Source of the DNA: Oopsacas minuta
Taxonomy: Eukaryota; Animalia; Porifera
NCBI GenBank assembly: GCA_024704765.1
Contig: JAKMXF010000011.1
Coordinates: forward strand, 603,557 to 667,556
DNA: 64,000 nucleotides
Direction: 5' to 3'
The notes beneath the pieces were generated by a model. That model worked only from the letters and a program-made list of their open reading frames with translations, had not been told where the DNA came from and did no database searches. Positions 1 through 64,000 of the stretch are shown piece by piece. The translations under genes and the position numbers were made by a program. Positions within the stretch are counted from its first letter, which is position 1. Each line of letters begins with the position of its first letter.

Positions 1-3000
1 ACCGAAGTAGGTACTAGAGATCTTTTTGACGTTGGTGGATTAAGTGCAACTGTTGATGGAAAGCAAACTTTGGAATGCTTTAATAATGACGCGCTTTATA
101 CTATTCTCGTTGTTGACATATTGTTCCAAGGTTTGATGATTAGAATAACATTAGAATACTGAGTAGAAGTATATATCTGGGTTATTCTGTCGTTAGGGAT
201 TAAATAGATACACTATGCTTATGCTCATTTTTTCTTTTCAAACAAGGTCCTCCCGAAATCACCCTAGATACAGGAATGGGTGAGAGTTATTCTTCTCTAA
301 CTCCTGGTGACAACACAGCTAGTATTAATCTTCTTACAAAGAATGTAATTCTAGCAACCGTTCTAGCTGGTAGATGGCAGAGACCAAATGGAACATTTGT
401 TGAAGATAACTCCATACCATTCTCAGCTTTTGAGATATCAGATCAGGGAATATACAAGTTCTATGTTATTAATTGGGAGAGCATAGAAACACTAGCTATT
501 CAGATCCAGCTTACAGGTATGATGGGATTATTTTGAAGAAAATAGCCCACATATATACTAGATAGTATTTAGCCATGGGTAATATATTTTGTTTATCTGC
601 TTGGATATTGTTTAAGGTCATGTTGAGACACTCATAGCTAGGTTGGAGGTGGAGATTTCTTATCAGATACGAAATCAAATCTACTATCCATGGTGGTTAA
701 CAATCGAATATTATATAGAGGGGACTAATGTCATTCAATCATTTGATTGTTAGTTATGATATTCTAGTGTATCCATTTGGAGAAGAGATTGCTCTAAGAG
801 AATACAACTATTTGGAAGATCTCTCAGTACTGACTACCAATACTACTCTATATTGCATAACAGATGTGATAGATATTCCTGAGGTAATCTGGAAGTATGA
901 AGATCTAGAAGGTGTGAACACATCCCAATCAGCTGAAACTGATTTCTTCACTGGGTTTAGTTCGTTACTCGTGACTACAGACAAAGTAGGCTACTACAGC
1001 TGTTATGTAACTGAAAATGGTGCCAGTAAGACGTATTCAATTGCAGTCATAGATACAGAAGTGTACAAAGGTATGCAACATTAATGTGCTATATTTCTAA
1101 CTACAGTGGAATGTGAATTTCGGGACAAGACGAACAATTAATTACACAAATCAGGTCTCTACAATAGTTAGTCAATTGGTATTACTTTGGTTAATACGAA
1201 AACAAATTGTGACCTTTTTTGAGCTAACTATTAACGAGTTTACACTGTAGTTGTATATTCAAATTCAAATAGCAGAGCTTTCATATTTACAATTCTCATA
1301 TTTTCTATTCTTCAGTCCTTGAGGCTGCACAGCCATTCACTTACACTGTCAAGATAGACAGAGATATTGCTTTCCTATTCTGTCACAAACCTGACAACTC
1401 TGTTCCCTTTGGAGCAATCGGTTGGAGAGAGATGGATACCAGTGAGAGGAGGCAGAACCCTCTAAACATTGCAGACATTCCTGACGACGGAAACACCCAT
1501 ACAATGGAATGTTTAGATGCCTTGGATGATACTCCAATATTCAATGTACAAATCCTCATTCAAGGTTTGTGTATTAGATTTAAGTATATCATTATGTATC
1601 AGTATTGAAACTATTCTAATCCTATCAACAGGACCACCTGTCATAACACTGAACACAGGATCTATGGTATCCTACCCTCTACTTTCTGAAAACACCAATA
1701 AAGCTTATCTTGACCTACTCTCACGGAATGTAGCCCTATCTGTTAATCTAGTCGGGAGATGGCAACTACCAGATAACTCTTGGGTCACAACAAGCTCAAT
1801 GACATTCCTCACATTTCAACTATTTGATCAGGGGTTGTACAAGTTCTATGTTACTGATTTGGATAATGTGGATACACTTGCTATTCAGATAGATCTTACA
1901 GGTATTGCCTCTAAGCTTCTAATTGAAATACATTGACAAACAAGTATTCTAATCTTCACTATCATATTTAGTGAATCAATTTGGAGAGAAGATTGATCCA
2001 ACAACATATGGACCATTATCAACAAATTCTATTTTGAATGCAAACACAGATCTCTACTGTTTGAATGGAGTAGTTGCCTGGAGTTACAGAGATCTAGTTG
2101 GTATTTGTGCTGGTAGAACTGGTGCAATTGATGCTGACGGAGCTAGTGTTTTGTCAGTGGACATAAACTATCCAGGTTACTACAGCTGTGAAGTGACACA
2201 ACAACCAGACGGTATCAGCAATGCATACACTGTAGCTGTTCTGGATACAACTCTCATACAAGGTTACATATTTCTGAATTCATTGCTTTGTGTATTTCTA
2301 CAGTAGAAACCGGATAATTTTCTTACAAAGTTTATGTAAGATATCCCGTTTCTGCCAAATTTAAATATTTTCATTTTAGTAATCGAGACATCTGAATCAT
2401 ACCAATACACCCTCGGAGTAGATAATGATATATTTCTATTCTGTCACACATCTGACAACTCCATCTCATCTTCTGAACTCGTTTGGATGAAGAATGACTC
2501 ATTTTCCATTTTTAAGAATCCACTAAATGTATTTGAAGTAGGAAATCTGTTCAAATACACAGACACCTATCTAATGGAATGTCTAGATCAAACTTCTAGC
2601 GAAAGCATTCTGAGTGCTGGAATATCTATGCAAGGTTTGTTCTGTGCAATTATAATACAGTAGTTACATTTAATTTCAATTCATGCAATGATATTCCATA
2701 TCCTTACACTTTGCAGGAGTACCTGTCATAAGCGTGGATACAGGGACAGTACAAACATTCGAGTCACTCACTTCTGACGGGAACGCAGCTTATATCATCG
2801 TTCAGACACAGAATGTAGTTATGAGAGTTGATCTTGTTGGGAAGTGGCAGAGACCTGATGACACTCATGTATCTGACAATTCAATTACTTTCTTATCCTT
2901 TGATGAGTCAGATGTAGGAGTATACAAGTTCTATATGACAGATTGGTACAATGAACAGAGGCTAGCTATTCAAATCCAACTCTCTCTTTCTCGTGAGTAT

Positions 3001-3515
3001 CTTTCTAGTAATTATTTAATCAGCAAAAAGTAAATTCTTTTCTATTCTCTCTAGCAACCTACTCACAAGCAATAACTAATCTAACAGCTGTGACATCAAG
3101 TGACAGTTCCATCCTGGTTACCTGGAGTTTGTTAGCAGAGCAGACGCCCCTCTCTGGTGAGAAATTCTCAATATACTACGGATACGAAGATGTTGAATAT
3201 TTCGCCGGTACCACTGAGAAGCTATTCTTCAACATTAATGGATTAACTCTCAACTTCAACTATACAATTCGTGTGGACATGCAGTTCGCATATTCTCCAG
3301 AATCATTTTCTGAGGTTGTCTCCCACTATCTAATACTTCCGGTAATCACTGTGCCCACCACATTCTTCCAAAGTGCATCATTTGACTTTGCTGCTCAAGA
3401 AAGCGTTTTGATTGTAGTAATCGTATTCTTGCTGCTTATCATTGTTGTAATCTTAATGCTGGCAATAATCGCGGCATTCTTTATAAGGAGACATATGCAG
3501 AAGAGCAATATGTGA
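1..3515 (+). CDS. Multi-exon single-pass membrane receptor, 5' end outside the window: repeated Ig-like modules, then FN3, TM and a 9-aa tail
   Basis: Phase-1 GT-AG exons join in frame: <1-130, 247-516, 768-1070, 1316-1564, 1632-1901, 1972-2262, 2380-2634, 2717-2992, 3055-3515. Three module types recur in order: A (LFCH..W..NPL..MEC), C (GPP.I....G.WQ.P..D.G.YKFY...LAIQI), B (LYC....W.Y.DL.G..GYYSC.V). The last exon has FN3 motifs (ILVTW, L..NFNYTIRV) and the hydrophobic helix VLIVVIVFLLLIIVVILMLAIIAAFFI. Confidence 0.8.
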
Positions 3516-4428
3516 CAAATAACAAGAGTGAGGTGAGTATCCATTTACATGAGCTTAACTATCCTATTGATTGGTTCTTTTAAAGTTTTCCCCTAATCTA
3601 ACTTTGTTTTGATTAATTCTCCTTTTCTGTGAATCTTTGATCTACATAGTGTATGTATTATTTTACTTCTGTAATATTGTTGTTTTGAGAATTTTGATTG
3701 TATGTATCTACGTAAATGCAGAGCATGAAGCTTCGCCGCTCCGCGCTCCTAGCCCCCAATGGAGCGCACTCCTCTCCCGCTCCTTTTCATTCTTTCAGAT
3801 TTCCATTACATTTGTATGTTGAGTAATTAGGATTGAATTAACCATTGTACATTGGGGAAATTGCTAAATGTGCTAAGTAAAATCATTTCAAAATATTTTA
3901 TGTAAAAATTGAATTATGAAAAGTGGCCCAGCATCCACTTTTCATAACAAGAATACTCATTCTTATAAAATATGTAATTCGTCCAGTGTGTGGGCTCCTG
4001 AAAAAATGCAAAAATGGAGCTGATGAGATTTTAGGGAGAATATTACATGGTTTCTTTCGGGTCGTAATTGTCAACTGAAATTTGCGCAGATTTAACTTTT
4101 GAGTAATTGGTTAATTGTAACCATGAAATACGTTAATACTATGTATGTAATTACTCTTTACCTTTTTACTAATCCCATAAAACCTTAATTACACTATTCC
4201 TTCAGTCAACTCCCATTATACCGGACACGGATATATTGAAATACCCGCGTATATCGAAGTAGTAAATTATGCAAATATTGTTCCAAACCGTCGAAGTAAC
4301 ATAATTTCATCTGTTTTATTGAAACTCCGCTTATACCGAAATAATTATCTCTGTCCCTTGAGTTTGGATATAACCGGAATTTACCGGAATTAATATTCTA
4401 TTAATTATTAGCTGCTAATATATAATCA

Positions 4429-5460
4429 ATGCAGAATCTCGGTACAAAGCAAGAGACTTTCTTCTCAAAAGGAGATGAGTATATCTATAATGAATCTATA
4501 AGCAAACGTTCTAAACCAAACGAGAGCAGTTGTAAGAACGAAGTTTTGCCATATTTCGGCTGTACCATTGACCAAGCTTCTGCGAAAGATAATACAATAG
4601 AGCAAGTTATTCCCATTCCATTGACCCCAACTGGTATCCAATATCAACAACCTTCAAGTACTCTAATGGGATTCTTCGATCAGAGAGATAACCTACAACA
4701 TAATATATTGTGTAGCTGTCCTAATGAGATGAATAATACTCCAATTTTCAAGGCTCGGCTACAAGATCTCACTCCTCTCATCTGCTCCAAACTTGAAATG
4801 GCACACACTCTAACCAATTGTGCTTTAGCTGAAAGCCTTCTTAATGAAATATACTGCAATAAAGATCATAATCTGACCATGCTACAGTCTAGTGTAAGAC
4901 GTAGACTCTATGATTGTATTAATGTTCTCACTTCAATCGGACTGATAAATAAAGACGGACGTAATCTTACATGGGCAGGGGATGGATTCAAAGTTCGTAC
5001 ACCTAATTCCGGTCCTGGGCTAAAGCAATTAATAAAATCTACAATAGAGGATAAAGAGCTGGTGCTTCATGAGAAAACTGAACGTCTACGTGAAATGAGG
5101 CAGAGAATTTTTATGTATAATAAACTTGCTTCTAGGAATAAGCATTCATTATATCGTGCTAAATCTCTCCTCACATTGCCTCTATTATTCATTCGTATTT
5201 CAAACAGTAATAATATTGAGTGCAGACTTAGTAGAAATCATATGACAGCACAATATACATCTGATGGTCCTTTCACTATAGTTCAAGATTCGGAACTATT
5301 GCGTTCACTTGATTTCTCATTTGATAGTGTTACTCCACAGCGAAATTCTTTCTCCGGTTTTCAATATTTACCTGAAATGCAGTGTGTTAATCCATTGCCT
5401 TTTGTACAGGCAGCTGATAGTCATGTGTTACATACGAAATTACCATCAGAACCTTTTTAA
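4429..5460 (+). CDS. TFDP: E2F/DP-family transcription factor, DP-like, divergent, intronless
   Basis: Winged-helix signature VRRRLYDCINVLTSIGLINK, followed by a coiled coil and a DP-type C-terminal domain (LPLLFI..IECRLS..F.IVQDSELLRSL, compare TFDP1 LPFIIV..IDCSIS..FEIHDDIEVLKRM). Confidence 0.8.
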   Translation: MQNLGTKQETFFSKGDEYIYNESISKRSKPNESSCKNEVLPYFGCTIDQASAKDNTIEQVIPIPLTPTGIQYQQPSSTLMGFFDQRDNLQHNILCSCPNEMNNTPIFKARLQDLTPLICSKLEMAHTLTNCALAESLLNEIYCNKDHNLTMLQSSVRRRLYDCINVLTSIGLINKDGRNLTWAGDGFKVRTPNSGPGLKQLIKSTIEDKELVLHEKTERLREMRQRIFMYNKLASRNKHSLYRAKSLLTLPLLFIRISNSNNIECRLSRNHMTAQYTSDGPFTIVQDSELLRSLDFSFDSVTPQRNSFSGFQYLPEMQCVNPLPFVQAADSHVLHTKLPSEPF

Positions 5461-5719
5461 TTAGCTTTGTGGCTTATTGACATATCACTTAAATCATACT
5501 AGATTATGTCTTTCTATTTTAATTACAAATACGATGTTTGGAGTATTTATTTGATCATTATTATTATTGTAGATGTTATTCCTGCTAAATTTTATGAAAT
5601 TCTGATATTTGTTGATTAAAGCTCGTTCGTTATTCACAAGCAATTGTTTAGTATTATTCTGCTATTAAAGTTTATGAGTTGTTTAATACCTTTTAATGAA
5701 TACATATTATGTATAATAT

Positions 5720-5965
5720 GTATTATACGTTCAACCTACAATTTTTGGTGACGTAACTTCTACTGGGCTGATTTCTACAATATTAATTTGTATGAAAACA
5801 GAATTTCTCAAACTGTTAATGATAAATCTCACCAAAGTTGACCAAATCATATAATACTTGATAACAAGTCTAAAATTGTAAAAATCTCCAATTTCGAGAT
5901 TACCTTAGACGTATAATACCTTCAAGTAGATCACCTATAACGTATTATATATTATACGCGTATTA
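5720..5965. repeat. Dispersed ~245-bp repeat, copy 1 (probable non-autonomous DNA transposon remnant)
   Basis: Clearly homologous to 44527-44765 (shared GTATTATACGTTCAA..ACAATTTTTGGTGACGTAACTTCTA.TGGGCTGATTTCT and downstream blocks). Confidence 0.65.
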
Positions 5966-6557
5966 TAAGAGTTAGATTCAAACAGTGCTATGTGGTTGTT
6001 TCTCATCCCCGCCTGTGCGGGAAGATATTAGTTGTAAGAATTGAATTCTATGTCTCTTTACCTGTAATTAGCTGGTGGAAGCTAATCTCTAGAACAATTT
6101 GGAATTATTGTCCAAAAGGTGTGAAAATATACGAATAGAAATTTCTGATGTCAGGTGCAGAAGTAGAGGCGCCAGGAGTATATGCGTACATGCGTAATAA
6201 CGCGCTAGCAGATTTGTAGTAAATTTGTTTTCTAACTATAAATGTATATAAACACAGTAAATATATTTCAGGGCTTCCATTAATTTATACACTGATTATA
6301 TGATATAGTGTATATTATATCTTACAGCTCTACTCTAAGTACACATTATAAGAGTAAAGCTTCAGGGTAGACAACGTTTCTGGTACGGTTATCGGTAGCT
6401 AAGATTCTAAGCTTTGCAGAGCTACCTAGCTGGGATACTGCGAAGTAAAACATTCCATGTGTGAAGCAGACTGACGAAAGGTCTACGCCGACTGCCTTGA
6501 AGGTCTTAACATTTTAAATGTTTAACAAGATTATTAAAATTCAATTTTCTTTCTTTG

Positions 6558-6812
6558 CTAAAATCCATATTTAGTAGAATAATATAATTTCAATAATCCA
6601 CTAACATTCAATTTGGTAAGTTTAAGTTGGCACAGACGGTCATTTGAGATTTTTTGAGAGAAGTGTAAGAGAGTATGTGCATTTATAAACTGTTTGATCG
6701 TTGAGTGAATGGATTCTGAACGTTGTGTGTAATGAGCACCCAACGTGAGGTGTTGCCAGGTCCATCGTGATGCCCATTGAATTCTCTTGTCATATAATAC
6801 ACGTAAAAACAA
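6558..6812 (-). mobile_element. Mutator/MULE (FAR1-like) transposase fragment
   Basis: QWASRWTWQHLTLGAHYTQRSESIHSTIK resembles the W..w...f.lg..tTqRsES.ns.lK motif of MULE/FAR1 transposases. Short, isolated ORF. Confidence 0.6.
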
Positions 6813-7454
6813 GTTGAGCAGAATGGAATCATTTCAGTTGGATGTTCGATTTCATTGTATCCAGTTAGAGAACATGAATTAAAGTCGAGGAAATAATTTT
6901 GTGAAGCTATAGCTGCAGAATATTAATCGGATTGATCGCTTGGCTCAGCCATGATAAATAGCTGAGTTGTTTAATTCGCACAATTATAATACATATTATC
7001 CGTAGATGGCAGGACTGAGTTACTGTGTCCCAATCAGAAAATGACCTTTTTGAACCCAAAATTCAACCCAATTTCAGCCCTTTTCGGACTAAAAATCTCC
7101 AAAAAGGCTTAGGCCGTATACAGTTTTATATAATTAAGTATAATACGTAAAACTTGTCAATTTGAGGCTGATTAGACGTACGAAATCGCTAAACTATCAT
7201 AAAGTGTGAATCATTCAAAGTTGTCAGAACAAACTCTATCATAGAAATTAACATAAGTGCTACAATATTTTCATACTTTTGTATGTTAGAAATATACGTT
7301 TTCCCCTTCAGGATGACCACAATTTTGATTACTACGAAATATTATGCATATATGGAGAAATTCGAGGCAATTTACACGAAGTTAGTAAAATTCCTTAAAT
7401 GTCGGTTAAATCCTTATATGTCGGCCGCCGACATATAAGTAATCCCTTATATTT

Positions 7455-7751
7455 TTAGCGTATAAATTGTAAAGTAATAGGCTTTTGGCTCTAAATTCTA
7501 TAGGAATTGTGGTCTTCGTTTCTTATTTAAAGAAATGGAAAGAAACAACCCGATTTAACTGTAACTTCTAATTATACTAAAGGTTGTACAAGAGGGCCCT
7601 GGCAATCGCCATTCCGTATCTACTCCCTTGTAAATTACTTGTAATATAACTATAAGAATAAATAATTAAAATGCTTCGAGCTAGCTTCCCCAGTCCTAGA
7701 AAATCATATTTGAGAAACAAAAATCTCTACTTTACATTCCCTTAACAAATA
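7455..7751. repeat. ~297-bp direct repeat, copy 1
   Basis: Aligns without gaps to 10344-10640 with about 10 substitutions counted by eye. Confidence 0.9.
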
Positions 7752-7798
7752 AAGTACCAAATTATGACTTATTTAAAATACTTTTGCACTCACAAATG

Positions 7799-7835
7799 AT
7801 CTAATCTAATCTAATCTAATCTAATCTAATCTAAT
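7799..7835. repeat. (ATCTA)7 microsatellite
   Basis: Direct reading: atctaatctaatct...ctaat. Confidence 0.95.
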
Positions 7836-8004
7836 TACTCACAACAGATACCTATACTACCAGGACTGACATAAACTCATACGAACAGTAAAGCTACTAG
7901 CAGCAGGAACAAAGACAGGGAAATGTTCATCAGTGTAGTAGTAGGCTATAATAAATATAATAATATTAACTCATGTTATCTGAATATTAGTTCTGTAATT
8001 AATC

Positions 8005-8740
8005 TTAGAGTTCTATTTTTGGACTTACCACGTTCGCGTTAGTAAGGTTAATTCGCTGGTCCAGTTCCTGGATAGGACGCGTATTTTCGGGTAATTGAGG
8101 ACCCACTGAGCTTACATTCTGACTTAACATGTCAAGTTGTGCTTGAGAGATACATAACATATCTTCTGCTGCCCACCAGGTTACAGCTTCACTGCATGGG
8201 AAGTAGTGAAGGAGCCCTGGGAGGTATAGTACGAATTGGTGTCTGTACACAGTCCATCACAATTGTAGATGTCACTCAGTCTTAGGTAAATTCCCCAAAC
8301 CTCATCAGGATCAGCCTTTATCTGATCTAGGTAAGTATTATTTGCCCCAAAGAAAGGATAGAAATCACTATATTCACAAATCCTAACTTTGATACCTGAC
8401 ACAAGGAATCCATTTGGTTGATCGCCAGCTTGGGAGGAGTTGAATTGTGTATTTCTGGATACAAGGTGGATTTCTGAGCTGCGATAGATGCTTTTTCCAT
8501 CGAATTGATTCTCTGATCCCCAATTACTACCCTCCGCTGCCCAATGGAAATGGAATTGTTGCAATACATAAACTTCCATCCTGGAAGTTGTTTGGCCTTT
8601 CATATGTAGCAACAAAATATGGTAGAGTTGCTTCCTCGGTATCAGTAATGTATTCTACAGTATATGTGCATTGTTCATCAGAGTACCATTTATTTAATTA
8701 ACCTCTTGGTAACTCTTCTGAATAATTGTGATAATAATTC
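8005..8740 (-). pseudogene. Alpha-carbonic anhydrase pseudogene, 5'-truncated and frameshifted
   Basis: CA motifs lie in different frames: NGTLMNNAH / TVEY.. / QQFHFHW..GSEN.FDGK..EIHLV..GFLVSGI..YY.SQGSFTT / PCSEAVTW..ISQAQL..ENTRPIQEL. Frameshifts near 8665, 8575 and 8195. No N-terminal W.Y/QSPI region found. Confidence 0.85.
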
Positions 8741-8793
8741 CTAAATGAAATTATATAACAGCTTACATATTATCATAGATAATACTCCTTAAA

Positions 8794-9318
8794 ATGGCAT
8801 CCGCATTGGAAGGGCAATACTTAAAGAAAGATAACTCTAATATTGTTATAAGGAAGTGGGAAGAGAGTGACTTAGAAAATATGAGTAAGTTATTACGAAA
8901 AGTCACAGAGACTCAAGATTACCCTGAACAATGCTTAGATATAGAAAGTCTAAGGAAAGATATGTTTGGTACACAAGTATGGCTATATGGATATCTAGCG
9001 GAAGTTGTTATACAAGGAGAGGCTGTCTCTATTGGAATAGCTGTAGCGAATCTATCTTACAATCTAAGTAGAGTATTATCTATTACAATTCTATATATTC
9101 TCCCTGATTGGAGGAATAAAGGGGTAGGGAGAGGTCTATTGGATGCTATGAAACAGTTTGCAATTAGTCTCAAGTGTAAATTCATACATTGGACGGATGA
9201 GTATAAAAATACAATCGTGACAAATATTTCTAAGAAAAAAGCTGATTATACTCAACCCCACTGGATTATGTACACTATGAATGAAGCGGATATGGAAAAA
9301 TTATTAAAACCTTCATAA
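8794..9318 (+). CDS. GNAT N-acetyltransferase, spermidine/spermine (SSAT/SAT)-like, intronless
   Basis: Acetyl-CoA motif A LYILPDWRNKGVGRGLL. N-terminal IRK..E.D...L and L..D.FG pattern as in SAT1/SAT2. 174 aa. Confidence 0.8.
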   Translation: MASALEGQYLKKDNSNIVIRKWEESDLENMSKLLRKVTETQDYPEQCLDIESLRKDMFGTQVWLYGYLAEVVIQGEAVSIGIAVANLSYNLSRVLSITILYILPDWRNKGVGRGLLDAMKQFAISLKCKFIHWTDEYKNTIVTNISKKKADYTQPHWIMYTMNEADMEKLLKPS

Positions 9319-10013
9319 TTCATTATTGCAATTCGTCCTTACATAAATTTCTTTATTTTATCGAAAATATTCAGAATTGTGTAATGAGTTCGATCCATGA
9401 GAATACAATAATATCAGCTTTGAGAGAAATTTGATAATTAGGTTTACTGGTATACAAATATATGTCTCGGAATAGTAAAACGAGGAAAGAGAATTTTGAG
9501 GTCAAATTTCTGCACCGACAGCACCGTGAGAATTAAGAGTTGCATAATAATATTATTCTTTCCTGAAACATTTTACATCGTGTATATTGCCTTTTCATAA
9601 ACACCAAGTTTGGGTACCTGAGAGGTCTGGACACCCAAACAGGTTTAATGGTGGAGACGGTATTTTTGTGAAGTTTACATAGAGGTAGCAGCAATTTCGC
9701 ATGGTGGATCCACCAAGTTTGATTTTGTTTCCTAAATCTTGGCGCCGTGTTGCAAATACGCGAATTTAATATTATGCGCATAATCACCAGACAATAGTGT
9801 ATAGTTTACACAGTAAAATGGGCTTATGATTAACAATATTACTGAAAGGCGGATTTTTAGACAAATCGCTATTACTTAAGCGAATACTACTGTATTTCAT
9901 TAATTAATTAATAGGAAAATTCATGCAACTCATGATTTGCTAAAGGTTGACTCCACTGTGTTTGTTATAAAAATTGTTAAAATAAGTACACATACACAAA
10001 AGTAAGTTTATGG

Positions 10014-10085
10014 AGCAGAGTGGCGCAGGGGAAGCGTGCTGAGCCCATAACCCAGAGGTCGGTGGATCGAAACCACTCTCTGCTA
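10014..10085 (+). tRNA. trnM-CAT: Initiator-type tRNA-Met (CAT), variant
   Basis: 72-nt cloverleaf AGCAGAG...CTCTGCTA with A1:U72, anticodon loop CCCATAA and initiator T-loop ATCGAAA, followed by a TTTTT Pol III terminator. One A:C mismatch in the anticodon stem. Confidence 0.92.
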
Positions 10086-10343
10086 TGCTTTTTCTTGCTT
10101 ATTTTGACACAACAGAATACGGCCGGGAAATGTGTCATTTTATGACGTCAAAAAGGCTGCTGAAATCTTGATTTGGGTGCGGGAATTGGTTAAAACGAAG
10201 TGGAAATTATTGTATTCCTTTTCGTTACGAATGTAACATTTCGGCCGTAGTCGGTTAATTGTTTATGCAATGCAACTTGTAGTGACAGATTGATACAAAC
10301 TTGTTTTACATATTTTGTAAAATGAAAATTACTAATTATATTG

Positions 10344-10640
10344 TTAGCGTATAAATTGTAAAGTAATAGGCTTTTGGCTCTAAATTCCATAGGAATTTTT
10401 GTCTTCATTTCTTATTTAAAGAAATGGAAAGAAACAACCCGATTTAATTGTAACTTCTAATTATACTAAAGGTTGTACAAGAGGGCCTTAGCAATCGCCA
10501 TTCTGTATCTACTCCCTTGTAAATTACTTGTAATATAACTATAAGAATAAATAATTAAAATGCTTCGAGCTGGCTTCCCCAGTCCTAGAAAATCATATTT
10601 GAGAAACAAAAGTCTCTACTTTACATTCCCTTAACAAATA
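10344..10640. repeat. ~297-bp direct repeat, copy 2
   Basis: Matches 7455-7751. Confidence 0.9.
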
Positions 10641-10893
10641 GTTCAAATATCGATTTATTGATTCAAATTTGCAATTTGTGCTTTGCTATATTCGGGGCAC
10701 GATAGGCCGAGTTCCTTGCGAACACTTTGTGTTCGCAAGACAAGAACACGAGCAAGTGAAGCGGCTCATGCTCTTTATTTCACGAATAATACCCGCTGAA
10801 TACTATTTTAATCAAACACTAACTGGATAAATATTGAAAATATCTAATAATATATAGAATTCTATCTTTAATATAAAACTTTAAGAAAAAAAG

Positions 10894-13068
10894 TTAATAT
10901 AAGAAATAATCATCTAGTAGTTCATCAATCTTCATAGCTACATAATGGTAGCGGTGATCATCTTGTAAACCAGCTTCATATATGTAGGTATTAAACTGGA
11001 TCCAAAAGAAGTAGAAAGATTCTAGATCATGAGGACAATAGTAAGGCTCAAATGTTTGCAGCAAGTCAAGTCTATCAATTTCTATTGGCCTGCAAAATAA
11101 TAAAGTAATTATGGACCTTAGGAAGGATCCGATTATTATCTTATCCGTATGTTTGGCTATCAGCTGTTTAGCTAGTTTAACCATTTTAGCTTTAATGTGT
11201 AACCAAAATTCAGTAGTAAATTCGTCTATGTATATACGACGTACTATACAATATTCAATTCCCGTAGCAAATAGACGATCTTCCAATGCAAAAATATGTA
11301 AAATAATCTTCCTAACATCTGGTCTTCTTTCAAATTCACAAACATTACAACTGCATAAGAAATTAAGGAATGTACAACGATCTTCAACTTTAGTAAATAA
11401 AGATAGAGGAGTATAATTACAAAATAATTCTTGTCCTTCAGGAATATCTGTAATAGCTCGAACAATACAAATGTTACCAACGTACAGCTTAACAATGTTA
11501 GCAATACAAGAGTGATTGATAAAAGAAGGAAGCAGCCAAATTCCAACTAACGTGGAATTGGGTATACCACGTGGGCGTGAGAGATGTGCCATATGTTCGA
11601 AACTCTTATTTAATATTTCAGGTTCAAATTCTCTATATCCTGTACTCATGTTCTTTACTGTTAATAAAAGTAATTTCTCCATTGGGTAGGGAGTTGTATC
11701 AAAGTTCTTAGCAAATTCATAACCACATCCTGAATATAGATCTATATTAACATTTGTAATTGATCTATCACATAATGAGATTATTCTGACTGTAGTTAGT
11801 TTTGATTTTTTTGCTTTTTCTATGAGTTTTGGATATAAAGTTTTATCTTTTGAAAGAGAAATAAATTTGTTTTTTCTACAAGATCGACAAGGACAATTAA
11901 TATGATCAGATATTTTAGTTTCTATGGCTTTTACAACACAGAGCTTTTCACCTTTCTTAACATTACGAGTTGTAAATATTCCTCTTCCTTTATCAGGAGA
12001 ATTCAGTATCTGAATAGGTCCTATGTAATCTGCTATATCAATTGATTCGCCTTTCACAACATCAAAATCAAAAACACCATCAATATTCTGTAAATATGAC
12101 TCTTGTTGAGTTATCAACTTCTTAACAGAAGAATTATACAATTCATCATTGGTATGAATCTTCTTAAGAAGATTTAGACTCAGTTTGTGATTACCAATTC
12201 TTGACCAAATTAATGCAACCCAATATTGATATTTAACAGAGTCAGGCTCCAGCAAATTAGCTTTTTGGAAATCAGAAAGTGCATTCTCGAATTCTTCCAA
12301 TTTATTGTAACACATAGCTCTATTTGAATAAAATTTCGCGGTTTTATCATTAACTTCAATAGCAGAAGTATATTGTATAATTGCTTGTGAATATTGCCCT
12401 TCTTTGTATAAATTATTTCCAATTTCACTCAGGTTAAGACCATTTTCTACTGGTACAATAGGAGGAGGAGGAGGAGGAGGAATGTTAATAGAAGTTTGTT
12501 GTTCTTGTTGTCTTTGAATTACTTGTTCATTATTCTCTTCATTATATTCTCCAGGGGTAGATGCTTTAGATATTTCTGATTCACAATTAACTGATAATTT
12601 CAAATATGATTCAACAGATTGATACATTCCCAATATGAAAACATCAGAAATATTATGAACAATTAGAGAATATTTTCCATCAAAAGTCATTCTATAGACT
12701 GGATTACAAAATGCTAGTTTTACTCCCTTCACCAGATGAGAAGTATCAGTTAAAGCAAACAGAATAACTCTACAAGCATTCTCATACTCATCCTCTACTA
12801 TGAAACAAATAGGTTCAGCTACAGCTATTGGAGATATCTGAGTGGAATAAATCAATTTATTCTGATTGCTACTGTTTGGAGATAAATCACAGATTCTGAT
12901 AGCTTCAAACTTATTCAGTTCAATCAGTAATCCAGATTGTATTTGAATAGCTTCAGGGTTCACCTGATGAGGAGTATTTATTCGAATACTGGAACGTAAA
13001 TTTTCATGTTCTGATAAGAGAGCTTCCTTATCATAATAGTGAGATACTTCTTTGTTTCGTGTTGCCAT
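10894..13068 (-). CDS. TPR + SET-domain protein (putative lysine methyltransferase), paralogue 1, intronless
   Basis: TPRs (GNNLYKEGQYSQAIIQYTSAI..FYSNRAMCY), N-SET KGRGIFTTRNVKKGE, C-SET PSFINHSC..GQELFCNY, post-SET CSCNVC. Confidence 0.9.
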   Translation of the reverse strand: MATRNKEVSHYYDKEALLSEHENLRSSIRINTPHQVNPEAIQIQSGLLIELNKFEAIRICDLSPNSSNQNKLIYSTQISPIAVAEPICFIVEDEYENACRVILFALTDTSHLVKGVKLAFCNPVYRMTFDGKYSLIVHNISDVFILGMYQSVESYLKLSVNCESEISKASTPGEYNEENNEQVIQRQQEQQTSINIPPPPPPPIVPVENGLNLSEIGNNLYKEGQYSQAIIQYTSAIEVNDKTAKFYSNRAMCYNKLEEFENALSDFQKANLLEPDSVKYQYWVALIWSRIGNHKLSLNLLKKIHTNDELYNSSVKKLITQQESYLQNIDGVFDFDVVKGESIDIADYIGPIQILNSPDKGRGIFTTRNVKKGEKLCVVKAIETKISDHINCPCRSCRKNKFISLSKDKTLYPKLIEKAKKSKLTTVRIISLCDRSITNVNIDLYSGCGYEFAKNFDTTPYPMEKLLLLTVKNMSTGYREFEPEILNKSFEHMAHLSRPRGIPNSTLVGIWLLPSFINHSCIANIVKLYVGNICIVRAITDIPEGQELFCNYTPLSLFTKVEDRCTFLNFLCSCNVCEFERRPDVRKIILHIFALEDRLFATGIEYCIVRRIYIDEFTTEFWLHIKAKMVKLAKQLIAKHTDKIIIGSFLRSIITLLFCRPIEIDRLDLLQTFEPYYCPHDLESFYFFWIQFNTYIYEAGLQDDHRYHYVAMKIDELLDDYFLY

Positions 13069-13203
13069 ACAGTTATACTATCTTAAATATCTAAGACGAT
13101 TACAGTGGAACCTCGTTAATACGAACACAATTATTATGAATTTCCACATAATCAGGTCCCTACAGTGTATATACAATTATTTTTATGCTAATAGTAGCAG
13201 TAT

Positions 13204-13243
13204 CTTTGGTAGTGTTTACCGTACTCGGTAAACACTACCAAAG
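13204..13243. other. Perfect 18-bp inverted repeat with a 4-nt loop, followed by a 14-bp direct repeat
   Basis: CTTTGGTAGTGTTTACCG-tact-CGGTAAACACTACCAAAG, then AGCTCAACCGATAG twice (about 13242-13271). Confidence 0.95.
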
Positions 13244-14279
13244 CTCAACCGATAGCTAGCTCAACCGATAGGTATGCGATCATGTGAAATAAGATAAGTA
13301 CTGTTGATATGTGTGTGTATGTTTGTCAAGACAGTAATATAAATGCATGTGGATTATTATTCAACAGGTAACATCTTCTGTCTGTAAGTACAATATTATA
13401 CTAGTGGATGTAAGTCCTTTCATTGAGTTCATTGCTTTGAAATTGCATAGTATTCTTTGTGCTTAGTTATTTGTTGTTTTGCAAGTTAAGAGTTGGTGTC
13501 AATAGATTACTGTTTAATAGATCAATACCAGTAGGACCATACTCATAACATTTTAATTGAGGAATGGGGGCTTATCTGCCTTATCAGGAGATACTCCGTC
13601 CTCCCCCACTTATAGAGATTCTTGGTTTCCAATGTGTATATTTCATAGTCTAGTTATACAATATTTGTATTCTAATACTTTATTTACTAACAAATATTAA
13701 GGTTTGTTAGACTAAGCCTCCAGAATTGCGAACATTTCATTAATTCATATTTATCACATGTAATGCTATACTGTGCCTTGCTCGCTACGTGTAATTGGAA
13801 TCTCTTAATATAGAATGTAATGAAGCAGTCTTAACACCTGATGCATCTCCAATATGTATATCAGAAATGACTGAAGTAATAGAATGCTATGGTAAGATAT
13901 ATTCATACGATATAATTTTTGGGAGGAAGGATTTTATTTTCCCATTTGATTGATTTGAAATGCACACAAGACTATTCTAGTAACTTGAATCATATCAAGT
14001 ACGTAACCTATTTGTAGCCATGTTATAAGCAGCGATTTGTTTTTTCTCAAAGTATTGTTAATAGTCTTAAGCGCGCATGTATGCACTACTCGATCCTATT
14101 TTCTTATAAGTACGTATCGGGACGTATTACTATCCAATTAATACAATAAATGCCTAAACTATCATCCTGAATGCTTTCACCTGTTTCCATATTTCTAAAA
14201 TCCTAGCCTAATATTGTTTGGTAATAGTAAAATATAGTATTTTTGCAACATTTTCTATATTTAGTGACATCTAACATTC

Positions 14280-15222
14280 ATGGCAAGTGAATCTTCGGCA
14301 GGTCTTCCACTAATAGCAGTTTGTGGTACCACGGATGCTCAAGGGGGTAGTGTTGTTAGAGCAATTTTAGCAAGTAAGAAATTCCAGGTGAGAGCTCCAC
14401 ACGAAAAGTAGATGGAGATAAATCTAAATCTCTCCGTGAGATTAGCTGCGAAGTTATGAAGATATATTTTGATCAAAGTATTGAAGAAATTAAACCATCC
14501 TTTGATGGTTGTCATGGAGCATTCCTTGTGACAAACTTTGGGAAGATATGAACCCTGAGAAAGAGTACGCACAAGGAGAGGCTCTTGCAAAGGTAATGAA
14601 AGAAGCTATTGGCATGAAACACGTAAGATGGAGTACCCTCGAAGATACCAAACATTATAAGGATGATATACCATTATTGGGTAAATACAAGGTCCCACAT
14701 ATGGATGAGAAAGCAAGAGTCAATGAATTCATGAAAAAGATAAATCTTCCAGTAACATTTTTGTTCCCTTTCATTCTATTGGGAAAATATAACCACTGTA
14801 GTGAAACCCATGAAGCAGGAAGACGGAAACTACTCTATGGTGTATCCCATGGGTAACCTACCATTACCTGGTGTAGCTACAGTGGATATTGGTACTGCAG
14901 TAGCTGCTCTATTTGAAAAGGGACTAGGAGAGCCGGGAGAGATATTCGGGGTAGCTAGCGAGCATCTGTTCTATCAGAAATGGCGAATATTCTAAGTGAA
15001 GTGAGTGGAAAGCAGGTGAAATATGTATGTGTGGAACCTGAAGCATATAGGAAAATGAGTTTTCCTGGTGCTGATAAATCAGGATATATGTTCCAATTCA
15101 TACGTGATCATAATGAAGAATTTAGTGGAGCACGGAATATGGACAAAGTACGAGCTCTCATAAAACCTACTTCCTTCAAAGACTGGTGTAAAGATAATAT
15201 CGGACTGATATTCAAAGACTGA
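14280..15222 (+). pseudogene. NMRAL1: NmrA-like (NMRAL1) pseudogene, intronless, four frameshifts
   Basis: ATG 14280 gives IAVCGTTDAQGGSVVRA (degenerate GATGAQGG). Then GAFLVTNF/WED, VPHMDEK, FYWEN and FPGADK..MFQF are in successive frames, with shifts near 14397, 14540, 14770 and 14970. Confidence 0.88.
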
Positions 15223-15751
15223 TAGAGTTTGTCTGTCATATTTTAGAGATTGTTGAGTTTTGTGCTCAATATTAGAGATTTCCTTGTATACTATGTATTA
15301 CTTACATACACGAATTTTATCTATATTATTAGATCTCAAGAAACATGCTTTCAATAATTATACTGAGGTAATCGAGGATGCTGAGTCCAAATATGGTATT
15401 GTAAACAACATTTCATAAATCTTTGTTCACTTTTGAGGACATAAGGTAAGCAGATTTAAAGATTATGGCAGTATCATGTGTGCTATGGTTAAGTTTATGA
15501 GTTGGAAACTTATCTTAGCATGCTTTTTGCATTCGAAACTATGATTAATCACAAGAATGTATGAAGATTTTATTTATAAAAATAACAGCTGAAATCTGGC
15601 CTATTTATAGCAGAGCGCGTTTCCTGAATTATGTTTTTGAACAAAGCATTACACACAAAAGTTATTACAAATATTTAAATAATTAACATCAATATTCTAC
15701 AGGGTTGCAAATATACAAAAATCACTCATATAATCGAATTCAGTCTTAATT

Positions 15752-16058
15752 AATATACATAATATACCATAATATACCATAATATACCATAATATACATA
15801 ATACACCATAATATATATAATATACCATAATATACATAATATACCATAATATACATAATATACCATAATATACATAATACACCATAATATATATAATATA
15901 CCATAATATACATAATATACCATCTGTCTCTAATATACATAATACACCATAATATATATAATATACCATAATATACATAATACACCATAATATATATAAT
16001 ATACCATAATATACATAATATACCATAATATACCATAATATACCATAATATACATAAT
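15752..16058. repeat. AT-rich minisatellite of 9-10-bp units (AATATACCAT / AATATACAT / AATACACCAT / AATATATAT)
   Basis: Direct reading, with one CTGTCTCT interruption near 15923. Confidence 0.95.
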
Positions 16059-16137
16059 TTTGGCTTGATATTACTATAATTTTTAAATAATTTGGTAAAA
16101 TAAACAATTGTCCATCTGGCGTTAATTAAATAATTTT

Positions 16138-18441
16138 TTAAGTAAATAGTTTGATAAGATCATTGTATTTCTTTTCAACATGCTGGAAGCGATGATCTCT
16201 CAGTTTCTCATTTCCACGTAAACGCGAATCAAATAATGCCCAAAATATCAAATAGTGTTCTGGGTTAAAGTGAGAGAAGTAGGGCTCAGCTTCCAAAAGT
16301 AGTTCGAGTGCATCAGAATCTTTTAAAGAAATTTGTACCAAAGTAATTATTGCTTCCTGAAAATATATAGAAAATACTTCATAAGTTTGAAGTGATTTGA
16401 GTTTTTTAACTAATTTGAAGAGATTACTTCTTATCTTAAACCACATTTCTACTGTAATTTTCTCAAATTCCTCTCTTGGTTTCAATACGCAACGAGACGA
16501 TAGAGGATACTGAAATGCACTGAGAGCATTCAATTGAGAAGCTATCTGTGAGTTAATTGCTTCTACAGCTGGAATTCTTTCAAAATGACATAACTTACAA
16601 TCGCATTGACGGAGGTCAACATGGCTACACAAAGAAAGTGGATATAAAGATGCCAATACTTCATCGCCTTCAGGAATATCTGTGATAGTTCGAACAATAC
16701 AAATATCACGAATATGTATCTTAACGGCATTCGGTATGCAAGAATGATTAATAAAGGAAGGAAGGAACCAGAATCCAACATCGGTATAGCCAAATGGGTT
16801 TTGAGCGAAAGTATCAGGTGTGACTAACTGATTACGAAGAATAGTTGGATCCATTTGAGGACGAATATTTACAGCTAATGATGGTAATTTCTCCATTGGG
16901 TAGGGAGTTGTATCAAAGTTCTTAGCAAATTCATAACCACATCCTGAATATAGATCTATATTAACATTTGTAATTGATCTATCACATAATGAGATTATTC
17001 TGACTGTAGTTAGTTTTGATTTTCTTGCTTTTTCCATGAGTTTGTCACGTAAAGATGTATTTTGTATGATACTATTAAATTTAGAAAATCTACACTTCGA
17101 ACATGTACAATTAAGAATAGTATAAGTCATTATTTCATTTGCTTTCACTACACAGAGATTTTCACCTTTCTTAACATTACGAGTTGTAAATATTCCTCTT
17201 CCTTTATTTGGCGAATTCAGTATCTGAATAGGACCTATGTAATCTGCTATATCAATTGAATTAGTAAGCACGGACAAGTTCTGCATGATTTTAACGAAAT
17301 CAAAATCCCCACTAATATGTTTCATATATACCTCTTCTTTTTCTATTAGATTGAATATTGAGTGAAAATCTATAGTATCAATTGGTTTGATCATTCTCAG
17401 AAGATTTAAACTCAGTTTATGATTACCAATTCTTGACCAAGTCAACGCGATCAAATATTGATATTTAACACAGTCAGGCTCCAGCAAATTTGCTTTTTGG
17501 AAATCAGATAGTGCATTTTCGAATTCTTCAAATTTGTTAAAACACATAGCTCTATTTGAATAAAATTTCGCGTTTCTATCATTCACTTGAATAGCACAAG
17601 TATATTGTATAATTGCTTGTAAGTAACGACCTTCTTTGAAGAACTTATTTCCAATTTCACTCAGGTTAAGACCATCACCACTTGGTGCAAGTACAACCTC
17701 GGGAACTTGTGGAATGTCTACACAAGACTGGAAGGGATTCTCATGTTTGGATTGCTTGTTTGCTGTTTCCGATTGTTTGGGAACAAGTTCCGAATCAATA
17801 ATTTCTAAAGTAGAATCTTCACTAGTTTGTTCTTGAGTTAATGAAGGATCAATTCCATCTGAATTATCTACAAGAGATGTCGGTTGACTTGTAAGAAGCT
17901 TGATTGTTGATTCGCTTTCGTCACAAAAATCAATTTCATTGCAGTTAGGTAAATACGCCAAACAGGTATGGTCAATTCTCAAATGTTCACTGCTGCTTTT
18001 TGGAGGAATTCTGAAAAGATTTATATCAGAAATATCAGAAATAATAAGAGAATATTTTTCATCAAAAGCCAATTCATAGATTGGATTATGAAATGCTAGT
18101 TTCCCTCCCTCCACGAGATGAGTAGTGTCTGTATTACCGGGTATACTAACTCTACAAACATTATCAAACTCATCTTCCACAATGAAACGTATTGTTTCAC
18201 CTTTTACTAGTGTAGATATCTGAGTTGCATAAATGAAAGAATTCTGATTTTCATCATTGGGCAATAAATCACATATTTTGATGCAATTCTTATTTAAATT
18301 GTTAAGTTCTAATATCTTGACAAATGTTAATTCACTTGTTTTTCTAGCCGTATTTCTAATTTTAATAGGGAACAAGCAATGTTCTGACAATAGAGTCTGT
18401 TTATCATAATGATAGGGTTCTTCATTTTTCAGTGAAGCCAT
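16138..18441 (-). CDS. TPR + SET-domain protein, paralogue 2, intronless
   Basis: Same architecture as 10894-13068: TPRs, KGRGIFTTRNVKKGE, PSFINHSC, post-SET CDCKLC. Confidence 0.9.
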   Translation of the reverse strand: MASLKNEEPYHYDKQTLLSEHCLFPIKIRNTARKTSELTFVKILELNNLNKNCIKICDLLPNDENQNSFIYATQISTLVKGETIRFIVEDEFDNVCRVSIPGNTDTTHLVEGGKLAFHNPIYELAFDEKYSLIISDISDINLFRIPPKSSSEHLRIDHTCLAYLPNCNEIDFCDESESTIKLLTSQPTSLVDNSDGIDPSLTQEQTSEDSTLEIIDSELVPKQSETANKQSKHENPFQSCVDIPQVPEVVLAPSGDGLNLSEIGNKFFKEGRYLQAIIQYTCAIQVNDRNAKFYSNRAMCFNKFEEFENALSDFQKANLLEPDCVKYQYLIALTWSRIGNHKLSLNLLRMIKPIDTIDFHSIFNLIEKEEVYMKHISGDFDFVKIMQNLSVLTNSIDIADYIGPIQILNSPNKGRGIFTTRNVKKGENLCVVKANEIMTYTILNCTCSKCRFSKFNSIIQNTSLRDKLMEKARKSKLTTVRIISLCDRSITNVNIDLYSGCGYEFAKNFDTTPYPMEKLPSLAVNIRPQMDPTILRNQLVTPDTFAQNPFGYTDVGFWFLPSFINHSCIPNAVKIHIRDICIVRTITDIPEGDEVLASLYPLSLCSHVDLRQCDCKLCHFERIPAVEAINSQIASQLNALSAFQYPLSSRCVLKPREEFEKITVEMWFKIRSNLFKLVKKLKSLQTYEVFSIYFQEAIITLVQISLKDSDALELLLEAEPYFSHFNPEHYLIFWALFDSRLRGNEKLRDHRFQHVEKKYNDLIKLFT

Positions 18442-18529
18442 ATCAAATTCTAATACTATTATAGTCTATGAATAATCTAACTAACACCTCATTTATAGAA
18501 GATTATTGGGACAGAGAAATATTATTGTA

Positions 18530-18695
18530 CGGTATAACTCGGGGAAGACGTATCACTTCGGGAAATACAAATTTGACGAACTACCTAGTATACGACTTAT
18601 CCGAATAGAGATTATATATTGTTGAATGGGAACTGATTTGGTTTGAAAGAATTAGTACATATTAACCGAATGTAGGTTTTATCCGAGTTCTACAG
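18530..18695. mobile_element. Tc1/mariner (pogo/Tigger)-like MITE; second copy inside duplication unit 2
   Basis: TA-flanked imperfect TIRs: TA|CGGTATAACTCGG ... CCGAGTTCTACAG|TA (13/15 matches including TA). Confidence 0.55.
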
Positions 18696-19048
18696 TACTA
18701 GGGTAGAAATTACAAAAAAGATTCCAACCTTACCATCACATAAATTGTAATCTCTGTAAACAAGCTTAGATCACTGACTTGGAATGGAAAAGTAAAATGC
18801 TACATTTCGCGAGATCAAAATTTGAGTTGAACGCAACGTGTAAAATCCGAACATCTAAACCAGTTATAACGTCTGAGTATTCCTACACCTAGAATTAAAT
18901 ATAAGTATCTAGGAAGAATCTACGAAGAATCTACAAATAGGACATGGGAAATACTAAATGCCTGTTCAGGAGGCTAAAGTTTGGTTAGAACTATGAATAG
19001 GGGTTAGATCCATAACCTGGGGTTAGAATAGGATAATCTTTGGTATAT

Positions 19049-20539
19049 TCAAATTTGTATGGGCTTAGCAATCAAGCTCAGACCTCCTTTCTGAGTCAAA
19101 ACAGTTTTAGTTTCTCTAATCATTTCATAACCAGGCTCTAGGCTAAATTCATAACTTCTCAACAACTTGATAGATAATACTTTCATCTCAGCTAAGGCAA
19201 AATGTTGTCCAATACAGTTTCGAGCTCCGGCAGAAAATGGAATAAATGAGTATGGATGTTTACCTTCCATATTCTCTTTCGAAAATCTATTTGGGTCGAA
19301 TTTAGAAGGCTCTTGCCATACTGTTGGGTTCATATGGACACTCTGTATTCCAATGTCAATGGGAGTTCCCTTTTTCAGAGTGTATCCATCCATTTGCACA
19401 GGTTTATTAACAATTCGTTGGACCAACGTAGCAGGACTATACAGTCTAAGAGATTCCTTTAAGCACATATTAAGATATTCAAATTTGTTTATATCTTCAA
19501 ATGCGATGGTTTCACTGTCTCCTAACACTTCCATGATCTCTTCTCTACATTTTTCTTGCCATTCGGGATGACGACATAGACAATACATTAGAAAGGAAAT
19601 ACCACAAGTTGTTGTTTCAAAACCTGCAGCAAAAAAATTACTCAATTCATCTATCATTTCTTCATCACTTAAACCGCTCCCATCTTCATCACGAGACTTC
19701 ATGATTAAATCCAGGAGATCATTGTACTCGCGAGGTTCTTCAGTTGTTAACGCTCTTCGTTCATGAATAAATTTTGCCATTAAATTCCGCATATCTTTAC
19801 AATTCTTCAAAAAATCTTTACCAGCTTTTGACATGTAATAAATTGTGTCACTCATAATATATAAAAAATTATTGAAGCGAATTAACGATTGGGCTGTGAG
19901 TAAATCCAACATTTCTAAGTAGCTTCTCTGATCTGGGTTGTTCTCTAAGTTATTCTGTAAATCGCAATCTTTGGAACAAATTGAATTCATCGTAGCTTCG
20001 AAAGTAGCCAAGCGTGCGAGCTTACTAAAATCAAACGAATTACCATTAATCTTGGTAGAAATTACTTCTACGAAATGATCACCTGTTTTGTTGAAAACTT
20101 CACAAAAACTCTCTAAACATTTGAAGTGGAAGAGAGGTGTCAGTAGTCGCCTGTTACGTTTCCAAATTGCACCAGAGCTCATTAGTAATCCGTTACCAAA
20201 AGCTGGAGTGAACATGTCCGAGAAAATTCTGTCTTTATCAGGAATCTCAGCGTACGCCAGAGCGATTAGTTCAGGACATGCGACAACAATTCTAACCATA
20301 TGCCCGTATACAATTCTATGCATTCTGGGATATTGTTTCACGTATGATTCCAATTTCTTCAAATCTTCCTCTCCAAAATCCGTCAGCCCATGACCGAAAA
20401 TAGACACTGGTTTTGGACCTGGGAAAAAATATCTAAGCTTGATGGAACTGTACAAAAATGCCACAAACTTGGATAAATAGAATATTCCAAATAAAGCGAG
20501 AGCAGTATATATCAAAACTGATATGCTAACACTAATCAT
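19049..20539 (-). CDS. Cytochrome P450, CYP4-clan-like, copy 1, intronless
   Basis: N-terminal TM and PGP hinge, WKRNRR, I-helix AAGFETT, ExxR (ESLR), PERF-like FDPNRF, heme motif FSAGARNCIG. Confidence 0.95.
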   Translation of the reverse strand: MISVSISVLIYTALALFGIFYLSKFVAFLYSSIKLRYFFPGPKPVSIFGHGLTDFGEEDLKKLESYVKQYPRMHRIVYGHMVRIVVACPELIALAYAEIPDKDRIFSDMFTPAFGNGLLMSSGAIWKRNRRLLTPLFHFKCLESFCEVFNKTGDHFVEVISTKINGNSFDFSKLARLATFEATMNSICSKDCDLQNNLENNPDQRSYLEMLDLLTAQSLIRFNNFLYIMSDTIYYMSKAGKDFLKNCKDMRNLMAKFIHERRALTTEEPREYNDLLDLIMKSRDEDGSGLSDEEMIDELSNFFAAGFETTTCGISFLMYCLCRHPEWQEKCREEIMEVLGDSETIAFEDINKFEYLNMCLKESLRLYSPATLVQRIVNKPVQMDGYTLKKGTPIDIGIQSVHMNPTVWQEPSKFDPNRFSKENMEGKHPYSFIPFSAGARNCIGQHFALAEMKVLSIKLLRSYEFSLEPGYEMIRETKTVLTQKGGLSLIAKPIQI

Positions 20540-21025
20540 GTCTAATTAAAAATTAGAAAAACTTGATAATAACTACGTTATCTGAGCGTATGAGTCCAGA
20601 TATCACAAAATGCTATTTCAGAGCCCCAACTGAGAATAGTAAAAGCCCTCCTCTCTATATTGCGTAGAGTGTGCGATATAGCTATAGACTAGCTTGTTAA
20701 TGAATATTACCAATATTCATAACTTCAAAATCGCATTCACTAAGTAGATATCGATTCCAAAGACACAATCAAACAACCAGGAAGTAGACATCTGGACATG
20801 AATATGAAATTGTGCAAACAGTCGCGAGTCATGGATATAATATCAATAATATAATACACTTATTTATCTCTTTCATATAATACAGCATATATTAAAATTT
20901 GTGACCGTATTATTATTTATTAACCGGAATATACTTATCGATTAATATCCCGACTAAATGTCCGGCGACAAAGTGTCCGCCATTCCAAAATTATATATAT
21001 TATGGTATATTATGTATATTATAAA

Positions 21026-23361
21026 AAATATTATTGTACGGTATAACTCGGGGAAGACGTATCACTTCGGGAAATACAAATTTGACGAACTACCTAGTAT
21101 ACGACTTATCCGAATAGAGATTATATATTGTTGAATGGGAACTGATTTTGGTTTGAAAGAATTAGTACATATTAACCGAATGTAGGTTTTATCCGAGTTC
21201 TACAGTACTAGGGTAGAAATTACAAAAAAGATTCCAACCTTACCATCACATAAATTGTAATCTCTGTAAACAAGCTTAGATCACTGACTTGGAATGGAAA
21301 AAGTAAAATGTTACATTTCGCGAGATTAATATTTGAGTTGAACGCAACGTGTAAAATCCGAACATCTAAACCAGTTATAACGTCTGAGTATTCCTACCCC
21401 TAGAATTAAATATAAGTATCTAGGAAGAATCTACGAAGAATCTACAAATACTACATGGGAAATACTAAATGCCTGTTCAGGAGGCTAAAGTTTGGTTAGA
21501 ACTATGAATAGGGTTAGATCCATAACCTGGGGTTAGAATAGGATAATCTTTGGTATATTCAACTTTGTATGGGCTTAGCAATCAAGCTCAGACCTCCTTT
21601 CTGAGTCAAAACAGTTGTAGTTTCCCTAATCATTTCATAACCAGGCTCTAGGCTAAATTCATAACTTCTCAACAACTTGATAGATAATACTTTCATCTCA
21701 GCTAAGGCAAAATGTTGTCCAATACAGTTTCGAGCTCCGGCAGAAAATGGAATAAATGAGTATGGATGTTTACCTTCCATATTCTCTTTCGAAAATCTAT
21801 TTGGGTCGAATTTAGAAGGCTCTTGCCATACTGTTGGGTTCATATGGACACTCTGTATTCCAATGTCAATAGGAGTTCCCTTTTTCAGAGTGTATCCATC
21901 CATTTGCACAGGTTTATCAACAATTCGTTGGACCAACGTAGCAGGACTATACAGTCTAAGAGATTCCTTTAAACACATATTTAGACATTCAAACTTGTTT
22001 ATATCTTCAAATGCGATGGTTTCACTGTCTCCTAACACTTCCATGATCTCTTCTCTACATTTTTCTTGCCATTCGGGATGACGACATAGACAATACATTA
22101 GAAAGGAAATACCACAAGTTGTTGTTTCAAAACCTGCAACAAAAAAATTACTCAATTCATCTATCATTTCCTCATCACTTAAACCGCTCCCATCTTCATC
22201 ACGAGACTTCATGATTAAATCCAGGAGATCATTGTACTCGCGAGGTTCTTCAGTTGTTAGCGCTCTTCGTTCATGAATAAATTTTGCCATTAAATTCCGC
22301 ATATCTTTACAATTCTTTAAAAAATCTTTACCAGCTTTTGACATGTAATAAATTGTGTCACTCATAATATATAAAAAATTATTGAAGCGAATTAACGATT
22401 GGGCTGTGAGTAAATCCAACATTTCTAAGTAGCTTCTCTGATCTGGGTTGTTCTCTAAGTTATTCTGTAAATCGCAATCTTTGGAACAAATTGAATTCAT
22501 CGTAGCTTCGAAAGTAGCCAAGCGTGCGAGCTTACTAAAATCAAACGAATTACCATTAATCTTGGTAGAAATTACTTCTACGAAATGATCGCCTGTTTTG
22601 TTGAAAACTTCACAAAAACTCTCTAAACATTTGAAGTGGAAGAGAGGTGTCAGTAGTCGCCTGTTACGTTTCCAAATTTCACCAGAGCTGAATGCTAATC
22701 CGTTACCAAAAGCTGGAGTGAACATGTCCAAGAAAATCCTGTCTTTGTCAGGAATCTCAGCGTACGCCAGAGCGATTAGTTCAGGACATGCGACAACAAT
22801 TCTAACCATATGCCCGTATACAACTCTATGCATTCTGGGATATTGTTTCACGTATGACTCTAATTTCTCCAAATCTTCCTCTCCAAAATCCGTCAGCCCA
22901 TGACCGAAAATAGACACTGTTTTTGGACCTGGGAAAAAATATCTAAGCTTGATGGAACTGTACAAAAATGCCACAAACTTGGATAAATAGAATATTCCAA
23001 ATAAAGCGAGAGCAGTATATATCAAAACTGATATGCTAACACTAATCATGTCTAATTGAAAATTATGAAAACTAGATAATAACTACGTTATCTGAGCGTA
23101 TGAGTCCAGATATCACAAAATGTTACTTCAGAGCCCCAACTCAGAATAGTGAAAGCCATCCTCTCTATATTGCGTAGAGTGTGCGATATAGCTATAGACT
23201 AGCTTGTTAATGAATATTACCAATATTCATAACTTCAAAATCGCATTCACTAAGTAGATATCGACTCCAAAGACACAATCAAACAACCAGGAGGTAGACA
23301 TCTGGACATGAATATGAAATTGTATAAACAGTCGCGAGTCATGGATATAATATCAATAATA
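21026..23361. repeat. Tandem duplication unit 2
   Basis: Matches 18517-20851. Confidence 0.95.
21559..23049 (-). CDS. Cytochrome P450, CYP4-clan-like, copy 2, intronless
   Basis: 496 aa, 12 residue differences from copy 1, all P450 motifs intact. Confidence 0.95.
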   Translation of the reverse strand: MISVSISVLIYTALALFGIFYLSKFVAFLYSSIKLRYFFPGPKTVSIFGHGLTDFGEEDLEKLESYVKQYPRMHRVVYGHMVRIVVACPELIALAYAEIPDKDRIFLDMFTPAFGNGLAFSSGEIWKRNRRLLTPLFHFKCLESFCEVFNKTGDHFVEVISTKINGNSFDFSKLARLATFEATMNSICSKDCDLQNNLENNPDQRSYLEMLDLLTAQSLIRFNNFLYIMSDTIYYMSKAGKDFLKNCKDMRNLMAKFIHERRALTTEEPREYNDLLDLIMKSRDEDGSGLSDEEMIDELSNFFVAGFETTTCGISFLMYCLCRHPEWQEKCREEIMEVLGDSETIAFEDINKFECLNMCLKESLRLYSPATLVQRIVDKPVQMDGYTLKKGTPIDIGIQSVHMNPTVWQEPSKFDPNRFSKENMEGKHPYSFIPFSAGARNCIGQHFALAEMKVLSIKLLRSYEFSLEPGYEMIRETTTVLTQKGGLSLIAKPIQS

Positions 23362-23559
23362 GTCCCAGCCGAAATAATAGAATAGTAGCAAGGGTATGTA
23401 CTTGTAAATATTAGTTAAAGGTTCTCTATAAACACACAGATAAAGCTACTACGTTTTAGTACTTAAAGTTAGGAATCACATAACGTGGTACATAAAATAC
23501 AATAATTATTTTAACGAAAACAGGTTTAAAAAAGTTGCGTTTGATGTGTATTCGAGAAA

Positions 23560-25452
23560 TTAACTATGTTTGCATGTGTTGTGGATATTTACAAAAAGTT
23601 GGAGCTGTGTGGGGAGATTCGTCACGTAGCCAGGGCAATGACGTTGAATAGCCCTAGCAGACAGACAAGTTAAAGCCAACGGGTAGTAACATTGAGTCAG
23701 TAGCATCGACATAGTTGTAGTAGAAGCTAGGTGTATTGCAGTATGTCCGGTATTGTCAGACATATCAACATGTGCACCACATGCAATAAGACTACAAACT
23801 AGGTTTGATGCGAATTCTGATTTAACTGCTATATGTAGCGGGGTTTTACCATCCTCATTGAGTGTGTTTAACATAGTAGGGTCAGTCAGTCTTGATAAGT
23901 AAGGGACTAATGGTAATAGGTTCGGGCGACATTTTCCGTAATCTTTATAAGCGTCATCAGGTTTATTAGAATGCAATACTAGAATGTGGGATAGAGTATT
24001 GCCAGTTTGTGTTGAACTGAATTCATCGCAAAACGACTTGACTAGTAAATCTCGCTCTTTCAATAAAGATAAGTTATGTTCATTAGGTGTATCAGGCAGA
24101 TAACCTAGCCATATAGCTATCAGTTCTAAATTTCTTTTCAAGGCTGTCTCGAAAAATTCATTTTCTTCCTTGACATCACCACTCTGTATAATTCTACGTA
24201 GATGAGGGAAAGTTAGTTCAAATAGAGAAGCGATATTTACCCGATATTCATTCTTGATAAAGTTGAGTATAGACCGATTTAAGTGACGTAGATTATCATT
24301 AAAATCCTCCAATGCATATCCTATATCAGCGATAGGGGAATTAGAAGCCATCCATAGTGCCCGGATGAATATCAACTCTGCTGATTCGAAGTGCTTATGA
24401 GAGAGTAGATAGCGAGCTGTGGCGAATGTATAGTAAGAAGTTAGATGGTAGAATGGGCCTAGGATTCTCTCACGCATCACCATGGATTGGTATATTACCC
24501 AATCAGATGTGGTGACCATTGATCCGACAGAGCTTACTTCTTTAATATAGCCGTATGCAGGGTTTGGCGGTAAGTATTCAGTTTCAACATTTTCTTCCCT
24601 TTTTAGAGTGATAGCTTCTATCCAGTACGTCAATGCTGATTCCACGGTTCTGTTCAAGTTGAAAGAGGAAGCTCCATAGAGTAGGATAGCATCAACAGCA
24701 CATGTAGGCGTACACTGAGGCAGTGACGTAAGAAAACGTACGACATCTAGCTGTCCATATGCGGCAGCTTGAAATAAAGGACAGGGTGTAATGAATGTAA
24801 ATTGTAGCTCAGGTGTAGGTGATAGGAAATCTAGTTTAGCGCCCAAATTTATAAGTAACTTGACTATATCCAAATGACCTTTCACACAAACAGCATGTAG
24901 AGGAGTCAGCCCCTTGGTAGAGCCTAGGTTTATATCAGCACCCCGTTGAGCCAGGAGTTCCACTGAATCACGGTGGTTTCTGAGAGCTGCGATCATAAGA
25001 GGGCTTTGTCCGGCTATGTTAGGGGCGTCCAAATCGGCTCCATTCGCGATCAAATAGTTTATCACTTCCAGTCGGTTGTGAAAAGAAGCCGCGCGTAAAG
25101 GTGAAGATTTCGTAGTAGTCCCATGATTGACGTCAGCACCCCCCTCGATCAGAATTTTTACAACTTCAGTATGGCCTCCAAGTGACGCGGCCCACAAGGG
25201 AGTGGCACCGCTTATTTTCTTCTCTGTAAAGTCAGATACAATATCGCATGATGATTCCAAGTCTATTTGAGGTAGACCGATCAAGTATTGGATACAGTCC
25301 GTACTGCCTTTCTGCGAGGCTATTACTAACAGGTGAGACACCTGGGCTAAAGTAGGCTGCTCAAGTGGAGGCTTGGTAAATGCTGTTCTAATTGAATCAA
25401 TGTCATTTATGTGAGCTGCTGTTGTGAGTGAATCAAAAATTTCTTCAGTCAT
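23560..25452 (-). CDS. FEM1: Protein fem-1 homologue (ankyrin-repeat CRL2 substrate receptor), intronless
   Basis: ISGATPLWAAS.GGH.EVVK.L..GADVN..T...S.PLRAA matches FEM1 ankyrins. RERILGP motif, C-terminal ankyrins, and a VHL-box-like L..LSARAI. Confidence 0.9.
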   Translation of the reverse strand: MTEEIFDSLTTAAHINDIDSIRTAFTKPPLEQPTLAQVSHLLVIASQKGSTDCIQYLIGLPQIDLESSCDIVSDFTEKKISGATPLWAASLGGHTEVVKILIEGGADVNHGTTTKSSPLRAASFHNRLEVINYLIANGADLDAPNIAGQSPLMIAALRNHRDSVELLAQRGADINLGSTKGLTPLHAVCVKGHLDIVKLLINLGAKLDFLSPTPELQFTFITPCPLFQAAAYGQLDVVRFLTSLPQCTPTCAVDAILLYGASSFNLNRTVESALTYWIEAITLKREENVETEYLPPNPAYGYIKEVSSVGSMVTTSDWVIYQSMVMRERILGPFYHLTSYYTFATARYLLSHKHFESAELIFIRALWMASNSPIADIGYALEDFNDNLRHLNRSILNFIKNEYRVNIASLFELTFPHLRRIIQSGDVKEENEFFETALKRNLELIAIWLGYLPDTPNEHNLSLLKERDLLVKSFCDEFSSTQTGNTLSHILVLHSNKPDDAYKDYGKCRPNLLPLVPYLSRLTDPTMLNTLNEDGKTPLHIAVKSEFASNLVCSLIACGAHVDMSDNTGHTAIHLASTTTMSMLLTQCYYPLALTCLSARAIQRHCPGYVTNLPTQLQLFVNIHNTCKHS

Positions 25453-26689
25453 TGCTGATCGGGGAAGCTAATTTGTGGTGATGATATAAATATTTTGGGT
25501 ACATTGTGGATATTTCCAAGAGATTTGCAATAATAATATAGTTTATGGTATAATATTAGTACAATTCTAGGATGGAATTCGTAAATTCTTTCATTCAGTT
25601 TTACCAATAACAGTAAACTCAAGAAACGATGAAAGGGAAGGAATATATAGCGCTCGATAGTTTGATATTTAGTAAATATAATATTATTCACAATACGTTG
25701 TTTCGTAACCATGTAGTGTGTGACATAAGTATACATATTTGATGTAGCTACAAGAAATATGAAAATTAATATTTCACAATATCAAGCAAGGTGTATTTAT
25801 TACAAACTTGCGGAAATCTATAGCAAGTATCCCTAATATAAAATACCCATAGCATTATGAACAACTTTGCAATGTTAAATAATGTAGAATTTGGTTTACA
25901 GTTGATCCTTCTTGAATTAGGTTCAAAGAAGATATGATGAATGGTACAACTCTGATCGATAGAGATAAATGCAGCCTTTCGTTACGCAAGCATTACTATT
26001 CTGATCTTCTAACATACCAAATAAATAGTTGTCAAAATTAATTAATGAACTAAAAATGATTTCTCTAATTACAACTCTTCTTAGTGTAAATGGTATGATT
26101 TGTTGGAGATTAACAAAGAACAATCTTCACTACGTAGATCATTAGTCATGTTTGGGAACGCATCTATAAAATGCATGAAAATTCTTTTGAAAAAGCTATA
26201 GAACTTTCACGAAAGGCTTAAATGACCTAAAATTGTCCTAAAAATGACTTGAATTTTACATGAAAATTACCTGAAAATGATATATCCGCATGCGGATTGG
26301 TATTTATAATAGCTCAACTCTCAACTGTTTGGGGAACAAGATTCTCCAGAGAATAATGTTTGGGAACCATATTCCCTACTTAATAATGTTCGGGGAACAC
26401 TAATCACTGTGGTACCGGCCGGACCAAATATTTCGTAACAGGTAGGAGGTATCGGTAAACGGAACTATCGTCGCCGGAATTTTTGAACATAACATGAATA
26501 ATGAACTAATGAGAAAACAGAAATATAAAGATGATAATATTAAACGTAGCTAGAATGTAAAATGATATGCAATACCCTTTAAGAATGTTATTGTATCTCG
26601 ATTCTATAGTCTACCACAAAATTGTACAATTTCTCATCCCGTTCCTTAGTAGATTTTGATTGCATATGTATATCCCCTAACTCCTGTTG

Positions 26690-26995
26690 AAAATACTTTA
26701 CAAACTTGAGAAAACTGGGGTGAGAGATAGATATCCCAGTTTGAAATGCATTTTGCCATCCCTCTACACAGTTATTGGTTTCTAGAGCTATGATCTAGTA
26801 CACGAGAGTACATATCCTAAACTTCATTGAAATAGCGGTGTCCTCCTGGTTTGATCTGGTAACCTTCTTCCCAGGTATGTACCTCCAAAATCTCCTGCAA
26901 CTCCATCGCATCTAGGGGGAACTCATCCATTAATATAACAATGCAATCGCATACTTCGTTTTTCCGGACAAATGCAAGACTTGGGAGCATGCTGG
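26690..26995 (-). mobile_element. Degenerate MULE transposase fragment
   Basis: Minus-strand pieces MLPSLAFV, GTYLGRR...RRTPLF and TNNCVEGWQNAFQTGISISHPSFLKFVKYF, broken by frameshifts, match the C-terminal half of MULE transposases (RTNN.xEGWH..F..HP). Confidence 0.7.
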
Positions 26996-27294
26996 ATTTT
27001 GAAAGGGCAGGTGAACTGTAGAATATTTAATTAAGAGCATTTTCACAAACGTTGTACCCACAGAAAATTCTTCACTTTCATAGAGTCACATGAACTTACA
27101 TCAGTCTTGTCTTGAGGTTAAGGAAATCTACGAATCATCCTAGATATCATTAAGACGAAAGTAATTACAAATTGGTGTCATAATAAGTATGTTCATATAG
27201 ATTTTAAAATTACGATACTTTATATAAGAGAATATTCATTCGCAATCGTAACAATTCCATTTTAATTTCCATTACCGAAATATTACTAAAAAGA

Positions 27295-28047
27295 ATGACA
27301 ATACGCTTCCCTATTGAGATATTCCCTCTAGCCATGGTATTCTTCCCAATAATCGGCCTCATTACAACCTATGGAATATCAGTAGGTTTAAACCATACTA
27401 TCCCTGTAGTACCATTCATCAGCAATACAGGAAATTTCCCACCAGAAAGTGGAATTTTCACGATTGTTCTATCTTGTACAGCATTTCTAATCCTACTGGT
27501 AATCTCAATACAATTCAAACATATTTGGGATAACACTGAGAAGAAAGGTGCCTGCAGCATCATAATACACATAATTAATGTTCTATCATATTGTGCTGGA
27601 TTAATATCTGTTCTCGGTAGTTTAATGGTTGGTAGTTACACTTCTGCAGACAGTCGACTAGGACACGAGTTGGGAGCAGATCTAACGCTAGTTTTTGGGA
27701 TTGTATACTTTATGTTACAAACTCCAATTGCTCCATTCGTAGAACCAAAACTTAAAATAATCAGATGGATTATACTGGTAATTCGTATTGCATTGATTGT
27801 TTTCAGTTTGGCAATGTTATTAGTATATTTAATACCAACAGGTAATTTAACAGTATCAACGGTCGCACAGTGGTTCTTGGTATCCACATTGTTTGTAATG
27901 TTTGGTACTTTCTTACCAGAATTCCATGCACTTGATGTTCAGTTTAAAGTAGGTATCAAAAAGAAGGCTGGAGAAGAAACTATCAGACAGAATGGAACCT
28001 CTTTCCGTGTAGGATCTGATGCGAAAGTAGAGACAGCTAATTTTTAG
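27295..28047 (+). CDS. DRAM/TMEM150 (Frag1/DRAM/Sfk1 family) six-TM protein, intronless
   Basis: Six hydrophobic helices. PFISNTG..PPESGIF and H..GA.L.F..G..Y...QT family motifs. Confidence 0.88.
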   Translation: MTIRFPIEIFPLAMVFFPIIGLITTYGISVGLNHTIPVVPFISNTGNFPPESGIFTIVLSCTAFLILLVISIQFKHIWDNTEKKGACSIIIHIINVLSYCAGLISVLGSLMVGSYTSADSRLGHELGADLTLVFGIVYFMLQTPIAPFVEPKLKIIRWIILVIRIALIVFSLAMLLVYLIPTGNLTVSTVAQWFLVSTLFVMFGTFLPEFHALDVQFKVGIKKKAGEETIRQNGTSFRVGSDAKVETANF

Positions 28048-28437
28048 ATTACTTATTTATGTGATTACATTGTGTTAAATGTTTTTTATAGAAACATCTG
28101 TAGCTGTATCAGTAATAATTATATAGATTTGTAGAACGTCTATTTAACCAGTGTTAACCTAGGGCAATTCAGGACAGTTAAAACCATTCCCTAATTTGTC
28201 GAAAATGGTTTTATCTTGTACAAAATTTGTATAGATATTCTACAAATTAATCTACAAATAGAATGCACTTTAGAGCATTCTCTGCACGTATATTTCTCTA
28301 CGTTTTGAGAATGCAATTATTTGTTTATATTCATAAAAACAACAATAAATTATATAAGATTAATTCAAAAGTGTGATATCAGATTCAGCATATTCTATAT
28401 AACTCAAATATAGGTTTGTCTAACGGGTGATGATCGT

Positions 28438-28542
28438 TCCGAACGATGAACACCTTTGTTAGTATGGAAATATACCATTCAACATCATTGAAAGGTCACT
28501 TTCCATTAGTACGTGTACTAACAAAGGTGTTCATCGTTCGGA
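28438..28542. repeat. Perfect 27-bp inverted repeat at the breakpoint of the DRAM inverted copy
   Basis: TCCGAACGATGAACACCTTTGTTAGTA (28438-28464) and its exact reverse complement (28516-28542). Confidence 0.95.
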
Positions 28543-28805
28543 CCTTTCTTCTCAGTGTTATCCCAAATATGTTTGAATTGTATTGAGATTACCAGTAGGA
28601 TTAGAAATGCTGTACAAGATAGAACAATCGTGAAAATTCCACTTTCTGGTGGGAAATTTCCTGTATTGCTGATGAATGGTACTACAGGGATAGTATGGTT
28701 TAAACCTACTGATATTCCATAGGTTGTAATGAGGCCGATTATTGGGAAGAATACCATGGCTAGAGGGAATATCTCAATAGGGAAGCGTATTGTCATTCTT
28801 TTTAG
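28542..28805 (-). pseudogene. Inverted partial duplicate of the first 264 bp of the DRAM-like gene
   Basis: Reverse complement of 27286-27549, no mismatch seen. The ORF runs into the junction and stops (KKG-PNDEHLC*). Confidence 0.92.
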
Positions 28806-29015
28806 CAACTGTAAGTTACAATTTAATTTCTATTAGGTAGAATACTGAAATGTTAAATTCTATTAGAGTATATATGTTACATTTGTTTTATATTCTTGAA
28901 CTCAAAGCACGTGTTTGCACAAGAACCTACCTCTTGTGAACTCTCTGGAAGATAGAATAATATCTATGTTTATATGTCTATATAGGGCATAACCATTTTG
29001 CTGAGAAAGATTAAT

Positions 29016-29063
29016 ATACTTGCCAACCTGAGTGAAGAAAAAAGCGCGACAGTTGGCAAGTAT
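29016..29063. repeat. Small element with 12-bp inverted ends; related copy near 59198-59256
   Basis: ATACTTGCCAAC...GTTGGCAAGTAT. Shares TTGCCAACCTGAGTGAAGAAAA with the copy in a CFAP43 intron. Confidence 0.55.
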
Positions 29064-29637
29064 GGATTATTTTAAATTTGGTTATCCTCAATTAAGAGAA
29101 ATTTGTGAATAACTCCCAACAATTATATTATTTAGGAAAACTGTTATTAACAATTTTAGTGTAGTTTTATTTGGCATAACATAATTTATGTAACTTATGG
29201 GAGAGTAAAGTTTAGTGAATTGTGTTAGAGTAAGCTAATATTTCTATTATAGGGCCAGCGCCACCAGTCCGGTTGGACCGGACCACTTCAAAATCAGTGG
29301 CTCCTGACTGTACTAGTTTATTTCCAATGTGTACTGACGAACTAGCACAAAAATCCTTAGATCATGTGAACACATACATGTTTATCATCCCCGCGGGGGC
29401 AAATATTGCATGTATTATTGTAGTTATAAAAGCAGATGGACACATACACATTGACTACGGCTATTTTATCCTTGCAATATATAACTCCGAAAAGTAAACT
29501 CAATGCTGTTTCCCAATTTCATAAAAATCATGGATAAGAAACAAGTAATTAACATTATATCGCCATACGGACATACTCTTCCGAACATAGCTTGACCGTA
29601 TAATTCAAAAATATTTGGATTCTGATTACCCATAATC

Positions 29638-30044
29638 CAGTGGCGCGGAACCACGGGGGCTACGGGGGCTTGTTTTTATAAAATATTTCCCCGTATAAAA
29701 GCTAATTTCTTATTTGTACATCAAATTCAGAAATGCTGTATATTGCAATTGAAAACTGTCCTAATTTAATTTCTACTTTATAGAGAAGTACTTTGTGTAA
29801 TTATAAACCAACCAAATGTATAATCTTAAGGTAATACTTGTTGTAAATGGCGGAAAATGCCACCCTATTTACTTAATTATTTTATTGAAAATATTATAGT
29901 TTCATATTGAATAGAATAAACTGTTCGTTGTGCTTGTTATTGATATAAAAACTTTTGAGAATCCAACGCCCTTCAAATCAATAATATTACCTGTCATTTT
30001 TACGATTTCAGCCCCCCTGAAAATAATTCATTCCGCCTCCACTG
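29638..30044. mobile_element. hAT-superfamily MITE (407 bp)
   Basis: Ends CAGTGG(c)GCGGAA ... TTCCGCCTCCACTG, subterminal GGGGGCT/AGCCCCC, and a perfect 8-bp TSD CCATAATC on both sides (29630-29637, 30045-30052). Confidence 0.88.
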
Positions 30045-30246
30045 CCATAATCATTCCTATTTAATTATCTAGCTATCCTCAAATTTAATGTCTTACTTCT
30101 CAGCAAATATATGCTAAATTCTCTTTAATTTATAGACAATTATAAATACACTTAGTTAAAATATCATACTACTTTTCTTTGCCAATGCCAACAATCTAAT
30201 TTACTCAAGAATAGATACAAACACGATTACACTTTACAAAATTAAC

Positions 30247-31011
30247 TTAACAATTTGGTAGTAGTTTGATACTCAATGAATTCTCTTCTTTATCATCACT
30301 CCATACCCTCTCAAAATCATCACGGATATTTTCCTGGAATTCAAAGTGGAATATTAAGTTCATCTTACGAAATTCAACAACAAAGATGAAGAAAAATGAC
30401 TGTATTAATGCGTACAAAAACCATTCTGTAATTGCAGATATTTTTAATAATACGTAATAATCATATTCTTTGCAACCTAAAAATATGCCTGATGCTACCA
30501 CAATAAGAATCAGCAAAATAATTCTAATACCCAACACTAACCATCTGAGTTTTAATCTCGGTCTAACAAATGGTCCAATAGCTGTATGTAACACCATGTA
30601 AATGAAGCCAAAAAGCAGTCCAATGACTACACCGTCATTGTGTAACGCATTGTTTTCACTCATCCTATAGCTACCAACTAAAAGCGTACCAATCCCGGAT
30701 ATTAGCCCAGACGGTAGTGCGACACAATTCACAATTTGTATTATTATTTTCTTTATCCCAGTATGGTAGGTACCATCCCACACTTGTTTGAATCTTATGA
30801 GCATTATTGCTACTAGTAGAAAAGTTGTGCCGGACATCACAATGGTGAAAATGCCGTTTTCTGGTGACTTATCACCTGTATTGCTGATATACGGAGCGAA
30901 TGCATCTGTATGTTTGAGTCCAGCTGCGATGCCATATGTCGTAGCGAGACCTATGAACATGAAGACTGCGCCCAAGATTGGTAATATTTCAACTGGAAAT
31001 CGTTGAGCCAT
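30247..31011 (-). CDS. DRAM/TMEM150 family protein, divergent paralogue, intronless
   Basis: PYISNTGDKSPENGIF motif and six TM helices. N-terminus RFPVEILP parallels RFPIEIFP of the 27295 gene. Convergent orientation. Confidence 0.88.
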   Translation of the reverse strand: MAQRFPVEILPILGAVFMFIGLATTYGIAAGLKHTDAFAPYISNTGDKSPENGIFTIVMSGTTFLLVAIMLIRFKQVWDGTYHTGIKKIIIQIVNCVALPSGLISGIGTLLVGSYRMSENNALHNDGVVIGLLFGFIYMVLHTAIGPFVRPRLKLRWLVLGIRIILLILIVVASGIFLGCKEYDYYVLLKISAITEWFLYALIQSFFFIFVVEFRKMNLIFHFEFQENIRDDFERVWSDDKEENSLSIKLLPNC

Positions 31012-31254
31012 GCGTTGTTAATAGTGATTTGTGCAGATTTTCCTATTATACAATTTATATAGTATATTAAATTATCCTATATTGCAATGCTTACATGGGA
31101 TTCACCCATTGAGAAATACTAAATTATAATACAAATCTTATGTAATATTATTGGTTTGAAATTTCTTGTCCAATCAAATTTATGTTATCAAAAGTATGCA
31201 TCAAATGGTGAATATAAACAATAATTTTGTAATGTTGTACAATGACCTCATAAA

Positions 31255-31872
31255 ATGAGTAAATCAAATCGCAAATCTTCTCAAGTGATCTCCCTGCCCG
31301 AGGTTAACGCGCCAGAAACTGAACCCATCACAGTAGAGCTTGATGAGTTAGAGTATCAGGGTATAATTGAGCGACTTGCTGCTAGCCAGAAGATCAAAGG
31401 CACACGGATGTTGAAACAATATTATGATTCTACACTGAATAGTATCATTGAAAAAGAAGGCCAACTCATTGCGAAGGCGAAAGCAACAGGTAGTAAATCA
31501 AAGAAACAGCTGGATAAAGAGATTGCAGAAGGTATGAAGAAATTACGAATGAACTTATATCAAGAGGTTTACAAGTCTTTGTTAGAAATTCATTTACATA
31601 GCCTAGAGATTGATAAAAAGAGAAGAGATCTACGACCACAAAAGAAGACGATCTTAGTGAACTGGCTCAATGCACACCCAAATTCTCCATATCCTAAAGA
31701 GGATGATAAACAACGTTTAGCTGATGAATCTGGACTCACTGTAAAACAGGTGTCAATTTGGTTTGCAAACCAAAGACGTAAAATGAAGGAGAATATGAAA
31801 AGGAAAACAAAGCTAACTCCACCCAAAGCAGCCAAAACTCCAAAGAAGGCACCAAATAGGAAGAAGAATTAA
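31255..31872 (+). CDS. TALE-class homeobox protein, divergent, intronless
   Basis: Homeodomain with the three-amino-acid loop HPNSPYP and helix 3 KQVSIWFANQRRK. Confidence 0.9.
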   Translation: MSKSNRKSSQVISLPEVNAPETEPITVELDELEYQGIIERLAASQKIKGTRMLKQYYDSTLNSIIEKEGQLIAKAKATGSKSKKQLDKEIAEGMKKLRMNLYQEVYKSLLEIHLHSLEIDKKRRDLRPQKKTILVNWLNAHPNSPYPKEDDKQRLADESGLTVKQVSIWFANQRRKMKENMKRKTKLTPPKAAKTPKKAPNRKKN

Positions 31873-32170
31873 TAAAATTTCCATTCGATTATATGATAAT
31901 CCAATTATTGCTATGATATCATTTATACTCGTGTTTATCAGTTCTAGGCGTTTAGTAATTTTAGCAGAATTGCGCAGTGTCGAATACAGACACAAATTAT
32001 CACATAATTCATTCCTATAAATAAATTCACTAACTTCCCTAACATAATTGCCTCAAGGTAGTTGTAGCGTAATTTATGCGACCATAGAATTCTATGAGGC
32101 GACATATTTTATAGTTACAACAGTTAGAGCATTACTATGCCAAAAGGAGTGGTAAGAGCTAGCGTCATTA

Positions 32171-32326
32171 GGGATCGTTCAAACGTTACATAACACTACA
32201 AAGGGAAGGGGTGGTATGCGAATGTGACGTCCCCATTCTTTTTGTATTACTAAATGGCCAAAATCTTGACACAGGGTCGGGTGTCAAAATCGGCAATTTT
32301 ACGTAACGTAACGTCTGAACGGCCCC
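32171..32326. mobile_element. PIF/Harbinger-type MITE (156 bp)
   Basis: 19-bp TIRs GGGATCGTTCAAACGTTAC / GTAACGTCTGAACGGCCCC (16/19 matches) flanked by a TTA TSD on both sides. Confidence 0.75.
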
Positions 32327-33103
32327 TTAGGGGGGTAATCAGCCTCACTGCGGGGCTTTTCACAAGTCCGAGCCAAGTCATCGAGCATTCATGACTCGTG
32401 AGAAATTCCTATCATGAGTCATCTGCGAGTCATTTCAATGACTTGACGGTTGTATCCCCTCCAAGAGTAATTTACATGATATGAAATCATAGTGGAATTG
32501 GAAATTCTTGCCAAAACACTGAAACATTGGCTCAAATTCCAAACCGTAAATTTCGGCTCGCTTCGCTCGCATCTTTCCCTAAAAGTCATGTTATATTACT
32601 ATAGTTTCAGGTATATACATTGTATTCTAAGGATGGAAGTGGCTTGAACGGTACCGGTGGGTCTGTACAAGCATAATGAGCAAGACAACACTTGATATGC
32701 TTAAGAAAGTTTTGTCCAAGTTGGAACAAAATTTATACGTTGCTAATTTATTTGAAACATGTGCACGTGCAAATGTATACAAGTAATACAACTTATACGC
32801 AGTTAAGAGAAATAATTTCGAGATTCAAAGTTAGCTGACAGTAGAATGGCGACAAATTTTGTGGCAAATAGGGCTTGTCGTCCAGGGGCTTCGCCTCTGG
32901 ACCCCAGTGGGGCTTATAGCCCACCCCCAGACCCCCAACTGGATAATTATTCCTCCACTAGCAATTCCTGGATCCGCCACTGGTTGTGTGATGCCCTTGT
33001 GAATTCAGTTGCCGCTATAAAAATCTCTACAGCTGATAACTCTACTGACAATAATGATCTATTGTATTATCCATGTATTTTTATCTCCTCTAGTACCTGT
33101 ATA

Positions 33104-36100
33104 ATGTTATTACTCCTATTTCTCTTTTCCCTCATTCAACTCGTCTCTACCTCACAAGTATATCTCGTATTCAATGACCTGAGCGTAGCCAGTGGTCAAC
33201 AAGCTACATTTAGCTGTAATGTCAATGGAGCAACTGATCATACAATAAACAAAGTATTGATCACAGATCCCGACAATACTACGCTACAAACTGATAACCA
33301 AGGATCCGCTTACTTTGCCTCTGTCCTAAACTCTGATTACTCAGATAGTGGCGTATACACATGTACTGTGAATGTCACTAATAATATCGATAGTGTTACA
33401 GAAATTTTTATGAATACAGCATTGCTTGTAGTGTATTTACCTGCTGTTGTATTACAGGCTCCATCTGGGGGAATATATTTCGTCGACGTTCAGTTTTCTA
33501 TTTCCTGTCAAGTAGAGGGGTTTCCTATCCCGGAAATAACTTGGTTATTTGACGGGACTGTCCTGTCTGGCACGCAGAATATCACAGAAATGGTTTCTAT
33601 CCCATTTATAACTTCAGTGCTAACATTTTTGAATCCTATTGAGCCTCAATCTGGTAACTACTCCTGTAGATGTAATAACATGTACACACTAGATGATACT
33701 GAAATTATGAATGAAAAAAATTCATCTCAGGCTAGTATAATAATCCTCTCTCCCCCCATGGTTACAAGTTTGGAAGATAGGAATGTTACCATACTAGATA
33801 TGGTTACTATCCTATGCGAAGCTTCAGGACAAAAACCTCTGACTTTCACATGGTATAATGTTAGTGATTCAGTTTCAAGTTTGACATCAAACTCGGAAAT
33901 AGCGATTGAAAACTTTTCGGGTTCATCTGAACTCACTATACAGTCTGTAACGCGAAAATTCACAGGTATTTATCAGTGTGCAGTTTCTAATATCGCTGGC
34001 ACTGCCTCAGAACAAATGCTACTTTTGGTACAAGAAAAACCATTCCCTCCCGAGAGCTATATCTCAGAAGCACAAGCTGAAAGTGTAACGATATCCTGGA
34101 GTATTCCATTCAATGGAAACTCACCAATAACTCAGGTTATTTTTGAAATGGAAGTAGATGGGTCCTACCATCAGAATGATACGGTATCTGGTGACTTCAC
34201 TATGCATACAATCACTAGTTTGATACCTTACACAGATTACGAATTTCGTGTGAGAGTTGAGAACATTATCGGAGTAAGTTCACCTTCTTCTCCACTAATG
34301 ATAAGAACATTATCAGCTCCACCTGTTTCAGCACCTAAGAATGTAGCACTATCTGATGTTACAGCTGATAGTGTTAAAATCAGCTGGTCTCCCCCAGACC
34401 CTCCAGACTGGAACGGTCCGATTACTTCATTTCTGATAGAATACACTCTTCTATTAACAACGGAAGAAGGTGGAAATATCGTTAAATCTGTCTCCAATAC
34501 TCTAACTATACCTTTGAACACACAGCAATCTGACGATATATTTGATACACACATTCAAGAACTAGAATCTTATCAAAACTACTCATTACGAGCATCTGCG
34601 TGTACAACTGGTGGGTGTGGCTTGTATAGCGAGGCTGTATATACATTTACATTGGGTTCAGCTCCTACTGCTGGTCCTATTATATACAATACAGAAGTTA
34701 CCCCAGATACTATACTGCTGCAATGGAATGAGATACCATTACGTCATAGAAACGGTATTATCATCTCTTACACGATAGTGTATAGCACAGATAATGAGCC
34801 TGATCAAATAATACGAACTGGCACAAATGAACGTGAATTAACTATTACAGATCTCAGTTCGTATACAGTGTATAGCGTATTGATAGCAGGTGAAACTATT
34901 GGTATAGGTCCTAACAGTTCTGCTATTAATGTACTAACAGGTGAAACTATACCATCAGAACCATTAGACATCATGGTTGTATATTTATCCTATACAGAAT
35001 TGTCTATCAGCTGGGCAGCCCCGATTTCTCCTAATGGTAATATTACACATTATACTATATATTATACTCAGCCCATTTTGGAAGTAATATCCCGATCTGA
35101 TACTGCTATATCTCCTCCTTACATTATACGGGATCTAGTAGAAGGATTTCCAGTTACGATTACTATTTCAGCTATGACAACAGCTGGGGAAGGCCCCGTA
35201 TCCCAAGAGGCAGTAGTTCAACCTGCCGCTTCCCCACAAATAGATCCCCTTACCATATCTAATGGAAATAAAACTCGTCAAGTCATACACATACAAGTAC
35301 ACGTAGACAATACTCTGCATCTTACTTGTTCAATAGTTGGTACTCCTACGCCTGATTACAACTGGATGTCTAATTACACTGGTGTCGGGTATTTTGATCT
35401 GCATGTAGTGGAGCAGAACTATACTATTAATAAAATAATAGCTGAACAAGACGGTGCATTCATGTGTGTAGCTAGGAATATTTTCGGCTCTGCGTATTTA
35501 ATATTTATAGTTACAGTAGTGGAGCTACCTGTCGTAGAGCTAGACTATGGGTTTCCCGAGTTTTGTATTGGTAATGGTGAAGTAACTCATTGTGAGAGAG
35601 GCAGGACATTAACTTTAACTTGTTCCTTTATGAACGGTATTCCTACACCTGTATTGAATTTCACACGTGAAGGCCAAACTGTTTCACAGGTGGTGACAAC
35701 TGGTAGTGAGCTTCAGGTTGATATTGTATTGTCTGATGAGAATAGTCGCTTCTACGTATGTGAGGCTGTTAACAATCTAGGAAAAGATAGACAAAGTCTA
35801 TTCATCAATCTAGTTGGTATCTTTTCCATTGAAGTTACACAGGGTGTTATAACATGGAGCTTATCTGACACAGGATATTTAGACGGTGATTTTATACTGG
35901 AATATGGTATGCAGACTATCTCAGAGAATTCTATGATAATTCAGAACCTATCTCCGCTAATGCTAGGGAATATCTTAACTGTTCCAGGATCTTATCTCTG
36001 GAGATTGAAGTTTGTGACGTCATACGGTGATGCAGTTGTCTCTCAGATCTATTCTTATGAGCTTCCATCTTCGCCTATTATTATGGATTGGTTAATAGGA

Positions 36101-36673
36101 CTGTTACTATTCCTCGTTATAATAGTGATCATAATATTTGTTATTGTGATAATACTGTTTATATTATACTGTTATAGAAGACGGCGGCATAAGAATGATT
36201 ATGATGGTGATCTGTTCTTTGGACCGGATAGCCCTGTCAGTAAACCGGTATCCCTCAAGGAATTCGGTACTTCAGGGCCGTTAGACGGAAAAGTTGATAG
36301 AATTACTCCGATACGCCGGCCCAAGAAACAAAAACAAAAGAAATTAAATCGAGAAAGTTACAAGCAATCAGAAGAGTATACTAAAAATCAAGCTTATCGT
36401 GGTCCCATGGCATTCCATAATCGTGGTTTAGAAACTGACTTACAAGACAAACCAAAACCTTCCTCATTCCAAGCAGCTTCTAATATTAAATTCTTAGGAC
36501 ATAAGCAATCACATAAAGAACCAGTTGGTGCTACAAGTTTTAAGCGTATAGATACACCTGAATTTCCTATACCCCCCCCACCACCTATCGACAATTTATT
36601 CCTCCAATCAGCTAATGAATCCAACTTAACGCCACCACCTCCCCCAGTACCTGATCCCACATACTCCAGTTAA
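33104..36673 (+). CDS. Intronless Ig/FN3 cell-surface receptor (signal peptide, Ig x3, FN3 x4, Ig x2, TM, Pro-rich tail), ~1189 aa
   Basis: ATG 33104 gives the signal peptide MLLLLFLFSLIQLVST. Ig motifs C..W..DSGVYTC, SGNYSC, GIYQC, GAFMC, FYVC. FN3 motifs W.PP..NG.I..Y and L.PYT.Y. TM WLIGLLLFLVIIVIIIFVIVIILFILYCY. Confidence 0.9.
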   Translation: MLLLLFLFSLIQLVSTSQVYLVFNDLSVASGQQATFSCNVNGATDHTINKVLITDPDNTTLQTDNQGSAYFASVLNSDYSDSGVYTCTVNVTNNIDSVTEIFMNTALLVVYLPAVVLQAPSGGIYFVDVQFSISCQVEGFPIPEITWLFDGTVLSGTQNITEMVSIPFITSVLTFLNPIEPQSGNYSCRCNNMYTLDDTEIMNEKNSSQASIIILSPPMVTSLEDRNVTILDMVTILCEASGQKPLTFTWYNVSDSVSSLTSNSEIAIENFSGSSELTIQSVTRKFTGIYQCAVSNIAGTASEQMLLLVQEKPFPPESYISEAQAESVTISWSIPFNGNSPITQVIFEMEVDGSYHQNDTVSGDFTMHTITSLIPYTDYEFRVRVENIIGVSSPSSPLMIRTLSAPPVSAPKNVALSDVTADSVKISWSPPDPPDWNGPITSFLIEYTLLLTTEEGGNIVKSVSNTLTIPLNTQQSDDIFDTHIQELESYQNYSLRASACTTGGCGLYSEAVYTFTLGSAPTAGPIIYNTEVTPDTILLQWNEIPLRHRNGIIISYTIVYSTDNEPDQIIRTGTNERELTITDLSSYTVYSVLIAGETIGIGPNSSAINVLTGETIPSEPLDIMVVYLSYTELSISWAAPISPNGNITHYTIYYTQPILEVISRSDTAISPPYIIRDLVEGFPVTITISAMTTAGEGPVSQEAVVQPAASPQIDPLTISNGNKTRQVIHIQVHVDNTLHLTCSIVGTPTPDYNWMSNYTGVGYFDLHVVEQNYTINKIIAEQDGAFMCVARNIFGSAYLIFIVTVVELPVVELDYGFPEFCIGNGEVTHCERGRTLTLTCSFMNGIPTPVLNFTREGQTVSQVVTTGSELQVDIVLSDENSRFYVCEAVNNLGKDRQSLFINLVGIFSIEVTQGVITWSLSDTGYLDGDFILEYGMQTISENSMIIQNLSPLMLGNILTVPGSYLWRLKFVTSYGDAVVSQIYSYELPSSPIIMDWLIGLLLFLVIIVIIIFVIVIILFILYCYRRRRHKNDYDGDLFFGPDSPVSKPVSLKEFGTSGPLDGKVDRITPIRRPKKQKQKKLNRESYKQSEEYTKNQAYRGPMAFHNRGLETDLQDKPKPSSFQAASNIKFLGHKQSHKEPVGATSFKRIDTPEFPIPPPPPIDNLFLQSANESNLTPPPPPVPDPTYSS

Positions 36674-37239
36674 TTAACGGGTAATTATTGTCTTTGTCGA
36701 ATTTATATATTTTTATAAGCTTGTCATAGTTTTGATGATAGCCTTTTTGTGGACTTTTGAGTATTTTAATTTATTTTATTGTAATTCAATACTCGAGTAT
36801 AATTCAATTTATAATTAGTCATGAGTTAAATTCATTAATAGTTTCAAGAGTTATTTATAGCTTTTGAATTCTATAAAACGAAAACGTGGAGGATCTATTT
36901 TACAATTCTTCCTAATTATTCATCTAATGTTTTAACAAATAATATATACAGAGCTGTACTCTAGTAGAGCTGAGCTCTCTCTATATATCATCTAATTTTT
37001 AATATGGTAAGGCAATCAGAAGCTACGGGGTAAAACGGCTTGAATCTTATTCTAGTTTGGTTAACATGGGACTGTCCTTGGCGTATAAAGAAATACGTTC
37101 CCTCACAAAATCGAATCTCATTTTCCAGCCACGGGGGCTCATTATTAAGAATGATCATAATAGACAGACTTCTTAAACAGACTGGCTAATTGGTGATAGT
37201 TATGGGAAATTTATTGGTGCAACCGATTTTGTTGCAATA

Positions 37240-37301
37240 CAGTAAACTCCCGTTATGCCAGTCGCATAATACGAAACTCCTATTAGGTTGAGAGTTTACT
37301 G
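37240..37301. mobile_element. Tiny Tc1/mariner (Tigger-like) MITE remnant
   Basis: TA|CAGTAAACTC ... GAGTTTACTG|TA, perfect 10-bp TIR. Related TA-CAGT remnants near 1104-1247, 13103, 40425-40622 and 41375-41480. Confidence 0.6.
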
Positions 37302-37436
37302 TATAATTGAAAGCTTTCAATATACTGGTAAAAATCAAACAAATATCACTTGGGAGTATGTCTGGCTTGATCTCATATTAAAGTTTAAAGAGATCTATTT
37401 ATTCTGATTTATCATAATTATTTTTGAAATATTAGG

Positions 37437-40400
37437 ATGTCGCAATTATTCCGTAAAATCAAACGCGGTAAGAAGACTGCATACAAGTTTAGTATGAAGC
37501 TGACCTACCATGCGATAACACTCATACACGATCAAGAGTACACTCCATCCGGTCTGGTGATCCGATGGTCTCGAGGACACAGACAAGTCGTTTCCACGAA
37601 AGCCAACTGGACGCCTGGTTCACAACCTAACGCGAAAGGACAGCTAAATGGTGATGCGACATTCGAACCTCCCTGTACAGTAGAGTTATTAGTTACTCTG
37701 TATAAGGAAGCTAAGAGCGATCATTTTGATGAGAAAGATTATAAGTTTGTGTTAGAAGATGAGGGAGATGTAAGCGGGAGAAAAGCACTGGGAGTGTTCT
37801 CAATTAATATCGGGCAGTTTGCTGATATGTTAGGCTCGAATAATGAAATTACTATGGAAATGAAGCCACTTGTTAATAAGGTATAGTATCAGTTTATTCT
37901 TAAGTTTGTTATTTTCACTTTGTAATAACCCGGGCGAAATACCGGAGAACTCTGACCTTAGGAAATCTCTACTTAATACTTTGAATTTTGAAACATCTGT
38001 GAATGAAGGTATATAGAGTTTTCAAATTTATATATTGAAGATATGGGATATTTTGAACTTAATTCGCATTAAAGTGGACTTGCGTAGCAAGTCCTATTTT
38101 GCATGAATTTCTTGTTAAGGCTCAGCGTCAATTAAAAGTTAGACTAATTGCAACTAGCACATTTTCGTAGATATTTAATTGTTCATCATTTAGGTTAGCG
38201 AGGCTCTGGTAGCTGTAACAATTAAATCAGAATTCTTGAAGACAGGTAAGGTAGGAGATGATGACATGATGTCTACTTGGAGTGCTATGACTGATAGAGC
38301 TGATGCAGACATTGAAGATGATCAAGCGGATCTCTCACCTGACCTATCACCTGGTAATCAAGCTATGACTGCTTCTACAAGTTCAGGTATTGTCAATTTT
38401 TTTACAATGAGTAATTCTAGAAATTTTAAAACCAAAATTTCTAGAATTACTCATAGTAAAAAATTGTCTCCTAGGAGCCTCTCGTAACTTAAAGGAGAGT
38501 ATATCTTTCTTTGACTTAAAACCAGAAGAATCATTCTATGAGTTTATGATGCGTAATTCAAGAGATGACGTAATAGATAGTCAGGGCACTACAATGACGT
38601 TAGAACATATAAGAGATTGTAAAGTGATCGGATTATTCTTCGCAGCAAATTCATCTCCACAGTGTAAATTCTTTCTAACTGTATTAGACAGTTTCTATAA
38701 TTCTCTGAATGAAGTTAGACCGAGAGATTTCGAGCTTTTATTTGTGTCCTGTGATTACAATGATTCTGAGATGTTGGACTTTATGCAGGATTCAGGTAAT
38801 GTATATGTTCGAATAATTACGTAGACCACGAGTCTATAGCCTATATAGCCTACCCCTCCAAAATTTAAGGCGGATAAATAATTCGGGATCTGGTTCGGGT
38901 CATTTTGAGACACTCCTCTAGTTGATAGAGTGGGGATTACCAAGGATTACATGATTAGTTGAATGCCGTAGAACGATATGTCGTGGAACGAAATGTATGA
39001 TTCCCTGGCAGACATTATCAAGCTATTTAATCACTTGTGATTATGAACAAGTATTTTAATTTCGTATGGAATCAGCTATGGATTCCTTGCGCTGTACATT
39101 ACATTCTTGAGTAGCATGCAGGACAGATCAAATTTCCCTAAATATTCGGTCGACGAATTTTCTAAGCTAAACGTAATAAATTCGTTATGTATATCTACAC
39201 AGGTGTATCCTATCCTGGAGTAAAATCCAGTTCACAACTAGCTGAAGCTCTCAAAGAAAAGTTTGAGATTTCTACTATCCCAGAAGTAATAGCTATATCA
39301 GCTGCAGGAAAAACTGTTGATAAACAGGGTAGACTTAAGATAGAGAGATGTGGTGGTAATGAAGATTGTTTCGATATATTAGATCATTGGTTGGATGGCA
39401 AGCCAGCTCCTGTTAGAGCTGAATTAGAATTGAATGCTAAATCTTCTCAGTTGAGTGAGGATGGAGAACCTAAAGCTAAGATTGTGTCAAAAGAGGAGAA
39501 GAAGAGGCAAGAGAGGTTAGAGAAAGAGCGAAAGAAAAAGGAAGAGGAAGAAAAGAGAAGGTTTGTTATACAATATACGCGAAGTTATACATTCGGATAT
39601 ACCTGGAATTTCTGTCCCAGCCTGTGGCACTGGGTATCTTTAGAGTTTCCTTATTAACAACTTGGGTTTTGGATGTCAAACGAAGTTGCTAATAGGAGAA
39701 CATAATTAGTACAAAATCTATGCTAGGGAACTGAAAATGTTTTGCTAATTAATAAACAAATATTGCTATTTGCTAATAAGCAAACTCTACTATTCCATTG
39801 TAGCATTATGTATTTGTATGTTCGGGAATTCCAATAACTTCATATATGCTTTAAGAGCTAAAATCTTTTAGGAAGGAAAAACTTGAAAAAGAAGAGAAAA
39901 AACGTTTAGAACGAGACGAGAAAAAGAAAGTACGTGAAAAGGAGAAACAAGATAAGCGAGCTAAGAGATCTTCTGTCAGTATACAAAATGCAGTTAGTCC
40001 GAATATTCAAGAAGATATCACTACTGTATCAGACGACCCAGAAATAGGAATACCAGATCCTCCTCAAATAACTACATCAACTGAAGAGCTACTAGATAAC
40101 GAGCCTAAAACAAAGCCTACATTATTCCAATTAGCAGGTACTACACCTGAGAAAGTTGATACACAAGCTGCAGCTGATGATAAACCTGTGTCGGCTAAGA
40201 GAAAGGAAAAAGAAGAAAGTGCTTCATTTAAATCGACCGCTAAAGGATCTGATAATCAGCTGAGAGAAGCTAAGAGTAGGATTGTAGAGTTAGAGCAGAA
40301 TTCTAAGAATTTAACTGAGAATAATCAGGTGCTGTATTCAGCTAAATGTCAATTGGAGAATGAGAAAGATGATTTACAGGTAGGTTCTAGCTTTATTAGG

Positions 40401-43400
40401 AACCTATCTTGCTATAAACATGTACAGTGGAGTCTTCCAATAACGAACACATTGGGGATTAAATTTTGTCCTTTGTAGGTGAGATGTCCACTTCTCAGAG
40501 ATTGATTAAGTATTTTTTACATGTATTATTAACTTAATTCGTTCCACGAGCTTGTCCGTTGTAGAGGTGTTGCTCGCTTTTCGGAGTGTCCGTTTTGGCC
40601 TTATACTTAATTTGCATTACTGTATTACGTAGTACAAATCTTTAATTTACATCCGGTAACTCGAATCCTCAGGGGAAATCAAAATCTGTTCAAGATAGCA
40701 AATGTTCGAGTTACTGGATGTCGACTATATTCGATATAATAATTAATCAATTGGATCAATCTGGTTACGTCATAAATTTAATCTGTTTTATGACTACAGT
40801 GGAGTCTCCAGATATGCACAGCTATGGGAAACTTCTCAAAAGTTGTCAAAATACTTATTGATTATAATTTTACTGAGAATAAAATGTTCCATTTACACAT
40901 GTTTTTACCTTTTCGTATTTAAGCGACATTTCAAAATAAGCAGAGTTCGAGAGCATTTGTGTACTTTTCTGAAGGGTTTTGTGACCGTTGACATGTTTTT
41001 TAATTAGACAGGTGTTTCTATATTTCCGACTTCGATTTAACTAGAATCTACTTCATATCTTGTTTACATTTAATAGGAGAAAGTAATAGAGCTTACTCAC
41101 AATGTAGAAGACTTTACAGAGCAGGTACGAGACCTTACAGAAGCTAAAGACAATCTGAGTAGAGAGAACCATGAGAAAAATCAGCTGATTGATACTCTAC
41201 AAGATCAGAAGTTAGGTCTCACAGAGGATTTGAATGGTGCTAGAGGTGAACTGGAATCTATCAGGTAAATTTACACTAGGCTACTGTTAGTTGGAAACTT
41301 ATTTCAGCTCCACTACTGCCCGCATCAAATTTACCTACTGCATGAAGATTATCCTTATGGAATTAAAGGTTACATCCACTAACTCGAACCCTGAATGTTC
41401 GAGTTAACGGATGTGATAAGTACTAAAAGTACAACGAAGGGAAATGAAAATTCGTTCGAGTTACCAGATATTGACTGTATTTAGTTAGTCATGAAAGAAA
41501 ATTTCTACACAAGTCATATCTGCATAATTTTAATTCACAGGCATTTTAGCGAGAAAATATAATTGTTTGATTTAACCGAACTTTTGATGATGAGGTCATT
41601 TGATTAATACAAATATGATGAGGTCAAAATTTTCCGCACCTAATCTCTCTGCTATATGAACTACATTTGTAGTATGTACTGTATTTTAATTATGCAAATT
41701 CCCGCGAGGTATTTACCATACTTCTGTTACATGTCTTAGCTTTATACATCAGCTTTCTAAGTTTCAGCCAAGTTTATCATATTCTACTGTTTACATGGTT
41801 CAATGTTCAGATCTTGTTAGTAACCTATACATCACGCATATTGTATATTTACTTCTGAACAAATTTGGGCCTTGTTTTGGCCAACAATTTCTGAAAATTT
41901 AAATAATTCAACTCTTCCTCACGATATGTGCAAGGTATACAGTTCAATTTACTATTTGTATATGTAAGCTCTAAAATGTGTGTTGTGTCTAAATAAACAT
42001 ATTACCTACCTCTTTTTCCATATGTATTATTGCTCAGCATATTGAGATATAATTACTATCTTAGAATCTAAATGCAATATTTTCTAATAATACCCTTTCT
42101 TCCTATAATACTGAATTTATCTCCATATATGGGTAAAACTCGATAACTCGGTACCTCTTGGTGTGCTTGCATTGTTGCATTGTACTTGGAAAATTTTGGC
42201 CAATTTAATCTTATATTATATATGAGGTTATTAGAACGACGAAAAACTGCGTTTAGTTTACACGTAGCACGTTTACTCAATTTTTATCATAAATCTACAT
42301 ATGTACTTAACTTTCCACCACCTTGTGAATTCAAACTTACGTCAAATCTAATATAACCACTACAAACACAAATGGCTACATAACTCTTATTTATTTGAGT
42401 ATCTTATTACGTAAGATATTTTAGGAAAGAAAATTACATTATTTATCCTATTGTTTGGACAAATAATCTGCACATCTATCCTTAACTATAAGAATGCCCA
42501 ATTGAATAGAATGTGTTACGTTACAATCACTAAAAATCAACTCATGACCCAAATCTATTTTGGTACGGAAATACGTGCCTTGAATTAACAAGTGAAGGTC
42601 AGTTTGACGTACTCTTTCGAATATTGGATACAATCGGATTTCACCTGTGTATTATATAATTTCTATGTGACTATTAATAGTATGTCTCTGTTTCTGAGAC
42701 GATCATCGTCTTAATCGATTAGTATTCCCTCTTCTCTCTGCCTGGCCCATTCTACACTAATTTAATTCCAACACATATCATGGGTTCCTCACTTTATTTC
42801 ACCAATCACAACTAAGCCATTATTCCCATTATAATTCTAATTTGAAGCCATTTTTGAATAGAATATTCCTGTCAGTTCAATAGAATAGCAAATAGAGAGT
42901 ACATATAGAAGTGTGCAATTTAAACTAGCTGAATATACTTTCAGCTAACTTTAGATTAGTCAAGACAATTAACGTTGATACTATATTTAGCACAGCTACC
43001 CACCTTACGCAAGAAGAATTGATTTGATAGCTGGCCTATAAATACAAGAATTTGAATTGAATTACAATACCAAAATATATTTCCAAAATTTCGGTTTCAA
43101 ATTGAGATGTCTTTGCAGTTGGATATGTCCTCATTGAATTTGGGTTGTAATTCAGTTGATATTAAGAATTCTGACATAACTGAAAAATACGAGATAAAAT
43201 GGAATCAAGTATTGGGATCTGGCCTGAATGGAGATGTTTATCGATGCATCGATAAAACGACAAGTGAAGAATATGCCCTGAAGTTTTTGAGCAATTCTGA
43301 TTCAAGTCGTATGGAGATACACTTACACGGTGAATGCCAATCTTCTAAACACATTGTTGGGATCATAGATACATATTACTGCCAGTTAACAGCACCGATA

Positions 43401-46400
43401 ACAAAACAGATACCTGTTAAACATTATTTCTGTGTTGTCATGGAAATTATGAAAGGTGGCGATCTATATGACGTCATTTCGCGAAGAAGGAAACTGAATG
43501 AAGAGCAAGCGGCTCATTTCGCGAAACAGATTGCGATAGGCTTATGTGATATCCATGAAAGAGGAGTAGCACATCGTGACATAAAACCAGAGAACATTTT
43601 GTTTCAATCTCCTTTTCAAGAAGATGCCCAATTGAATACGATTAAAATAACAGATTTTGGGTTCGCAAAAGAACAGGAAAGAGGTCTTTCAAGCCCTGTA
43701 TACACTTTATACTATGTATCACCAGATCTTCTATTTGCAACTAACTCTGATTTGAAATGCAAAAATCTTTCGACCTATGATAAACGGTGTGATTTATGGT
43801 CACTTGGTGTTATCATATACATCATGGTAATGGGATATCCTCCTTTCTACCCCGAGCCAGGGTACAACCAGAGACTCACTTCGAATATGCGTGATTGTAT
43901 TTTGAATGGTAAAATAATGTTCCATAATCAATCGGAGTGGAAATCTATCTCTGATAATGCTCAAGATGTTATTAAGGGTTTGCTGACAGTTGATCCAGAT
44001 AGGAGAATGTCTTTGGATTCGTTATTAGCTCACCCTTGGTTTAATTAATATTATTTTATCATTTGCATTGAAAGAATATTATTGCATGTTGAGCACATGA
44101 AATACAATCGTAATTGATCTGATTTCCTAGGCTTTCACGACGAACATTATATGTTAATATTTAATTAATTAATTGAATAGTCTATTGTTGAGTTTTCTCA
44201 TTCGAATACTTGAATAATCTTGCTGACTACATCATTTAGTTAAGGTAAAAAGACGACGGTATTGTAGACAAAATTAATATATCATTAATGGCAATGACGT
44301 TGAGTATGTAGTCATTATATTTCCTTTCCTGAATACTTACGAATAGGCGAATATACAATACTTGGCTGGGTAAATATAAATACATAATATTATGTGGCCT
44401 TTTGCGGTTGATTTCTTAGAATCGATAATTCTTACTATCTTACTTTTTTCAATGTATATTTATTATACATTAATAATAGCTAAGTTGTTTAATCGTCTTT
44501 CTATGATGACGTATTATGTCTAATACGTATTATACGTTCAATATACAATTTTTGGTGACGTAACTTCTAGTGGGCTGATTTCTGCAATAAATATTTTGCA
44601 TCAAAATAGTAGTTCTCGAATTATTAATGAGAAATCTCGGCATAGTTAACCAAATTATATATACTTGATAATTATGTGACTTATACAAGTCTGACAGTGT
44701 CAAATCTCATATAACCTACATGTATAATACGTTAAAATTGATAACGTATGTATAACGTATTATACAACTTAGAATAATAATGAGTAATGTAGTTGATTTG
44801 CTTTTTCTCTATTAAATGAGATTTGTTCTTTTATTGTTTATTGTTCATTAATACCATCAATTCATTCATGAATACTTTAAAATAAGTACTGAGATCAATA
44901 CTGTGGCACAGTAAAAAGCTTTGTAAACATTTCGATCATTTTATATAACTCCATATTGATAATTTGTTGTCATTGTTCCTACTTATCTATCATATAATTA
45001 ATTTTGAATGTTGTACAATATATATTTCCTCCTATAAACTGGCTAGATATCAAACTGAGTATTTTGCCAAAAAACGGTTAGTCAGTTACGATGATTCTTG
45101 ATCAGAGACTGTTTTTGATAACGTCCATTCTCCTATAATCATCTATTTTCTATTAGAATTTCTGAGCGAAATTAAAGAAAACCCCCTTCTGAGTAATAAT
45201 AGTACTTTGTATAACATTTATTTGAATTTTGCTAATTCGTCGTTTTAATTGTCTTGTGCAATATTTTTCACTAATCACTTGACAGATTGTGTAATGTATA
45301 CTGATTAGAAGAAGGACACTCTTACAAAGAATATAGTTATCACTTTGTATAATCTTCACATTAGGTAATATTATCTACGCATGAACGAGGATGCATTTAT
45401 GGATCGTAAATAATACATTATTATTTTGATTGTTGTGTACACCTATTCTGTTTATACTATTGATAAAATTGATTGCATAATTAGCCAATTTGAATTACTA
45501 TATGAATTTTGCTATTTTTATCAAGTTACACTGCCTTTAATTAGCCATTTTTTTGATTAATTAATATTTTCCAGGCAGCAATTCACAAAAGCGAAACTTA
45601 AACTGATAGAATATGAATCTGATAAACAAGCTAAAGATGAGGAACGTCAACAGCTGTTAGCTACAACAGAACTACAGGGATGGTTATACAAGAGAGGAGT
45701 GAGAGGGGTGACTGGCAAGAAGTGGAGACGGAGATACTTCCATATGGGACAGGGTTTTAAACTGTATTACTATAAAACCTCTTCAATGCAGTTACCTCAA
45801 GGATATATTGATCTAGAGAAGGTCAGTTGATTTGTATATAGGTTTGTGAATAAATAACAGTCCACTGATAATTTTTGTAACAGTTTTTGTTTTACCTGCT
45901 AGATATGAGGATCTGTGAGAATCTCACGGTGCGTATTGTGGGTACTGTACCTCATTAACGAGTGTCGATACTTTTATGTTTATAGGTGCCGTCGGCTCCA
46001 ATTTATCGGACGGCTGGTACACTGAAATTTTGCTATGAACAGATTCTTGTCTTACCTCAAAGTTCCTATTAATCTTAAAACATTATCTTTGATTAATCAT
46101 GGTCAGCTGTTTAAATGTGTACAAATGTCTTATTTGCTATTCCTCTCATATTTAGGTAAAGAAGGTAGAGCCTCAATCTCCAGATAAACAGGATAAAAAT
46201 AATGCTTCTTTCACCATAGAAGTAGAAGGTCGGGTATTTGAATTGTTATCTGTTGACGTTAGTATGAGAGACCAGTGGATAAATGCTGTTAACTTCTTAG
46301 TAGAATACCGTAGTAGGTATAAAGTTGATATTCGTACTCTATCTGACACAAGAACTAGTTCTACTGGGGATAAGGCCGTTACCTCATCGGACGCTGATGA

Positions 46401-46425
46401 AAATCGAGTTCCTGGAAAGTCTTAA
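37437..46425 (+). CDS. 8-exon protein (~842 aa): EHBP1-type NT-C2, nucleoredoxin-like thioredoxin fold, coiled coil, PH domain
   Basis: Exons 37437-37880, 38194-38386, 38475-38795, 39203-39560, 39872-40379, 41077-41264, 45575-45821, 46156-46425. All junctions are GT-AG with matching phases, total 2529 nt with no internal stop. NT-C2: YKF..TYH..W.RG..TLYK..F.EKDYKFV. Trx: VIGLFFAANSSPQC..FELLFVSCD..STIPEVI. PH: LQGWLYKRG..KKWRRRYF..GYIDL..DQWINAV. Confidence 0.75.
43107..44048 (+). CDS. MAPKAPK5: MAPKAPK5 (MK5/PRAK)-like Ser/Thr kinase, intronless, ends right after the kinase domain, nested in an intron
   Basis: YEIKWNQVLGSG, ALK, HRDIKPEN, DFGFAK, YTLYYVSP, CDLWSLGVIIYIM..GYPPFY, HPWFN*. Closest in pattern to MK5 (YNINWTQKLG..DFGFAK..YYVAP..HPWLN). 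Confidence 0.85.
   Translation: MSLQLDMSSLNLGCNSVDIKNSDITEKYEIKWNQVLGSGLNGDVYRCIDKTTSEEYALKFLSNSDSSRMEIHLHGECQSSKHIVGIIDTYYCQLTAPITKQIPVKHYFCVVMEIMKGGDLYDVISRRRKLNEEQAAHFAKQIAIGLCDIHERGVAHRDIKPENILFQSPFQEDAQLNTIKITDFGFAKEQERGLSSPVYTLYYVSPDLLFATNSDLKCKNLSTYDKRCDLWSLGVIIYIMVMGYPPFYPEPGYNQRLTSNMRDCILNGKIMFHNQSEWKSISDNAQDVIKGLLTVDPDRRMSLDSLLAHPWFN
44527..44765. repeat. Dispersed ~245-bp repeat, copy 2
   Basis: Homologous to 5720-5965. Confidence 0.65.
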
Positions 46426-48118
46426 GTTGTGAAAATTTTGATTGTACATATTTTGTAATTATTTAGACCTAGAAGTATTCAAAATATATTTGTTTCAATA
46501 ATTACTTTAGGTTTGGCATTCCTTTGATCTGTATATATGTATTTTTGATGAACTATTTATTTCAACTCTATTGATATTAATTTTACCATTCATTTTTACA
46601 GTCGTATAAAACATGGAATATTAATATCCACAAAAATCGATTATATATATCGCGTTATTTATTTTTACATATAACTTTTGGCTATTTTGGCGTTTTTACT
46701 AAACTGCCATGTTCATTGACATAGCTTCCCGTAGCCTTTGGTTGCCCTTTGGCACGCGGCTAAACTTATTACGGAATATTATACTTGTACAGTTGTACTT
46801 ACCGATCCTCCTGGTATCCCTAGATGATACCAAGATTTCACCAATTATCCAGAGGAAATTCCTGGGATGTTTTTCCATATTTTGCTATATTTGTGGATAT
46901 TTACGAGTGGAATAGGTGCAATATCGTGAAACCTCGGGAAATTTGTAAAAGCAGTTGGTAAGTATGTCTTCGTACTATATTTCTGGGCATCTGGATAAAC
47001 GATTATTCGAGGTAGAAGCATACTTGTTTATCAATATTTAATTGCTAAGTATATTAACGTCATTCAAATGTTAAGAGGTAAGACACAGTCTTAATTCTCT
47101 TACTTTTTATGATTAGCTTAGGTTAAAACACATCACCTGCTTCCTCTATTTTATCTATTCAAATTACGTTAGCAAATTTTACCGCAATTATAATGGGTTA
47201 ACAACGAAGCATGATTATGTGTGTCTAGTGACTGTTGTGTAATTTGCATAGTATAGCTGTTTGTCAGAAATATTAATCCTCCTCCTATACTTTATGATAC
47301 TTACCAACCCTTTGAAACCATTTCCTTGGCTATATTTCTCGAATTTTCTGGATTTTCAAAAGATTCAACAGATTTATAAATTTCTATGCAAAACTATGAA
47401 TTGTTCACTCTTTTATAAGAAAAAATTCAGAAATATCCAATATTTTCCCTGGATGGTTGGTAAGTATGCATTATCCATTAATATCAGCATGACGTCATGA
47501 CATCCTGTTTATGACCATAATGATAATTTTCTATATTTAGTATTAGAGACTATACTAAAATGATTTTAAGTATGTCGGGGAGATTTGCTTTCCAAATTAT
47601 GGAATATTATTTTCCTGACTGATAATATTGTGAATAAATACTTTGCCAAAGTTAATTGTTTTGGCGAGAGTCTTTGGGAGGACAATGACCTACATACACT
47701 GGTACATATGACTCTCATTGTCTTAAACTTTCCCTAATCAATACTGCTATTTGCTTTAGGACATGCTGTATATTTTAGTTTACCTAAAATACAGCATGTC
47801 TATTTAAATAATCTTTGTTAAACAGACATAATAAGATAGATAATTAGATTATGAAATAATTTTCGGTTATTAACAATGAATAGAATTTATCCTACGGTTT
47901 TTGCTAATTAATACAAACAGATTACAATTCAGGTAGGTGTACTATTCTAAAATCTAAACCCAAGAGTAAGAGGAATCATCCATATAGGACAAGGATCAAA
48001 TTTGAAATTTTTCGGTGAATTGTGACTGTGTGGATTATGTGAATATGAATTATCATAGAATAAAGTTCGGAGGATTTTCACAACTATTTGTATTTGTAAT
48101 TAGGCTAAATACCACTAA

Positions 48119-51100
48119 ATGGAAGGTAACTATGGAAAGCTAGAATTATCCTGGCAATCAGGTCCCTTACCAACTCACAACACACAGCTAAGCTATCTGA
48201 CAGATGAATCTATCTTATACAATGCTGGAATCAATTTAAACCTTCTGGACGTATCTACAGGTACTACCAACCAGTTTGGTATAAGTACCCGCACTGTATC
48301 CTGTATAGCCGTGTACAGGTGTAATCAGTGGGTAGCACAAGCACAGCTTTCTGTAGACTCAGATGTAATTCTGTTAAATGAACGAGGTGACGTCAAAGGG
48401 AAGTTTGAAACTGGAGCTAGACTTGAGTATTCTGCATTAGCATTCTCTCATGATGGAAAGTATGACATTACATAAATATGTGATAATAATGTTGCAATAG
48501 GCAATTCGATTGAAGCTATGTGATTTAATTGATGGAATACTTCAATAAAATTTATTACGCCAAATAGTACAGTGGTGTTCACCTATTAGCAATATTTGGC
48601 AATTTTTTTTTCAGGGACTTAGGGTCCATTTTGTATTGGAAATAATTCTTCTGATAGCAAGTAGGAAGGGAAATTCTTACGAAATACGAATTGCTAATGG
48701 GCCAACTCCAATGTAGTTTCATTGCACCTAATTTTGGTAACAAGAATATTTAACCGAAAATACTTGGTTTCAAATCATAATTTAGTGCAGAATGTTGCAA
48801 ATCTGATATTTATAATTTGTATTGACAAGTTTTACCATGTTGCTTGGTCGAAATTTTATTCAATCAATTCTAATATTACGTATTTTCTGAAGTTTTGCAG
48901 AAAGCATAATTCGTCAAATGTTTATGGTCGAAGAGAATATTCGCCGAACAGAAATTATTAGACCAAAAACCTTTGACGAAACTTCCGGTTCCACGAATTC
49001 TAATACGAACTTTCTCTGATAGATACATCGCTGGAGCATCAGGAGTACCAGAATTCAAACTATACATATGGGATATTAGTAATTACAAGCTAGTATGTAG
49101 TACGGAGATAGGACCTGATAAGAGAGTTAAAGAAATAGAATTTGATCCTCAAAATAATTCTAGATTATCAGCAATTACAGATGAGGGAGATTTCTTTCTT
49201 TATAAAATTGAAAAGTGTGGTTCTCTCTTATCAGAACTTTCTAGAATTGAGATAGGTGAGAATCGTGTTCTGTTAGTGTATACCAATATATGTAGATATT
49301 GATTAGTATATCCAGTCAACCTGCAACATCCGTCGAAGTCTCTCATTCGACCAAAATTATTTCTGTTGAAAGCCCTTCCCATACCGAATCTGTTCGCTAT
49401 TTCGGTGATTAGTTTTTGTCTCCAGAGATCGAATTTATGGATTTTGACCCTATTTGTGTTTCTGCAACATCCGAACAGAGCATCATCAAACAGATTGTTA
49501 TGCTAAATCATGGCTCAAGATGTGAAAATTCATATTATTCAGCATACAGGAGTTTATAATATTAGTCGAACAAATGACAAGCTCATGATTTCGAACAGAT
49601 GACGTGCCAATTCGAACAAATACAGCGGCCCCACAAATACATGTCCATTCTTAATAATTGACGTACTAGACACAAACTCTGTAGTATCTATCGCTAAATT
49701 TGTATGTACATTAAAACATAAATAACTAAGCACTAATATTAACTGAATAATATATGATATTATTTCTGTATTACAATTCTAGAACTACCTGATAAAGACT
49801 GTCGTATCGGGTATGAGAAGGACCCTATAACCAGTCAGCTGTCTAGACCTGATGTAGATGCTACTCTACACAATCCTTTGTTATCAGATTTAGAGTTCTA
49901 TCCTTATAAAGTAGATCCTTCTCTATTAGAATCTGCTGGGAAGAGTAATGTTATTGCACAAGGATGGGGATTGAATAGTCAGGTAATGTACACGAATACG
50001 TATTGTTGTTTTGTTATTAAGTTTATAGGTTATTTGTGTAATATTCACTTTGTTAATTTTACATTTTTAACAGCTATACCTCCTGACTACAGAAGCAATA
50101 TTCTCAATAGACGGAGATAAAGGTAAACTAACTATACTCTATCGTCTATCAGAACCATCCTATATACCTCCACATACAGCTCAATCTCACAGAGACTCAC
50201 AACGTGTAGCATTCCCAGAAAAAGAAGATGACCTCATTGAACAAACTGATATGATTAGTGTATCAGATAGATTACTAACCAATCCATTGTGTATGGCTAT
50301 AACTAGTCAAGGATTTGTACTGGGTTATGATGATGGTATGATAAGGATATTAGATGATAAGAATCAATTTGTAGTTAAGGGAGAAATTAATTTAGATGGC
50401 ATACCTGTGTGTTTTATATTTCCTCCCAGTTTCACCAGTTTAACAGTTGTAACAGATTCTGGTGGATTATACTCACTTGATATATTGCCGCAGAGAGAAC
50501 CTGTAGCACACAAGCTTAATACTGTTAATAGGTAATTCATTGAATTGTATAAATTAGATATTTGATATATGATCACTAACATCGTATTCTCCTCTAGACA
50601 ACCATCGCTTAGTAATATATCTACAGTAGCGTTATCACAAGATAGAGAAGTTGTTATTACAGCTAATGCAGATGGAGTGATATTAGCATGGGAGGGAATA
50701 GATGGACAGTTAATCTCTAGTATTGTTACGGAAGATGGATGTACTACATTTGTAGGTCTTAAATCTGCTCCTGTAGTAGTTACAGGTAGTCCTCCTTATA
50801 CTGGGTTACTATTAGAATATGACTTTTGTCTGAAATTAGAGATTTTACGAATTTCAAACTTTTACAAGTTATGTATATACATATATGGTCCTATGCTTTC
50901 AATGTAAGATAAGTTCATTGGTTATATCGATTTCTCCTTTTTGTCTAAGTAATTATAGCGGTCCCTTGAGCTTCGATGTAACTGGAGTTGACTGTGTGTC
51001 GAGAACCTGTAATATAAACGATCGATCAAAATCACATACAAGTAAGAGGACAAAAGTATTCGACCACTTACCGTGATTTATACTAAGTATATCAAACTAA

Positions 51101-54100
51101 ATCCGATTATTCTGGCGTATAAAATATTTATTAGTTATAAGGCAGAGAATAAACGTGAACCAGATTCATTTATGTAGATTGACGGATATCGATGTACAAG
51201 GATATCTTAGTTACATGGACGAATAAGAATATAACAAAATATTTGTAACTCTGAAATGGTCGAATTCTTTTGTCCATTAACTGTTTATTGTACATAACTA
51301 TTATATATTCCAATCACTAGGTACCTCATCTGGGTATGTGTGTGTATTCGACCTTACAGAGCCTGTAAAACCTAAACTAATACAAACTAAACGATTACAT
51401 AAAGATTGTATAACAGAGTTATCAACAGATATATACTCACAAGTAATTATATCATGCAGTAGTGATTGTAATATGTTCATAATGGATGCGAGAGTAAGTT
51501 CAGATCTCAATATACTCTGTAGTCTATCTCTACACTATACGGTTAGTTGGTTTTTGCATTATTTGGGTTTTCGTGATGTAATTAGCGTATAGAATTCCCT
51601 AATTGTTGTTTCTCATAAGATTATTATATTGTTAGACCATGGATACGAGCATAGTGTGGAGCCCATATGCATGATTACTAGCTGGAAGAAGTGACGAAGT
51701 TTCTGATACATACTCATTTTAATTATTATTGTATTTCCTGACACATGCACTGTATATTATGCGATTAAATGTTGATATAATCCCGAATTCTACAAATTCC
51801 GTACAATTGAATTAGCATTCAAATGAGGGATTATTTGTGAGATTTTTCGCATAATAGTTTTGAATATTTATGCAAAACGTTCAGTATAGGCATTCCTGAT
51901 TTGATTCTAAAATCTAAACGTTCTACATATACGTATCTGTTCTTTTTTGTGTGATTGTTTGATTTATGACGAAGTGTTTTATGCTACATGGTTAATCTTT
52001 TTGGCACAGTTTGGATTGAACTTGTTTCAGCTCCACCATCCAATCTTATACAGAATATCACTCTATTTTTCTATGTTCTTGGACTTAAATTATGTTGTTT
52101 GTATTCAATCAGTCGATCACTTTGGAAGTCTATTATGCCGGCTTATTTCCAATTGCACAATACATCTATAGAAAGCAATTGAATCATTAATTTAATACTA
52201 TCCACCATTTTCTGTTCTCTGTAATTATACAAAACATGTTTCTTACACAGATTGAATACTTATACAAAATTAATATTATGTTAGTTGCTTGTACTGGCTA
52301 AGTTTATTCTCTAAGGTTCTAGCATGGCTGCTCTTTGCTCTTTGCTCTTTGCTTTTTGTTGAGGTTAAGGATTAATACAGGATAAAACCTAATTATGGAT
52401 ATGGTAGATATATCAAGTTATATTGCAATATGTACAACAGTTATCTTATAACTACTGCAAGGTATAGCATACTTGTTTAGATAGCTATTGGGAAATTTGT
52501 AATCGTATTATATTCCAAAGGTAGTAATTTCTGAACGAAATATACGAATAGACAGTAGATACTCGTTAATACGATATTTGGTGACGTGAATCATGAGATT
52601 GCTGGGATATCTGTGTATAGGTCAAATGAATCCGATGATAAATTGTTTTCACTGACTCTCTGTAGATGTGGTGGACAGCATTTGATTCTCACTATCTCAT
52701 TATTTAAGCCTAGGATAGCCAAGATCACAATAAATGATTCTTAAATATCATAATGTGTGGAATATATGTGAGAACGTCTGAATGAAATTGATAATACTGA
52801 TGAAGTCATTTCATATCTTGCTACTCAATTACGCTGATTGATGACAAAATTGTAGCAATATTACCAATTAGCTTTGTGCTATAATAAGTTTAAAATGCCA
52901 TTCCTTATTGGAACATTTCCATTTTCCAATACTATTGTCTCATTTTACATATACTTAGTTGGCTAAATAGACATATGACATTTGAGTACCAACATATGAT
53001 CACGGTATTGAATTATTATACCCAATTATTTATATATTATTCAATGGCACAATATAATCAGGAGCCAAGTAAACTATTCATACATTCCTGGTGGGCATCA
53101 GGTTGCTACGGTAAACCAGGGCTAATTGGATATATATATATAAATACACAGAGTCAGTGTATTATAAGATACGTTGCTGTTAGAATTAGTTTGAGAAACA
53201 TGAGTAATTCATCTAGCAAACGATCTAAAGTTTTGACACGTTTAGAAACGGTTGAAGAAGTCGGGAGTGTCATGTCAGATTTGCCGAATAGCAACACATA
53301 CAATCTTGATAATGATCAGCTGATGCGAGATAGCATCAATATTAGTTTACAAAAAGATATCCGTAAACGTAAACTCAATCCTCTTTCAGTTGAAGAAACA
53401 GATACTACAAATGTTTCTACTCAAGCATGGAGAGAAAAGCTCCAGAAATCTCTACGTAGTCTTCGTTTCCACGCGCTTGTAACTGTACTTGTGTTGCTTG
53501 ATGTGTTCCTTGTTTTGGTTGATCTTATCTTAAATGGAGACATTATTCATGGCGAATGTTTAAAAGACGACGATTGTTCTGTGAGTCAATGCTCGAAAGA
53601 CTTAATTGAAAATTGTCCCTGTCCAATTAACATCACGATTTCACCAAGCAATTCAAGTAATTCGATTTGTAGGTTAGTTGGGTTTAAACGTGAGTGTGTA
53701 AGTATTGAAGATACTTCAGTACCTGTTATACTTATTCTAAATGGTATTTCACTGTTTATTTTATTTATTTTCATTCTTGAAATCGTGTTGAAGTTAGTCG
53801 CATTTCGATTGAGGTTTTTCAAAAAGTTTTTCGAGGTTTTTGACGCGGTTATTGTCATAACATCATTTATTATGGAGTTTGTGAAGTATGTGTTTTCACT
53901 GGAGCAACATTTATCACATTCTAACAATAATGCTGATTCTATAGAAAAACTACAGTTCTTTGATTTATTAATTGCATTTCGTCTCTGGCGTGTTGTACGT
54001 ATAATTACTGGAGCATTAGCAAGCTATAACACAGCCAAAACACAACGACATAAGACAGAAGTCCACAAAATTGTGCTGACAGAGAACAAACGCTATACTG

Positions 54101-57100
54101 AACTGTTTAATGAGTATGAATACGCGAGCGATGAGATATTACGTCTTAGAAAATTATTAATCAATATGAAAGCGAATCCATTTCCTGCTGGATATCAATT
54201 GACATTATTTGAGGTACAAGATCTAGGAATTGAGTCAAGTAATTATGATTTAGTCGAGAGGAGGAGCTCTTTATACAATGAGACTACTATTTAATTTGTC
54301 CCTTGCATAATTATATTATCGTTTTGTATCACATTTTTGGTGTATAAGTCTTTCTTAAAATATGCTCATGTCCAAGTTATTAACTCCTATCGTGAAATTT
54401 TAAAGTTTCTAATGACGGGCAGCATTTGACTGCCTGCCAACATTGAATAGATATACCATTCAAATGCAAATATATTATATATTTCCCGATTTATCGCCTA
54501 TTCCAATAATGGCTTACTATGCTATCGCATTACATATCCCATAATAATTTGGATAAGTTATTAATTAGTAAGCTGCAACGAATAGAAAACCTTCAATTAT
54601 AGCATGCCTGCTACAATGCCATTATTTCACGTTTCATCAAATCTACACAGTACACATATACATGTAATCCTCGTTTTATCTACCGTAATGATTCTCATTT
54701 CGTTAGTAGTTACATAATTTATCATGGGTGAGTCGAAATTCATACTCCGTATCCAAGCTAATCCCTTACCCGGTTAAACAGCATTTGTTGAAAATCATTG
54801 GATGTTTTAAAACTGATAACTTCCTATGTGCTACAGCGTAAAGAATCAGAACCCTAACGTTCTGTACCAATTTCCCACAGAAATTTCGAATTTTGGATAT
54901 TAAAAAATCCTAAAAATTTGCGACGATGCCAGTATTGAGTTTACTATGTTAGGGAGAGAATTCATTGATAGGTTTTAACAGTACAATATAGCCCCATTCC
55001 GGATATAAGAACATTACGTTTACATATATGCTATTCCTGATGATACTCTTATAACCGGCATCTACTGTACTGTACTAAAATGTCTTTTTATGTGACTACA
55101 TTTAGGTATCTTGTGTCTCAGTATACACACCTAGCCATAAAGAAACTCTACATATTGCATCGTTAGGAAATGATAATGACGTCATAACATTCCAATTCAA
55201 CCCAATTTGGGCTGAAGAAGCAGACTTAAGTTACTACAGCGACCCGAGCACTAAACAATTGAACCGTGATAAGTGTAACTATCTTGTTAGTAAAATTACA
55301 ACTGTCCTATCTGGTTTGTGTATCACTGGGCCTAGTTTGTTATACAGTGTGAGTAGAGTTAGTGGGGAGTTGTTACGGCTTGTATTGAGTGAGGTAAAAG
55401 GTGAAGAGGGAGAAGTGCGTAAAACCTTTCAGATAGAAGGCCGTTACCCTGGACATATTATAACAGGAGCTCGATTAGATTCGATTGATAACAGTTGTAC
55501 TTGTGTAAGTCCCACACACGAATTGGTAGCCTCAGTATATAGAGATGGACGTGTTAAGTTACGTAGAGTATTAGAACCGGCTGCTGTATGCTTAGAATTC
55601 AATGTAGTACATTATTCACGTGATAATATACTAGCTGTTGTGTTTTCAGATACTGCACAGAGTTTGTATTGTCTATCTAAATGTGGAGGTGGAGTATCTT
55701 GTGTTAAGCTAGATGGGAGTGGTAGTATGATAGGAAGACAGAGAACACAGGCTGCTAATGTTAATAAGAAGATGAGAGATAATTTATTGAGGACTACAAG
55801 AGAAAATGAAGGTAGTTATCTGCAAGCTCAGCATGGCATTGGAGAAATCTCTTACAAAAATGATTCAGGTGAGTTTTTACTCACAGTGGTGTTCGCCAGT
55901 TATAGCAAGTTCGCGTATTAAAAAGGAAATTCTTGCAATATATGACTTGCTAATAGGCGAACTTCACTGTAGTTAATATTGTTTCTACTATATAACGATT
56001 AACTGTTCTAATTGTTGCTCTTATACAATTTGACAATAAGTGTACTATTAAGCTTTCACCTCTCAGTTGAAACCACAAATACACTAATTAAGAGAACTGT
56101 AATAATTTAATAATTCTAACCAAGGAATTGCTTCGGACATCTCTGGCGCCATTCTATGCCAAGTTCATGGACCTTATACAATTTTATTATATTTTCATAT
56201 GAAGTATGATTTCACGCTACTCTGTTAAATGAACTTCTGGAGACCTTTTGTAATTTGTATCGTCAACAATGTTTCAAGATGACTGAGTTTACTAGGGAAC
56301 AGCAAAACAGAATTTTTACTTTTGTGTACTTACAGTCTGGTTTTACACATTTTATTTTGAGATTTTAACGTTCATTAAAATGCCATGTTTTATGCCAAAT
56401 TCATCCAAGTTCATGCCAAAAGTCGGTTGTCCAAACTATATTGTCAAACTACGTTTTTCCTCGAATAATGTATATTTGGTATTAATATTATGACAAAGTA
56501 TAGCATTTATGAATTGTATAACTCCAGAAAAACTTGTAATAATCGTCAGAATTATTTATCATTAATTACATTGTTTTAACAGGTTTGAAAGCTAAGTATA
56601 TAACAATAAAAGAATTGGGACTTAATACTGAATCAGATACCTGGCTAGATGTATGCAATCGTGATAGCGAAGAGAAAGAGAAAGTAATATATACGCTACA
56701 ACGAGAAGAACTTGTGAATGGATTGAATGGATTGAGAGAGACTGTATTACAAATGATTGAGGATAATCAAATTCTTCCTGAAATAGAACAATTGAGTAGA
56801 ACAGATTTTGTATTAGATATTGATAAACAGAGAGAATTGAAACAGAAACAGGAAGATTCTATAAAAGCTAAAGAGAGAGAAATTCACTTGCAGAATTTAG
56901 CTAAACTATTTCTCACAGAACAGCTGAAGGATACCTGTTGGGAAACTATGACGGTAAGTGTATACGGTAAACACTAGTTTTAGGAACAAAATCAGACCAG
57001 GGGGGTCTAGCATGAGAAATTGAACTCACTTTACGGTGGTTTATTCTAAAGTTATTGTTTTCATGTGAACTCTACAATCTGCTTATTTATCCCTGTGTGT

Positions 57101-60100
57101 AGGATGGGTTTGGGCTGTGTAGAAGAGAACGTAGTATTTATGGAAGCAAATTTTTGTCTCGAATTGTCTCCATACAGTAGTGAACTCTCATTCCCGATAT
57201 GACGTCAAAATTTTCAGTCTGTTACGGCCTTCTCAAGAATGAGAACATTTGGTTATTTTCAATACCGGATGAGAAATATAAATTTCTACTATCCCTTTGT
57301 ATCCGTATCAACGAAGCTAAATATCTAATATCTAATAGCAATCAGAATCTTGTATTTTGTAATATTATCAACAATTTGGACAACACGATAGAGGTATAAG
57401 GTATCCTGTACTAAATTAGGTTACTGGTAAGAACGTGTACTCATTCAATAGAAAGGTAGAAGTATCAAATTATCCGCTTAGTAAGCTGATTGAGAAAGAA
57501 CGAAAGGCTAGACAAGCTGCGATAGAGAGAATAGAAATAGTGAAGGAGTGTATTGATGCTAGAGAAGATCTAGATGGTGATATTGGACCGGGTATTTATA
57601 AGACTCAGGTATGTTGATAACTTGATATATACCGCAGATATATTATATGTATTTTCGCAAAGAAATCATTATCTTATTTGTGCGACAATAACTATAGGGG
57701 TCCGAATTAACGGCCCCCGCTTATTATTTTTTATATTTTAGATATCTCGTATTGGACAGAAGACCGAGGATGAAGATGATGTAGATGATAAAGGAGCTAT
57801 GGGAGGTAATAAAGAAGAGGACATTGATAGAGAATCTATTGAGGGTAGGAAAGCTGAGACACACGGAGGAATAGTTATACCTTCACAGTTTAATACAAGA
57901 AGTATATTGTCCTGCAGAGATTTAGTATTGATTCTACATCAGTCTGTATTTAAGGTAGGTCTGGGTGAAAATTTTGTCAGATTTCTTGAATTTTTGTGTA
58001 GTAATAATAAAAATTATGGCACATGTCACATATCCAATACTGCAATAATAAACAATTTCCTAAGTTGTATTGAGTACTTGTAAGTTATTGTGTTTATTCT
58101 CATCTACGTAATTATTGTTATTTTAACGTTAATTATTTATTATACAATATTTAGTTTTATTATATTAATAATTAACAAATTTAACTTTTCCTAGAAGAAA
58201 AATCTGTAAACACACAAATGTATGGGAAATCTATTTATCTTAAAATGGTGTGTCTAGGTGAAGCAGTTCTTCAATCAAGAGTTCGATGAAGTTCTAAAAT
58301 TGAAACAATCTGAAGTAATGCGAACGAATGAGCGTTGTTTTCGTATCAGACAGATTCTGCAAGATCTCAAAACGAAACACAAAATTGAATTTTATACTAA
58401 GAGTGAGACACTAGCAATGCATGCTTTCGAAGAGCCTGGAAGATTACTAGAAGTAAGAGTTACTTAAATTTGTAACTATTGGATATATTACTTGTTTCTC
58501 ATCAATGATTTTCGACGAAACTCTGGGGTTTTTTATTGTATGGATATTCAGTAGACAGTAATTTGTAGGTACAAATTAGTAGTCCATTAGTTAGATGATA
58601 ATACATCAAATTCTTGAGATATTCCAGAAATAATTGGGACGGTGCGCGTCGCAGGGCGGAAATGATAAACAAATATATTCCCACGAATATTGATTTGGGG
58701 TATAATAAGCACTTTTTCGGCTGTATGATTTGTTTAAATGTAAATTAGAACTTTATTGCTATAATCCCACACAAGATTTGTATTTGTAGAGATAATATAG
58801 CTTGCTTATAATATGGAATTCTAACTAAATAGAAATTGAAATAACTGTATCTAATTTCCTTATAAAATTGCCTCAAACTGTATTAATAATGCTTTTCAAC
58901 AAAGGTTATAGACTCAGAAGTTAAAATAGACAAATACGAGACTGTTACAGAGCGTCAGCAGAGAACTCAGCTAGCTCATATTGAAGAAGAGAGGAGATTA
59001 GCTGAGATGGGAGACAAATGGAGAGAGAGAGGATTAGATATGATGATGGGAGGTAAGCTAGAGATTGATACAGAAGATGAGTTGTTCAGGGTGAGTACTG
59101 AGTAGCAGAGATTGAACCGGTCTCCTTTAACTGTTAAAACGCGCTACAATTTCTAAATTGAGATTTAAACTAACACTATATCAATGTATAGCAATAGTTG
59201 CCAACCTGAGTGAAGAAAATAGCGAGATTTCGCGTAAAATCAAGCCAATTGGCAAGTTTGTATCCCAAACAATTGGTCAATTTCAAACTGCCGGTTCACC
59301 GTTGACCGGTCTGTCAAAATATCGACCGGTTCCATCTCTGCTAGGTAGGCTTTACTCAAGGGGCACTATCACTGTGTCTAACCGATCTAATATTTCTCCT
59401 TAAAATAAATGTAACAAATTTAGACTTTACAGCAGTATTCTATACTATATAGGATCTGGTAGAACCCGAGTTCCTTGATAACCCAGCATTATCTGCAGAC
59501 CCTGAGCTACAAGCTAGGAAGCAAGAATGGCAGCTACATGTAGAACAAGTAAAAGAAGAGAGAGACAAACATAAACGAGCATTAGAAGCTGAAATGTCTA
59601 AATTAGAGCAAGCTATGGTTGACGGGTGTCAAAGGGTAGATGACAAGATTCAACAGCTTTATCGTGCTAAAATATCAGCTGATAAAGTAGTGTATCAGGA
59701 AGAGCTTAAGATTATTACTCTGCTAGCTGCGGAAATGTTCACTCAGGTAAAGTGTAAAATTTAACGATTTATGTGCATATTTGTGATTCTTGGAATATTT
59801 ATAGGAACTTTTGAAACAGGAAGAGTTCCTGTTAAAGATGCTGGAGCAGAGTAGAGAGTATAAATTAGTTGCTAATGAGAGAGTCAATGAAATTAAAGAG
59901 GATTTGGATAATTTCACAGAGATGTATGCTTCTAGTCAGATAGATGATAAGAATTTAGATAGGTAGTATCACTAATCAATAATAATAGTAGTTATCTAGT
60001 AAATCTCTCTATGGAGATTGTAATTGAATCAATAATTCAAGCTAGAAAATCAGTTAAAATATATTTCACTCATTTTACTACAGTAGACCCTCGCTGATCC

Positions 60101-62076
60101 AAGCAGGGCCTAGAGCTTATTCAATCTTTGGAAATTTGTTTCAAACGTAAAAAGATAGCTGATATATATCCAATTATACTAGAGAACAATATCTAATACT
60201 ATATTACGCATGTTGCTCCCATTCCATCGTATGTACAACTTTCGAAAAAAGTCCTCCCAGATTCTATAGTATTGTTTCAATGTATTTCGCTAATCCGAAC
60301 GTATTATTTCGCAATCGGAACAGTGGTGTTCGGAATAGCGAGGGCATTCTGTATTCGAATAAATTTCTTGAGATTAATAATCGCCTCGGATATTATTCGA
60401 GGTAATACAGTATTACATTATATGTATAGGAACTTCAGAAAAGAACATTCAGACTTAGAGCCACACGTAGATGCTTTGTATAGACTATTCAGGAAGAGAC
60501 CTAGAGTACAGAAGAGACCTGTAGCAGGTGGTACTAGTGGTGACGTTACACTGAGTATATTCCCTGTTGCATCACTATCTAATGCACAGGTAAGTATTCA
60601 CTATTCACCGTATTTTCTCGTATTATACGAACAATTACAATTCAGTTGTAACTGTGCTACTATGGTATACTATACCAAATAAATTCAATTATTCTGTCGG
60701 GACAGGTTGTAATTTTATATTATTCGTCTATTCAGGTATTAAGGGAAACAACCGAGGAGCTAGACGCTTACACTAATGCTCCAGAGGGCGTAGACTTAGA
60801 GGGCTGGGGGAGATTAGTAGCTGCTAGGAAACAGAAGATAAATAGTGAGCAGAAGTTGAAGAAGCAAGCTCTGGAGCTAGCAGAAATACAAGCTTACCAT
60901 CAAGATATGGTTAAGCAAGATGAACATGCACAAAGTGAGACAGATACTACTAATATTGAGTTAGATAGACTCAGAGGTGTTAAAAACCGGTTATACTTTA
61001 ATATACAAGTACAGCTGTTGGTAAAACAAGGACAGGTTTGTTAAGCATGAACAATGTTTTGTGTTAATAATCTAGAAAGTATGTATCCAGCCAATTTTGC
61101 TTAGTTGCAAAAATTCATGCTACAAGTTTGAAATTTTGTGTGTGTCACAGTCAGTGTAAACTGTAAAGTATGATATCTCTAGGTAGAAATTTCAAAACAT
61201 TCAGCGCAAACGCAGCACAAACAAGCAAATAATGCTTATATTAATGAAAATCATCGAACCAATATTTATTATCTATTATATCGTATTTACAGGTAGAAGT
61301 AGAGGATGGAGGTTGTTTCCTAACAGATCATTCAGACAGTATTCTAATATTCAAACAAACAATAGACGAGTTGAATAAACAAGTAAAGTTACTTGGCAAA
61401 GAAAAGCTAGAACGGATGAGACAGAATATGGAATTTAAACGAGGAATACATTTGCTAGAATGGGAACATCGTAAGCTGAGAATGCAAGCTGAAGATCTGC
61501 AGAAGAAAGCTAAAGAAATACAAACTCTTAAACTTACTAAAGATGTACAGATTAGAATGCAGGCATCTCAGAGTTTGGGAAGGAGTAATAAAGCTGATAT
61601 GGAGCTGTTAGAGCAGGAATTGGAGTATAAGAAGAATGCACACGATTCTAAGGTTGGTTGATAATTAGAGTGGAGATTATATATTTTGATGAGAAATCAT
61701 GTAGTGACTAGTGAGGCAGATTTTTAAGGAGATTTTCGCATATTTAAATAATTTAAATAATTTTTCTGTATAGATTTCATCATTAGACTTACAGTTATCA
61801 CAACTAAACAAAGAAATATCAAAGAGACGTGACGACAACGAAAGCCTAGAGGGAGACATGCAAGAAGCCGCCGTAGCAGAAGCTGAAAGGTCTAGACTGG
61901 TGGAAAGGGAACGACCAGATCCTCAGGAACTCTCGAATAAGCGTGTGAGAGGTGTAATGCTCCGTAGGAGAATGCTTGATATGGTTAAAGCACAGGCCCG
62001 AGAAATATCCGCACTACAATCAGAATTGGAGAGACTTAGACTCAAAACATTCCCTGCACTCTTACAACTGAGCTAA
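48119..62076 (+). CDS. CFAP43: Cilia- and flagella-associated protein 43 (WDR96), 18 exons, ~1710 aa
   Basis: Phase-consistent exons: 48119-48459, 49023-49255, 49783-49982, 50074-50531, 50598-50785, 51321-51541, 55106-55868, 56583-56953, 57420-57608, 57742-57954, 58258-58452, 58905-59090, 59453-59746, 59805-59962, 60430-60589, 60736-61035, 61293-61652, 61774-62076 (5133 nt). WD40 N-half, coiled-coil C-half, motifs RERGLDMMMGGKLE, LYRLFRKRPR and terminal ERLRLKTFPAL. Confidence 0.88.
53200..54294 (+). CDS. HVCN1: Voltage-gated proton channel Hv1, intronless, nested in CFAP43 intron 6
   Basis: S1 LVLLDVFLV (selectivity Asp), S2 ILEIVLK, S3 FEVFDAVIVITSF, S4 RLWRVVRI (RxWRxxR signature), C-terminal coiled coil, no pore domain. 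Start 53200 preferred to 52975. Confidence 0.92.
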   Translation: MSNSSSKRSKVLTRLETVEEVGSVMSDLPNSNTYNLDNDQLMRDSINISLQKDIRKRKLNPLSVEETDTTNVSTQAWREKLQKSLRSLRFHALVTVLVLLDVFLVLVDLILNGDIIHGECLKDDDCSVSQCSKDLIENCPCPINITISPSNSSNSICRLVGFKRECVSIEDTSVPVILILNGISLFILFIFILEIVLKLVAFRLRFFKKFFEVFDAVIVITSFIMEFVKYVFSLEQHLSHSNNNADSIEKLQFFDLLIAFRLWRVVRIITGALASYNTAKTQRHKTEVHKIVLTENKRYTELFNEYEYASDEILRLRKLLINMKANPFPAGYQLTLFEVQDLGIESSNYDLVERRSSLYNETTI

Positions 62077-62082
62077 CTATTA

Positions 62083-62106
62083 TATTATTATTATTATTAT
62101 TATTAT
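62083..62106. repeat. (ATT)n microsatellite in the CFAP43 3' region
   Basis: Direct reading just after the TAA stop. Confidence 0.9.
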
Positions 62107-63055
62107 ACAGATGATTATACTTATTTATCATATATTAAATGACGTAATCAGTTACATTATACTCTCATTTACAGAAATATTTTAGGGATAATTATCATAG
62201 AAATTATCGGAGTGTACGCTACGTTAGTCTTCCTCAATGTGCGGAGGCTGTATACAAAAGATTGTTAACAAATCCTCGAATCTACAGATTTTATGAACAT
62301 TGGAGCTAATTATAGCATACACTTTGGGCTGTTATGCTGTTGTGGTATTGTAATTGCGTGGGCAGATATCCCTATATATCTCACAATTAATAAATTAGCA
62401 GCTCAGCGTCGAAATACCTACTCCTCGATGATACAATACAGTTTGAACCTAAGTACGTAATAGTCATTGAGAAATGTTTCAAACTACCATCGAATATTTA
62501 TGAGAGTCTATAGGCGTGGCGGAAACAAAATGAAAGTTGTACAAATACCATACATTTAATGCAGATTCCAGAAAAAGTGGAACGGAACTTGCCTGACCGG
62601 TTTCACCAGCCCTGGCCTACCTCAAATATAATGGAACGAAGTGTCAGTTTATTGGATACCGACATTTCGTTCCAAAAATATATTGAATCAGGTCCTAGAG
62701 GCATTCATTGAGTTTGGGGAGTGAGAACTGACCGTGGATAAGTGATGGGACGAAATAGTAAAAACTACATCAAAATTAAGAGAATAGTTCCAGTAAAGGA
62801 ATGTTAATAGAACATTGTTACACACATCAATGAACCAATAATAAATACACACAATCTTGATGAACAATCAAACAAACTCTGAAATGAGAGAGAACTCACT
62901 ATTAAAATAATCAATAGCAGGCTTAATAACCTACCAACCTACAAACATAGAGTCTACTCGAAATATATATTAAACAACCTAGCAAGTTAAAAGCACTGTA
63001 CAATCCTGGAGTAGAGGGTACAAACAACTTTTTTCTCTTCTAATTTACTTTCATT

Positions 63056-64000
63056 CTAGGATACTTGGTCCATATTTGCTTCTAGGAGTAGAATTCCTGA
63101 TTCCTTTCTTGGAGGCATTCGTTCATTTCCTTTATCTAAGTCTTTCGCTTGATCGAATGATTTTATTTCACAGATTCCTTTCACCTCTAATTTGTGTATA
63201 GCTGTAGAAGATAATGTATAGTGAAACTCAAATAAGACATATCACCTCGAGAAACGGTTAATTCCACTTAATCGTGCAAAATGACCTGCCCTAAGCCCTG
63301 AAGTTACCCTACTGAGCAGACTCTATTGTATTTAAATATTAAAAACAACTGTATTTGGTGGCTATCACTGACAACTATCCAATATCCACTATTATTATAT
63401 TGTATTAATAAAACTCGAATAACCTGATGCTAATCCCTCTTTCCCTTGTTGTAGAATTCCATAAGGTAATTCACCAGCTGGTGTAAGTCCCTTCAGTCTA
63501 ACTACATTCTCACTCTCCTCTCTGTAGAATAAAACGAAAGTAAATTACATGTCTTTCTAAGGTATATCCTGATTAAGTTTTAACCATGGATGGAAGATTT
63601 ACTGTATCTTCTTGGGTTTTGTTCTAGGTCATTTTGAAGTACTCCTCGCTTGGTTGGAGCGAGGATTTCTATAGAACATAAATCCACCATCCATGGTTAC
63701 ATAGGTAATAAGCATATCTGGAGACCATTTTTATCAAAGCACAATACCTGAGAACACTGAAAACTCGTTGTATCTTCCCTATAGCTCTTATCTTGCTCTT
63801 TATTACTTCTTTTCTATCAGGCACGTCAGGTGGAATTTCCTCATCTAATTATCGTTATAATTACGCATAATACTATACAGGTATTGGAAATTTTGTACTT
63901 TGACTTACCAGTACTATCGTCACTACCGTCATCATCCTCTGGACATATCTTTAGGATATTGAGTAACATTTCTGTAACTTTCTCTCCAACGAATGGAAGA
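63056..64000 (-). CDS. PPP3C: Calcineurin A catalytic subunit, last four exons (5' part outside the window)
   Basis: Exons >64000-63909, 63844-63748, 63521-63424, 63201-63056 give [16 protein letters not shown] (CnB-binding), [23 protein letters not shown] (calmodulin-binding), [14 protein letters not shown] and [21 protein letters not shown] (autoinhibitory). Confidence 0.95.

Follow-up and report, generated by a model that had tools for sequence, protein, structure and literature searches.

A glass sponge gene that joins NT-C2, degenerate thioredoxin, coiled-coil and PH modules in a single protein

The locus LOD99_13408 of the glass sponge Oopsacas minuta (37437–46425, forward strand, of the 64,000-nucleotide stretch analysed here, hereafter the window) raises two questions: whether modules usually met in separate proteins are encoded there by one gene, and what a protein so composed could do. 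All coordinates below are those of the window, and all features lie on its forward strand.

Gene structure and transcript evidence

The gene model comprises eight exons and seven introns, all of them GT-AG; the exons total 2529 nt (842 codons) and contain no internal stop. Joined, they are letter-for-letter identical to the public protein LOD99_13408 (P0169), labelled 'hypothetical protein', and gene span and length match the public annotation of GCA_024704765.1, which was produced by Braker/Augustus. An earlier note had read eight exons in frame over seven junctions, including a 4.3-kb phase-2 intron. The GT-AG model and the public protein bear this out, and the junctions that it gave at 38386/38475 and 41264/45575 are exact.

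Read run X4 was compared with 40426–46425, which covers exons 6–8 and the adjoining junctions. No record identifies X4 as RNA; we infer from its exon-shaped depth pattern that it is RNA-like. At the acceptor of exon 6 (41077–41264), a loose end at 41075 carries the final letters of exon 5, and at its donor a loose end at 41265 carries the opening letters of exon 7 (45575–45821); conversely, a loose end at 45572, the exon 7 acceptor, carries the final letters of exon 6. The 41264/45575 junction, across intron 6 (41265–45574, 4310 nt, phase 2), which the earlier note had singled out for checking, is thus read from both sides. Exons 7 and 8 (46156–46425) are connected by a joint 45820→46156 and by a loose end at 45823 (exon 7 donor) that carries the opening letters of exon 8. 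Further upstream, junctions 1–4 were accepted because a single Trinity transcript of Vazella pourtalesii contains an ORF (P0155, 834 aa) colinear with all eight exons, its alignment breaking at exon ends (exactly at 37883/38194 for exons 1 and 2), and because the PDB alignment of the thioredoxin domain passes gap-free over the exon 3/exon 4 junction. In addition, the paralogs P0004 and P0178 hold NT-C2, Thioredoxin_8 and PH within one uninterrupted ORF. The X4 junctions, the Vazella ORF and the intronless paralog agree: one gene encodes a single protein in which NT-C2, a degenerate nucleoredoxin-type thioredoxin, a coiled coil and PH are combined, as the earlier note had proposed.

The alternative is an annotation chimera in which two or three neighbours (NT-C2/thioredoxin, kinase, PH) were wrongly joined. 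Intron 6 invites this reading, since it spans 4.3 kb against 88–697 nt for the other six introns and encloses a complete same-strand kinase ORF, as does the Braker/Augustus origin of the annotation. However, X4 supplies the exon 6/exon 7 junction letters from both sides, exon 7 offers no in-frame ATG upstream of the PH domain, the de novo Vazella ORF covers all parts, the intronless paralogs repeat the domain order without any break in the ORF, and the kinase ORF starts at an ATG of its own and ends at its own stop codon. On the splice letters, the Vazella ORF and the intronless paralogs, we reject the chimera as extremely improbable and close to refuted.

The kinase in intron 6, which the earlier note does not mention, is a separate gene and no part of the NT-C2 protein. 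This nested, intronless gene (43107–44048, 313 aa) encodes a MAPKAPK2/3-like kinase domain only (Pkinase E 3.8e-60; best PDB matches MAPKAPK3 and MAPKAPK2, E ~1e-53), is a gene of its own in the public annotation and shows high X4 depth, indicating that it is expressed. The locus offers a verified same-strand nested gene inside a glass-sponge intron. A repeat search of introns 5–6 returned nothing of note; DNA read runs show high-copy segments in these introns.

Domain content and nearest relatives

Exon 1 (37437–37880, residues 1–148) contains the start codon and most of an EHBP1-type NT-C2 domain with both of its basic patches. By itself it matches Pfam PF10358 at the extreme N-terminus (residues 12–141; 52 bits, cutoff 25.2; E 7.5e-14). 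Exon 2 (38194–38386, residues 149–212) supplies the final NT-C2 strands, an acidic DDDMMSTWS tail common to EHBP1 and the start of a disordered linker (residues 182–223). The whole domain (residues 11–180) is modelled by AF2 as all-beta over residues 13–180 (pLDDT 80–92), and Foldseek pairs this model with C2 domains, namely E-Syt C2B, cPLA2 C2 and a Trichomonas C2 (TM 0.61–0.66). Among 1.84 billion representatives, EHBP1-type proteins are the next best NT-C2 matches after the sponge family described below. The sponge protein shares with EHBP1, EHBP1L1 and EHBP-1 an N-terminal NT-C2 of ~30% identity and a helical region between the N- and C-terminal modules; the 17 invariant columns include the basic cluster before strand 1, the W-x-R-x-x-R patch of strand 2 and the acidic D-x-D-M-x-S tail. 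Its patches RKIKRGKK (residues 6–13, N-terminal) and WSRGHR (residues 44–49, strand 2) align to those of EHBP1, with W44, R46 and R49 invariant and the N-terminal basic cluster kept. In C. elegans EHBP-1, the corresponding RRLRR (before strand 1) and HRRRK (strand 2) are needed for PI(4,5)P2 membrane binding (PMC4894640). The CH (actin-binding) and bMERB (Rab8/10-binding) domains of EHBP1, however, are replaced in the sponge protein by the thioredoxin and PH modules. No CH or bMERB match was found in any exon of LOD99_13408 or in any family member, whereas true EHBP1 matches show both, and LOD99_13408 is therefore not an EHBP1 ortholog. An LC3-interaction-type motif at DDDM-x-S-T-W-S-x-[LIVM] after the NT-C2 domain was considered and rejected as family-specific, since this tail is also conserved among EHBP1 proteins.

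Exons 3 (38475–38795, residues 213–320) and 4 (39203–39560, residues 320–439) encode the N- and C-terminal halves of a tryparedoxin/nucleoredoxin-type thioredoxin fold (residues 224–390, ending near 39414). Exon 3 alone matches Pfam Thioredoxin_8 (PF13905; 39.5 bits, cutoff 27; E 7.5e-10); the match to PDB 4fyu has E 4e-15 over residues 22–129 of 145, and Foldseek gives TM 0.72–0.80 to tryparedoxins and 4fyu. The likeness to nucleoredoxin, tryparedoxin and 16-kDa thioredoxin (PDB 4fyu, 2lus, 1o73) covers the full-length domain, the cis-Pro and the fold, but those proteins are free-standing or arranged in tandem Trx repeats, whereas the sponge domain sits in a multidomain membrane protein. At the active site, FFAANSSPQC (38636–38665) aligns column by column with FSAHWCPPC of 2lus and 4fyu, and in place of the WCPPC dithiol site LOD99_13408 has SSPQC (38651–38665), with the first Cys and the Trp replaced. 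The TIP motif (Pro at 39280–39282) aligns to GIP of the same structures, so the cis-Pro is kept. The 2lus/4fyu alignment upholds what had been read from the letters: ANSSPQC against AHWCPPC, with the second Cys and the cis-Pro left, and a redox module that lacks its nucleophilic Cys.

Reductases with a thioredoxin fold attack through an exposed, nucleophilic N-terminal Cys, while their second Cys is buried and acts as the resolving residue; proteins with SxxC are normally inactive. 'Protein-disulfide reductase', the automatic UniRef label, is misleading for the glass-sponge proteins. Comparison with L007 indicates purifying selection, with dN/dS of 0.055 in exon 3 and 0.15 in exon 4 (thioredoxin) against 0.047 in exon 1. 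Two non-catalytic thioredoxin-fold proteins bear comparison, the nucleoredoxin-like RdCVF/NXNL1 and the Toxoplasma microtubule protein TrxL1 (PDB 7miz). Both retain a nucleoredoxin-type fold for binding or structure, and TrxL1 is among the sequence and fold matches of the sponge domain. Unlike LOD99_13408, both are without NT-C2 and PH, and their likeness to the sponge domain does not amount to demonstrated sequence-level orthology.

The K/E/R-rich helix that begins at residue 416 (39490) in exon 4 continues to residue 471 (39968) in exon 5 (39872–40379, residues 439–608). Its 56 residues (84% K/E/R, heptad signal absent) form an ER/K-type single helix, separate from the true coiled coil and not distinguished in the earlier note. 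A disordered S/T/P/E-rich segment follows in the structure model (residues 472–557, exon 5). The coiled coil (residues 558–702; ~145 residues, roughly 21 nm) begins at 40227, takes up exon 6 (residues 609–671) and ends at 45668 in exon 7 (residues 671–753); it is a long helix in the structure model, and its 3.5-residue hydrophobic periodicity lies above all 2000 shuffles. With disordered linkers of 42 and 86 residues in that model, the NT-C2 and thioredoxin modules would not be rigidly held at the end of the rod.

The C-terminal PH domain (residues 705–808) is divided between exon 7 (from 45675) and exon 8 (residues 754–842 plus the stop codon), where it extends to 46320 and is followed by a disordered tail. 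Exon 7 alone scores 26 bits against a Pfam cutoff of 25.1 (E 1.4e-5), and the full domains of relatives 52–67 bits; the model has pLDDT 85–91. A K-Xn-(K/R)-X-R motif in strands 1–2 is the basic signature of phosphoinositide-binding PH domains, and the sponge motif KRG...KKWRRRYF (full stretch YKRGVRGVTGKKWRRRYF) fits it, with K710, R722 and R724 invariant in 16 family members. In both sequence and fold it comes closest to PH domains that bind lipids (cytohesins/GRP1, PEPP1, TAPP1, DAPP1, ARAP3 and PLEKHA7), Foldseek giving TM ~0.8 to those of PLEKHA7, ARAP3, TAPP1 and DAPP1. The strand 1–2 signature K-x-G...(K/R)-x-R-x-F is shared with the phosphoinositide-binding group at large (GRP1/cytohesins, TAPP1, DAPP1, PLEKHA4/7, ARAP3, SBF1), but identity to the sponge domain is 20–27%, and lipid specificity is unreadable from sequence. 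A Q765-D766 pair, invariant in the PH domain of the sponge family, could not be linked to those phosphoinositide-binding PH domains. With NT-C2 at the N-terminus, PH at the C-terminus and the rod between them, the earlier picture of a helical rod flanked by lipid-binding-type modules stands.

A small sponge family and its active site

The earlier note knew of no other protein with this architecture; instead, LOD99_13408 belongs to a small sponge family, unnamed or auto-named in public databases and present in at least two sponge classes. The order NT-C2, Thioredoxin_8, PH is shared by P0155, P0004, P0005, P0006, P0032 and P0172–P0178, which are also the best NT-C2 matches, while P0057 differs only in having no thioredoxin domain and keeps NT-C2, coiled coil and PH. 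The public members are O. minuta LOD99_13408 and LOD99_1214, Ephydatia muelleri KAL5482183.1 and the Vazella transcript; further ones come from other glass-sponge assemblies and from environmental or RNA contigs. No large protein cluster with the NT-C2/thioredoxin/PH architecture was found, and the ESM Atlas returned no match by features and, by structure, only EHBP1L1 and nucleoredoxin clusters (TM <0.3 by query). Word-index protein searches gave at least three matches for the Vazella protein, with the K/E-rich stretch dominating the candidates, the short-paralog group only for the family alignment, whose own members were missed, and P0006 itself only for the P0006 PH region. Absence of the family outside sponges cannot rest on these searches.

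The claim that the combination is undescribed is supported within the searchable literature: each module is well known, and no paper was found there that describes NT-C2, thioredoxin, coiled coil and PH together. The family represents a reuse of the EHBP1-type NT-C2 anchor with different effectors, in which thioredoxin and PH replace CH and bMERB. The advance is modest and not field-changing.

The members also form a natural series on a nucleoredoxin-type fold after loss of its chemistry, from CPPC (demosponge-type) through SxxC (two glass-sponge paralogs) to deletion of the domain (one member). Of the two glass-sponge paralogs, one, represented by LOD99_13408, is long and intron-bearing and has NSSPQC or NSASQC at the active site; the other is short and intronless and, like P0005, has NWSD[PTS]C. 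The P0006 group has WCPPC and Ephydatia RCPPC. In the family tree the SxxC clade has support of 90/89, and a single loss of the first Cys apparently preceded the duplication in glass sponges. Judged from these motifs, the degenerate site is the derived state, with Ephydatia and a related environmental group keeping (W/R)CPPC. Cys276, the second Cys, and the cis-Pro are present in every member that has a thioredoxin domain, both glass-sponge paralogs included.

Proposed function and family history

On domain content, we lean slightly towards reading LOD99_13408 as a peripheral-membrane adaptor or tether, a dimer with two lipid-type modules and a non-catalytic thioredoxin fold. The coiled coil (residues 558–702) would form a parallel dimer, the NT-C2 domain, with its counterparts of the two EHBP-1 basic patches, would bind acidic lipids, and the PH domain would bind a phosphoinositide. 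Given lipid binding by both domains and a dimeric rod, the protein would either sense a pair of lipid signals on a single membrane or, as a possible tether, bridge two membranes ~20–30 nm apart. In glass sponges the thioredoxin fold has probably lost disulfide reduction and would serve as a conserved partner-binding module, while in demosponges with an intact CPPC this position may still be redox-active.

Two other readings of the same modules appear unlikely, and about equally so. The protein could work on a single membrane as an EHBP1-like coincidence detector or scaffold, with the thioredoxin fold recruiting a partner to a PI(4,5)P2/PIP-rich endosomal or plasma membrane. Its NT-C2 domain resembles that of EHBP1 even in the acidic tail motif, the flexible 42- and 86-residue linkers would allow the two lipid modules to contact a single bilayer, and EHBP1 itself works as a single-membrane adaptor (PMC4894640; PMC7442826). 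Yet a rigid helix of ~145 residues and a single helix of 56 residues separate the lipid-binding ends, an arrangement typical of spacers and tethers. Alternatively, the thioredoxin module could be chemically active as a monothiol redox sensor or switch in which Cys276, e.g. when S-glutathionylated or disulfide-bonded to a partner, makes partner binding or attachment to the membrane depend on redox state. Retention of Cys276 and the cis-Pro in both glass-sponge paralogs long after loss of the first Cys, the purifying selection on the domain and the full CPPC of demosponge-type members, from which the ancestral protein was probably redox-active, are consistent with such a switch. Against it, the nucleophilic N-terminal Cys is absent from what is a normally inactive SxxC form, the Trp before the motif is also gone in the long paralog, and P0057 dropped the entire domain while keeping NT-C2, coiled coil and PH.

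Extending the adaptor or tether reading to the whole family gives a tentative scenario that we regard as speculative. The family would have arisen within sponges and be confined to them, through fusion of an EHBP1-type membrane anchor with a nucleoredoxin-type redox module and a PH domain. In demosponges, where CPPC is intact, the protein would tether membranes or serve trafficking as an adaptor, gated by redox state; in glass sponges it would first have turned into a pseudo-enzyme and then duplicated, yielding one compact copy without introns and one long copy that gained an ER/K spacer. In the long copy the syncytial glass sponges would have tuned rod length, not chemistry. The short paralog may be a retrocopy. 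The Ephydatia gene has at least 14 exons over 9.2 kb, and its intron positions show no clear coincidence with those of LOD99_13408, the tblastn exon ends being approximate. Three family members from sources among SRR2064712, ERR11417832, ERZ20067936 and JGI 3300047097 have GC contents of 0.35, 0.45 and 0.43.

Gene structure of LOD99_13408

LOD99_13408, a gene of the glass sponge Oopsacas minuta (Hexactinellida), lies on JAKMXF010000011.1 of genome assembly GCA_024704765.1 (PMC10280926), where the 313-aa kinase ORF described below has an exact match, and comprises eight exons on the forward strand: E1 (37437–37880), E2 (38194–38386), E3 (38475–38795), E4 (39203–39560), E5 (39872–40379), E6 (41077–41264), E7 (45575–45821) and E8 (46156–46425). 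Introns 1–7 measure 313, 88, 407, 311, 697, 4310 and 334 nt, respectively, and all seven are bounded by GT–AG. Computed on the joined frame, the coding total is 2529 nt, specifying 842 residues with no internal stop; the in-frame joining of eight exons across a 4.3-kb phase-2 intron (intron 6), described in the earlier note, is thus borne out. The public annotation has a gene of exactly the same span; its 842-aa product, listed as P0169 ('hypothetical protein LOD99_13408'), matches the joined model at every residue and carries NT-C2, Thioredoxin_8 and PH domains. At two sites the read sets depart from the assembly in ways that look allelic: the stop codon at 46423–46425 is TGA in sequencing run X4 and TAA in the assembly, and position 46389 is A in X2–X4 where the assembly has G.

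Because a complete, intronless kinase ORF lies in the same orientation within the 4.3-kb intron, a chimera of neighboring genes, amounting to two or three separate genes as the earlier note had allowed, was a reading worth testing. Reads of four public runs were compared over 6000 nt covering E6–E8 and their junctions. Runs X1–X3 showed flat, DNA-like depth, whereas in X4 the depth runs to thousands over E6, E7, E8 and the kinase ORF, drops to about 54 within introns and is 0 across intron 7; we read X4 as RNA because of this exon-shaped depth. At E6, contigs of X4 run on into the final 16 letters of E5 on the acceptor side and the initial 15 of E7 on the donor side; at E7, they run on into the final 11 letters of E6 (acceptor) and the initial 12 of E8 (donor), with an explicit joint 45820→46156; the junction 41264/45575 is therefore represented from both sides. 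A de novo Trinity transcript ORF from Vazella pourtalesii (P0155, 834 aa, EukProt) is colinear with all eight exons at 64–83% identity, and its alignment breaks coincide with the exon ends of LOD99_13408. Paralogs of about 630 aa, P0004 and P0178, have NT-C2, Thioredoxin_8 and PH inside a single uninterrupted ORF (1893–1896 nt). Read from the sequence, E7 has no in-frame ATG upstream of its PH domain. Annotation, X4 junction letters, P0155 and the single-ORF paralogs together speak against the chimera, and LOD99_13408 is treated below as one gene.

Domain anatomy and the degenerate thioredoxin site

Pfam searches on single exons placed NT-C2 in E1 (7.5e-14), Thioredoxin_8 in E3 (7.5e-10) and PH in E7 (1.4e-5). 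An AF2 model built from a 16-sequence alignment (mean pLDDT 70) comprises a beta-sandwich (residues 13–180, pLDDT 80–92), a disordered linker (182–223), a thioredoxin fold (224–390, pLDDT 80–91), a helix (416–471), a disordered segment (472–557), a single helix (558–702), a PH fold (705–808, pLDDT 85–91) and a disordered tail. Foldseek matched the N-terminal domain to C2 domains (TM 0.61–0.66), the middle domain to tryparedoxins and 4fyu (TM 0.72–0.80), and the C-terminal domain to the inositol-phosphate-bound PH domains of PLEKHA7, ARAP3, TAPP1 and DAPP1 (TM ~0.8). Residues 558–702 show a 3.5-residue hydrophobic periodicity reached by none of 2000 shuffles, which marks this segment as a coiled coil. 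The helix at 416–471, an insertion specific to this long paralog, is 84% K/E/R and 7% hydrophobic and gives no heptad signal; this composition suggests a single helix of the ER/K type. Per-exon Pfam matches, model and periodicity thus agree with the earlier proposal of NT-C2, degenerate thioredoxin, coiled coil and PH in one protein.

Both 4fyu, a 16-kDa thioredoxin (E 4e-15), and 2lus can be aligned to the entire thioredoxin domain, ungapped across the E3/E4 junction. In these alignments SSPQC pairs with WCPPC and TIP with the cis-Pro motif GIP, confirming the ANSSPQC active site in which the second Cys and the cis-Pro are kept. The fold resembles that of nucleoredoxin and tryparedoxin, but their dithiol is absent. 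Likewise, the N-terminal NT-C2 domain is like that of EHBP1, but the CH and bMERB domains of EHBP1 are missing, which sets LOD99_13408 outside the EHBP1 family.

A small sponge family and loss of the nucleophilic cysteine

Exon 1 served as query in an exhaustive HMMER search of 1.84 billion cluster representatives, which returned 313 matches. Highest in the ranking were pieces of this gene from further glass sponges; three more matches (E 1e-22 to 4e-19) followed, still above the mass of EHBP1/EHBP1L1 matches (E 2e-15 and weaker), and ordinary matches had the Pfam composition NT-C2, CH and bMERB. Among the best 150 of the 313 matches, exactly five clusters shared the thioredoxin and/or PH regions of LOD99_13408. 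Pfam assigned NT-C2, Thioredoxin_8 and PH to P0004, to P0005 and P0006 (from sequencing runs or metagenome samples) and to P0032, the demosponge protein KAL5482183.1 of Ephydatia muelleri. A literature search found no paper on 'NT-C2' together with 'thioredoxin', and the ESM Atlas held no cluster of at least 50 members with this architecture. The earlier note knew of no protein with this combination; that stands for the literature searched, although family members are already listed in NCBI/UniRef, labeled automatically as 'hypothetical protein' or 'protein-disulfide reductase'. What emerges is an undescribed architecture of known modules, in a small family so far seen only in sponges and unassigned samples.

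P0004 and P0172–P0178 represent a short paralog found in glass-sponge assemblies. Its O. minuta copy, LOD99_1214 (P0178; JAKMXF010000144.1, L008:10001–11893), encodes 630 aa without introns and lies between upstream SAM-domain genes and a downstream ATRX-like helicase gene; the same neighbors surround P0004 in another glass sponge (L002). As it has no introns, against 14 or more exons in the Ephydatia homolog, the short paralog may be a retrocopy. In the Ephydatia protein (L009, CM110746.1), a 12-residue KEEVGVRSGPMV-like tandem unit occurs in about nine copies at residues ~215–345, within the linker that connects NT-C2 to the thioredoxin domain.

Active-site motifs differ across the family: NSSPQC or NSASQC in the long paralog, NWSD(P/T/S)C in the short paralog and P0005, WCPPC in the P0006 group and RCPPC in Ephydatia. 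In a maximum-likelihood tree the SxxC proteins group together (90/89), as do the CPPC proteins (98/97). Under the simplest history, which we infer with caution given the long branches and midpoint-only root, the nucleophilic Cys was lost once and the glass-sponge duplication came later. Relative to the Vazella-like locus L007, dN/dS was 0.055 for E3, 0.15 for E4 and 0.047 for the NT-C2 exon E1, ratios that are rough because dS is saturated; on these values, the degenerate thioredoxin domain shows no decay. Lacking the nucleophilic Cys and, in the long paralog, the preceding Trp as well, the conserved fold is read from its domain context as a probable partner-binding module in glass sponges. 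It is dispensable in one member, P0057, which has NT-C2 and PH only and, like P0005 and P0006, comes from an unassigned run or metagenome sample. The main rival reading is that the retained residue, Cys276, acts as a thiol switch.

Predicted membrane modules and nested genes

The NT-C2 domain is ~30% identical to that of EHBP1; the two share 17 invariant columns, among them the acidic tail motif. C. elegans EHBP-1 depends on two basic patches, RRLRR ahead of strand 1 and HRRRK within strand 2, for binding to PI(4,5)P2-rich endosomal membranes (PMC4894640); the equivalent places in LOD99_13408 read RKIKRGKK and WSRGHR, with W44, R46 and R49 invariant. The PH domain, whose closest solved relatives are phosphoinositide binders, has KRG...KKWRRRYF, with K710, R722 and R724 invariant in 16 of 16 family members. 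The NT-C2 patches and the phosphoinositide-type PH domain suggest that LOD99_13408 is a dimeric peripheral-membrane adaptor, with predicted lipid-binding modules at opposite ends of a helical spacer, which would either bridge two membranes or read two lipids on one membrane; these functions are suggested by domain identity. Of the membrane tether proposed earlier, the layout of lipid modules at the rod ends is supported, while bridging of two membranes is conjectural. The earlier observations thus held in every detail checked, and their interpretation in part.

The intronless 313-aa kinase gene within intron 6 (43107–44048, forward strand), identified by Pfam, is a separate nested gene in the public annotation and has very high depth in RNA-like X4. 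Its best solved relatives are the kinase domains of MAPKAPK3 and MAPKAPK2 (E ~1e-53); the ORF stops directly after the kinase domain and so lacks the MAPKAPK C-terminal regulatory/docking tail. Nested genes are reported to be frequent in glass sponges: Aphrocallistes has 2432 of them, and for O. minuta the annotated number is 83 (PMC10282587). At L007, E1–E5 are conserved as separate ORF pieces with intron lengths differing from those of LOD99_13408, and intron 4 (~5.9 kb) contains, in antisense orientation, a pair of 508-aa ORFs of the Aa_trans (amino-acid transporter) type (L007:13650–19500); the hosting intron is thus intron 4 there versus intron 6 in O. minuta.

In DNA runs X1–X3, depth rises 10- to 40-fold at 40426–40700, 41226–41460 and 44426–44700, and contigs skip between positions 40674 and 41393. 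This pattern points to short high-copy repeats, sharing a GTTCGAGTTAC-like core, on either side of exon 6 in introns 5 and 6. Downstream, at ~48100–64000 (L001:15013–20942), a single annotated product of 2097 aa combines WD40/CFAP43 with Ion_trans Pfam matches; a nested channel gene may have been merged into the CFAP43 model there.
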